Of a stretch of DNA of 64,000 nt, positions 1-64,000 are shown piece by piece. Origin of the DNA: Utricularia gibba (taxonomy: Eukaryota > Plantae > Magnoliophyta). The translations under genes were made by a program, and so were the position numbers. Location of the stretch: assembly GCA_002189035.1 (NCBI GenBank), contig CM007992.1:2790001-2854000 (forward strand), written 5' to 3'. The stretch's first letter is position 1; every line of letters starts with the position of its first letter. The notes under the pieces were generated by a model, which had not been told where the DNA came from, searched no databases, and saw only the letters and a program-made list of their open reading frames with translations.

Positions 1-2345
1 GACTTCTTCATCAGCAGAACTACAAACGGGTCGGATTTACCCATAACATCAACGCTGGGTAACCCTTCCGCTGATATAACGTTCACAGAGAGAACCCCTC
101 TGATTATGGCGTCCTTCTTCATTCTTGAACCGCATTTGCTGGTGTGTTTTAGCGTTTTCTCCAATGTCGTTAGTCTGAAGTCAGGATCAAATGGGTTCAT
201 CAACAGGCTCTCAGTGCCGTGAGGGAAGTACAAGAGCTCTAAGTGAACCTACACCATTAGAGATTCACATGTGATCCAGCATACAAATGCGCATCGGAAT
301 TTGAATGGTATGGGTTGACATCATACCCTTTTTTTCTAACAGTATAAGGTTCTAAGTTGAAGTGTGTAACCTGACCACGGTTCCTGGTGTCGCGCTGGAT
401 GTCCAAATCCTTGACAAGCTTTAACCACACATCCTTAACTTTACCATGCTCGAGTTCACACAACGGTATCTGGGCGCAGCCGATTAGTTCAGCGGCCTGA
501 ATGCCTTCATCGTCATATATCTTGATAGTCAAGCGTTGGGTGGATGCATCCTCCACTTCGAACTCGTAGTGCTCGTTCCATATTGGGTTTATTTGATTGT
601 CCTAAAAACGATGAGCTGTTAGAAGCTCTACTGTGCTGAAAAAAAGAAGAAGAATGCGTACGATGGTTTTACTAGTCTTCATCCTGGCCGGCAGCGGACG
701 CACATAGAGCTTCGCGAAGGGATCGGATTTGCCTATCAGATCTTTGTTTGTGAGCTCCTTTGCTTCTATTAGCTTCACCTCCAGAGTCCCTTCGACCTTC
801 ATCTCCAAGTAACTGCATCATTATAAAAGCTCCAAAGTTGACAATAGAAGAACACACATGTTTTACTACAAGTTCAAGATCAAATATATGAAATAAACCT
901 ATAATCTCCTGGGATGATGGGAATGACCGTACGCGCAGGCCACGTGATGGAGTCCTCAATGGCATCATGTATCGTTTCCTGTTTGAGCCGCCATTTCAAT
1001 GGTCATTGAGAAGATAAGATAAGGTGTAGCATACCTCAAGAGCATTTGATATTCCTGGAATTGATGAGATGTCACCACCCACCACCTTGAGGGTGAAACC
1101 AAATTTTCTCTGAGTTTAGGAGAGCATTTGAGAAGTTAGAGATTTTCGAGACCATGAGTTCAAATAGAGTGCTGCATTGCATGTTTTAGAAATTTAGGAT
1201 CGAATGCAAGTGCAAAAATGAACACTTCTAAACCGATTACTGCTAACCAACAAAATGTTTAGGTTTAGATATTGGATGACATGAGTGAATGCAACTTGCC
1301 TTTTCCTTCAGGGAAAAACAAATAGCTCCAAAACATGGGATCTCATTAACCAGTGGCTTCAAAATTACTCTAAAAACTCCAGTGAAACCGATGTTCTTCA
1401 CCTGAAGCACATCATAATTCAACCTTTTTACTCCATATGACAGAGTGGCTGTCACATATGCGAGGCGATCGCTTACCTGAATAGGAAGTGACACACCGAC
1501 TCTGGTCTTAATATCCAAAACGATCTTGGTATTTCCATCCCACTGCATGTCTAGTTCCATTATTATCTCTTTCGGATCGCTTTCAAGAACGCAAACTCCT
1601 GGTCCAAGCCAAAATATACGCTCTAAATACCAATCCGTTCAATTACGAGGGCCAAGTCTTAATAAAAAAAGAACATGCAAATAGGAGGATACAAAGACAA
1701 CCTGTGAACTGAGGTGCCACCGTACCCAAAGTCAAGGTGGAGAATTTCAAAGAATCCAAAATTGCTGGTTTGTATTGCGCCAGGATTGGCTCTACGGACT
1801 CTCTTATCAACTGGGACGCTGCCTATGAAACCCCGAATACAAGTTCCAAACTTGCCGATAAACATCCGTGCATTTTGCAGTTGTTTCGGGTGAAGAAATA
1901 TCATACTAGGAACCTACCTCATCCACGTAAGGCCATATTTTGTCCAAGTGATGGTTTAGCCAATGCAACTGAAATGACACAAGAAAATATACACATGTCG
2001 GGCAGGCGTTCACGAGCATGAAATAGTAACTAAAAGCACTAATACTCAACTTCTGTCTAACAGAGAAGACAACCCATGATGGGTAATACTGATCAGGAAG
2101 CAGTTTCTTTGAATCTTGGATTGTCATCCGCGCAAGCGCGGCTATAGCTGCTGCCTAGGAAACCAGCGGGCTTGTTCTATGATTGGTAAATCAAATTTTC
2201 AACGTCTTCCTAAAAATGAAAGAACGGTGTATTCATTTACCAAATCCATGCGAGTTTTGGATCTTGCGTTTTGGAAACGGGCAAAGCCGACCATCAACCC
2301 GATCCCGAGTGCGAAACCGAGAATCCAACCTATCACGAATCCCAT
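1..2345 (-). CDS. SYT5: Synaptotagmin (SYT4/5-type; N-terminal TM, SMP, two C2 domains); multi-exon, 3' end beyond the window edge
   Basis: ATG at 2345. Exon 1 (2345-2241) MGFVIGWILGFALGIGLMVGFARFQNARSKTRMDL ends at a GT donor. Exon 2 from 2154 reads AAAIAALARMTIQDSKKLLPDQYYPSWVVFS. Later exons give LHWLNHHLDKIWPYVDE, ELDMQWDGN, C2A EGTLEVKLIEAKELTNKDLIGKSDPF and C2B GVLSVNVISAEGLPSVDVMGKSDPFV. Confidence 0.9.
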
Positions 2346-2680
2346 TTTCACTCAAACCAGTGAGTTCTTTTTTTTTTTTTTTTTCCTTTTTGTTTTTCTA
2401 GCAAGAGGGTGCATGGGATCTCCAACGGTGCAGCGTGAAGTTGAATGGTAGGCATGTTGGTGGTGGAGAGGAGAGGCTGCTAACTGACTACTTAAATCTC
2501 TTCTCATGCTAAAAATAGAGCCCAAAAATGGGTACTTTGGAAGATTATAATAGTAGAGCGCAAATTCAAGGTTCTGGGGCGGGTTGGTGAGGGTAGAAGG
2601 ATTTCAGACAAGGGCTTTGCCTAAGCATGAAGGATTTTGCAGAAATCGGACGTTGACCTGAGGGATTTGGAGTAGGCTAG

Positions 2681-5600
2681 ATGGAGGCTCTCCGATGTAA
2701 TATCCAGTTGGCGTTTTTTCTGGGTCTTTTAGATAAATGGCCACTGTCTTCTTTATACATTAGAAAAATGGCCACCGTGTGAATTTTGTTATAAAAATGG
2801 CTATCCTCTCAATTTTTTTTAAAAAAAATTTTACACGATTTGTTATTATTTTATATATAGTATAAATCAATAAATTTTGTTAATAAATATCCTTTAATAT
2901 ACAAACATAAATACATACATCAAAATCATCATTTTTTATTTTATCATTGTATTTATAATAAATATACGATTTTTTAAAAACACAGAATATAGATTAACAA
3001 TAGTTAATTAAATAATTTCATTTTAATTATTATCTTACTAATTTTTTTTTAAAATTAGTTAATTTATAAAAATAGCATTCTCTTTTATTTTAATTTTTTT
3101 ACCCTAAAGCATTCTTTACTTAAATTTACAAACTTTATCTCCAATCATTCTTTTTTTTTTATATTTATGTATTCTTTAACTTCAAGCATAGTTTTCTTAA
3201 TTTTTGTATTCTTCATCTTCAATCATTCTTCTTTCTTTAACTATTTAAGGAGAACTTCCATTATCATTTTGAAAATACAAATCATTTCACAAGACATATT
3301 TTCTTGATTGAGATGGCATTTCAATCTATTATGGCAAAGATATTCTTAGGTGGAAATATCCAAGAATATCACAATGGATATCGGGCATATGATCAACCTC
3401 CAATCGCTATTACGAGCTTCGAAAGTCATATATCATTGGATGAATTGAAGAATCAGTTATCATCATTTTATGGTTTACAAGTTGATCGATATGAAATAGT
3501 AGTTTATGCACAATATTATGATTCAACTTCAAATTTTACAAGATTTATGGGACTTGAATTAGATGTTGATTTGCTATATGTTTTCAATTCGTTACATGCC
3601 GCAATGGGTGTTGATCTATTTGTCGAGGCTACACTAATACTGGAAGAAGAAAACAATCCTAATTTCAATATTAACAATCCTTTACAAGATGTGGAGGAGG
3701 ATCAGTAATACAATATTTATTTTTTAAAATTTTTCTATTATGATTTACATAATTTTTATTAGAATAATTCAAAGTTTCATAATTTATGAAATTATAGATG
3801 AAAATATTGGCCTAACTTTTATCTCAAGTAGGAAGTTACATTTTTTTTAGTTATTTACACTTTTTTTTGAAATAATTAATATATTCATTTACATGTCTCT
3901 TTATCAATATTATTTATAGAATATGATTTAGAAAGAAGAGAAGAAAATGATCCTTTGTTTGATAGTATGGCTCAATATGATACTCACTACGATGAACAAG
4001 GGCAAGAAACCAATGAAAATGAGGAGTTGATTGATGAATTCTCTGAATGATGGGTTCCACGAGGATTTATCGCCAATGAGGGTCGATTAGATAATTGGTC
4101 AGAAGATATACCTCATCCTTACATCTGATGCCTTCATTGTTCATAAAAAACCAACAATTTGGTTCTAAATTGGCATTTCTCAATGCTGTCACTTAGTATT
4201 CAATAAAAGTTGGTCGTGAGTACTCTGTGTACAAAACAAATAAAGAAAAACATCTTGAATTGAGATATTATCAGAAGGCATTTCAAATGTGCAATTGGAG
4301 GATTCGATGTGCTTATCATAAACGCCTTGATTTATGGAAGATAACTGCATTGGAGGAGCCACATACATGTCGACGTCTTGGACCAAACTCACTCTCACAT
4401 AGGAATATTGGAAATGATTATATCGCTGAAATAGCTAGACCACTATTAGAAGAAGATATCACAACTAAGGTGAATGTTATTCAGACAATGATTAAAAGGG
4501 ATACATGATTTACAGTGCTGTATCATCGAGCATGATATGGTATGCGAAAAGCATTTGAACTTGTTTATGGCACATAGGAGTCATCAGTACCTCTACGACT
4601 TGCATTCCTACAAGAAGTTTAGACACAAAATCCCGGAACCATTGTCGTCTACAGACACAAAGAAACCAATGCTTCCAACATTAAAACACTCAAGTACGTA
4701 TTTTGAGCTTTTGGACCATGTATTCATGCTTATCAATGGACTCGACCTATTATCACAGTAGATGGAACACATCTCTACTCAAAGTTCAATCACAAGTTAT
4801 TGATTGACATAATTGTAGATGCTTGTGACCTTCTTCTACCTCTTGCATTTGCAATGGTTGATAGCGAAAATGATGAATCTTGGTTATGGTTTATTTTGTT
4901 GTTCGGTCACTATGTTGTCACAGGCGAGGGACATGTCTTATATCAAATCGGTGTAGTTCAATTCAAAAAACATCGTCTCAAGTGCTGCCTTTCAAACCAG
5001 AATATGGTGGATGTCATCGGCATTGTATACGACATCTACTATCTAATTTTCTCACTCATTTTTGTACCAAGGGACTTAGGGAGAAATACAATCAAGCGGT
5101 ATATGTTACATCAATCGAAAAATTTGAAAAATACATGATTGGAATTCAAAAACTCAATTATGCAGCTTGAGAGTATTTAAACAAATTACCTCAAGAAACA
5201 TGGACACTTGCTTATGATGGAGGTGTTAGGTATTTATTTAATTCTTTTAATATATATTTTTAATTAAATTCACTTAATATATTAATATAATTTTTAAATT
5301 CAATTTCAAGTGTGGTACATTAACAACAAATTATGCTGAAGGATTAAATGGAATATTAAAAGGAGTAAGATATCTTCCTTTGATAGCATTAGTACAAATA
5401 TTATTATAAATTTTAAAGGATATATATATTGTATATACCTAAAAAATATACTATTTAATATATGCAGGTTACGTATACTAGATGTCAACATTATTTTTCT
5501 AAGAGACAAGAGAAGGCAATTAATCTACGACATAAACACATCGAATATGCGGATCAACCAGGGAAACTATACGCACATTGGGACAAGCCCATCCCACATG

Positions 5601-7885
5601 CAAAGATCCAAGTTATAGATGCTGCACAATCAAAGGTTTGAGTTATAACCCATAAAAAGAATGGGAAAAATAAAAGCTACATTGTTATGGTTCAAGATGG
5701 AATATATGAGTGCAGAAAATGGCAAAATTTTGACGTACCATGCTCTCATACACAACAAGTATGTCTATTTTATTCATTTTATTAATTTGTATATCATTAA
5801 TCCTATCATATATTTATATACAGTCATGCAAGCAACTCAATATTGATCCTCGTAATATTATTAATCCAATGATGCATCTTGATCGTCAAATAGCAGCATA
5901 TGAATTTCAAATTCAAGCATTACGGTCTAAAGAAAGATGGGCACCACCATTATTTACCTTGATGCATGATCCAGACCGAAGAAAAGATGTTCGAGTAGGT
6001 CGTCCTGAATCTAGAAGACATCTAATGCCTATGGATTTCCAAGCAAGTGGATCATCACACAATAGAACACGTAGATATTCTACTTTACTTGAAGATATAA
6101 GCTACAAATCACCTCCATCGATACATCGATCTTCTATTGATCTTCCATCCCAACCTCCATATGGAAATAATGAAGTACGTCCACGATCTTCGATGCACAA
6201 TCCACCTATTGGATGGAACTACACAACGAGTGAAATTGGACAATTTTCAAGAAATTCTATACAACAAAGCAGTTTGATCATTCATAATTTTTTAGATAGA
6301 TTTAAACGAAGAAAACATTAAATGTAAAATATTTTATATTGTATTTTATTATTTTAAACAATAAATTTGATAATTATTTATATATTTTGAAATAAATTTA
6401 TTCAAATTAATATTTTAAAAATAATTTATCAAATTTTATAAAAAAAAATACGTATTGAAAAGATGATAAAGCTTTTTAAATATTTAAATATTTTTTGAAT
6501 AACTTAAAATATTTTGAAAGTATTATAATTTATAAATTTTAGACATTATTTATATATCCTAACTAATATTATTATAAGATTATTTTAATAAAAAATATAA
6601 TTTTTTTAAAAAAAATAGAGATGATGGCCAGTTTTATAAAGAATTACATTTTCTCACACACATGTGAGAGGTTGGCCACTTTTCTAATAAACTCCGTTTT
6701 TTTCCCAAGAGGCTAACTTGTTCGTTCCGGTATAACGTGATTGTAATTATCAGAGGTTTGATTGTATAGCCTTTCGAATCGTAGTCACGAAGATGTGTTC
6801 TTGGCATGTCTTCCGGAGGTCTCCGTGTGCGCGCCATGCTTGATGTATTGACTCTCTTTTCTTTTTGCAAACCGTCTACTCCCGAGATTTCCCATAGATT
6901 CATTTTGATTGTTTCAGTTTGTGTGTTTCCTCCAAATAGGATTCTTTTGGCGGTTTTGAAATTGAGGATTGGGGTGATAGTAGTAGGCCTGTTGAGTACT
7001 CATTTTTGTCCAGCGAAGGCGAAGAGAGCGATGGGGAAATCCTTTTACATCCAGTATCTGATATTGATTTGCCTACCACGAAAGAAAGATTGCTTTTTGC
7101 AGATGTCTCGCTAACAGTAACTGCACATCGGCTTGGAACCCTTGGCAGAACATCAAGCAAGAAAAGGTGAGAAACATACGGATTTCATATATTATTTTTC
7201 ATGACTTATAGAAATGCTCAGTTCTATAATGCTTTGCTATGTGCCAACTCGCATTCCATAAATTAATTCGTCACATGTTTATGGAGATTTAAATTAGCTT
7301 CTTATTACAAGATTATGTTTGGCTTTAATGAGATCATTTCTCCTCTTGCAGTACTAGTTATATGAGCTATGTTGGGCTTGCACTGATATCAACAGCAATT
7401 CTTTTAGTTGTGGATCAATGTGCATGGAGAATTGTCCGAATGCCCCTAGCCCCGTTTTATTTGATGCGACCATTTTTAGTAGCTTTAGTTTTGGTGCCTT
7501 GTTTTGGATATATTTTTCTGCCACTATTTCGTGTGCTAAGTCTCAGGTCGGAATGCTCCTCCCATTGCTGATTTGTTCTGGAGTATTTATATTCGAAACA
7601 CTCTCGGTCATCACACAGGTATGCAACTCATGTATTACCATGTTTTGTCATTAACCTCGAGTCCCATCCCAACTTCAACTGATAGGAGACTAAATTCCTC
7701 AGGTATCTTGGTTCAAAGCAACTAGATTTATTCATGGAAAGGGACACAAATTGTTGAGAACGGCTCCTCTTCATCATCACCTACTATTGTCTGGGATTCA
7801 GCAGCGGAAAATCGTTGATGCTGCTTACTTTGTTTCATCTGTGCTCATTGTCTGCGCCTCGTATGTGGGTCTACCTTCCCTTTAA
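2681..7885 (+). pseudogene. MRAY: Phospho-N-acetylmuramoyl-pentapeptide transferase (MraY) homolog, copy 1; disrupted
   Basis: ATG at 2681 ([13 protein letters not shown]) is cut by a MULE at 2721-6695 and resumes at ~6696, collinear with copy 2. An out-of-frame deletion at ~7549 removes the equivalent of ~15311-16489. The last exon [14 protein letters not shown]...APLHHH ends with TAA at 7885. Confidence 0.9.
2721..6695 (+). mobile_element. Mutator-like DNA transposon (MULE/MuDR), full length but decayed
   Basis: Imperfect TIRs: left gggtcttttagataaatggcca, reverse complement of right gagtttattagaaaagtggcca. ~9-bp TSD gtttttt(t)c at 2713-2720 and 6696-6704. Transposase remnants CNWRIRC...EEPHTC, DGTHLYSK...LPLAFAMVDSENDESWLWF and SWIM-like ECRKWQNFDVPCSH, with stops and frameshifts. 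Confidence 0.92.
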
Positions 7886-8002
7886 CAAGGTTGAGGTTCC
7901 AACCGGTCTTCACCAGAAATTGCATGTACAATAAAAGGCAATGTTCATGGATTACAACATCAGCCATGCAAACTCTGTAGGTATCCTCAAATGATAATTT
8001 TG

Positions 8003-10045
8003 TTACTCCATTTGCACATTTAACCTTCTGAGCCACACAGAGTGCAAGATCATGGTAAACATGTCGAATCTACGAGCTGGCCGGTTCAAAATGAAATGTC
8101 TTCTTACAACTCTCAATCCTCTCCTCAGCTTCAGGTACTCGGCCCCTGATATTCCTCCGATCAACTGCTTCAACCTGGGGATGTCTGACACATTTGCTCC
8201 TACCGAAAATGCTTCCCACCTCAAAACATCACCGAATGGGAGCACATAGTGATCAGAGAGTATCACTGGAATGCATTCAGCGTAGATGGCTTCCACAATT
8301 CTGGGGCTGGCTACTTCGTACCCACTTGGGCATAAACAGAACTTGGATCGTAGCATGTAATCATAGTAATCTTCTTCACCGTTAGTAAGATAATTGGTGA
8401 CCTTGAAATCTGGATCCTTGTCTTTCCAGTGCTTGAGAAGGGTCTCACGGATGTGTCCATGGCTTCCTCCGGCGAAGAATGCAAGATAGGGGCGGGCAGA
8501 CGACATAGGAGGAGTGGAGACGAGCTTCTGATTGACCAAGCCATCGTAGAGATAGAGTTCCGGTAAGCTTACATCTTTTCGTGGATTGAAGCCCTCAGAG
8601 GTGTTTGCATTGCAAAGCACACGAATGGAAGTGTTGTATAGAAATTCATTGCCCCTTGATGCAGCAGGTGCCTGAAGAGGAACAGCAGCATGTTATGTGG
8701 AGAGAAGTAGCACATTTCACAACACAGATCAATCCACCCACCCAATCATGACAGGAGAGCATGAAGTGATCAGCTCCTTGCATCATATTCCAGAAGGGAT
8801 ACTTGGTGGAGATGAGCCTGACGTAGTCATGAACAAACTCTTGCAGAGGGGAGACATCGTATGCATGAGATCTGTAGAGGAACCGTACCATCCATGTTAT
8901 GCTGAATGGCATGAAGAATACGTGTGCTGATTTCGGATCGCTGGTTCGAAAGGGATTCATTCCGCTTTCCATCTCGTGTATGAATCTGCCTTCGCTTGAG
9001 TATATGTCCTTGCAAGGGCCATCGTGCACTATGGGAAGCTCCCCCTCTTGGTATACATAAACCTTGAATCTTCTCTCCATCTCCCTGTAGCTCCTGTCTC
9101 ACACAGGTTGCAGGAAGCCTGTGAACCTCCATATTCTATGTTCATTTGCTAAGCGCAGTGTAGGAAAGCAAGAAACGTGTTTCTTCCACATGGTAGGAAT
9201 TATGAATGAAGCCATTGAGCTCTATGAGCCGACTCAAAGGAACACTATCGACATTGATGGTGGATTGTAAAGAAGGAATGGATCAATCATGAGACTAGAG
9301 AACACAATTTTGCTAAAGAATTGTAAAGAACACAGAGTGTGCTAGAAATGGAAGACTAGTTTCATGAAGAGCCTCATGAGTGGTTCCCGAGGTTTCTCTG
9401 GTTTTATGTTAATAAGATCGATAATCCCATCGGAATCTAACAAAAAAATAGTTCGGCGGCAGTGAGCTAGTTGCTTACTTAATAAATGCAGGAGGATTCC
9501 TATAAACTGCTGAAAAGGAAATGCCATGTTCATCCATGATTGCTGATGCTGAGTGGCTGTTCTCTACTGAAACAGCAGCTTTCTTGATCTCTCTTCGAGC
9601 TCGGGCTAGTCCTTGCTCCAGAGCATTCCTCACTTTACCCTCCATCATACCAAAAAAACCGATCAAACGGAATGAGTGTTGTATATGGAAGAGAGGGGGA
9701 AAAAGAAAGAAAGAAAGAAATCAATGATGATGAAGAAACACAAGGAATCATGCAGCCGCACACAGCCATATAAAAGACGCTCAGCAGATGCATTACGATC
9801 TCCTCATTCCGATACGAATAAGAGTGAGCTTCCAGCTCGTGGCCGCCTAGGCGCATGGACGTGATATTGGTATCCCGCCTTGGGGATCGGGATTCAGAGC
9901 ATGGATTCAGGCTGATGAATGTGATGATGCTGGTAGCTTTACAGGACGACAAGTCACCAAGGAGAAAAACGGCGGTCATCAAAGCAGTTAAAACGGATAA
10001 AATCAGTAGCATCGCGGTGGAGAAACAAGTTCTGTTAGCCGCCAT
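8003..10045 (-). CDS. Exostosin-family (GT47) probable glycosyltransferase, At5g25310-like, type II membrane
   Basis: Signal-anchor exon from ATG 10045. Exon with LEQGLARARREIKKAA...VYRNPPAF. Exon 9093-8742 MERRFKVYVYQEGELPIVHDGPCKDIYSSEG...DHFMLSCHDW. Exon 8671-8003 LCNANTSEGF...SKFCLCPSGYEVASPRIVEAIYAECIPVI...HSVWLRRLN. The exon 1/2 junction is not resolved. Confidence 0.92.
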
Positions 10046-11183
10046 TGAATCCGGTGGAACCGATGCAGAGTGGCGGTGCCGCTACCTTTAATATTTTATA
10101 CTGCGGAAAACAACTACTCCAAGTTTAGGAATTACCAATTTCTGCCATTCTCTAATCAAATAAAGGAATATATGAAAATAATTAGCGTAGAATTTAGTTT
10201 TTATTTAAAATTCTCAATAATATTTAATAAAATACGTGGGGGACCAAATTAAAGCGTCGCCTATTTAGTTACACGTAAACTGAATAGCACCGCCAAGTTT
10301 AATTAATTTATACGTGAGTTAAAATGAATATATGTTTTATGAAAAATCTAATTTTGAAAACTGTCAGGATTAAAGAATAAAGGGGAAATCTAACTTGTAA
10401 AGTGGTAATTTACATTATTTATAAATTGTGAATGGTGAAAATTATAATTAATAAAATTGTGTAAACTATAATAATGTAATATAATCCTAATTGACATTAA
10501 GACTATGATAAATTATATTGATCGAAACTAAAAAACCAATAAAATATTGTGGTCATTTTGTTGAACCGAATAAATATATGTTGATCAAAACTATCAAACC
10601 GATAAAAATGTTAATCAAAACAACTAGCTTTTTGATTTGCTCTCTTGTCCTTTTAGCATTAGAGTTTTCCAATTGCTTGTAAATCAAAGTGGATTTACAT
10701 AGGGCCTCAACTCTTTTTTGGTTTTGCAATTGTGAGGTTTTATGGGACTTGGATCTCGTCAAACGAGTGCTGGCTCTTTCTTCATAGACAAATTTTCATG
10801 ATAAAAGCCATAATAATATAAATTTTCCAAGTTGCATTTATAATTTTGTTATACGCATTTCCAATCTATAAGAAGAATGTTATTCATATTAAATATTCAA
10901 TTTCAAATTGTTTCTATTATACTCCAAAAGTTTAACAGAAGCGTTTTTTTATATTATTCAAATAATCATGCTATGAGGTTAACCATTTTTATTTGGCCGG
11001 GTCGGGCCGAACCTGGGAACGGGTGATATTGGGTTGCTGCTGTTGCATATAGTAGTACAAAGTTGAACCATGATAATGTACAGTGGCTATATTAGTATAG
11101 AATACCCAAATACAGCAACACCGTTCCCTTTTGGTATTTTGGTATACAGGAATATGCACTGCACCGCACCGTAGGAGATCCAA

Positions 11184-11603
11184 TCAAGCGCAGGCGCAGG
11201 GGCTGTCAACAACAACCACCTCCCCTTCGCCTCCCCTGAAAACGAAATACCCAACACCCAGCCCCAAAACAATCGCCAAAAACACGCCGCCGTTGAACGA
11301 CATAACCGCCAGCATCAGTAAATACCCAATCGCAGAGTTAATCACGAACAGGACCGCCGCCGCGGATCGCCGATTCAGGGAATCCGGCTTCCAGTTGAGC
11401 AGAGGAGCGTTGATACCTGACGGATGCAGCGGTTTGTTGGATAGAAACCTGATCTGGATGCGGCGATCCTCCATGTACTGGTAGAAGACGGAGAAGAGGA
11501 AACAGGCCACTAGAGAGAGGGCGTAACTCAGCCATGAATCTGTTTTCCATGAATCGAAGAGGATCGTCACTGATTTGCCCCAGTAGAAAGTCATGTGCAT
11601 CAT
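11184..11603 (-). CDS. COPT5: Copper transporter, COPT5-type (Ctr family), intronless
   Basis: MMHMTFYWG start, [16 protein letters not shown] (MxxxM motif), GxxxG in TM3, and C-terminal DSPCACA. Confidence 0.95.
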
Positions 11604-11839
11604 CTTGACAGCACCAACGAATGGAATCAATGGCTTCCTGATCTGCGGGGATTGATGCCAAGAACCCGGTTGCGTTCACGCCGCTGATAGGTAGACGCCA
11701 TAAATTCCTCCGCCCAATGCATTTTTGTGGTAGTACAAAGTACGACACGATAAGGAGAACGTACGAGTACTTCCAATTGAATTACTTGTTTTTGGATATT
11801 ATTTTTTACCCCTTTTATTTTATATATTTTAACAAGAGG

Positions 11840-11950
11840 CCTGGCCCAATATTTTTGAAATAAGGCCCATCAAGTGGCTACAGACATCAAGTAAAGCCCA
11901 CAGATCCAACGCCGGAAACAGCCGCGACACACCCAGAAAATTTAGGTCTG
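11840..11950 (+). promoter_or_regulatory. Site II (TGGGCY/GCCCA) cluster between divergent COPT5 and RPS4
   Basis: ggcccaat, ggcccat and aaagcccac lie within ~70 bp upstream of the RPS4 ATG exon; such clusters are typical of plant ribosomal-protein promoters. Confidence 0.55.
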
Positions 11951-11994
11951 GCCTCGTTCGTCACTGGTATCCGGGAGGCAAGGCGGAGCGCAAG

Positions 11995-13580
11995 ATGGTA
12001 AGTTATTCGTTTCATCAATACAAAAACCTCGCTTGTGTAGTTTTGGAGAGAGATCTAGTGTCTGTTTCAAACAGCGCATTGCATCATCCTGTTGTTTCTA
12101 CGATATTGCACAATAGCTCTACTTATTTCCCGGTTATGTTAGCTCCGCCTGGAAAATTGACTAAAACTCATTGCTTGATGATTTTTATGGAAATGAGGGG
12201 TCTGTTTATTTAACTTGCTTTTTGTTGTTTTTAATTTTTTCGTATAATGATTAACAGGCTAGAGGGAATGTTTGCCGTTGATTCTCATTTGCGAAACAGA
12301 CTGAAGTATGCCTTGACCTATAGTGAAGTCATTGCCATCTTGATGCAACGCTGGTTCTTGTTGATAACAAGGTCCGAGCTGACAAGACATATCCTGCAGG
12401 ATTCATGGGTATGCTTTCTTTCCTTTTTATAATAGTTTCTAGTTGACTTCGCATATTTACATGATCTGTTTTGTCTGCGTTATTGGATGAAAGTGATGAA
12501 AGCGAATGAATTATCTGATGGTTTACGCCATGTGCTGGAACCAAACTTTTTTCGCTACGTTCTTTCTGATTCATCCTTGTTCATTGTTGGCTAAAATTGA
12601 GGTTCAAAAATCGATTTGGGTGATACGAAAATCTTTTGGAAGATAAATCGACTGTAACTGGTTAACCACGCACTGGTGCCTGACTGACGAGGACATGATG
12701 CTCGACAAATTGAATCCTTTGTGGGGCTTCCAGAGTTTGCCCATTTGTTTATTCAGCTTTGTGTAATTCATTTAAAATGGCATTGGGCAGTAACGTGAAA
12801 TTCTGGATAACTACATGGTACGCTTTCATCTGTTGCTGTTACATGGTCCCTCGAAAAAAATATATTGCAACAACTGGCAGTGAATGTTCATAGTCACTCG
12901 GGGCTTTGCTAACGTAGTTTTTGCCTGACAATTATTCCCAATTTTTTTTTAAAAAAACTTGGCACCTTCTTTCTATCTTAGATGTTGTCTCTATTCCGAA
13001 TACCAATGAGAATTTTCGTCTTCTGCATGACACAAAGGGCCGTTTAAGCTGCACTCAATCAGGGATGAGGAGACAAAGGTTCGTTTTCGCTTACTTGTTT
13101 TTTCTGAGATATGTCAAGCTCCCGCATTTTGCCTTAGGGAATCCACTCTTCCTTACATTTCCGTTTAGCATCTTTTAAATTATTTATCCTTGCAGTTCAA
13201 GCTATGCAAAGTTCGGTCAGTCCAATTCGGGAAGGGAATCCCATACCTGCGCACTTACATGGGAGAACTATTCTGACCCGCCCATCAAGGCCAATGACAC
13301 CATTAAGCTTGACTTTTGAGGAGAACAAAATTATCGACTTCATCAAGTTCGATGTGGGCAATGCTGTGATGGTTACGGGCGGAAGAAATCGAGGGCGTGT
13401 TGGGGTGATCAGAAACAGAGAGAAGCACAAGGAAACCTTCGAGAAAATCCATGTGGAGGATGCTACTGGTCGTGCATTTGCTACCCGACTGAGCAACGTC
13501 TTCTCTATCGGCAAAGGCATCAAGCTGTCCATCATTGAAGAGTCCAGGAAAAGGCTTGCTGCCCAGTCGGCTGCCGCTTG
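11995..13580 (+). pseudogene. RPS4: 40S ribosomal protein S4 (eS4) pseudogene, copy 1
   Basis: ATG-only first exon (ATG|gtaag). Exon 2 ARG fused by deletion to CLPLIL.RNRLKYALTY...TYPAGFM. Then [55 protein letters not shown] and [13 protein letters not shown], with several frameshifts. Confidence 0.92.
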
Positions 13581-14153
13581 TGTGGCGAGCAGTTGGAGAC
13601 GTCGGTATGCTCCTCTTTTCCTGTACTTGAGAGCATTCCGCTGATGTTTTCCTCACCTTCAAGACAAGCAGCATATAATGACTGATGTCCGTCCCATTCG
13701 ATCGTTCCTTGGGCAACGCAGATGTGCCTTTTATGTGTAGTCAAGTTTAGTGCAAACTCAAGTGCAATTCAAGTTTCCGAAATTGTGGAACAGATTGAAT
13801 CCAAGAATAGATGGCTTCCTGTAGTAAATTAAGAATTGTTTTATATTGAAGCCCAGGTACAACAGCTTATTTGGCAGTTGACTCGAATAAACAAGTGTAA
13901 TTAAGACAGGTGTGGGACAGCTTATCGGAGAACTTTTCTGCAATAGAAGTCAGATGACCATTAGCTTGATCCGACGGCTGTCCGTGCTCCGGATCCCAAC
14001 CTGGCACTTGAATTCAACCAATTCCAGCTACTAAATTTTTGCGTTTGTTTCGAGTACTCCGCCATCACTGCCGTTCATCCTTACCGCAAATCTCTCCCAG
14101 ATTCTCAGGCGGGCAGAGCAGCCCACCGACGTTTCCTTTGCTTGTTGGGTTCT
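12715..14153 (+). repeat. End of tandem-duplication copy 1 (RPS4 3' part plus ANTH upstream region), paralogous to ~31447-32681
   Basis: Collinear similarity by eye, e.g. ctccgccatcactg.cgttc.tcct.acc.caaatct...tctcaggcggg.agagcagcccaccgacgt at ~14058-14131 and ~32586-32660. Confidence 0.9.
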
Positions 14154-14409
14154 GGAATGGCACGCATGTTGGTGGTGGAGAGGATAGGCTGCTAACTGAC
14201 ATGTATGTTAAATTTCTTCATCATTTAGAAATCATGCTAAAAATAGAGTTAAAGAATGAATACTTTGGAAAATTATAACAGCATAGCGCAAATTCAAGAT
14301 TATTGGACGGATTAATGAGGGTAGAATGATTTCAGACAAGGGTTTTACCTAAACATGAAGGATTTGGAAAAAATTCCACAATGGCTTTGAGGGATTTGGA
14401 ATAGGCTAG

Positions 14410-16826
14410 ATGGAAGCTTTGCGATGTAATATCCAATCGGCGTTTTTTTCCAAGAGGCTGCCTTTGCTCAATTTCCAGAAGCCCAACTCGTGTTATTGTT
14501 TAAATCCCAAGGTAAGTGAAACTTCAACTGGTGCGTTCCGGTACAACGTGATTGAAATTATTAGAGATTTGATCGTACAGCCTTTCAAATCGCAGTCACG
14601 AAGATGTGTTCTTGGCATCTCTCGCAGAGGTCTCCATGTGCGTGCCATGCTTGATGTACTGAGTCTCTTTTCTTTTTGCAAACCATCTACTCAGATTTCC
14701 CATAAAGTCATTTTGATTGTTTCAGTTTGTGTATTTCCTCCAAATAGGATTCTTTTGGTGGTTTTGAAATTGAGGATTGGGGTGATAGTAGTAGACCTGT
14801 TGAGTACATTGTTTCGTCCAGCGAAGGCGAAGACAGTGATGGGGAAATCCTTTTACATCCAATATCTGATATTGATTTGCCTACCACGAAAGAAAGATTG
14901 CTTTCTACAGATGACTCACTAACAGTAACTGCACATCGCCTTGGGACCCTTGGTAGAACATCGGGCAAAAAAAGGTGAGAAACATGTGGATTTCATACTC
15001 ATGGCCTATAGAAATGCTTAGTTCTATAATGCTTTGCTATGTGCCATAGATTTAAATTAGCTTCTTATTACAAGATTATGTTTGGCATTAATGAGATCAT
15101 TTTTCCTCTTGCAGTACTAGTTATATGAACTATGTTGGGCTTGCACTGACATCAACAACAATTCTTTTAGTTGTGGATCAATATGCATGGAGAATTGTCC
15201 GAATGCCTCTAGCACCATTTTATTTAATGCGACCATTTTTAGTAGCATTAGTTTTGGTGCCTTGTTTTGGATATATTTTCTTGCCACTATTTCGTATGCT
15301 GAGTCTTGGATCAGCAATACGCAAGGGGGCACCTTTGCATTTTTCTAAAAAGGCAAACCTATCAATGGATAGAATATTTTTCATACCTATTGGTATACTT
15401 GTTGCTGAAGCAGCAGTCAAGTTTTCTTCTAAGGAAGTTTTTGGTATTGCTGCTACAATGATTTTGCTTACTTCTATTGGCGTGCTAGCTAATTATTTTG
15501 GTATAATGGAAAAGATCAACGACCTCCCTACTTGGGCAAGGCATTTTATTGAGGTTGAACTGTGACTTTTGAGACTTAATTATGCTTTCTATTATTTTTT
15601 TCTTGTCATCATTCAGATTTTTAATCTAAAATGAAATTGTTTTCAGGTTGCTGTTGGAGCATGTTTTTCATATTGGATGTACACCACAGACATATCGACA
15701 CCATATAGCATGTAACATCTTTTCTCTTTTGATAGGAGATCCATACCATTTTCTTAATGAAAAATTTAAGTCATTTTGATTGCTTTGAAATTTCTTAATC
15801 TCTGAGACTCCATACAATATTTTTCTGATTTACTTGAACTATCGTTTTATTGAAGTTTTGTTTTTCTTAATGTGTTTGAAGTTTCAATCCATGCCTCTAC
15901 TTGTAAAGTTTTTATTGAACTAGTTTGAAAACAATCTGCTCTTCTTATGAGTGAATTAGCATCATCATTGTTGGTTTTCAGGAAAATGGTAGTTCCTCTA
16001 CCACCACCTTTGGGCCTTATTTGTGCCAGAAAATTTTATCCCATCTTGTGTTCAATGTGTTTTGCTTCCACGGTAAATGGTGTTGAGTTGACTAATGGGC
16101 TTGATGGATTGGCTCTTGGCACCGCTGCTCTTGCATTCATTGGAATGTCAATTGTTGTTGTTCCTATATGCTCGGGCAAGTACATGCTATCATCATTTTT
16201 CTAAGCTTATCAAGATTGTCAGCCATCATTGAATTTTCATCCTGTTAAACTCACACTTGAGTGGAATTAAAGCTGAATCGCTTCTTAAAACAAACTAGAA
16301 AAATAACATTTGTTCTGTTTTCTCATTGATTGTTGAATGATCATTCTCAGAGTTATCTATATTTGGAGCTTCAATGGCTGGGGCATGCATTGGTTATCTT
16401 CTATATAGCCATCACAACACTTGTGAATCCCTTGGCCACACTGGAGCTTTGGCACTTGGTGGAGCTCTTGCTGCAATGGCTTCTTGTACGGGAATGTTCC
16501 TCCCATTGCTGATTTGTTCTGGAGTATTTCTAGTCGAAACACTCTCGGTCATCACACAGGTATGCAACTCATGTATTGCTATGTTTTGCCATTAACCTCG
16601 AATCCCATCTCAACTTCAACTCATAGGAGACTAAATTCCTCAGATATCTTGGTTCAAAGCAACTAGATTTATTCATGGAAAGGGATACAAATTGTTGAGA
16701 ACAGCTCCTCTTCATCATCACCTAGTATTATATGGGATTCAGCAGTGGAAAATTGTTGCTGCTGCTTACTTTGTTTCATCTGTGCTCATCGTCTGCGCCT
16801 CGTATGTGGGTTTATCTTCCCTTTAA
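14410..16826 (+). CDS. MRAY: MraY homolog, copy 2; 8 exons, 497 aa, plastid transit peptide-like N-terminus, divergent catalytic motifs
   Basis: Exons 14410-14511, 14581-14655, 14748-14974, 15115-15553, 15647-15711, 15982-16175, 16351-16559 and 16644-16826 join in phase (1494 nt) without stops. Motifs [67 protein letters not shown] and PLHHH match plant MraY (Arabidopsis TRANS11 type). Confidence 0.9.
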
Positions 16827-16937
16827 CAGGCTTGAGGTTCCAACTGGTCTTCACCAGAAATTACATGCACAATAAGTGTTCATGGATTACAACATGAGCC
16901 ATGCAAACTCTGTAGTTATCCTCACATTATAATTTTG

Positions 16938-17957
16938 TTACTCCATTTGTACATTTAACCTTCTGAGCTACACAGAGTGCAAGATCATCGTAAACATGTC
17001 AAATCTACGAGCTGGACGATTCAAAACAAAATGCCTTCTTATAGCTCTCAATCCTCTCGTCAGCTTTTGATATTCTGCCTCTGATATTCCTCCGATCAGC
17101 TGCTTCAACCGAGGATGTCTTACACACTTGCTCCCACCGAAAGTGATCAGAGAGTATCAAAGGAATGCATTCAGCGTACATGGCTTCCACAATTCTGGGC
17201 TGGTTGCTTCGTAGTCACTTGGGCATAAATAGAACTTGGATCATAGCATGTAATCATAGTTAGATAATTAGTGACCTTGAGATCTGGATCCTTGTCTTTC
17301 CAGTGTGTGAGAAGGGTCTCACGGATGTGTCCATGGCTTCCTCCTACAAAGAATGTGAGATAGGGGTGGGCAGATGACATAGGAGGAGGAGTGGAGACGA
17401 GCTTCTGATTGACCGAACCTTTGTAGAGATAGAGTTTGGGTAAACTTACATCTTTTTCATAGATTGAAGCCCTCAGAGGAGTTTGCATTGCAAAGCACAC
17501 GAATGTAGGTGTGGTTTAGAAATTCATTCCCCTTTGATGCAGTAGGTGCTTGAAGAACAACAACATGCCATGTGGAGATAAGTAGCACATCTCACAACAT
17601 AGATCAACCCACCCACCCAATCATGATAGGAGAGCATGAAGTGATCAGCTCCTTGTATCATATTCCAGAAGGGATGCTTGGTGGAGATGAGCCTCACGTA
17701 ATCATGAACAAACTCTTGCAAAGGGGAGACATCGTATGTGTGAGATTTGTATAGGAACCGTACCATCCATGTTACACTGAAACGGCATGAAGAATACGTG
17801 CACTGATTTCGGATCGCTGGTTTAAATGGGATTCATTCCACTTTCCATCTCGTCTATGAATCTGCCTTCGTTGGATTATATGTCCTTGCAAGAACCATCG
17901 TGCACTATGGGGAGCTCCCCTTCTTAGTATATAGAAACCTTGAATCTTCTCTCCATC
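16938..17957 (-). pseudogene. GT47/exostosin pseudogene, 5'-truncated paralog of 8003-10045
   Basis: Collinear with 8003-9080 (MVRFLYKSHTYDVSPLQEFVHDYV, HGHIRETLLTHWKDKDPD) but has frameshifts and internal deletions; similarity stops near 17957. Confidence 0.9.
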
Positions 17958-19461
17958 TAACTTTTAAGATGGTAAAATTGCATTATTTATAAATTGTTCA
18001 TGGTCAAAATTATAATTACTTATAGTTGGTTTGGTTGTGTAAACTACAATAATGTGATATAATCTTAATTGCCTTTAAAGTAAGCGATACTAATTGAAAC
18101 TAACAAATAAATGAAATATTATAATAATTATGTTGAACTGAATGAATATATATTAATTAAAACTCTCTAACTGGTAAAAATTGAGATAAGTTTGAAGCGC
18201 ACTTTTGTCTCAATACTTTTCGATTTTCTCACAACCCATTTGTTTTTTGGATTGTAAATAGATCCCCAACTCTTTTCTAGTTGTGCAATTTAAAATTGTG
18301 AGATTTCCTCAAAACCTTAGGCTCAGCCTGCCTACACGCACTAGAGGCTTTTGGGATCGGATTTGCACTGCCCTCCCTACACGAATAGTCCTTTGTGTTT
18401 CAAAAGCCATTCGAAAACTCAACCTTATCTAACAAATTAAACCATGTGCGACGTGAGGCTCAGCTCATTCTCAAGTTCATCAAGACCAATGGAATATCAT
18501 CCCATAAAAGATATTTGAAATGTATTTCAAATAGCAATATGGAATTCTACACCTTTTCTAAAATACTAAATTTCCAACAGAAATGCAATCTAAGCATTCT
18601 TTTTGTAACTTTCTACTCAACAATCCATCTCATACAATAAGAACAACTAAGTTGCATCTTCCTCATTATCCAAGAGAGACTCTGTGGATTATGAGTTGCG
18701 TCCAATAAATGATGCCAAATATTTCAGAGTTTGCTAATGTTTATTTTGATTTTTTCAACATCAAGCTACTTTGAGTTATTCTTAAGAAATCAATCAATCT
18801 GATAATGATTGATCACTTAAAAAATAGGAAAGCAAGGTGCTAGAGAGAATTTGCACTAGGGTTTAGGGTGCTTTTCAATGTTTCCAAAAGTTGTTTTGCC
18901 TTCTTTGAGGTGCGTTTCAATGTTTCCAAAAGTCCTTAAGTTCATTTTTCCTTGTGATATTTATACTCGTATATACACAAATGTTGAGATAGTAATTTCC
19001 TCCTTTGCTATATTTTTCTAATCATATCTCTAACATGGGAATATGTTCTCATTTTTTATTAAAAGATTGATTTTTGTTGCACAAATCATCAACATAGGCA
19101 AAGGTACCAAGGAAACTATTGACATGTTCATTAAAGCATTGAACATCAATATAGTTTATCATGTTATGTATAAGGTTGGTATTTGAGATATATATGGCAA
19201 TTCAAGGGGTTTGGATATTCATGATATGAATGTAGATATTATATGACAAATTTCATGATGAAATAAAACATGGAAGTTTTCCAAATTCTATTTATAATTT
19301 TATTGTATGCATTTCCTATCTATAAGAAGAACGTTATTCAAATTAGATATTCAATTTCAAATTGTTTTTATCATACTCCAAAAGTTTAACAAAGATGTTT
19401 TTTTATATTATTTGAACAATCATGCTATGAGGTGAACCATTTTTCTTTGACCGGGTGAGGT

Positions 19462-22400
19462 TGATAACACACAAATTTTTCTATTTTTACTGTATTAAAA
19501 TTATAACCTTTTAATTATGTTTTAGGTGTTTATTTTGTGGTTCTAATTATTCTATAATAATTAAGGAAATATGTGATTTTTGTATGTTTGGTGTGCTAAA
19601 TCCTTTGATTTAACCCACTTCATGTTATTAACCCTTTTTGAGCCCAGCAGTAAGTTTTAAAAATCAAGGGACAAAACAAGGATTTTATGCAAGCAACCAG
19701 TTTGTAGAACGAGCATCATAAAAAAACGACAATGAGTGCATTTTGACAATAGTAGACTGCAAGTTCTAGCAAGAACACCACTGTGTTAGGAACAGTGTAT
19801 TGGAGAAAGAGAGAAAAGATATTTTGGAGTGAGAGAAGAAAGAGAACACAGAGAGAGCTCTTTTAGGAGGCTCCAATATGATGAATAACAAAAAAAGGAA
19901 GATGTTGAACAAATGAGTCAAGAATCATTGCATGAATATTGAGAAAAATTTAATCATCTTTTATTTTCCTATTTGAACCATGTGTTTGAAACTAATACCT
20001 TGGTCAAATATTTTTATGATGTACTTTTATGGACAGATATAGCCATGGTAGATTCAACGTTGGGAGGATTTTTAAGGAAAAAGACACCAACCAAAGCTCT
20101 TTCCTTGTTTGAGGAGTTATCTGAACATTCAAGACATATTATTCAGAAGCAGGCCTCAAACAAGAGAGTGTTCAAAATAGAGAGTAAGCCGAAGGTTTTA
20201 GAGACTGAGCTCACGAAAAAAGTTACTTCTATGTCAGAAATGATGAAATAGCTGCTCTTATTGAAGTCAAAGAACATGCTGTTTGAAAATTGTTACAGAA
20301 CAAGTCATGTTGCTGATAAATGCCCAAATTTATTTGAAGAGGAGCAAAGTGGCTATGGGATATTTTTCGTCCCCGCAGAGAAAGAAATATAATCCATATT
20401 CTAACATATACAACACAGGTTGGAGGGATCATTAGAAATTTCGTTAGAGCAACAATGAAAATTACTATAAAGGGGAGAGTTCAACAATGAGGCAGCAAAC
20501 TTTTCAGGAGCAAAGATCCTACCAGGCGCCTCCATTTTGAAGGTAAAATCTGTAGAGCCAGTAGCAATTTCAAGCCGCAAATCAATGCGATGTTGGAGGG
20601 AGTGCTGGAAATTCTTTGAAAGAAATGTTGAATACATTCATGGTGCAATCAATTAAAAATCAAACTGAAAATCAATAAGTCATCCAGAATTTGAATGCTC
20701 AAGTGAGTTAGTTAGCAATAGAGAAGGAGAGTTGAAATAGAAAGAAAGTTTACCATCTCAACCCAAGTCAAACCCAAATTCTAGTGGAGGGCCAAATATC
20801 AGCACCATGACCCTTAGAAATGGAAAAGAAAAACCTAGATGAGAACTGGTCAAAACTAAGACTAAGGAAAATGAAACAAAAGAGTACGAAGTTGTTATGC
20901 AGAGTGAAGACGAAGTTGTACTCCCATAGCTTGTCACAATGAAAATGACCCAACCTAGTTTTCCAGGAAGATTGAAGTTGAGAGAAGAGCAAAACGAGAA
21001 GGAGAAAATATTGAAAGTATTGAGAAACACTCAATTAAATTTAAATCTCTTCAAGTATATTGATCTTGCGCCAAAGAGTGTCAAATATTTGAAATAGCTA
21101 TGTATGTCCAAACACAAGATGAAGGAGAAAGGGAAGGTGAAATTAAGTCAGAGCTGCTCAGCATTTGTCACATGGAAACTACCTAAAAAATGCAAGGATC
21201 CGAGTACGTTTTGCATCCCATGCAAAATGGCAGATTTGTGCATCAACAGAGCTATGGCATACTTGGGAGCTTCTATAAATGTTATGTCGAATTTTGTTTA
21301 TGGGGCCCTTATGTTAGGACCTTTACAAGTATCGGTAGTACAAATTGAGCTAGCATATAGAAGAGTAATTTCTCCCAAGGAATTGGTTGAGGATGTATTA
21401 GTGAAAATTGAGCATTTAGTATTTCCAACTAATTTTCAGATTCTCCTGAAAATCATAGCAAGGGGAGATGTGATAATGGAGAAAATAGCATCGGAAGAGA
21501 ATGTGGCTAATCCACTTACTAAGCCTATGAATCAACAACAGTTGGATCGTTATCTTGAGAAGATGGGATTGAGATACTGTAGTGAATGGCTTTAACTTAA
21601 GTGGGAGATTGTTGGAAGTATGCTTAAAAGCCATGTAATCTAGCATCCCATAATTGTTGTTCTCTCTTATGGCAATGTCCAGAATTACATATTTGGAGAA
21701 TGTATTTTTAAGTTGTTAAAAATATTTGATAGATTCTCCTATAACATGTATATTCAAAATGTTCGCAATTTGAATACTTTGTTTGGGCATCATAGTTGGT
21801 TTAATTGTCACCTCTATTTATTTTTCTATGTTGATAAAGTGTTTATCAAGATACAGTAAGCAGTGGGTCGAATGGTGCTTGACATGAGATGTCAGAATAA
21901 TCATGCAGGGGCTCATGAGATGAGTTGATCGAACATGTGACGTTGAATAACATATGCATGGTATTTTACATATGTCAACATAATGTTATTTAGATTGCTT
22001 TATGAAAGTCCTTCGACTTGAGGTTTCATTGTGTCTTATATATTATTGCCTTAGATTTGTTGCTATTTAGGCTTGTTGAAATATACAAGTCAACGATAGT
22101 GATGGTCTAAGTTGATAATGCATGAAGATCTCTGAATAACCAAGATAGGATTCATTACTCCGGGTAAACAGAGATGAAACTTCAGATTTCCTGATTGTTT
22201 CGTCGGGTTAATTCCTGGCCAGGTTATCGAGATATTGGACTGAGATTCCAAGTTCTCGTTTTACCGTCGAAACATGTGTTCATGATAGTATGAATGATCT
22301 AGATAAAATGGAATTTGACTATCTATGATTCCATTCTAGATCGAAGTTTCTAATGAAGGGATATTCATAAGGTTAGCAATCAAGGTTCATCGTTGAATAT

Positions 22401-23713
22401 CGTATTCAGTTTGGATTGGGTAAATACAATATGCTATGCTAGACATCCCTTGTATTTTATGAGAGACACGATATGTTGGGACAATATCATTGTTAGAGAA
22501 ATGAGATTTCTCGCCTCTCATTACTAATTAAAAATGAACCTAGTGAGTCACACACACAAAGAACTAAAAATTGTCCAAGATGCTAGTGATTCAAGTTTTG
22601 GTAGACTCTATGTTTTTAAACTTGGATCACAAGTTGGTTAAATATTGGTTGTATGGGCTCAAGCTCATATTGGTAACCAAGGCCCAAAATAATATGGGTT
22701 GATGATTTGGACCATGAGGCACAAGCCCAAGCCCACATTTATTAGCCCATATTGAAAAGCATGTCGCATTAAAATACGTGCCGGCATTTGGCTATAAATA
22801 AGAGTCAATTGGTCTACTTCCCAAGCTTTTGAAGTTCTTCTGGAAGAGGTGTTCAAGCTTCGAAAGAGGAAAAGCGATCAAGGAAGAAACGAGACCATGA
22901 ATAGCGATGCGAAGAAGAGAACTCAACTCTGGTTTCGAGTTTGGTAATTTTCTTCGCTTATCCTGCATGTTTCTTCAATGTTGGTGGTCAGTGTTAATAT
23001 GAGATATTAGCATTGGTATCATTATGTTTTTCCCAACATATTGATTCAAGAGTTGAATCAAATATTGGTGCTAATATGAGATATTGGCATTAGACGCATG
23101 TTTATTCCATGAGATGGTTTAAACATATATTGGGCAAAGTGTATATGATACATTTGTTGGTTTTAACCTAATCGGATTGATTTCTAGTTTATGTGGACGA
23201 GCTAGAGGCATCATAGGTTCAATGCTATTGGCGATATGAGATATTGCTGGTTAAGAAAAGGGAAAATTTTTGTTTTTCCTAGCTTCTGCTGCGCGTAACC
23301 CGACACTGCTCACGCTCACTAGAACATCAAAGGACATGACCATTATCTTAGAGAGACCATTTTTGAGTACTTCAAATGCTATCATTAATGTGAAGATGAG
23401 AACTATTGAGCTCTCTTTTGATGAAGACAAAATCACCTAACATAAATTATGTGAAAAATTACCCCAATGATTTCGAGAGTTTTTGTATTGTAGACGTTAC
23501 CGATGGACTCATTAAGAAGTACTTGAAGAAAGAAATTCAAGAAAAGAAGAGGTTCATGAGGAATATCTTCTGGCAAAATTTGAAGCTGAAGAGAAATATG
23601 AGCAACAAAATGCGATGCAAGATAAGACCAAAGAAGAGAGCTTAATTGAATTCAAACCAAGGAACCCTATTATCATCTCCAGTAGTCTAAGCTCAGAACA
23701 AGAGTCACAATTT
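19462..23713 (+). mobile_element. Ty3/gypsy Athila-like element, truncated (partial 5' LTR, gag, protease), interrupted by a copia fragment
   Basis: Starts TGATAACACA, the same terminus as the LTR at 30789. gag remnant LVKYFYD..MVDSTLGG..KKTPTKA. Protease KDPSTFCIPC...RAMAYLGASINVM...IELAYRRVISPKELVEDVLVKIEHLVFPTNF resumes at ~23315 (RTSKDMTIILERPFLSTS). No RT or integrase seen. Confidence 0.85.
21440..23038 (+). mobile_element. Ty1/copia (Angela-like) 3' fragment: RNase H end, PPT and 3' LTR (21610-23038)
   Basis: RGDVIMEKIASEENVANPLTKP...MGLRYCSEWL*, then PPT aagtgggagat, then LTR TGTTGGAAGTATGC...TTCCCAACA (~1.43 kb) with TATAAATA at ~22793. Confidence 0.85.
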
Positions 23714-23813
23714 AGGGAATCCGGCTTCTTGTTGAGCAAAGGAGTGTTGATACCTGATGGATGCAACGGCTTGTTGGTTAGAAGCTTGATCCTGATGCAA
23801 TAATCCTCCATGT
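23714..23813 (-). pseudogene. COPT5: ~100-bp remnant of a second COPT5 copy
   Basis: agggaatccggcttc.tgttgagca.aggag.gttgatacctga.ggatgca.cgg.ttgttgg matches 11378-11478; translates [33 protein letters not shown] versus [33 protein letters not shown]. Confidence 0.88.
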
Positions 23814-24539
23814 GTTGAAAGTTTTTATATTAAAGAAGAGGTGGGTGAGTGTGCCACATTACTAGTTATATAGGATATAAACACATTAGTTTTGATAGAC
23901 TTTAGAATGAGCTAGGTTTCGCATGCACGCAGGTTCTAATTTATTAGATCAAGTTGGATATTTGGAGAGCCCTAAAACCTAAAAGACTACACATGCAAGC
24001 AATGGGTACAAAATCGACCTCGAAAGCCTCTCACATAGGCGTGCGGGAGAAGCCCACATTTTACCTTTTTTTTGTCTCGAGATCATTAGAGTTAGACTAT
24101 ATATATTCAATTGTGTTCGACTGATTTACAACATTCTAAAGGAATTATCTCAATAGATCCTGCTACTATTTCCACCAAAACTGCAATATCTGAGAACCCT
24201 ATGTTGTTCGAGCCATCTCCGATTACTCGTGCACTGTTTACCGATGACAAAATGCCTTTGGATGTCTTCTCTGATGCAAATCTGGTCCCTATGTTGCCAC
24301 TGCCAACAAACCCTATCCAAGATCCACATGTGTCTGCTTATATGCCACGAGTCACCTCCGGTGTTCACAATCTGTCGCTAAACCATTCCATTGTTGCTCG
24401 ATAATTCCCTAACACTGCAAAGATCAACCACATAGCAATTGAGGAGAGGAAGAGGAAAGCTGAAAAGAAGCCTATCAATCATGAGTGTCAAGCAAATGTG
24501 ATCAAGAATAAATGAGGTACCAATCTGGATAAATTTGAA

Positions 24540-24812
24540 TAATTGGTCACAATTGTAACCATGTTTGCGTTTCTTGATCACATTCTTTAAAGTACTCAAT
24601 TTTCAATTGTAATTTTTTATAAGGTTTCAATTAGAAGTCATGCGGCAGATTCCATCACTGGAGGACATGCACAATTATATTTTTGCCCTTTCTTCATTTT
24701 CCCTAAAAGAAAAATTTCAATAATTGGTCACAGTCTTAAACTCATTTGCGTTTTCTCGGTCACATTCTTAAAATACTCAATTTTCAGTCACAATTTTTTC
24801 ATGAGGTTTCAA
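24540..24812. repeat. Two ~90-bp imperfect direct repeats, possibly Mutator TIR-type subrepeats
   Basis: taattggtcaca...tttgcgttt.t..tcacattctt.aa.tactcaatttt at ~24540-24630 and ~24721-24812. Confidence 0.5.
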
Positions 24813-25225
24813 TTCTTGGTTATTGTTTACATGCAATAATAATTACTTTTCTTCTAGTTAATATTATTTTCATCTTTAGACGATACTAATTTCTTTTTTT
24901 CTAATTAATATTAGTTTCATTTTCAATTTCTCGTGCAACTTTAATTATTTTTCTCCTAAAAAAAAGCAAACCAAATGGATAGACACCAGTTTTGTGAAAG
25001 TGGAAAGTACTACAATATTTCCCATTAAATACATAAAGGGACAGTAACACAAAATCCTTAAGAACAAGTTAATCATCCATGGTACATGTCATTACACAAT
25101 AAAAAATCCTAACAAAGGTCATAGTCATCAGTGCTACATGTCATTTTACCTTGAGCATGAATACTGGCTTCTAATTTCTCCTCAAGCTATTTTTGACGTG
25201 AATTCTAACAAATGCATCAAAAATT

Positions 25226-26382
25226 TGATGTGTGTTGTTTCCACAACAAATTTTAAATATTTTTAAAACTCGTAAAACACAAAATACATAGTACGGGTGT
25301 TGCACATAGGGAGTTGTTTTCAGTGGAAGATGAAGTTACACTGAATACAACTCTCATGACTTGTAAACAATTTTTGTAAAGTAAAAGGTGCGAGAAACGT
25401 AAGTGATGAAGCTTGAGTAAGGAAGTAAGGGGGTTGTAAACAAACAAGTGAAATAAACTTAAGCGATGAACCTTAAATAAAGAGAATGTCCTTAGGATCG
25501 GAATCCTACCCAGCTACGTTCGTCGTGTCTCTACCTTCTCTGGCCTTCTCGAGTACTCGGTTATGAGTGTAAGGAACTGTCTACCCTCTCTTACACTCTC
25601 GTGCAAAAAGGTACAGGAATAGCCCGATGTTGCTCCTTCTTGGACAAACTTAAAGTAGGAGGTTTTGCCACGTACCCTCACGATCGAATTGCATACGTGT
25701 GCCCGAGTGTTGTTAATGACATAATGACTCCAGATACAAGTCACTATGTATCCAATGATCTTGAAGTATGTTCATAGACAAAACATTGTCTCCCTCGTAT
25801 GAAAAGGGCATGAGTTGGTGCTTTCCATCTTATTCCTCAATACTCACAGGTAGTGATCATCTAATCATGAATCTTGAATAAAGGGACTGTTATAAAAAGA
25901 TTGTAATATAGTCACGCAAAGATATATGGAACCCAATCAGATTCAGAGAAGAAATGGAGATTAACTAACGAAACGTAGATTTGAGAGTCTCCTTAGTTCT
26001 ACTGTAATGGAGTGACTTGCAAGATAGCTCTTGTATTAACACTGGTATGCTGATGATTTCATCTGTCAGAGACTCTCATGTACCACACATCAAGACTCAT
26101 CATTAGGCGTTAATCTTCTGAAAATCAAGGAAATGTAAATTCAGAAAAATCTGTTTTATCGTCATCTGCTGCTTCCTTTCTCACATTTCCTACTACGTGT
26201 TTGTCTCTAGAGAAATTTGAACAAAACTAAACAAAAATATTAGATAAAATACAAGATTTAGGAAAATTACCTTAATATAGAAAAAAACATAAATCTTATA
26301 TTATAAACTTCTAACTAAACAACTTTAATCATATTTAGATACAAAAACGACCTAAAAGATAATAAGAAAATGACATTTAACA
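25226..26382 (-). mobile_element. Isolated LTR of a Ty3/gypsy-like family, paralog of 49871-51200
   Basis: On the minus strand TGTTAAATGTCATTTTC...GGAAACAACACACATCA; collinear with 49871-51200. No matching TSD (aaatt versus atcac). Confidence 0.75.
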
Positions 26383-26940
26383 ATCACCAAAGGTCTTCAC
26401 TTGAAATACAACCAATAGAGTGTTGATATTGTCCAAGCCAAGCACTTCGCTTGTAGCATTCATCGATATAGTGTTCCATTGGAAGCATCCTTTACGCCAT
26501 ATAGCAGCCACCACATGACAACATGGAAAAGAAGTCAATTTCCATGAACCACAGCTGCAAGCTTTTTCTAGTAAATTGATTGTTCTGTTTATATAAGGAC
26601 CAACAACTTGATAGTTGTTCTCATTGTTTCTCATTGCGAAATATTCTGCTACATCCTCTAACTTATCTAACAGGGATATGCTCGTAGGGCATTTTTGACC
26701 CATAGCAAAATGATCGGTTCAGCATATCTGACCCGAACCAGTACCAGTTCGACATATATGACTCAAAATGTTTATGAAATTACACATTTGACCCATAACA
26801 AATTTAGTCTATGATATATTTGACCCATAAAATTTGGTTTTGACACTTTTGATCCATAATGTTTTATAACGAGTATATTTGACCTAGAAAAAATTTATAG
26901 AACTTTACAACGGAGTTCATTTGATCCAATAAGTTTATCG
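26383..26940 (-). mobile_element. MULE remnant: SWIM zinc-finger segment plus a block of tttgaccca subrepeats
   Basis: RTINLLEKACSCGSWKLTSFPCCHVVAAIW is a SWIM domain; tttgaccca/tttgatcca is repeated across 26695-26930. Confidence 0.75.
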
Positions 26941-26989
26941 TTGGTCTTATCTATAGTGTCCAATTGACATATTCAATTCAAGAATTTGT

Positions 26990-29900
26990 CATATTTGGTA
27001 GTGGCTTATTTCCAGGAAGTCCTTTGAAGTTGGTCAAAAAGTTTTGCTGTTTCAATCTAGGATGAAGTTACACCCAAAGAAACTCAAATCTCGTTATATT
27101 GGACCATTTGTAGTGAAAGAAGTTTTTCCAAACGGAACAGTGGAGGTTTATGATGTGTGTGGGCAGTGGCTTCAACTCGGTTGTTCTTTCCTCCATGGTC
27201 TTGATTTGCATAGCATTCACCTATTCTGACCCTTTTTCAGCTTCCACTCTTGCAAAAAATGATTCCTCATGCTCTTTTTCCTTCTCTTGAAGAGCCTTCT
27301 CAAAATGCTCCTCAACCAATTTATCTATGACATCCACTGAGCATACACTCTCAAAATCGCTGGGATAATTGTTCACTTCCTTCATGTCTAATGTGATCTT
27401 CTCTTCATCAAAGGATAACTCAATTGTACTCATCTTTACATTAATTATAGCATTAGAAGTGCTCAAGAATGGTCTTCCAAGGATGATTGTTGTATCCCTT
27501 GAACTTCCGATACGCATATTTACCATGTAGAAGTCTGTTAGATACACGAGCTGCTCAATCTTTACCAGAAAATCTTCAACCAAGCCTTTTGGAGAAATTA
27601 CTCTTCGATCAGCAAGCTCAATTTGCGCTTCTGAGGCTTGTAGAGGTCCTAACCTGAGAGTCTCATACATAGAAAATGATATTACGTTTATAAAGGCTCT
27701 CAAGTCAACCATTGCTCTTCTGATGTTCAGGTCACCTATTTTGCAAGGAATAAAAAATGTTCCAGGATCCTTGCATTTTTCAGGTAGCTTCCAAGTCAAA
27801 AGTGCTGAGCATCTTTTAGTCATCTTCACCTTGCCCTTTTCCTTCAATTTTGGCTTTGACATACAGAGCTACTTCATGTATTTCACGTTTTTGGACACCA
27901 AATCAATGTACTCAAGAAGAGTTAAGTTCAATTGGGTATTACCTAAAGCCCTCAACATTTTTTCTCGTTCATTTTGCTCCTCTCTCGCTTTCAGCCTCCC
28001 TGAAAATGGTGGTGGGGTTACTTTTACCACAAGAGATTCAGTAGCAATCTCCACCTCCTGTTCTTCAGCATCTCCTTCTACCTCAACTTCATACTCCTCT
28101 CCCGCTGCTAAATTACTCTCAATTTGGACTAATTCTCTGCCAGTTTTTTCTTTTCCACTTCTCAGTGTCATTGCATTGATATTTTGTCCTTCCCGAGAGT
28201 TGGGATTCTGTTTTGCTTGCGACGGTAGGCTTCCTTTTTGCTTCAGTTCCCCTACCTTGGTTGCTAGCTGAGTAACTTCAATTTCTAAGTTCTTGATAGC
28301 TTGTTGATTCTCAGCTTCGTTCTTGATAGATTGGGTCATGAAAGTCTTTAAAATATCCTCCAATGAACTTCCAGAATTTCCTCAGAATTATTCTGGTTTG
28401 GAGGCTGAAATTTCTGTTGCATCTGTTGGTTTGGCTTGCAAAATGATGGACTTGATAAGACCGTTGCTGCTGCTCTCGGAAATTTTGATGAAATCCTTGT
28501 CGTCCAGCAGATGAACTTTCGCCCTTGTAAGCATTATCATTGTTGCTCCATCTGAAATTTCGATGATCCCTCTATCGAGGATTGTAGGTGTTCGAATATG
28601 GATCATATTTTTTCCTTTGTGGTTTCAGATATCTCATAGCTTTCACATGCTCTTCCTCCATCAATTCGGGACATTTATCAGTAATGTGACACATTCTATG
28701 GCAATTCCCGCAAGGCATATTCTTAGCTTGGAATAAAAATAACTCCATCATCTCAGACATGGTAGCCACATTTTTCGTCAGCTCACTTTTTGATGCTTTT
28801 GGCTTGCATTCCAGCTCATAAACCCTTATGTTCGAGGCCTATTTTTTGATAATATGTCTGGAGTGCTTAGTCAACTCCACAAGCAATGCAATAACTTCCA
28901 TGGGCTCTATCTGTGCATAGAAGTCCATCATAAAAATATTTGACAAATGCATTGATATGAAATCCGTGGTGTGGACAGCATCCTAGCAGGTGATTAAAAC
29001 GCTCTCAATATTCATGTAAAGATTCGCCATTTGATTGGTCAATATCACTGATTTCCTTCCTTATTCCTTTAGCCTTCAAAGTAGGGAAATATTTGCTGAG
29101 AAAAACTTTCTTCATCCCTGACCAATCTGTGATACTCCGAGGCTTCAAAGAGTTGAACCACGTTTTTGCACTTCCTTCTAACGTAAATTGGAATGCCCTA
29201 AAAAAGATGGCATCCTAAGTCATACCAACACTCTTAAAAGAGGTGCAAACAGCAGTTACATTGTCAAGATGTTCATGTGGGTTCTCACCCACTTTCCCAT
29301 AATACTTGGGTAGAAAATTAATCATAGGTGGCTTTAATTCATTGGTTGTGTCATCAGAAAACCTGATACACAACCCCTTGTACATATGGTCAGCTGCATT
29401 AAGTTCATTCAGGGTTTTCTCTTGTTCTACCATGATACAATTAGCTTGAATTACAGCAGGGAGTCTGTTCAATCTTGCTACTTTTCTCACTCTTGTGCGG
29501 TTCTTGCTGATAGCTCTCTAGATTTCTGAATAGAAAACAAGATCACCTACATCAGAAGAACGCAAATGCATCAACCAAATCACAAATAATTAAACACTGC
29601 TCCCCGGCAACGGCGCCAATTTGATAAACAAAAAATTAGCAATGTCGTTAAATTGCAGTTTTCCCTATCAAATAAATTTATAACATACCACACACTCAAG
29701 CATAATACAATTATGAGCATAGTGATTAGGATCGAACACGAAGAGCAGATGCTTATCATATGGAAGTCAATGTATGAAACTAGTGTCACGTTGATAAATT
29801 TGGTCTTAACTACAAATAAAATAGAATTGCGACAAAATACAGTAAAGAAAAGTAACAAACTTCTGAACTTGGTTGATTCTAAAATGAAATGGGTGATGTC

Positions 29901-30789
29901 TTGGGACTTCTAGAGGATGTATGTTTATCACTAAACATACTCACTCAAACCATAAATCAAACACTTAACACACAAAGTTTAGGTTTACCCGGACTTTTGT
30001 TTTCCCCCTTAATCTTTGGTCTACCTCTAATTAAGGTTGTTAAGCTGGGTTTCACTACTTCCCCCTCCTGAATCTATCCTGGTTTGTTAAGGAAGTGGTT
30101 TGACTTATGATTGATTAGATCTAAAGATTGATTAGCACATATACCCCCTTTCACCCCAAGTCACTCCTATATACTTAGCCACTCATGCTTAAGATAAACG
30201 AAAATAGAAAAGAGAACATGTCCATATTGTACTCATCTCACAGTCGACTACCAGAAAATAAACAAACAGGAAATTTAAAAGTTCAACATAAAGCTCGAAA
30301 ATGTCGCTAGCTACTCTTATCTAAGAGTAATATTCTTCGAAAACAGAAAATAGTCTTCAAACATCAACTGTGTTCCTGTTCGTCTTCCTCCTTCTTCCCC
30401 TCTCAAAAACCTTCTCCAAAAAGAATGTCGTATGTCTCCAATGGGGGAGATATTTTTCTCTCTCCATCTTGTCTCTCTTTTTATCCAAAATCCTACTTTT
30501 TACTTCCTTGGATTTTGTGTGTACTTCTTTTCACACTTCTGCCTCATTTTCTACCACTACACTGTTCATATTCGACTCCTTAGGATTTGTGTTGAGACCT
30601 GTGCTATATTGCTCAAAGAAAACTATTAGAAGATTGGGACTAAATCTACGATTTAGTCCCAACTAAGGTTAAAATAATCTAACTACAGTACTATGTACAA
30701 AAATATAAAACTAGACAGTAAAACTTAATTTTTGTAGCACAATATAAATCTTTTCCATGTACTTAATCACTCAAAAATATGTGTTATCA
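26990..30789 (-). mobile_element. Ty3/gypsy Athila element: 5' LTR 30789-29622, tRNA-Asp-type PBS, gag-protease, truncated before RT
   Basis: LTR TGATAACACA...GTTTATCA. PBS TGGCGCCGTTGCCGGGGA at 29618-29601. gag NELKPPMINFLPKYYGKVGENPHEHL and GSLPSQAKQNP..NAMTLRSGKE. Protease KDPGTFFIPC..RAMVDLRAFINV..ILGRPFLST. A plus-strand integrase C-terminal piece lies at ~27020-27155. Confidence 0.9.
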
Positions 30790-30799
30790 GCAACACCTC

Positions 30800-31430
30800 A
30801 CGAACTAAACGTAAACCTTATCATTAATCCATTCCAAAAGCTCAATTAGGTCAAGCCTTCTAACATCCTTGAGAGCCGAATTAAAATACTCTAAGTTGTT
30901 GTTCGTCAAAATGAGACATTTGTTGTCTGAATCAAAAAATGTTCGACACCATTGGTATACCATCCATATACTTGTATGCTTTCAGATTGTATTCTTTAAA
31001 CACCTTCATGGCACACCGAAATTGACTTGGCATTGTAGCTCGAGCGGCAGCCTACACATGACCCTTCAAATGATAGTCAACTTCGATGAAATACTTTTAC
31101 CGAAATTCTTAAACAAATGTAAGACATGATGGTGAATCTATAAAGTACAATAGTAAAATTTCAAATAAATATTTTTAATTTAAATTTATAATAAATATGT
31201 CTCAATGTATTACTTTGACTTTTAGAAGCAAGTCTCACAAAACAAATAATATTAATGGTAAATTGACTCTTGTGTCTCCTCTGAAATATCATAGTTTTTC
31301 ACAAGCAATTTCATAAATCAAGTCCAAGCCACCAAAGTTTCACTACCAACAATACCCCATGCAATGGGGAAACTCCATTATTCGAATCCGAGACTGTTGC
31401 CATAATGTATGCGTGCCATCCACCATAATA
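30800..31430 (-). mobile_element. MULE transposase remnant (DDE region), 5'-truncated
   Basis: Minus-strand IIMVDGTH...FPIAWGIVGSETLVAWT*FMKLL and AARATMPSQFRCAMK...LTNNNLEYFNSALKDVRRL; upstream of the SWIM piece at 26383-26703 on the same strand. Confidence 0.8.
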
Positions 31431-31736
31431 ATACAATTTAATCAAAACAAACTATATTTTACAAATTTAATCCTGTGTGGGGCTTTCAGAGCTTTTGCCT
31501 ATTTGTTTATTCAGCTTTGGAAAATTCATTTAAATTGGCATTGGGCAGTAACGCGTAATGGTGGATATCTACATGGTACACTTCCATTTGTTGCTGTTAC
31601 ATGGTCCTTAGAAAAAAATATTCCTACAACTAGTTATGGACGTTAATAGTCACTCGGGCTTTGCTAACGTAGCTTTTGCCTGACAATTATTCTCAATTTA
31701 AAAAAAAAAAAACTTGGCACCTTCTTTCTGTCTTAG

Positions 31737-32252
31737 ATGTTGTCTCTATTCCGAATACCAATGAGAATTTTCGTCTTCTGCATGACACAAAGGGCCGTTT
31801 TACGCTGCACTCAATCAGGGATGTGGATTCAAAGGTTCGTTTTCGCTTACTTGTTTTTTCTGAGATATATCAAGCTCCCGCAATTTGCCTTGGGGAATCC
31901 CCTCTTTCTTACATTTCCATTTAGCATCTTTTAAATTATTTCTCCTTGCAGTTCAAGCTATGCAAAGTTCGGTCAGTCCAATTCGGGAAGAAGGGAATCC
32001 CATACCTGCGCACTTACATGGGAGAACTATCCGCTACCCTGACCCGCCCATCAAGGCCATGACACCATTAAGCTTGACTTGGAGGAGAAAAAAATCGTCA
32101 ACTTCATCAAGTTCGATGTGGGCAATGTTGTTATGGTTACGGGCAGAAGAAATCGAGGGCGTGTTGGGGTGATCAGAAACAGAGGGAAGCACAAGAGAAC
32201 CTTCGAGACGATCCATGTGGAGGATGCTACTGGCCATCCATTTGCTACCCGA
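31737..32252 (+). pseudogene. RPS4: RPS4 pseudogene, copy 2 (exons 3-4 only)
   Basis: DVVSIPNTNENFRLLHDTKGRFTLHSIRD|gt; [19 protein letters not shown], frameshift, then [22 protein letters not shown]...FATR and a deletion. Confidence 0.9.
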
Positions 32253-32944
32253 CCGGGAATAAACTCATGTGCAGGTTTAGTGCAAAGTCAAGTTTCTAAA
32301 ATTGTGGAACAGATTGAATTCATGAATAGATTGCTTATTTTACTAAATTAAGAATTATTTTACATTGAAGCCAGGGACAACTGCTTATTTGGCGGTTGGC
32401 TGGAATAAACAAGTGTAATTAAGACATCTCTGGGACAGCTTACCGGAGAGCTTTTCTGCAATAAAAGTCAAATGACCGGCTGGCGGTAGCGTGATCCGAC
32501 GGCTGTCTTTGCTCCGGATCCCAACCTCGCATTTAAATCCAACCAACTACAACTACTACATTTTTGCGTGTGTTTGGAGGCCTTCTCCGCCATCACTGTC
32601 GTTCTTCCTCACCACAAATCTGTCCAAGAATCTCAGGCGGGGAGAGCAGCCCACCGACGTCTGTTTCTCTTGTTGGGTTCTTGACTGCAGGAACCTCTTC
32701 GTTTTCTGGTGTAAGAAACATTTTCAACTTCTTTACGAGATGCTTCCTTCGAAAAGTTTTTAAAGAATCAAGTTTTGGTGTATTTTCATGTGGTCTGTAG
32801 TTGAATTTGGTGGTTTTTTTCATCGCTACGCGTTAAATGAGCTGGGTGGTCATTGATATGCAAGTAGCTGGTGCATTTTTTGGTGTTAATTGAGTTATCT
32901 GGGGTTTTCAATGTAGGTGTGGGCAGAGAGATCAAGCTCCTGGA

Positions 32945-34829
32945 ATGGCGCTAAACACTTTTCGTAAGGCAATTGGGGTTGTGAAGGATCAGACCAGCAT
33001 TGGTATCGCGAAAGTGGCGGGGAACTTAGCGCCGGAGCTTGAAATCGCTGTGGTTAAGGCTACAAGCCATGATGATGATCCGGCATCTGAGAAGTGCATC
33101 AGGGAAACTCTTCATTTGACGTTTCAATCTCGTGGGTATGTGAGCGCTTGTGTGGCCGCAGTGTCCAAGAGACTGAGGAAAACTCGGGATTGGATTGTGG
33201 CCCTTAAGTGCCTGATGCTGGTTCATCGATTGCTCAATGAGGGGGATGCTGTTTTTCAACAGGAAATCCTGTATGCTACGAGGAGGGAACACGGCTGTTG
33301 AATCTCTCTGATTTTAGGGACGAAGCGCATACAAATTCGTGGGATCATTCCTCATTTGTGAGAATGTATGCGTTTTACTTGGATCAGAGGCTTGAAATGA
33401 TGATTCATGGAAGGAAGCAGGGCGGAAATAGAAATGAAAGTGATAGATCTAGCTATAGATCTCCTCCAGAATCCTACCGAGGCTCTCGTTATGAGTACAG
33501 TGATGACCCGAATCATGGAATTCGCAGGTCAAGATCTTATGGGGATATTGTCCAAGAAAGTAAAGCTGATACTCCACTTAGAGAGATGAAACCAGAAAGG
33601 ATACTGGAAAAGATGGCACATTTGCAGAGACTTATGGACCGATTTTTATCTTGCCGTCCAACAGGTTTGGCAAAGAATGAAAGGATGATTCTCGTGGCAA
33701 TGTACCCTATTGTGAAGGAGAGTTTCCAGTTATATGCCAATGTATGTGAAATCTTGGCAGCCCTTTTGGACAAGTTCTTTGATATGGAGTATCCTGATTG
33801 CGTGAAGACACTCGATGCATATAGCAGTTCCGCAAAGCAGATTGATGAGTTAGTAAGTATTTATAATTGGTGCAAAGAACTTGGTATTGCCAGGTCCTCT
33901 GAGTATCCAGAAGTCCAGAAGATCAGTAGCCAGCTGTTGGATACATTGGAGGAGTTTGTGAGGGATAAAGCTAATGCTGCTAAGAGCCTGGCAAGGAAGC
34001 CGGAGACCCAATCAGCTCCTCGGGAGGAATCTCTGGCCAATATGAATGAGATAAAGGCTTTGCCAGCACCTGAAGCGCACGTTGCACCTCCAACACAGCA
34101 TGTGCCTGAGCCTCCCAAGCCATCCATTCAGGAAACTGGAGATTTGTTGGACTTGAAAGAGGATAATGCTGATGATCAAGATAACAAATTGGCGCTTGCA
34201 TTGTTTGCTGGACCTCTGGATAACAGCCATGGCTTGGCAAAATCTGATGGTGATCCGGAGGTAACTTCAGCTTGGCAAAATCCAGCTGCTGTGGCGGGGA
34301 AAGCTGATTGGGAGCTAGCTCTTGTTGAGTCCGCAAGTGCTCTATCCAAACAGAAAGCTACATTGGGCGGTGGGCTGGATCCATTGTTGCTGAATGGTAT
34401 GTACGACCAGGGAATTATCCATCACCACGTTGGTGCCACACAGTTGGGTGGTGGCAGTGCTAGCAGTGTGGCATTACCAGGTCCTGGAGCAACAAAAACT
34501 CCAGTTCTTGCCCTTCCTGCACCAGATGGATCGACAGTTCAAGCTGTAGGACAAGATCCATTTGCAGCATCTTTGAGCATTCCACCACCATCCTATGTTC
34601 AAATGGCAGATATGGAGAAGAAGCAGCAGTTTCTGGTTCAGGAGCAGATGGTATGGCATCAGTACAGACAAGATGGAATGCAGGGCCAAGCTAGTTTGGC
34701 AAAAATCAGCAATGGCGGCGGGTACTATCCTTCCGGCATACAGCCAATGATTCCACCCTATGGAATGCTGCCCGTGAGCGGTATGGGATTGCCCCTACTG
34801 CTGGATATCAGTATACTACTCTTTACTGA
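32945..34829 (+). CDS. ANTH-domain clathrin assembly protein (PICALM/At2g25430-like), intronless CDS with two 1-bp frameshifts as assembled
   Basis: KAIGVVKDQTSIGIAKVA..ELEIAVVKATSHDDDPA..DWIVALKCLMLVHRLL; LNLSDFRDEAHTNSWDHSSFVRMYAFYLDQRLE; ADWELALVESAS; GGGLDPLLLNGMYDQG; ADMEKKQQFLVQEQ. One G is missing at 33285-33287 and one C at 34792-34795; restoring them gives ...GMGLPPTAGYQYTTLY* at 34829. Confidence 0.88.
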
Positions 34830-35473
34830 TCGTCAGTTGGGTTTCAATATTCTTTTGATTCAAATTTACTGTCACTGTAGAAAATGGTCTCTGAGATACA
34901 CACATTGTGCCAATTCCTCTCTCTGTTTGTCTGTAAAAGGGTTTTCTTTCAATGCTTTCTGTTCATTCAGCACTTGCAAGTAACCCCAAACCCGTCTCCC
35001 ATGGCTGGCATTCAACAGCTATCTCAATTACTGTGATGCTGATCGTAGTTGATGTTTGAACTCAAGCACGCCTTGTCTGACAGTGCCCACCTAGCTATTG
35101 CTCTTGCTACCTGGATGGCTTCCACAGAGCCTCCCTCGGGAGTGTTTGGATATCCTGTGCCCAGGTAGATATTGTAGCACCCGGATACAGTCTTTTGCGC
35201 CGGACCCTTTGTGGAGAGCCCGAATACACGATGCTGTAAGTCCCTCTCCAGAGGCTTATGCTCGGATGGGCACATTGTGTCCAAATAGAAGTTTTCAATC
35301 ACATCCAAATAAACCCATAAGATACTTATTCTTCAAACAAACAAAGGGGTCGCTCGCTCAAAGTGAATTCCTTGAAGAATAAAATGGTGCAAGATCCTAC
35401 AAACACGTGTGTTGTAAAAGGAATTCTCTTGAGGGCAAAAACGTAATTTACACCAATTCTAATTTTTCATTAA

Positions 35474-35477
<4 letters not shown>

Positions 35478-35509
<32 letters not shown>
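35478..35509. repeat. (AT)n microsatellite, ~16 units
   Basis: Uninterrupted atatat run. Confidence 0.95.
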
Positions 35510-35512
<3 letters not shown>

Positions 35513-36149
35513 ACATTGTAAAAAAATACTAAACAAACCAAACATAGTAAAATTGCTACTTTTACATATATTTAAATTTAATATGTACCAAAGAGCCCTA
35601 AATCATTATAGCATTTTTACTCATTTTTTGAAAATGTTGATACTGCATTTCCATAAATAGGATATAGATTTATGAAAATAAGCAAATTTGTATCTCATTT
35701 ATTTGACGATATCTACATTGGTGTTCGTATAATATGGATTCCATCTTATATTCATTTTATTTTTTTATAATTATTTAATATAATACATATTATTAAATAA
35801 TACATATTATTCTTACTTCCTCACCTACATTCATATCAGTATAATGTTGTATATAATATTTATATTTATTAATTTTATACTAATTTACATAATTAATTAA
35901 ATATAAAAATAATATTTATTTAAAATAGAGAAAATTATTATTCATACAACACATACTACAATAGATATAAAATTAATTAAAATTATTCTAAATATGTTCA
36001 ATCAAATCTCATTTCAACTGTCTATGCAATCTTGATTTCTTGGAATTCACAACCCGAGCAAGATATGCTTCAAAAGCATGGATATTTTGTCCTAATAAAT
36101 CAAATGGCTCTTGTGTTATCTAATCATAATCTTCAAGATCTGATTGAGT

Positions 36150-36330
36150 ATCATTTACTTCATTTTTAACAATCATATTATGTAAAATTATAGCAGCATA
36201 TATGACATTGATTAGAGTTTCATGATACCACATGCGAGCAGGTGAATAAATAATTTCAAACCTTGATTTTAATAGTCCAAAAACTCGTTCTACATACTTT
36301 ATTGTACTTTCTTGTCGAATAGCAAAGAAC
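36150..36330 (-). mobile_element. PIF/Harbinger transposase C-terminal remnant
   Basis: In-frame FAIRQESTIKYVERVFGLLKSRFEII...VIYAAIILHNMIVKNE matches the Harbinger DDE C-terminus (VERAFGxLKxRF...ACIILHNMIV). Confidence 0.8.
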
Positions 36331-37524
36331 CTTTAATATACTAATAAAAAATGAAAACATTCATAACTTGTGAAAATATAAAAATTTTACATTACCCAAT
36401 AGCTACAAACAAAAAATTGGAAATTAATCTTCAACCTTTTGTCAAACCAAATCCGCCGAGTAGGAGAAAAACGAAGATATGGAGTTCTTTGTGAAGAAAT
36501 AAGATTTATTTATTAAATATATTTGAATAACAAAGAATTAAAAAATAAAAAAAATGATTGATTGCACGCAGAGAGAAAGTGTCCGTGGACACAAAATTAC
36601 CGGACAAAACTAGACCACGCATCGATATCCAGAAATTTCATTCATTTACATCGATCTAGATGTTTGCCACATTATGATTATCCGGACACCAATGTGGATG
36701 CCTTGAGAAATGGAAATGATAAAGTTCATTTTCTTCTGAAAACAGCTTAATAATAGGATGTCAAAAATTTGATTTTAAAATTATGATTTTTAAAAATGAA
36801 TAAAAAGAAAAACAAAACTAAATAAATAAAACTTAATAACTCAATTTTCGAAAATATCATGTGAGCATTTCCTAACATTGGTAAGGAAGATCTTATGATA
36901 AATGAAATGTATGTTTTGGATTTCATGTTTATAAAAATTAATTAGAGAGTTATTAAACTTGTTTCCCATCTTAAATTGATAAAAAAAACAATTACAATAC
37001 AAGAATTTTGATTCTATTGTACGAAATTTTCTTAAATATAATAACTATAAGAGATTTCAAATGAACTTTTCTAACAAGTTTATGTGAATCCTTGTTTTAC
37101 AACTTCATATATAGATAATTCTAGAAAAACTAAAATAAATAAAATTAGTTAATAATTATATTATATTATTAATACTGTACGCGATCATTAATTATTTATT
37201 CTATATTAAGAATAACCTTTGTTATTATTTGATATCGACTTCTATATGCACCATCATTTTAAAATGGATAAATATAGTAAGCATTTTTTTTATTTTTCAA
37301 AAATATTATCCGATTTTGAATATTCAATTAACATGATATTTAACAATGAAATGTCAATTTGCTTTACAATGAGATTGTCCATCAATTTGCCCTACAATGA
37401 TATCAGATTCTCAATATCTAAATAAAAAAAAATTAAACAAAAAAAAATTATGCAGAAAAAAATATAACCAAAATTTTCTCCAAATCCAATTCTACTCAAC
37501 CAACTTAGTCAAACACATCCCTGC

Positions 37525-37745
37525 AATTACAAATGCGTTCGGTTTTGGTTTGAAATCGAACAGTTCTTTTGAACCATCAATTCGTAAACCACTATTCATC
37601 ATAGATTACGGTTTTAATTTCGGTGTTGAACTAGATTTCAACACCTTGAACCAAATCGAAACTGAAATTGAACCCAACGATTTATGCTCGGAACCAAAAC
37701 CAAAGCCATTGATCCAAACTGAAACCAATCGGTTACTGTTGATGC
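37525..37745. repeat. Cluster of AACC/GGTT subrepeats with a 9-bp hairpin; possible hAT-derived MITE remnant
   Basis: Many gaacc/aaacc/cggtt motifs; GGTGTTGAA-ctagat-TTCAACACC at ~37622-37645. No TIR or TSD defined. Confidence 0.4.
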
Positions 37746-39212
37746 GTTTTTCAGGTATCCACTCTAACCATTGTGGGTACATTGGAGTGAATTTTATTTT
37801 ACATAATCATTTGTAGACACCCTTAACATTCATTATGAGTGTCTAGAATGGATGTTCAGAATTGATTTTAGATACCTTTAAGAATCATATAAATATTTGG
37901 AAAATTCATTACAAAAAACGATGCATTGTTGACGATTAATAATTCATGATGCACTTACAAAATCATAAATACAAGTCAAATCCATTTACTGGTATGTATA
38001 TTGTAATGAATATTTTGAATTTTTTAATATTTTAATAGAAATCGACGATTCTTGGTTTTGAACCAAATATGTCCAATTGAACCAAAATCGTATGATTCTA
38101 GTTCCAAAATAGGAACCATAAGAACACTCATATCTTGGACTTGAACCAGAACTTAAACTCTGGTTTGAATTGATTACAACTTTACATACAATCAAAAAAT
38201 TTGAATGTCAAAATTTTTGAGCATAAAAGATATATATTGAAATTTAGTCAAGTGCACTTATGTAATGAAAAAAATTAAATGTCAAAATTTATGAACATAG
38301 AAGATATATAAAAAAGAATATGAGCGAAAATAGTAAGACGCTATCATTGATGATGGTATGCGACCACTCATGTCACATGTTCTTTAAATGACATCATTGA
38401 TAGCACATGTTTTCGAAGGGCTATCAATGATGACAAATGTTCCCAAAGCACTATTATTAAGGATATGTCTATCGTATATATGAAAGTTGCTATTAGTGAT
38501 TATGTGTAATATTAATAATATAGTATTATTTTTACTATTATTATACAATTTATTTTTATGCTAGTTATACAAATTTGCACTCCAATTGTATTATGAATCT
38601 TAATAACTCTTATTCTTCAATCATCAAGGATTGAAAACACGTTGAATTTCTCAAAGTATGAAACAAATACTTTGAAATGTAAGATATGATGTTCTTTAAA
38701 GAAATTATATGAATTTGTTCTGTTTTAATAATTTCTTAAATTGATTCTATTTAATTAAATTTAATCATTAAAATAAAAAAAATTCAGATTTGTGATTAAT
38801 TCCATAAATTATTGAATTTATTGAATCTTTATTTTGATTGATTAAATAATAGACTAATTAGAAAAATTATATTTTTATTGTCTATTTATTCAAAAAATAT
38901 ATGTATATCATAATATTAAAAACAGAATATTTTGATATATTAAATTTTATTAAATTATATAATATAATACAAAAACATTTTTACAATATTAAATTGAATA
39001 TATTAACATAATATCAAAATTGTTTTTATTTTAAATAATTTAAAATATAACTTAAAATTATAATAATCCATATATCTAATTTGGTTTGCATCAACTTTTG
39101 TAAAGTTGCGGCTTCAGGAATCTGATTCCCTTTTCCCATTGGTCACCTTCACCTAAAAGCCATCGTCATCGTCATCACATCAGTTGATGCGGTTTTCCAA
39201 CACAGCGTTCCC

Positions 39213-39539
39213 ATGGAAAGAATTCCCAGATTCTCAGCTCACGAGAAAAAGGTTTTAGCCATCGGATTATCAGTTCTAGCAGTGCTCTCCCCTCTCTACG
39301 TCAACCGAAGCTCGATTCCAGAACCGAGGCTCGATGACGAGATCAGGAGTATCGCCTCTTGCCTTCCTTTCGTGCTCATGCTGTCGCTGATAGTGGCCAT
39401 ATACGCTTCTGGGTACATCGAAAATGAAGCTTCCAGGTTCGATGCGCACTGGTTTCACAGGGCGGGAGGGTCTTCAGCAGGGATCACCATTCTTCTCATT
39501 CTGCTAACCCTTGTCTTGAAGTGCAAGGCCTCAAACTAG
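39213..39539 (+). CDS. Small plant membrane protein of unknown function (108 aa, 2-3 TM), intronless
   Basis: Clean ORF in GC-richer sequence. It has hydrophobic segments, an SPLY motif and FDAHWFHRAGGSSAGITILLILLTLVLKCKAS, resembling a conserved plant DPxWIHRxGGSS...LKCKAS family. Confidence 0.8.
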   Translation: MERIPRFSAHEKKVLAIGLSVLAVLSPLYVNRSSIPEPRLDDEIRSIASCLPFVLMLSLIVAIYASGYIENEASRFDAHWFHRAGGSSAGITILLILLTLVLKCKASN

Positions 39540-41050
39540 CGATGCCAATTTCAGCCATCTACCAACCACCATCTTGTTTAACGTAAGTTACAAGGTGCGT
39601 TTACCAGAATTCGTATGTTGTCCTCTCAATGCTTCTACTGGTAAAATAACAAAAATCGATTCAAACCATCAGAATACGCAAATTTTTATCATGCTCATCG
39701 TCGGTGGTGTAGATCAAATCATTCCCCATCCAACACACGCAACCACCACACTATCAAAAACTTAGTGTCTTGTTGCACTCCTTTCAACCCAAGAGTTTAG
39801 TCCCATTCCCGCATCTTCCACAGTGGCCCCTCACAGTAGCGCCAAAACCAGCTACTGCAATCAGGGCTCCTCAGCCTGAAGGCGCGTACTGATTGGGGCA
39901 TTTCACGGCCAATGTTCATGCTTCACGCCGTTGGATTCCTGTGTCCCAACAACCAAGGGGGGGTATTAAAGGCGGATAACCGCCCCCATTAATATTTCTG
40001 AGAAATGTAGACGTGTGTGTGGCCAGACAAAACTCACGTACAGCTAAAGCTTCAGGCCAGGGTCCCAGAGCAGCTTTCCAGAAACATTGACGACCTTACT
40101 ATTTTTTCTTTTTTTTCGTCACGGACTCGCATGTGCGGTGTGGCCATGGGCCCCACAACTCCGACGACATGGGCCCGGAGTGCCCGGCTCCGAATCCTAT
40201 GCAATTTTGTTGTCATTTGTTTAGGTGACAAAATTTAATTATACGATACTTAAATTGCTTGCAAAATGGAAAAGAGTGCGTGCGAAGAGCTACCTAGAGT
40301 GTTGTTGAAACCGAGGAGAGTCTCCAGCTACCGCGTAACAGCGACATGCTCCCGTACTACTAGAATTTCTCTAATTAGTATTAATTAAATATAAAATTAT
40401 AATAAAAAAACCTCAATTATCAATATTATAAAGATTTTATTCTCGAGTTTCACAATTGCAATAAAAAATATCTCAATTTATTAAAACAACAATGAAACAA
40501 ATATTTTTCAAATTTTTTAAAAATTGAACTAATGTCTATGAATTCAAAACTCAATAAAATTTCATATTAAAGTTTTTTGTATTCACGTTTAAATTTTGAT
40601 GAATCTAATGATAAATCTGTTAAAGTTATATTGTGTTCTAAGGTCATATAATTCAAAATGACAATAATTATATTGTATTCGTATTTACATCTTGTATAAT
40701 ATATTATTATAATAATATTAAGGTCAAAATATATTAATTTTGGCAATATAAGGGGTTAGATATATAATTTTATAAATTAATAGTCAAATTATTTACAAAA
40801 AAACAATTCAATATTAAATTAAGTTGAAACTGAAAAATTAAATTATTTATATTTAATTTAACTTGGTATGACTCCAAAAAACTTCACCCGAAAATAGAAA
40901 ATTAAATTATCTAAAATGTTTGGAAAATAAAATATTAGGGACACAAACATTCCCTAATTAATGTTTTATGAATTTTTAATAATTAATTGGCTACTCTTCC
41001 ATTCAATACATCCTGGAAAACCCAAAAAGGAAAACTATGGCCATCAATGT

Positions 41051-42324
41051 TCAGAGGGAGTTGATTTGACCCTTTTGAGCTGGCTGCTCATTACCAGCGT
41101 CGTCAGCAGATGGGATTTCACCGCCAGAGAAGTTGGCTTTCTGTCCGGTGATCTTCTCCAGATACGAAACAATCATCGCTTCTCTTCTCTGGGCCAATGT
41201 CTTTTCCCGGGCACGAGCCATCGCCTCCTGCTCGAAGTGCACCATTTCTTGATGCCTCCAGTACTCTTCTCTGGCTCGTCTTTCGTCGTCCAGTCTCTCG
41301 ATCATCTCAGTGAACTTCTGGTGCAGACTCTCTTGATGATCCATCATTTGTTTCACAAAAGTGCCGAAGAACTCCGCCATCGGGGTCATCAGATGGCTGC
41401 TGTAGTTGCTGCTCCCTTTGTTCTTCTTCTTCTTCTTCCGCTTCCTCTTCCTTTGTGATTCCTCGGAGCCGTGATCGAAATCAGAGGGGATCTGGTAATT
41501 GGGGCGGGGGCTGCTTTTCTTCTCGCAGCGTCTGTAGATTGCTTCCAGCTCTCCGAACTGAAGCTTCTGATCCTTGCCGTCGGAGGAGGTGTTGCCGGTC
41601 AGCACTTGCTGCTGGTTCGCTTCTATGTGCTCTTGTCTGTCGACTATTTCGCTGTTTCCATTGGATGCTTCTGCAGGAAGAGGCTCCCTAGCAACCAAGT
41701 GCATGCAAGAAACTAAGTGTGCGATTTACATCCATTTTTAATGATAATAGTAATGATAATCAATTAAATTACATGAAAAAAATGCAGATTTAATTAAAAA
41801 AAGCCAATTTCTGCAATCACTATCCAACCCAGAGACCCGGATTTGAACCCGCAATCCACGGATCCTAATTCAGAAACATGAAGGGAAGAATTTGCAACTG
41901 GTAAGCACATAATAGAAAAGATGTTTGGTTACCAGAAGGGCTGTTGTTTGAGCGAGGAATCTTGTGGGTCATTCCAGCAATGCAGAATCCCAAGTGAAGA
42001 AGAAGAAGAGAGCCTGTTTTTATGAACCTCATACTGCAAACCTTCTTCTCTGTCTTTAAGCCGTTCATTTCTAGAGCAGATCTCATTCAACCCCAGCTTG
42101 AAATTCACCGCCGGAAAGTAGGACGGCGTGCAGCCATCGTAGTGGTGGTGGGGCGGAAGGAGATGGTGGTGGTGGTGCTCGAGGAACAGCTGCTGAGTCG
42201 TGGGTAAAGCGTGGATTTGGTCAAGAATGTGATTCGTCTGGTTCATGGATAACAGAACCGGAGCAGCCGCAGCACAGGCAGCATCATTCGGATGGATCCC
42301 AGGGATTTCGAAACCAGAATGCAT
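41051..42324 (-). CDS. GT-2/GTL-like trihelix-family protein (2 exons, 342 aa) without a recognisable intact trihelix domain
   Basis: Exons 42324-41933 and 41687-41051 join in phase (PFW|EPLP). Contains a His tract, FGELEAIY, basic NLS RKRKRKKKKK and the GT-2 central coiled coil FVKQMMDHQESLHQKF...REEYWRHQE...IVSYLEKITG. Confidence 0.82.
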
Positions 42325-43949
42325 CACGAGGATCAGAAAGGAAGGGAAATCGCGGATCGTGAGGAGTAGATTCAAAAACAAGCTGAATCAAAATGCGCCA
42401 GCCTGCTCGTCATCGAAAACCCTAGAAACATGGAAGGGATGGGATCCATGGAAGAGGAAGGAAGAAGAAGAGAGATGGAAGATCTCTGGTCGCAGAGGAG
42501 AAAGGACGACAAGGAAGAAAGATAAGTGGGCTGCCGCTGCGCTGCGAAAGGGTGTGAGAGAGGGAAAGCCGAACCGAAGAGAAGCCTTACTTTTTCCTTC
42601 CCATTGTACGGCACTCGCTAAGATATAAAAAGCCCATATTTGAATAAAAAAAACTTTTTCTTTTTATTACACACACACAGACTGTGTGTCCCACGCATTT
42701 AAAAATTAGTCGTGTCATCGAAAGAGACATTTCCGGACAAGAATGACAATGAGCAGTAACTTCAACTTTGAGGACAAAAGAAGACCACCTTCAAATCCTC
42801 ACCAAAAAAATAAAATAAAATAAAATAAAAACCCAATTGAAATCAATTAAAATGGATTGCTGAGTTGCTCACCCCTCTTACCATTCATATGCAGTGGTTC
42901 TATTTTATAGTAATGTATTAGTATATTTAAGTATAATATAGTTGGATATGTACTCAATTGTAAGATATATAACAAATTATATATTGATATCTAAGAATAA
43001 ACGTATGAAATATAAAAGTCCAAAAGATTCTTTGATATATAAGAATACGATAGATACCTATCAATTTTTGAAAGAGTACAAATGAGAAAATATGATTTGG
43101 TAATTGGTATAGATATAATTAGTTCTTTTTTTTCATTTGTGTATATCACTATTGAGTTGTTTGATAAAAGAATGTAGAACATTTATATTTAAGTTTACAC
43201 ATATATTATTATTTGATTTATTAATATAGGTATAACAATCTCGTATGATTATACCAATCACATATTTATTTTTTTAAATATATGATTAATATATATAAAT
43301 GAAGTAGGGTACTAGTTATATGTATATTATTTACATATTTAAATTTTTATTCTAGTATATTAAACATTATATATAATTGAATATCTATATACATACTCAA
43401 TTATATTATACTTAAATATATTAATATCTTGTTATCAAACAACCTCTCACATGTTCAAAAAATGATTATGTTAGTGATATAATCATATAAGATTGCTATA
43501 CATATATTAATTAGTCAAACAACCTTTTATGTGTAAATTTAAGTATAAATTTTGTATATTATACTATAAAACACAGTGTATGTGTCGTGTAATATGGAGA
43601 CCGATGTTGTGGTATTTTGGATGTAGTCGGGAAACGGGTCGGGGCGGGTGGGGGGGGGGGTGACAGAGGACAAGGGCCAGGGGGCACGTGTGGGTAGTGC
43701 GTGTTGGGAACCCAGGGGACGCTGCTGCAGTGCTGCTGCCTTCTTATTTAATTATTACATTATAATAATACAAAAAAGAATTGATGACGGGCCACGTGAA
43801 GCTGTTCATTCGCTTCGCTGGGCGTGGGGCCCCTACCCCTCCTCCTTGACCTCCTTCCTCGGTACCCCTTGCGCTTTCGCTTTCGCTTTCGCTTCATTAA
43901 TTAATTCCGCTTAAAAGGAAAAAAAAGGATTTTTTCTGCTTATGAGGGG

Positions 43950-44025
43950 AGTGGGCCGATCCGGGAAGATGGGGCTTGTCAATGGAGCCCTAGGCCCATT
44001 TCAGAATTAGGTTTTGCGTCCTATA
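43950..44025 (+). promoter_or_regulatory. RPS2 core promoter: site II motifs, telo-box-like motif, TATA-like box
   Basis: TGGGCC at 43952, GGGCTT, GGCCCAT at ~43993, ttaggtttt at ~44008 and ctatataag at ~44021. Confidence 0.6.
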
Positions 44026-44093
44026 TAAGCATCACCATTTCACCGAAGCTGGGGGAAGGTTCGTGGAGAGGGTGTCTGTTTGTGTTCTGAGTT

Positions 44094-45232
44094 ATGGCTG
44101 AGCGAGGTGGAGGAGACCGTGGATTTGGCCGTGGGTTCGGCGGGCGCGGACGCGGCGGGGACAGGGGGAGAGGACGTGGGCGTAGACCGCGACGTGAACC
44201 GGAGGAGGAGAAATGGGTTCCTGTCACGAAGCTTGGCCGTTTGGTGAAGGACGGGAAGATCAAATCCCTGGAACAAATCTACCTCCACTCACTCCCAATT
44301 AAGGAATATCAGATCGTGGATGCCCTAGCGCCGTCGATGAAAGATGAGGTCATGAAAATTACTCCCGTTCAGAAGCAGACCCGCGCTGGTCAGAGGACTC
44401 GTTTCAAGGCATTTGTTGTTGTGGGTGATGGAAATGGTCATGTTGGATTGGGAGTCAAGTGCGCCAAGGAGGTGGCCACGGCTATTCGTGGAGCCATTAT
44501 ATTGGCCAAGCTCTCTGTGATCCCTGTGAGACGAGGGTATTGGGGAAATAAAATTGGTAAGCCTCACACTGTTCCTTGCAAGGTTACTGGAAAATGTGGT
44601 TCTGTCACTGTGCGCATGGTACCTGCACCACGGGGTGCTGGAATTGTGGCTGCCCGTGTCCCTAAAAAGGTGCTCCAGTTTGCTGGAATTGAGGATGTTT
44701 TCACCTCCTCCCGTGGATCCACCAAGACTCTTGGGAACTTCGTCAAGGTCGGTTTTTATAGGACATTACTGTTTTATGTTGTATTTTTATTGTTTGATGA
44801 TTCATTTGCCATGCAATTTGAAAGTTATAGCGATCTTTTTTCACGTGGAAGTATGCAACTTTGCCAATGGTATACGGAAATAGAATGTTTCATTTGTCTT
44901 TCCCATTGATGAAGTAGCTGAAATCAATATGCTGTTGAAGCTTACTCAACGGAGACCTTGTTATTTCCTTCTTGTGTGGTTGATACTTCACTACTCGCTT
45001 GCTTTTCGAGGCAATCATGAACATACTTCTCTAAGCACTTCATGGTTTTTCTTATGACTTAATGTATTTCGATCAGGCAACTTTTGACTGCCTCTTGAAG
45101 ACGTACGGCTTCCTCACGCCTGACCTGTGGAAGGAAACAAGGTTCATAAAATCCCCTGTACAGGAGTACACGGATCTTCTTGCAAAACCAACCGGGAAGA
45201 TTATCCATGTTGTTGAGGACCCAGAGGCCTGA
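44094..45232 (+). CDS. RPS2: 40S ribosomal protein S2 (uS5), 2 exons
   Basis: Exon 44094-44747 has an RGG-rich N-terminus and [13 protein letters not shown]...[14 protein letters not shown]...GNFVK|gt. Exon 45077-45232 reads [23 protein letters not shown]...*. Confidence 0.97.
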
Positions 45233-45765
45233 ATGGTTTGAGTTGTTGTTCATGGGATAATTTATCTTTGTTTGCGAGATCTTCGCCAGATCTGCTCCTT
45301 GTTTTGAAACCTCTGTTAGTTACACTTCGGTTCTACCTTGGATTGTTATGCGGTGATTTACTTCTCAGACTCCCCTCATTTACGGATTCTTTTAACTCTA
45401 CTCCTTAATGGAAAACCAGAAGTCGAACATGACTTCATTGGTTCACTTTCTTGCTTCTTTTATCAGAAAATTGCTGGATTTTGCAAGTAATGGATCTCTA
45501 ATTAGTGAGTAATATAAGCAACAAAAGAAAAGGACTAGTGAATCGGAGGTGATTCTCATTAGCTCGCCCGTAACCATGTTTACTCCACATACTGTACAGA
45601 AATTTTACACCCCTGCCACGATATAAACCCCTCACAAGGCCACAACGAATCAAGCAAAGGCAGGGCGCGGCATGATTCGTCGATGGTCTTGCTTTAGCTT
45701 TGAGAATGTAAGGTATCCTCGAGCCATGAAGGCAGCATGGACCCATGTTGGTCAATGGCATCAGG

Positions 45766-47452
45766 TTAGCTAACATGTATGTCATACGTCTCGAATAGAT
45801 TGTCTGGAAGAACCAGGGGCAAGTTGTCTATGTATGTGAACAGCCTCTTCAAGTTCTCCCTGGTTATAGTTGTCATGCTTACGGCATCCCTGCTGTCCAG
45901 GAGAACCCACAAGTCGCCGGAGCTAACCCTTTTTAAGCTGTCTCGACAAAAAGGACATGATTGGGATCTTGGGCGCCTGTGGCAAGAGGGAGCCTGTTTA
46001 ATGGAGGCAACAACAATACAAAAACAAGAGGGGAACACTATCAAGTACGTCAAGAGAGAGAATAAAGTTTCTTTTTAAGGCCAGAGAGTTTTAGGCAGAG
46101 AAGCGATGAGGTCTAACAATGATGTTCAGCCTTTCACAGGAAGTGCTCTGAATTTTTTTCCCGGGAACTTTACCCAAAATATTGAAGAATAAAGGGAATA
46201 GTATAGTTACCAGTCTCCATAGCATTTCAAACACATTGCATGGGTGCAGTTTGGCAGAACTATCTTGCTGGTAGTCTCCATACATATTTCACATTCTTCT
46301 CTTTCAGTGTCTAATTCTGAGAAGTACCCATGCTCTTCGCCATCCCTTCTTCGGAATCTCTCCAAGCATAATGCTTTTTGCTTTTTATCTTCCATGTCGG
46401 TTACACCTCTTTGAAGTTGCAGTAAAGAGGGATAAATAACAGCTGAAAAGATTTTAGTAAACTTAGATGCAACAAAGGACGAGATTCCACTAACAATCAC
46501 TTAATGAAGCGTTAACCAGAAAATTCACCATAGAATTCCCTGATGCTTGCCTTTCTCTCGTAAGTGGACATTGTCGTGGTCCCATCATCATATACCTATA
46601 GAAAAAAAAAAAAACGTTAAATTACACTGATAACACATGTGAAAGAGGGTAGTCAGTGATAAAGCACAAGCAAACAAGTTAAGGTTGGAAAAGCGCAATG
46701 TGAATCTCAATTAAAGAGATGAAGCACATGGAAGCATGAGATCAACAAACCTTATAAATTTGGATCCTCAACAGTCCAATGGCACCAGCAAGGTGGCAAT
46801 CAGTCCATGCCACTAGGAAAAGAAAAAAATGTGCCGCTGGGCTGTATGCCAGTCTCATCTGAAGAGACGCACCATCACACTCATGGGGGAAATCAGACGC
46901 CCTGCAATGAGGACGAAGAGCAAATGTAAAAGGGGAAGTAGAAACCACCGTGGCATTTCAAAGATACATCTTTTCTACCTAGAAATTCATTCGGAGCACT
47001 CAAAAAAGGAATTCAGCGTACATTACAATTTCAGACACATAAATATACTCCTAAACCAGGATTATCACGCCCGCAATTTTCTAGTTATCATGATACTAAA
47101 GCTGCTTAAGATGAATACAGAAATCAAACTCCTTAAATCACAATTTTGAAATTATTCTTCCAAAATCTACCCAGACCAAAAAATTCTAAACAACAGACGA
47201 GAAGAATAGAGAAAAAAACCCTTTCTACAACCCACGACAATAACAGAACATAACACTAAATACACAAAAACCCAAATGCATTCAGGCGAAATAGAAAAAC
47301 CACATAAAAGACAAGAGATTAACAGAAAAATCCGTAGAATCAAAGAAGAAAATAGTGAGGTACAGCGTATTCGCGTGCTGAATATCCGCCTCGAGAAGTT
47401 TAATCGAATTTTTGAAAGACCTCCGCGTCGGACTCCCACCGGCGACATACAT
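45766..47452 (-). CDS. RING-HC E3 ubiquitin ligase, AIRP2-like, multi-exon
   Basis: MYVAGGSPTRRSFKNSIKLLEADIQHANTL|; DGASLQMRLAYSPAAHFFLFLVAWTDC; ERKASIREFY; VIYPSLLQLQRG; CEICME..VLPNCTHAMCLKCYGDW..SQSCPFCRDSLKRV. Confidence 0.92.
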
Positions 47453-49199
47453 CTCTCGTTTGATTGATGAATTTTTACGGCTACAGAATAAAGAAGATTA
47501 AGCGGATCGAAAAAAGATGCAGGAGATCTTTTTGTAGGGTGTGAGTCGTACTGGAAAATATCAATTTCGCATACCTAAAATCATTGCGATGATGATCTGG
47601 GTGGATATAGTGGGGCCCGCTGACTGACAAGGGCACAACGTCAGCAAATTTTATCCACTAAAAATAACATTATCTCATTTATTTATTTATTGTTTATTGC
47701 AATTATATTAGTGTTTACATGCAATGGATTGAGATCCATAGAAACATACACACATTTTGAAATTAAAGGACTATTTACTAGTTGATAATTGAGTTTGGAA
47801 CGATGGATGACAGTTTTTTTGACCAATATTTTTATTAGTTGGGTATTTTCGACCAACATATATTTATATAATTTAATAAAATAACTATAATATTTTATCG
47901 ATTTGATAGTTTCCATCAGTATCATTTACCTTAATAACAGTTTTGACTATATGAAATTACTATAGTTTATACGATTAACCTTTATTAAACATAATTTTAA
48001 TCATTAACAATAAATATGAATGGTATTTTTTGCAAAAAAACACAGTTTTAAACATTTTACCATAAGTTTTAATGAGAGCTGCAAAATTGAAAAATAACAT
48101 TTTTCGATTAGGCTACTTCTATCAGTCCTTAAAATTCTTTTACATAAGACTTGTAATTAAAAACCAATTAATCTCTTTGAATCATAATACACTTGTTATT
48201 ACTATATTTATTTTCTATAATATACTTGTGGATTATTGATTCATTTATAAATAATTTAATAAAAAAATCTTTAGACCCTGGACAATTAAAGAATTTTTTT
48301 TCATCATTAATCAAGGTAGATAGGTGTGCGAGTAACCCAAATTAATTAGTGAAATACCATCATTCTATATTAAACTGAAATAATACCTCACTTTTTAATC
48401 AATTTTATTAAATACAAGTACTAATATGCTTTTATTGATAGTCTACCTTAGTTTTACTGTTAATTTTATTTTTTATTCATATTCTTAGAAATCTGACACG
48501 GGAATAGAATAATTTCGAAATTGAATTACTCAATTTAAAATAAAATTAATTAAAACACATTTTAATTGAAAATGTTTTTACAATTAAAGAAATCAATGTA
48601 ATGAATGCGGTTGAAAATAAAAAAATGAATAATTCAATTAATTATAATGTTTGTGATATAAATTAACTCTAAATTAATTAAAAAAATGAATATCTTTTGT
48701 ATTTTATTAGGATGACCACTTTGTATTCGTTTATTTGATTAATTAACTAAAAGCAAAAAAGGAGTTGACATTCAATTACATTAATTCTAACTAGATAAAC
48801 TTGTTTAAAATAAGTGTTCATTAGAAATGAAATTTTGTAATAATCACTCGTATGATCTCTTGGTTTTATTTGAAAGTAATAACAAACTTAGAAATACATC
48901 CTAAAACTTATTATTATATATATTTCAAAAGATCAAATTAATTTCAAATGTACTTTTGAATATGACAACATGGAAATTTCTTGATTAGCCAAATTCCAAA
49001 ATTGTACATTCCTTCATAAATGCGAAAATTATTACATATAATACTAAGTGGACCAATAAATTTTACTTATACAACTATGTTTAGAATTTGTATATGTCTA
49101 TATAAGATTTGGTAACATTTTTGAGATTTAATCATACTTGATAGAAAACGCATACCTTCGCATAGCACTTTATTAAGAAATTTGACATGATTAGTAATC

Positions 49200-49860
49200 A
49201 TCATTATGTGCTTATATTCACAAAAAAATGTTAAATAAAATGAAGTAAAATGAATAAAGTTGTATAGTTATACTTGTGCCCCCATTGAATAACATTGTAT
49301 ATTTCTTATATGAAATGTTATTGATATATTCTAAAACTATAATTGACTTTCTTTTTAATATAATCATTTCAATGTCGAAATTTTTTATGTTTCTAGCACA
49401 AGTTGCTCGCATTATCATCTCTAAAATGCCTTTAGATTTTGAGTGAATGTGGATTAGGTAATTTTTTCTTAAATACAAACCATCATTGAATTCTTTGAGG
49501 ATGAGTGAATCTTTGATAAAAAAAATAAGTACAATACTTCAATCACTTATTATGTAAATACTTTGTCTTTCACATTTCACGTGTCTAACTATCTAAAAAC
49601 CATGTCCAATGTTGTCATGTCTCACCCATTACTATTGCATATGCAATATGACATATACAATTGTTTGTATTAATCACAACAACTATTAACAACTTGTAAT
49701 TATATCTTTCATAAGAATGTATGTCATGAATACACAGAACTAGATAAAAATATTGAAAAATATTCATTAAAAATTCTAAAGCCCAAAATACTCTTTGTGG
49801 AACATTGTCACTATCATTATTTCATGATGAGTGAAATTTTACAAATGTTCATCGATTGTA
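49200..49860 (-). mobile_element. Highly decayed MULE transposase remnant, split by the solo LTR at 49871
   Basis: Minus-strand IHDIHSYERYNYKLLIVVVINTNNCICHIAYAIVMGET*QHWTWFLD resembles the MULE DDE block (DGTHL.GKY...LL....DANN....AYAIV..E....W.WFL). Confidence 0.65.
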
Positions 49861-49870
49861 CCAATGCATC

Positions 49871-51200
49871 TATTAAGTGTCATTTTCTTATTATTTTTTA
49901 AGTTGTTTTATGTTTAAATGTGATTAGAAGTGTCTAATTAGGAGTCTATAATGTGAGATTTGAGTTTTCATCTAGTTTAGGGTAATTATCCTAAATCTTG
50001 TATTTTATCTATTAATTTTACTAATTTTAATTGAGTTTTTCTAGAGGCGCACACGTGGCAGGAAATGAGAGAAAGAGGGCATCAGATGGCGACAAATTGG
50101 ATCTTCCCGAGCTGACATTCCCTTGATTTCCGGAAGACTGCAGACGCTTAATCATGAGCCTTAACGTGCAGAACACGAGAGTCTCTGACAGGCGACATCA
50201 TTAGCGTACCAGTCATCCCAAGTTTAGCAGAATCACAAGGACACGAAATCTCAGACCCTCATTGAAGTGGGAGTTATGTTCAGACGAAAAAGCAGTAGTT
50301 AGTTTAGTTTTTCCTTTTTTTTGTTTTTCTCTCTCTAGAGGATTTTTCCTCTAACTTCTCTCTAGAACTTTTTTTTCCTTTCCTTTAGTTTGTATGGCCG
50401 TTCACGGCTAGAAGCTTCCGTTTCTGGGTTGGAACACCCCCAGATCTATGTATCGTTAGCTTATCTTCACATTTTCTCTGAATCTGAACGGGTTTCGTAT
50501 GTCTTCGCGCGACTATGTTGCAGTCTTTCTGTAACAGTCCCATTGTTCAAGGTTCATAGTTAGCTGATCACTATCCGCGGATTTTGGAGAGGAGCAAGGT
50601 GGAAAGCACCAACTCGAGCCCTTTTGGCAGGAGGAAGACAACGTTTTGTCTGTGGCCGTACCTCAGGATCAATGGACTGGTAGTGACCTCATATCTGGAC
50701 TCATTGGGTCATTGGCAACACTCGGACACACGTGCACAATTTGGCCGTGAGGGTATGTTGGCAGAACCTCTTATTCTACGTTCGTCCAAGGAGGAGCAAC
50801 ATCGGGCTATTCCCATGTCTTCTTGCAAGAGAGTGTAAGGGAGGGTAGACAATTCCTTACTCCTATAACCGAGTACTCGAGAGGATCAGAGAAGAGTGAA
50901 GATGCAACGAACATAGTTGGACAGGATTCCAAGCCCAGAAACACTTACTTTATTTAAGGTTCATCGCTTACGTTTATTTCAGTTGTCTGTTCAAAACCCC
51001 CTTATTCCCTTACTCAAGCTTCATCACCAACATTTCTCACACTTTTTACCTTCAAAACCGTTTACAAATCATGACAGTTGTATCCGGGGTGCCTCACCTT
51101 TCACTCAAAAAAAACTCCCTGTGTTCGACACCCGTACTACGCTTTTGTGTTTTACGAGTTTTAAAAGTATTAAAATTTGTTGCGGAAACGACACGCATCA
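49871..51200 (+). mobile_element. Solo LTR (1330 bp) with perfect 5-bp TSD GCATC
   Basis: gcatc|TATTAAGTGTCATTTTC...GAAACGACACGCATCA|gcatc (5' TG read as TA); same family as 25226-26382. Confidence 0.88.
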
Positions 51201-52763
51201 GCATCTTATGGAGATATTGAGTAATTCAATTATAGAACTTTTCAAATACCATCTTTCATCATATATGCTTTCATTAGAAATACTCAAATATACCAATAAG
51301 ATATCTAATAATGGCTTAGATATCTTCAATTGTTAATTTACATAAAGTTAATGGAACCAAATAAGGAACTATATATTTCAAAAATAAGTTTGCATGTTTT
51401 GTAGACAATTCTGATATAAATGTCATTGGTATGTACTTCTTTAAGTTTCATGATTTTTCAAATGTTTTTGTGCATGTAAATAGAAAGAAAAATTTGTTTT
51501 TCCCATGTTTTGTGCACATTGTATTTGATATTATTCGTTATCATTCTTAATTACTCTGAACTATCAGTGTACTAATGAAATGTGATACTTTGTGATTACA
51601 TCCATCAAGTTTTATCTATTAAGAAAATACATATTTTGCCTAAGTTGTATTATTTATTTATTGTAAAAATGTATCTTATTTATTGTTTACAAAGTGTCTG
51701 CATAACTAAACTTATTTTCACTTTTTGAAAGAATTGATTGACTTATGAAATTTATAATGGTCGTTTAAATTGTTTCCCAAAAAACTTTATTATCAATTAT
51801 ATTTTTTGAATTTGGAACGGATTTGTCATCATATTCACTTGAAAAATTGTCAAAATTAACATTTGAACTTTCTGGAATTACATGTTCATTTTGAATATGC
51901 AATATCACATTAATATAATAATTATATCTAAACTTTCTATTCTTTATTTTATTATATGATATATTAATGCTTCATTTTCAATATATGCCGACATCATGCA
52001 CGAAATAGTATACAATGTATTTTTAAATAATTTATATAAATTGAATATATTTTTTCATATATTAATTTTTTTTTCTTATAGTTGCTCTTTATTCCACCGA
52101 AAGGAAATGTATGGCACTAATTGATGCTAGAAAATAGGTCTTGTGGTTGGAAAAATTTTTAACATACTTGAACCTTGGTGGGTTTACTGTAAAGGTGATA
52201 TGTGATAATCAAAGCATCATTGGTCTATGCAAACATTCTGTTTACCACTCTAAGATGAAGTACATTGAAACATGATATCATTGATTAAAAGATTTGGTCA
52301 TTCAAAAAAAAAAATAGATCTCCAAAAATGGGTATTGAAGATAATTTAGCAAATATGACAACAAAAGTCCTTACTTCTTCCAGACATCTGAAGTTCATAA
52401 AAGAAGAATGGTTAATGTTTAAACATTAGCAGCAGCCCCCTCTTCCAGCCTGAGGGGGTGATTGTAGAAGGAGTATGCGAAATGTGGACAGATTACTTCA
52501 GTTAGGTGGAAGTGATTTGGCCAGTGATGATGGTGTTCATTTGTTGGGCTGTAGGATGGTTGAGCCACGATTGGTGTTAGTTGTGATTATGGGATGATGG
52601 CATAAATGGAGCAACGTGATGGGTGCTCTATGCGGAGGAGTGCAAAGTGTATTTGGATAGAGAGAAGGTGATAGATAGGAGAAAACAACATGCTTCTTTT
52701 GGGGTAAATACAGAAGTGTGATCGTTGATGAACTAGGGGAATTTGATTATTCCTGAGGCGGGT

Positions 52764-55700
52764 TGTAAGAACAATATGGAACGAGGTAAAAGAGCTTTGA
52801 GACTTTGTAAAGATGTTGTGAAAAATATTCAAGATGGTTTAATCGTTATTTGTTGTTTGTATAGTAGTAGGTATTTATAGCAACATAAGATATCCGTTGG
52901 AGATTTAGAAGTATCTGTTAGCTTGCCTTTATCTTATGGATACCAATGATGATAACTCCTTGAGCTAGCTTAATGTGTCGATTGGGCTTGAGCTGCTTGG
53001 GTCGGCATCTTGTATTGAACTCTTTGTGGATATAGATCTTAGATAGAAGTTGGTTAGTAACATACCCATGACAATTAACCCCAAATCTGTCCATTGGGGT
53101 TTTTCGTTCGTTTTGTATGACTGTCGATGTTGGGTTTCTTTAGATACTTCTGTATTCTCCTTTGTTTCTCCAATCATTGCATTACCATCCAACATTTTTC
53201 CTTGAGGTAATGTTTGGAGATGGTAGGTACTCTAACTTGATAGAACCTCCTTTGTTGTAGTCATGTAGTATATGTATTTAACTTTAATATGCTTTGTTTG
53301 ATCAAACAACACTAGATTTTGTGCTATGCTTGTAGTAGATTTGTTGTCTATCTTGAGGATTAGCGGTTTACTTATGTTAATGCGTAAATCTTCACAGATT
53401 TTCAATAATCATTGTGTATGATTTGCTGTTACTGTTGCTGCCATATACTCAGCTTCCGCTGATGATTGCGCTATGGTAGATTGTTTTTTGTTGTTCTAGG
53501 TGAAGGTAGCCGAATCCAAATTGAACAAATAGCCTGTGATGGAGTAGTAGCTATTTTCATTACCTGCGAAATCAGAATCTACAAAACCTTGCAAGGTAGG
53601 TTTAGTACCGCATTTGAAATATAAACCCAAATTGGTTGTGGAATTTAGGTATTTAAGTATTCATTTGACAATATCCCAATGTGCACTGTGTGGTTTGTGC
53701 ATGAATCTAGGTAGGAAGGAAACCACAAAAGTAATGTCCGGTCTGGTTGTCGTGAGGTAGAGGAAAGCATCAATGAGACATTGATATTTTTCGGAACATA
53801 GTTCTTCATCTATCATATTTTTTAGTTTGAGTTTGATATCCGGAGAGTAGGGTACTAACACTTCTTTTGCATTAAGACATCTATATTTTGTGATTAAATC
53901 AATTGTATGTTTTTTCTGATGTATGAAAATATATTCCTCGTCTTGCATGATCTCTAAACCTAGAAAGTATCTCATTAAATTGAGATCAATCAGATCGAAT
54001 TTCTCCTTCAGCAGGTTGTTTTGTTGGTCAATTAGGTCAAGGTTATCTCTAGTCGTAAGAATATCATCTACGTAGACTGACATAATCATTTTGCCTTGAG
54101 GATTTTCTAGGATGTAAAGAGTAGTATCATTTTTGCTTCTAGAGATCTTTGAGCAACAAAGAAGGTGTCTAACATTGAGTACCATTCTTTAGGGGCTTGT
54201 TTGAGGACATAGAGTGTTTTCTTTAGTTTTAGAACTTTGTTGCTTCCATCTTTGATTTGACATCTTGATAAGGGATTGACAGAGCTATTATCATGTAGGT
54301 CTCCATTCAAGAAGGCGCACTTGTTGTCTAGATAGTGGAGCTTCCATTTTTTAGTAGCTACAAGTGCGATTATTAGTTTGATAGTGTCTAGGCGGGATAC
54401 ATGGACAAATGTTTTAAAATAGTCAACACATTCCCTTTGAAGGTATCCTTTGGCTACTAATCTTGATTTCCGTTCCATTAGGATTCATCTTTACTTTGCG
54501 TATCCATTTCAAGTCCAAGACTTTCACATTTTCTGGTCTTTCAACAAATTCCCTGTTGGGTTTCTCGTAGACATCGTATGTCTCAAAAGCAGCGGAATTT
54601 TAAAAATTTTGAGGAAACCCAAACGCAGATCTTGGAATACGGTATACATCAGACGAAGGGAATTTTAAAAATTTTGACTCCGTAGTTCACCAACTGCCAA
54701 TAGCAGACGGCCTCTATGGTATCCACACGCGGAGCACTTCGTCGATAACTTTCTCAAAGCTCTTGAATGCTGGTCGAATTTCTCAGGTGCTAGTAGAGAA
54801 AAACGCCTCCTTATGAATCAATCTCAGAGAGCACGAAGACCTTGGAGCCGATCTCAAGATCTAAATCTTTTTTATATATATTTTGTGACATATCAAATTA
54901 TATCTCCATAAAGATCTTATCTTGTGAAGACATGTATATATTCCAAATCATATCTATATGATATCTTTTATTTTAAGTTTAATCAATATTAATCTCAAAA
55001 TAGCTCTCTATTTAATTTATCCACTTTACCAATTACATCTCATGTAATTATGTCATTCTATTTTATATCGATGAGTGACTCCACTATTGTGTGTGTCCCT
55101 ATAGGCTTCTTCCATTTAGGCCGTAATAATGGATTTATTAATTAACTCTTAATTAATCAAATCCATCATTATCAATCATGAGTGATGTTTAGCAGCATAT
55201 CATGATCCCCAAGATTAAAGAATAATCAGGTGAACTGATTGAGCCTTTCTATGACCAACCACCATGCAATGAACAACTTTCATCATACTTATATCTCATT
55301 CGATACCAAAACATGGGTGTGTGTCTTTCTGATATATTGAACTTATAATTGCATTCAAGCACTAACACTCAATGACCTATTCAAACAATTCGAGTGTCAT
55401 TACCTTGGGCCAAGTACTTAATGTTAGGCTTTGATACAATTACTTGAGATATGATCTCATCGCTAACATGAGTGATGAATCCTTTATTGATCAATCAACT
55501 ATCTCCAACCTTAAGGAGTCACATCCCTACTCATCCATACTAGACAAGCCATGGTTAGACTCCCATTAGTAATGAGCGAAAATGTGAGCTTAAGATCAGG
55601 ATAAATTTGTTGACCTCAAGTCTAAGCTTAGTTGCACGGCTGTTATATTTGAGATTTTGCTACTGACACTTGGTTAGCTTCCCATAGTAGCATCTTGAAG

Positions 55701-58700
55701 ATGATTCATCTAGTGAATCGATTCTCTAATCGACATCTACACATAGGTTCTAGTAATCTCATTACATCAATTGTGAGAATCATTGTCTAAACTGTTTAGG
55801 GAACTCAATGTGTGCCAGCTTATCCATATTTGTGATATCCTCATTTCACAAATACTCTAACCAGGGAGTTTTAGCTTGATCATTAGTGCTTGAAGAATCT
55901 CACATTATGATCTCATCATAATTTCTATAGCACATAGATCAAGTAGAGTATTTTATCAATGATATAAATTTGATCACAATTCAAAATAAATATCAAAAGA
56001 TAAGATTTTCCAATGAGTTGATTGTCTCTAGAACACATACACTAACATTCCCAGACTTCATGATCTTGTATTGAATTCAGTTTGTCAACCATTGATTTCA
56101 GCCACTATGGCTCTTGTAGGGCTTCAGTAAGTGTTGCTGCTTGTGGAGTAAGATTGTATCGAGAGAGAATCTCATCCATGATTGTGTATTTTTGTGTCAA
56201 TGGAACATTAGAATCACTATGATAGTCCATAATATCACCTACAGAGAAGGTATGAAAGTGTGGTATGTACTTTTCGTCAGATTCATGATTATTTATTATT
56301 TTTGATTTGTAGAAGTCAATAACTTTGCATGTATATCGGGGAACAAACTTAGATAGAAGACTTGTGCTCAAGCATTCACTTGTCCCCACATCAGCATAAG
56401 AAGAAAGTAAAAGATTATCATCACTCAGGTTGTTTAGATTTATTTCAACCTCATCAGAGTTTAATGAGTTTGGTATTTTCCTCTAGATGTCTGATATTTG
56501 ACAATTGTCTGAAAATTCTGTTGAAAGTGTCTCTGAAGCATTCTGAGTCACGGAGGTATTAGGATATATATGTAATATGTTTTGTTGTTTTGAGTCAGAA
56601 GATTTGTTTCCTCTTGGAATATTGGTGCATTCATTTAAGTCACACTCATCATTGTTTGCAGGTTGGTGTACACATAGAGATACATCATTAGTTACCTCCA
56701 TGAGAGAGGTAATTGAAGAGACTCAATGGAAGGGAGATGAAAGTGCATCATATAAGTCATCTTCTGAAAATAATACATGTATTCAAATTGTTAGTTTCAT
56801 TACTATTTGACTCTATATATTCTGTTGACTTCCAATCTCATTCTTTTGATTCATCGAAGGTAACGTCTCTACTAAATTGCACCTTGTCAATTTTCATTTT
56901 TAAAACTCGATATGCCTTGTATTATTATATCCTAGGAATATTCCCACATTGCATGTAACGTCAAGTTTGCTCCTTTTCTCCTTTGGTATATGAATGTAGC
57001 ATAAAGAACCGAAGATCATGAAATGTTCCAGATTAAGAATTTTATTATACCATAGTTCATAGGGAGACTTTGAGTTCAGGCTACCTTTACAGGGTAGACG
57101 ATTGAGGAGATAGACACCAATGGTTACTGCTTCTCCCCAAAAACATAACGACATGTTTTTCTCCTGTATCAGACATCTTGCCATATGAAATATGATTATG
57201 TTTTTCTTCTTGCAAACACATTTTTTTTAAGTGTATAGAGCATTGTAAATTGATGAACTATTCCATGAGTTTTGTAGAGATGTTTCAAGTTAGTAGTAGT
57301 GTATTCGCCTCTATTATCTGATCTCAATGTGAGTATCTTGCAGTTGCTTTGTGTTTCTACAATGGATTTGAACACAGTGAAATAATGCAACACTTTGGAT
57401 TTCCTCATCAACAAGTATATCCATGTGAATTTCGTAAGCTTATCCACGAAAATAACATAGTATTTATTTCCAGCTTTTGTAGCTACATTCATTGAGCCAC
57501 AAACATCATTGATGACCACTTGAAGTTTATTTTCAGCATGTTTGTTAGATATCGGGAATGGTTTGCGAGTCATTTTGCATTGTTGGCAAGTGCTGCAAAT
57601 TTCCTTCGGGTGCAGTAGCTGAGGTATTCCTTTAGCTATGTTTTTCCTCTTGAGCGAGAGTATGGAGTTATAGTAGTGATAGCCTAGCCTTTTGTGCCAC
57701 AATTGTGACATTTCAAAAGTAGAATAGACAACATCTGAGATTTGAATTGAAGAGAAGAAATTCAGTGGAAAAATTCAATTCACCATAGGTAATGTAAGTA
57801 TGATGTTAGCGTCCGAGTCTTTGATGAGACATGAATTGTTTTCCAAATATATTTCGATTCTTTTTTCCATCAATTGAACACAGCTAATAAGATTGTGAGA
57901 TAGCTCTAGAATATAGTAGACATCGTTGATTTTGATGAGTCTTTGAGGAGTTTCAATACAAATAGTTCACTATCCCATGACTAGTATATGCTTTTCATTT
58001 GCGATTTCAATATATCTATCTAAAGAGAGGCTAAATGTTGAAAAAAAATACTGCGATCCTTTGTTAAATGATGTGAGCATCCATTGTCCAATAGCCATGT
58101 GCTTTATTTCCTAAGATTAAAGATACGTCATTTAATTTGTTGGCTAATTTACTGACTGGTTGCATAGAATTTACTCCTAGACCATGAAATTTCTTCAAGG
58201 GACATACACGTTCAACATATCCTTTGAGGCTGCAATATGAATAGGCAGCTTCATGATGCCAAAAACAATTATTCAAATGATGATTTTTCTTATTACAGTA
58301 GGGGCAACTAGCTTGAGTATTCACGTTGTCTGTCTTGGACAATTGGAAAATAGAGTTCTTGAGTAGAGAGGTGGCATTAGGGACGATAGATTGCCTTGCT
58401 GGTCCTAGATATATTGTCACCTTAAAAGTTGAGTCTTGATTATATGATTGTCCAGATTCATCTTCTGATTAACTTAAACTTTCAAGGAGTTTCTTATAGG
58501 AGATGGAGTGAATCTCAGTTACACACAATGCAGTGACAATAGAGGCGAAGGAACGGAGCAAGGATGTCAATATGTTAGACTTGATTCGGCAATCCTTCAT
58601 TGGTTCTGCAAGTGTTTTCAACTCGGTAACCACTTTAGTAATTATGTCAGAAAATTGAGCAATACACATAATTGGAGTGGATTTTAGATGGTCGAATATC

Positions 58701-59550
58701 TCCCATTGTCATTGGATTTGATTCTTTTTTGCTTCCACATCCTCACCATAAAGTTCCTTGAGCTTGTCCCATACCTCCTTAGGATCTTTGATTTTCATTA
58801 CACGGTTGAAGACATCTACAGATAGGGACTGATCTAGCATGTATTTGACCCTTTTTTGTGCTCATCCTTTTGCTTGATTTCCTCTTCTGTAGGGTTATCA
58901 TTTGGAGATGTTACTGACCACAACACGCACATTTCCAAATAGCTCTCCATTTGCGTGGCCCAAGCTTTGTAGTGGTGTCTATTGAAGAGAGGTGGGGCTT
59001 GCAGTATAGAAGACATGATTTCCAAAAGAATTGAGGTTGATTTCTTAGAAGATTGAATGTCAAGATCATTCATGTCGGGTTCATCATGTAAGAACAATGT
59101 GGAGTGAGGTAAAAGAGCTTTGAGATTTTGTAAAAATACTATGGAAAAATATTGTGTAGCCACAATAAGCTAGCTCAAAAGATACCAATGATGATAAATC
59201 CAATGTGGTTTGTACAGTTGTAGGTATTTATGGTAACATAAGATAGTTTTTGGATTTTTAAAAATGTTCATTAGCTTGTATTTATCTTACAGATTGTAAT
59301 GAGGGTAATTCCTTGAGCTGGCTTAATGTGTCCATTGGGATTGGGCTGCTTGGGTCGATGCCTTGTATTAAACTCTTTGTAGAGGTGAGTCTCAATAGGG
59401 AGTTAGTTTGTAGTAGACCGATGACAATAAACCCCAAATTTGTTCTTAGAGATTTTCCATTCGTTCTGCATGATTGCTGAGCTTGGGTTTCCTAAAATAC
59501 TTCTATATTCTCCTTTTTTGTTTTTCCAATCATCAGATCACCAATCAACA
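52764..59550 (-). mobile_element. Ty1/copia retrotransposon (possibly Ivana-like), full length, degenerate; LTRs 59550-59087 and 53194-52764
   Basis: Paired diverged LTRs TGTTG...TTCTTACA. gag APPLFNRHHYKAWATQMESYL, zinc knuckle CPYCNKKNHHLNNC, integrase LWHKRLG..CSTCQQCK..DVCG, RT RLVAKGY..FVHVSRLDTIK..YVDDIL, RNase H remnants. PBS TGATGAACCCGACATGAA at 59086-59069. Confidence 0.9.
54554..56047 (-). mobile_element. Angela-like copia solo LTR (1494 bp) inserted in the RT of the host element
   Basis: On the minus strand TGTTAGTGTATGTG...AAACCCAACA; perfect TSD TTCCC at 54549-54553 and 56048-56052. Confidence 0.9.
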
Positions 59551-60099
59551 GGTGTGGGTGTATGTGATGTTGTCTTTAAGAGAGCTTGCGTGCTCTTGTA
59601 TTTGCTTTACCCATAGTGAATTGCTGTTTGCTTGGGGTTGAACCCGACCTCATGATGTTTCCCTGTTTACCAGGTTTTACCTGGTAAAAAAATTTGTGTC
59701 TTGCGTTCATTTTGCATATCAACATTACATTGTTCTAGGTTCATACCAGCAGCTGACACGCCAGTTTGTGGTGTTATCTTTCTATAGACAGTGGGTCGGA
59801 ACCAAACCTTTTTAGAGAGTTTGGAAAGGCGTTGTGCGATGGGTGAGAAGAGCTATTTATACCGTAAGAGCAAGTAGAGAACCCAGGAACATGGGAACAC
59901 CGCGGCTAAGACTGTAATCCGATACTTGTGGGGCTTTAGAAGCATTCAGATGTTGGGGTCGCACACAGACCACGGCCACAGAATAGAAATTAGAAAAGAA
60001 TCCTTTCCCCCATTCAAAAAATAATATATCTCCACTATAGATAGCCCGAGCGGCCGGAGACTGGGAGTAGACTGTACAACTCGATGCTTAAGGAGGGAG

Positions 60100-61428
60100 A
60101 TGGATATTATCTCTCAATTGCAAGAACAGCTTAATACAATCGCCTCGCTTGCATTCAATACCTTCGGCACGCTCCAGAGGGACGCGTTGCCGGTGCAGTT
60201 GTCGCCGAATTATCCGGAGCCCCCGCCGCCCAATTCTAACATTGGAGAAGATGCTGCCACTCTCGCCGACCAGCCAAAGCTTCTGAGTACCGAATTGGTC
60301 AAGGCAGCAAAACGGGTGCTTTCTTTGTTTTTCAAATACTTATTTTTTCATGTTTTGATTTTGGGGCATACTTTACGTGATGGGAGGGAGTTTTAGAAAT
60401 TGGGTTTGGGATTTACTCGCTTAGCAGACCAGGAAGGTGAACTGATGATGAAAACTATCCTGAATTGCGAGAAATTTTAATATTCGGCTCTCTAATTTCC
60501 CATGTTCTCTCCAGCATTGTTTATGTGATACCAGCAAGGTTGCAAAAGTTGTTTCTTTTGTTATCATCTTCCTTAGATGTGGATCTAATGCTGCAGCAGC
60601 TGCCTTTAAATCCTGATTGTGTCCTCTCATATGAATTATGAGGATGCCTAGTCCAGTTAGGTTTAGTTGCGATTCACAGTGTTAAAGTTCATTCTCCAAG
60701 ATGGGTTCTTTACGAGATCCTATCAGATCTCTTTCTATACCATTAGTTTGAGGATCAAATTCCCTCTTCTCCTCTGAGCCTACGAAAGACTAGTGTATTT
60801 TGAACTTTTCCTAAGTCCCCCGCCTTTATTTGTAAGCAGTTCACTTTCTTGCTGCAGCATTCACATTTCTATGGTTTATCATCACAGAAAGGTGGAGAAT
60901 TCTTGAAAAAATGGTTTCTTGCCTCGGAGCCGTTCTAAAATTACAATAATGTGCTCTAAAAACAGGCCTGATTTGTTTCCTTGATTGTGTATTGTCCTTA
61001 TAAGTTCTTCCCATAGAATTTGAACAGATATTTCTGTTGCAGTTTGATTTGTTAGTAGCTGCACTTCCAGTATCAGAGGGAGGTGAAGAAGAACAGCTGA
61101 ATAGAATACGACAACTCGAAGTATGACATCATATCCTCCTGTTGTTCATTTGCAGAGTTAGCTCACAGACGAAGCTCACACTACCCTTTTTCACAGGCTG
61201 AAAATGATGCCGTTGGACAGGAATTACAAAAGCAGCTCGATGCAGCAGGTACTGACTACTCATGAGCTTGTTTGCAGTTGCTATCAGTTATCTTGTGGGA
61301 CTGCAACTTAAGCATTACAAAAATGGTGATCATAAGCTTTTCATGTCGCAGAGGAGGAGCTGAAACAGGTCCAGGAGTTGTTCAAACAAGCAACAGAGAG
61401 CTGCTTTAACTTGAAGAAGCCTGACTGA
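60100..61428 (+). CDS. MED21: Mediator of RNA polymerase II transcription subunit 21, 4 exons
   Basis: Exons 60100-60315 MDIISQLQEQLNTIASLAFNTFGTLQRDA..LVKAAKR, 61043-61120 FDLLVAALPVSEGGEEEQLNRIRQLE, 61197-61248 AENDAVGQELQKQLDAA and 61352-61428 EELKQVQELF..LKKPD*. Confidence 0.95.
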
Positions 61429-61789
61429 TTGCACAACGCTGCTGCATGTTGCTCTCCATTAACAGATCGCGTTAATGCCGATTTAGAAAGATTGTCAGTT
61501 CGACGTCATTTTTCCATTTGAGAATATCGGACCGGGTCAGTTCGCGGTTTGATAAGGGCCTAAAGCCGGATCGGTTTGTGTTAACCGGCTCGCCATTTGA
61601 TTCATCTCCTATTCCTAAACCGCCAGTGCTCTACGAATGTCCAGTGCGCGTGCCTCCTCTAACTCTTCGACGTTTAACTCAGAGTGGGAGCTTACGCTCA
61701 CTTTCCCTTTTTCCGGCTTCTATCGGCCTGCCTCCACCGCGGATTACTCACTTCTCCACGAGCGCCGTTGGAATCTTGTACGAAAATCG

Positions 61790-63269
61790 ATGATACAGTT
61801 GCTTTTTGCTCTGATACTCGCCGAAATGGCGATCATCGTCGTTTTAATCTTCCAGTCTCCACCGAGGAAACTGGTGATAGTGGCGCTCGATCGGCTTAAG
61901 CGGGGACATGGTTCGATTGTAGTGATGGCGCTCGGAGGAGTGATTTTTTTGTTCATGATGGCGACCGTCTACAATGCCATCGCCGTACGGAGGCGATTGA
62001 CTCGCGATGGTGAATCCAGCGTGACGGATCAAATTCGGATGGCTAACTACTGGCTGGAAATTTCTCTCATGGGTAATTCATTTGTTATAAATGTCTTCAT
62101 GTGTATGTTTGTTGTTTGACGTTTGATTTTTCAACACTTTACTCTTTAGTGATTTTTCCATGGTTTTTTTTTTTTCATTTTATGTTCTCTGATTCATCTG
62201 TTCAATCGTAGTTTTCTCATTGAAGTACTTACTGACTTTTCTCATCCCTGTATCATGCTTCTCATGTACAACTCATGTGATGATGCCTGTTTAAAAGTAA
62301 AGAGTGCGTGCTTTAGAGTCCATTGAGGCTGCAACGCTTGAACCTGTTACTGAATTTTACCGTGAGCGTGAGTTTATGTGGAAGAGATTTCTTCTGATAG
62401 TAACGTTGATGTTCATGTATGTTTACAACAGAAAAAATAATTGAAATGACCAGTGTGTTTATATTCCCATAAAACAGTTCTTTTTCCTATCAGTAAAGAT
62501 ATACGCAGAAAACAGTTACTAAGTTGCTTGATTCTGATTTTAATTCCGTAACGCAGAGTTTGTTTGATGCACAGAAGCCTTCTTCTTTCACATTAGGCAA
62601 AGTTTATGTTGTGGATCTTATTTGTGAAAACATATCTTTCACATCCTCTATGGCTTTAGACTGATAGAATCATCATTTGAGTTCGGTTGCCTTTGCAAGT
62701 CTGTGGTCACTGAGAGCTCATGTTCCATCATTGGTTTTTTATATTGTGTATATGCTGAATGTTTTGGTGTGTTTCAGCAGAATATTGTGTATATTCGATG
62801 GTGGTAACTACTCTATAAAAGGTGAGACCTTTTTTAATTTTCTGCAGGGATCTTGCTATTTCTCGGATTCACAATCAACAGACTGCATTATTGTTTACGA
62901 GACCTGAGTTTGAGGAGGAAACAAAGTCGAGTATTGGATGATGTTAAGCCTGCTGCATCCGAGGAATTCAAAGCACTAGAACAAGAGAGATCGAAGCTTC
63001 AAGAAAAGATAACGCAGCTTCAAATGCAGCTGGAGAAAAGGGACCATGAAGCACACCTGCTGAAAGCACAACTTCTGAAGACGGGCGGAGAGGCAAAGCA
63101 GTTGACCATACAGCTTGAAGAAAAGACCAAGGAAGCAACCTCCGCAGAAGCCAATGCATTGGCTTTGAGAAAGCAATCCGAGGGGTTTCTTCTCGAATAC
63201 GATCGGCTGCTTGAAGAAAACCAGATCCTTCGAAGGAAGCTCTTCTCTGAGAACAAGAAAGACATGTGA
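61790..63269 (+). CDS. B-cell receptor-associated protein 31-like (BAP29/31) ER membrane protein, 2 exons
   Basis: Exon 61790-62072 MIQLLFALILAEMA..PPRKLVIVALDRLKRG..TDQIRMANYWLEISLMG. Exon 62848-63269 ILLFLGFTINRLHYCL followed by a coiled coil ending ALRKQSEGFLLEYDRLLEENQILR. Confidence 0.9.
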
Positions 63270-64000
63270 GGTAATATTCTCTGCACCCCTTTTTTCCCTT
63301 CTACATCCTGTTTGTTTTATGTTGTGTTTACACCATCTGCGAACCAAAAACAAAAGGAACCGAGTACAGAAATTGCTTTGCTTTGTGTCCAAAGCTGGCC
63401 TAAAACGCCAAGATACAAGGTTTCCTTGTTTTGGGCATAGAGTTCGCCCATTTCCTTGAACCCAGACCATGAACAAGGAAGGTTTCTTTGCTTTGGGCAT
63501 AGAGAACGCCCATGTGTAGGCCCAGTTGAGGGATAAAGTATTATATTCGTTTTCGGCTCATTTTAGAATGGGCGGCCCATGTGATATCTTAGCTTTGGGC
63601 CGGTGTACTCTTTTTCAAAACCTGAACAAAGAAAACGCCGTCGTTTTGGCGTGCTTCCAGTTCCGTCTTCATCGTCTGCAACTCCGTTCTTCATCTTCGT
63701 TTTCGCGCCGTTTCAGTAGATGGTTACATCTCCCATTCTTCTCTTTTTGCTAAATGAAGCAAGAGATATGGATGCTGAAACTATTGAAATGATGTTTTGA
63801 GAGTATTTACGTTTGAATGCTCCGGTCGATAGTGCAAGGAATTTTTGGTTTTCTAAAGATTACTGATTCACTGTGTTAACGACTTAGGCTTTGGATTCAC
63901 TAGTCCAGGGTTAAAGGAAGCAGAAGTTCTAGTAAACAGCATGATCTATTGAGATTTCGTGCTCCTATTTTGTTCGATGAGAGTATCAGCTTCTCTGTGG

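Follow-up and report, generated by a model that had tools for sequence, protein, structure and literature searches.

The 64,000-nt stretch of Utricularia gibba DNA analysed here, referred to as the window, carries an MraY/TRANS11 gene, a dead tandem copy of that gene and two copies of a GT47 (exostosin) gene. The region is a patchwork of duplicates in which some of the genes neighbouring MraY are frameshifted. The principal features are:

2443..7882, + strand: dead tandem MraY copy, ~86.5% identical DNA
8006..9098, − strand: better-preserved GT47 copy adjoining the dead MraY copy; two ORFs (229 and 150 aa) and a Pfam PF03016 match
12705..14159, + strand: duplicate upstream of the MraY start, 84-90% identical to 31461-32687, which lies upstream of an ANTH gene
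14410..16826, + strand: MraY/TRANS11 gene, spliced model of 8 exons and 497 codons
16971..17963, − strand: GT47 pseudogene adjoining the intact MraY, its frame split over 3 frames

The spliced MraY model comprised 1494 nt, corresponding to 497 codons and a TAA, and contained no internal stops and no frameshifts. Its exons and its single non-canonical donor, all on the + strand, are:

14410..14511: exon 1, ATG and N-terminal presequence
14581..14655: exon 2, 75 nt, equal in size to that of orthologs
14748..14974: exon 3, 227 nt, equal in size to that of orthologs; acidic N-terminal region specific to plant MraY
15115..15553: exon 4, 439 nt versus 448 in orthologs; motif 1 and the former DD pair
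15647..15711: exon 5, 65 nt, equal in size to that of orthologs
15982..16175: exon 6, 194 nt, equal in size to that of orthologs; contains TNGLDG
16176..16181: GC donor of intron 6, GCAAGT, junction CGG/GCAAGT
16351..16559: exon 7, 209 nt; contains LGHTG
16644..16826: exon 8, 183 nt including TAA; contains HHH

From exon 2 on, the exon sizes (75/227/439/65/194/209/183) differed from those of Lamiales orthologs (75/227/448/65/194/209/183) only in exon 4, which is 3 codons shorter and remains in frame. The presequence is rich in Ser, Arg and Lys, with a single acidic residue in 58 aa, and therefore looks like a plastid transit peptide. The hydropathy profile of the protein correlated with that of the Paulownia ortholog at 0.947. 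Both the frame of 8 exons and 497 aa without a stop and the preserved transmembrane hydrophobicity described in the original prediction were thus borne out, the former by splicing and by the Lamiales exon sizes, with the qualification that the intron 6 donor is GC.

All of the MraY introns end in AG, and their donors are six GT and one GC. The sequence GCAAGT is the usual strong context among functional GC donors. At 7 of the 7 orthologous or paralogous loci read, the intron 6 donor is GT, and the GC of the window gene arose from it. An alternative GT donor 4 nt downstream lies in a poor context and would break the frame. The open frame depends on the GC donor, and the description of the gene as intact carries that caveat.

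The membership of the protein in the MraY family was evident across its membrane domain, where it was similar to MraY and the PNPT superfamily. Individually, exons 6 and 7 scored 21.8 and 15.2 bits against Pfam PF00953 (Glycos_transf_4), below the cut-off of 27, and exon 7 alone matched PDB MraY at 2e-7. Exon 4 alone found 47 library proteins at E ≤ 1e-10 and had no match in Pfam or the PDB because it is too diverged. A profile that included the window pieces matched five PDB MraY structures with E values of 1e-39 to 1e-45. The gene shares introns, the plant N-terminal region and tree placement with the TRANS11 orthogroup; exon 3 was 65% identical to that of Sesamum. In the tree, the window gene lay inside the core Lamiales, with Rehmannia and Striga (SH-aLRT of 93). 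The neighbouring ANTH gene, whose closest match was 71% identical, grouped weakly with Genlisea, and the branches were long in both placements. Overall, the window MraY is a nuclear gene of a fast-evolving core Lamiales lineage.

We mapped the catalytic motifs using alignments to Lamiales orthologs and to solved bacterial MraY structures. The motifs, all on the + strand, are:

15347..15373: motif 1, KKANLSMDR versus KKGTPTMGG in orthologs
15476..15493: motif 2, IGVLAN versus IGLLDD in orthologs
16091..16108: motif 3, TNGLDG versus TDGLDG in orthologs
16431..16445: motif 4, LGHTG versus MGDTG in orthologs
16713..16721: HHH motif, kept

In motif 1, the Lys is kept, and the TPT and GG of TPTMGG are replaced to give NLSMDR. 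In motif 2, within cytoplasmic loop B, residues 260-261 are AN, and both Asp residues equivalent to D117/D118 of Aquifex and D115/D116 of E. coli are lost. The first Asp of motif 3 (N..N.TDGLDG), residue 341 and the equivalent of B. subtilis D174, is replaced by Asn; the second Asp, the Gly, the Leu and the Ala are kept. This Asp-to-Asn substitution also occurs in Striga and Gesneriaceae orthologs. According to direct alignment to E. coli MraY, the Mg-site Asp of motif 4 (Aquifex D265, E. coli D267) is replaced by His at residue 397. The P.HHH.E motif, specific to MraY, reads APLHHHLV (residues 458-465), with HHH kept and Glu replaced by Val. These readings agree with the four altered motifs and the retained HHH of the original prediction, and three of the motifs start exactly where it had placed them. 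In total, 6 of 11 key positions are replaced. In bacterial MraY, each of these Asp residues is individually required for activity (PMC5039524).

The substitutions are rare among angiosperms. The four changed Asp positions are Asp in 103-111 of 112 angiosperm homologs. More specifically, 111 of the 112 have Asp at the second DD position, the remaining one being an alignment gap, and 111 and 110, respectively, have Gly at the two glycine positions of PTMGG. Only the window sequence was substituted at the second DD Asp and at the first Gly of PTMGG. Moreover, of 74 positions with 97% or higher conservation across angiosperms, the window protein departed at 14, the most of any well-predicted homolog. 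A sequencing artefact is an improbable source of these changes, which comprise many separate base changes within otherwise well-aligned exons, and we rejected it. A VLAN string in a short library protein proved to be a chance match within a read-through tail.

We then estimated dN/dS by NG86 and ML. Pairwise values between the window gene and its orthologs were 0.19-0.27 (NG86) and 0.12-0.19 (ML), and those between ortholog pairs were 0.15-0.25 (NG86) and 0.16-0.27 (ML). On the window branch, dN/dS was ~0.18 by ML (dN 0.20, dS 1.1) and 0.26 by NG86, values that are approximate because dS is near saturation. A dN/dS near 1 was looked for and was absent; the branch is ortholog-like. In exon 7, dN/dS was ~3 times that of orthologs. 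The dS between the window MraY and other Lamiales was 0.9-1.3 (NG86), and that of the neighbouring ANTH gene was 1.65. As high synonymous divergence is common to both genes, the long branch of MraY is probably a lineage-rate effect. Decay as the origin of the long ANTH branch was rejected, given an ANTH dN/dS of 0.08.

Amino acid changes were concentrated in the motifs. Of the Lamiales-invariant positions, 22 of 48 in the motifs (46%) were changed versus 41 of 193 elsewhere (21%; odds ratio 3.1, P=0.0009). The corresponding count in five orthologs was 0-2 of ~49 invariant motif positions. Within the motif set, motifs 3 and 5 stayed conserved, with 1/9 and 1/7 positions changed, respectively, whereas in motifs 1, 2 and 4 together the changed share of invariant positions was ~62%. 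Invariant positions outside the motifs changed at the ortholog rate per synonymous change. Constraint is thus inverted at the active site: release is limited to motifs 1, 2 and 4, and the rest of the protein is ortholog-like. The suggestion of lineage-wide relaxation, understood as plain decay, does not fit this pattern, as the gene overall is not relaxed.

The position of the gene bears on whether it is the only MraY of its genome. In Paulownia, Sesamum, Rehmannia and Striga (four loci with 10-kb flanks), OTCase and La lie directly upstream of MraY, and in Erythranthe a La gene is present within the 3-kb flank. By contrast, no similarity to OTCase, La or S11 was found anywhere in the 64,000-nt window, and the window MraY is not at the conserved OTCase-La-MraY position that would indicate positional orthology. 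In tblastx comparisons of the ortholog loci with the window, only MraY exons and copia elements matched; weak matches, which linked statistics inflate, were ignored. One explanation is that a canonical MraY is kept at the OTCase-La-MraY locus and that the moved, tandemly duplicated window copy lost catalysis while covered by it, and now either drifts to death or serves a regulatory or partner role. The absence of OTCase and La from the window, the patchwork of duplicates and the situation in Andrographis, where a divergent copy outside the syntenic locus accompanies a normal one, are consistent with this arrangement. However, the dS of MraY does not exceed that of ANTH and so gives no sign of old paralogy, and a dN/dS of 0.18-0.26 indicates that selection restrained the gene through most of its history. 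Loss of synteny is, moreover, weak evidence in a fast-evolving, rearranged lineage. Searches of the protein database, in which the source genome is apparently unannotated, returned no close relative or second copy with either ortholog or window-exon-profile queries. An exact look-up of the uS5 ORF gave no match. We consider redundancy with a second copy, whichever fate followed, to be unlikely, if still a serious contender.

The tandem copy provides a further comparison. It carries a stop in exon 2 and a ~4 kb insert after exon 1, and the segment matching 15306-16491, the catalytic core, is deleted. The GT47 pseudogene next to the intact MraY has gaps of 40 bp and 19 bp relative to the upstream GT47 copy. 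Decay after duplication was reciprocal: MraY is dead in one block and GT47 in the other. The original contrast between an MraY free of indels and the broken duplicates around it holds for both the tandem copy and the adjacent GT47. In the 746 exon bp common to both MraY copies there were no indels, versus 12 events in ~1500 bp of intron and GT47 sequence. The two copies had diverged equally in exons (7.5%) and introns (7.8%), so that divergence by itself does not readily reveal any constraint after they duplicated. Eight non-synonymous and 8 synonymous changes could be assigned to the intact copy after the duplication; these counts are small, and the dead copy also has fewer non-synonymous changes than neutrality predicts.

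The similar exon and intron divergence would also fit a gene that died recently, in which the active-site and GT-to-GC changes are the first lesions and the frame is open for lack of time. The GC donor, the elevated dN/dS of exon 7, the violation of 14 of 74 near-invariant angiosperm positions and the frameshifts in neighbouring genes point the same way. Nevertheless, 13 substitutions at near-invariant positions imply ~8% neutral change, and only 2% of simulations at that level left the MraY ORF open. Several frameshifts would be expected from the local indel rate and there are none, the excess change is confined to three motifs, and GCAAGT is a strong context for a GC donor while the nearby GT is poorly placed. 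Recent death is accordingly an improbable account of the gene. Least credible, and in our view very improbable, is an enzyme whose activity has changed and not been lost, with His and Asn binding a different metal or with another substrate: to judge by the kept HHH, LDG and motif-1 Lys, a nucleotide-sugar pocket may survive, the remaining protein is under strong selection and the Mg-site Asp-to-His change occurs independently in Wolffia and Euphorbia peplus homologs, but each Asp is needed in bacterial MraY (PMC5039524) and the window protein has lost four of them as well as the TPTMGG loop, and three Asp-to-His changes among ~13 replacements are not an excess because His is 1 of 7 single-step changes from a GAY codon.

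Overall, the gene combines the loss of catalytic residues with purifying selection on the rest of the protein, as expected of a pseudoenzyme, and it has none of the stops, frameshifts or neutral dN/dS expected of a pseudogene, the GC donor being the only candidate lesion. The window MraY is not a decayed pseudogene. The data support its identification as an intact plastid-type MraY without the catalytic Asp residues and a candidate pseudoenzyme, as originally proposed; motif loss, a dN/dS of ~0.18-0.26, clustered active-site changes and the absence of indels are all consistent with it. The best overall explanation, to which we assign a probability of roughly 0.58, is that an MraY stripped of its key catalytic residues has been retained by selection for a non-catalytic role.

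According to this explanation, the protein would be a plastid-envelope MraY homolog of the TRANS11 type, with the PNPT fold and ~10 membrane helices. It has lost four Asp residues (both of DD, the one at the Mg site and the first of TDGLDG) along with the TPTMGG loop; the pattern of membrane helices, the motif-1 Lys, the LDG of motif 3 and the HHH loop are kept. With the general base and the metal ligand gone, it would be predicted not to transfer phospho-MurNAc-pentapeptide to polyprenyl phosphate and hence to make no lipid I. Some binding of nucleotide-sugar or polyprenyl phosphate may persist. The ~62% change in motifs 1, 2 and 4 leads us to place the loss of catalysis far back, at roughly half of the lineage's branch, which would be well before the ~8%-diverged tandem duplication in the window. 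Selection still keeps the reading frame open and constrains the non-motif residues as strongly as in orthologs. The most likely non-catalytic role would be to act in the plastid envelope as a scaffold or membrane partner, with MurG-type or division proteins as possible interactors, a proposal made by analogy with the bacterial MraY-MurG interaction (cited in PMC9954125).

Whether angiosperm plastids continue to make peptidoglycan, and why MraY, MurG, MurE and DDL are retained in all angiosperms, are open questions; MraY mutants are still needed, and the genes may have been repurposed (PMC9954125, PMC10784329, PMC12681378). Catalytic residues are kept in most angiosperm MraY homologs, which fits a retained enzymatic role. 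In the U. gibba lineage, MraY is kept under ortholog-level constraint without them. If this is the sole MraY of the genome, retention of the protein can be uncoupled from lipid I synthesis, and the gene would be a ready-made catalytically dead allele for complementation tests. It is possible, although we hold the idea only tentatively and think it doubtful, that angiosperm MraY has an essential function without lipid I synthesis, with this lineage as a natural separation-of-function case in which normal purifying selection on the protein continued long after the active site had been dismantled. If true, this would explain the persistence of the '4-PGN set' in angiosperms that lack the full peptidoglycan pathway, and would favour a structural or partner function in plastid division or in the envelope.

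Among the closest known systems is Arabidopsis TRANS11 (At4g18270), the MraY of the '4-PGN set' of MurE, MraY, MurG and DDL, which belongs to the same family and clade as the window gene. The two share their exon-intron structure from exon 2, the acidic N-terminal region and a transit-peptide-like presequence. Orthologs of the TRANS11 type typically keep the catalytic residues, whereas the window MraY has 6 of the 11 key positions replaced and also lies away from the conserved OTCase-La-MraY locus. Bacterial MraY (PDB 4J72, 5JNQ, 8G01) belongs to a common fold family as judged by sequence and has the five cytoplasmic-loop motifs in the same order. Unlike the bacterial enzymes, the window protein has no counterpart of Aquifex D117, D118 or D265 or of B. 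subtilis D174, has an additional N-terminal extension of ~135 aa, and is encoded by a nuclear gene with spliceosomal introns.

Among plants, the second copy of Andrographis paniculata (P0004, XP_051143008) resembles the window gene in its long branch (0.77), its non-syntenic position and its replaced Mg-site Asp. It differs in keeping DD, a TPTMGG-like motif and TDGLDG, in having internal deletions and no HHH loop, and in coexisting with a known normal copy (P0074). Catalytic positions are also replaced in the full-length 'translocase 11' of Wolffia australiana (P0027; ED, GH and HQI) and in full-length Urochloa homologs (P0034; SR and HYY), but in these monocot proteins, unlike that of the window, the GG of motif 1 and the second DD Asp are intact. 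Wolffia, Urochloa, Striga, Euphorbia and the Andrographis paralog have milder substitutions at the positions changed in the window protein, which suggests that the loss may be recurrent. Plant MurE offers a precedent, as a plastid protein of the peptidoglycan pathway that angiosperms keep for a purpose other than wall synthesis (PMC12681378), and repurposing has been suggested for MraY and MurG as well (PMC12681378). Many important catalytic residues of MurE are retained in most streptophytes (PMC12681378), whereas the window MraY has lost its own; at the level of sequence, this loss is more direct evidence for a non-catalytic role than that available for MurE.

The window is plant rather than human DNA, of nuclear origin, with a G+C content of 24–46% in 2-kb windows. 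The MraY gene of the TRANS11 type at 14410–16826 on the plus strand spliced to eight exons totalling 1494 nt, giving 497 codons and a terminal TAA with no internal stops, in agreement with the exon count, length and stop-free frame of the original prediction. The open frame requires that exon 6 end at 16175, at a GCAAGT donor; a GT donor at 16180 was tried for intron 6 and rejected, as it broke the frame. We exactly rebuilt coding sequences from seven other Lamiales loci: six orthologs (Paulownia, Sesamum, Rehmannia, Striga, Forsythia and Erythranthe) and a paralog from Andrographis. The intron-6 donor is GT in all seven, so the GC donor is a derived change. An AAGT context, as present here, is strong and usual for working GC donors. 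Exon sizes past exon 1 are 75/227/439/65/194/209/183 in the window and 75/227/448/65/194/209/183 in Paulownia, Striga and Erythranthe; Sesamum and Forsythia share the latter from exon 3 on. This shows that the introns have kept their positions, with a single in-frame length difference of three codons.

Pfam PF00953 was matched weakly, by exons 6 and 7. Exon 7 matched a solved bacterial MraY at 2e-7, its GH aligning with GD in E. coli MraY, and the TNGLDG of exon 6 aligned with TDGLDG. Exon 4 alone retrieved 47 proteins at E ≤ 1e-10 from a representative library, the top one being Handroanthus MraY (52% identity). A profile of three Lamiales orthologs and the exon pieces of the U. gibba gene (alignment A2) matched five MraY structures at 1e-39 to 1e-45, with all five cytoplasmic motifs lining up. 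The tree placed the protein within core Lamiales on an end branch of 0.88 (median 0.23). Residues 1–58 are rich in Ser, Arg and Lys and include one acidic residue, a composition resembling that of plastid transit peptides.

In Lamiales orthologs, motifs 1–5 read KKGTPTMGG, IGLLDD, TDGLDG, MGDTG and HHH. The window contains the following counterparts:

15347–15373, plus strand, motif 1, KKANLSMDR
15476–15493, plus strand, motif 2, IGVLAN
16091–16108, plus strand, motif 3, TNGLDG
16431–16445, plus strand, motif 4, LGHTG
16713–16721, plus strand, motif 5, HHH

The three motif starts given in the original prediction agree exactly with these coordinates, and its description of altered PTMGG, DD, TDGLDG and MGDTG motifs (here LSMDR, AN, TNGLDG and LGHTG) and a retained HHH was correct. 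Among 112 angiosperm homologs, Asp occupies the first DD position in 103, the second in 111 (the remaining one has a gap), the first Asp position of TDGLDG in 107 and the Mg site in 104; Gly occupies the first and second Gly positions of PTMGG in 111 and 110, respectively. The U. gibba protein has 6 of 11 key positions replaced, the most among the sequences examined. In B. subtilis MraY, D98, D99, K116, N171, D174, D231, H289 and H290 are catalytically important; in bacterial MraY, a role in deprotonating the lipid phosphate has been proposed for Aquifex D117 (B. subtilis D98, E. coli D115), and Aquifex D265 (E. coli D267) is located at the Mg ion (PMC5039524). Four of the eight B. subtilis residues are replaced in the window; the N171 equivalent also differs, but is variable among plants. 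We favour, at a probability of roughly 0.58, the reading that this MraY is a pseudoenzyme, catalytically disarmed but maintained by selection, that acts in the plastid envelope as a structural component or partner.

The main competing explanation, tentative but the strongest of the alternatives, is that an intact ortholog also exists and this gene is a redundant paralog; the protein would still be catalytically dead and under constraint. MraY follows an OTCase gene and a La/RRM protein gene, in that order, in Paulownia, Sesamum, Rehmannia and Striga; the La gene is also present at the Erythranthe locus, and models for Perilla, Escallonia and Striga asiatica join La/RRM and MraY in one fused gene. 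Both neighbours are absent from the 64-kb window. Instead, the sequence directly upstream of the MraY start (12705–14159) is an 84–90% identical duplicate of 31461–32687, upstream of an ANTH-domain gene. The U. gibba MraY therefore does not occupy the ancestral site. In Andrographis, a normal MraY coexists with a divergent, non-syntenic second copy, and such a pair may by analogy exist in U. gibba; searches of databases in which the source genome seems to lack annotation found no second copy and no close relative. The second copy of Andrographis paniculata (P0004, L005:10001–12589) is a degenerate paralog annotated as a normal gene, a parallel case with Mg-site Asp replaced by Ala, internal deletions and a long branch; it adjoins an IQ/DUF4005 gene, not La.

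An upstream tandem duplicate of MraY (2443–7882, plus strand), ∼86.5% identical to the intact copy, is dead: it has a stop in exon 2, carries ∼4 kb of inserted sequence behind exon 1 and lacks the segment matching 15306–16491. A GT47 (exostosin) gene follows each copy on the minus strand.

2443–2719, counterpart of promoter and exon 1 in the dead copy
6715–7543 and 7550–9082, counterpart of the remainder and downstream flank in the dead copy
8006–9098, minus strand, GT47 copy beside the dead MraY, long ORFs kept, PF03016
16971–17963, minus strand, GT47 copy beside the intact MraY, split over three frames, 40-bp and 19-bp gaps

The block was duplicated and one gene was then lost from each, a reciprocal gene loss; one death per block is the expectation if one working copy each of MraY and GT47 is needed. 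The insertion (2719–6715) may be a transposon, and contains a 193-aa ORF (5740–6321) with no Pfam match. The two MraY copies diverge by 7.5% in exons, 7.8% in introns and 9.8% in the downstream flank, so divergence alone gives no clear exon constraint. By contrast, such constraint is visible in indels: the shared exons have none in 746 bp, and introns plus GT47 sequence have 12 events in ∼1500 bp, a rate predicting ∼6 in the exons. With the rate taken from GT47 coding sequence only, our own arithmetic puts the probability of an indel-free result at ∼0.01.

That the gene died very recently is improbable. Changes polarised with orthologs, by our own classification, were ∼8 non-synonymous and ∼8 synonymous in the intact copy and ∼15 and ∼12 in the dead copy, small numbers with no clear difference between the lineages. 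Over codon alignments of 424 columns, NG86 gave dN of 0.24–0.31, dS of 0.92–1.35 and dN/dS of 0.19–0.27 for pairs of the U. gibba gene with orthologs, and dN/dS of 0.15–0.25 between orthologs. Maximum likelihood gave 0.12–0.19 for the window pairs and 0.18 for the window branch (dN 0.20, dS 1.1), far from the value near 1 that the original prediction had named as telling against it. Silent sites thus contribute to the length of this branch as well. The nearby ANTH gene behaves alike (dS 1.65 to Sesamum, dN/dS 0.08, end branch five times the median), a sign that the lineage evolves fast and not that the gene is decaying. In exon 7, constraint is ∼3-fold weaker than in orthologs (dN/dS 0.19–0.29 vs 0.07–0.10).

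The most informative test of decay used positions identical across the six orthologs. In the window, 22/48 of these were changed in the five motifs (8/11, 4/6, 1/9, 8/15 and 1/7 in motifs 1–5, respectively) and 41/193 elsewhere (odds ratio 3.1, P = 0.0009). Five orthologs each had 0–2 changes in ∼49 motif positions, a lower share than in the remainder of their sequence. Relative to silent change, the window's non-motif invariant positions changed at about the orthologs' rate (own arithmetic). The release from constraint is confined to three active-site loops. The hydropathy profile correlated with that of Paulownia at 0.947, inside the true-ortholog range, bearing out the predicted preservation of transmembrane hydrophobicity. 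In neutral simulations, the frame stayed open in 12% of runs at 4% divergence and 2% at 8%. The gene carries 13 substitutions at positions at least 97% conserved across angiosperms, equivalent to ∼8% neutral change, which makes it unlikely that the gene evolved entirely free of selection over such a span.

That the protein is still an enzyme, of changed chemistry, is highly improbable; the retained HHH speaks for this reading and the replaced catalytic residues against it. Assembly artefact as the cause of the motif changes was ruled out by the many independent base changes. For the favoured pseudoenzyme, the proposal of a scaffold role is an inference drawn from the bacterial MraY–MurG interaction and from a suggestion in the plant literature that MraY and MurG may be repurposed (PMC9954125, PMC12681378).

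Other features of the window and comparison loci were as follows. MraY and the ANTH-domain clathrin assembly gene (32945–34794, plus strand; intronless in Sesamum) may share promoter-proximal sequence. A lone 1-nt deletion in a G run at ∼33286 shifts the ANTH frame past codon 114, in a gene otherwise strongly constrained; the deletion either arose very recently or reflects a homopolymer error in the assembly. At the Rehmannia glutinosa ANTH locus (L009:10001–11918), the intronless Sesamum protein matched in three different frames, so the deposited model must span shifts in frame that stem either from lesions or from errors in the assembly. An uninterrupted 271-aa ORF at 44094–44906 (plus strand) has both ribosomal protein S5 (uS5) domains and, being intronless, could be a retrocopy; exact look-up returned no record. 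Ty1/copia-type retrotransposon remains lie at ∼53280–57711 (minus strand), with RVT_2, integrase core and gag pre-integrase domains.

In most of the 112 angiosperm homologs the catalytic residues are intact, an argument that the majority of lineages have retained an enzymatic role. The literature searched contained no description of catalytic-residue loss in a plant MraY, although such a paper may exist. Substitutions at catalytic positions occur in the full-length homologs carrying accessions below and in two further cases:

Wolffia australiana (P0027), ED, GH and HQI
Urochloa (P0034), GD to SR and HHH to HYY
Striga hermonthica (P0073/P0096), TN and GE
Gesneriaceae, TN
Euphorbia peplus (P0186), HD and GH
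Ancistrocladus (P0177), motif-1 Lys to Met and Mg-site Asp to Ser
Andrographis paralog, Mg-site Asp to Ala

The Mg-site Asp changed to His independently in Wolffia and Euphorbia peplus. These sequences suggest that active-site erosion of MraY may be recurrent among angiosperms.
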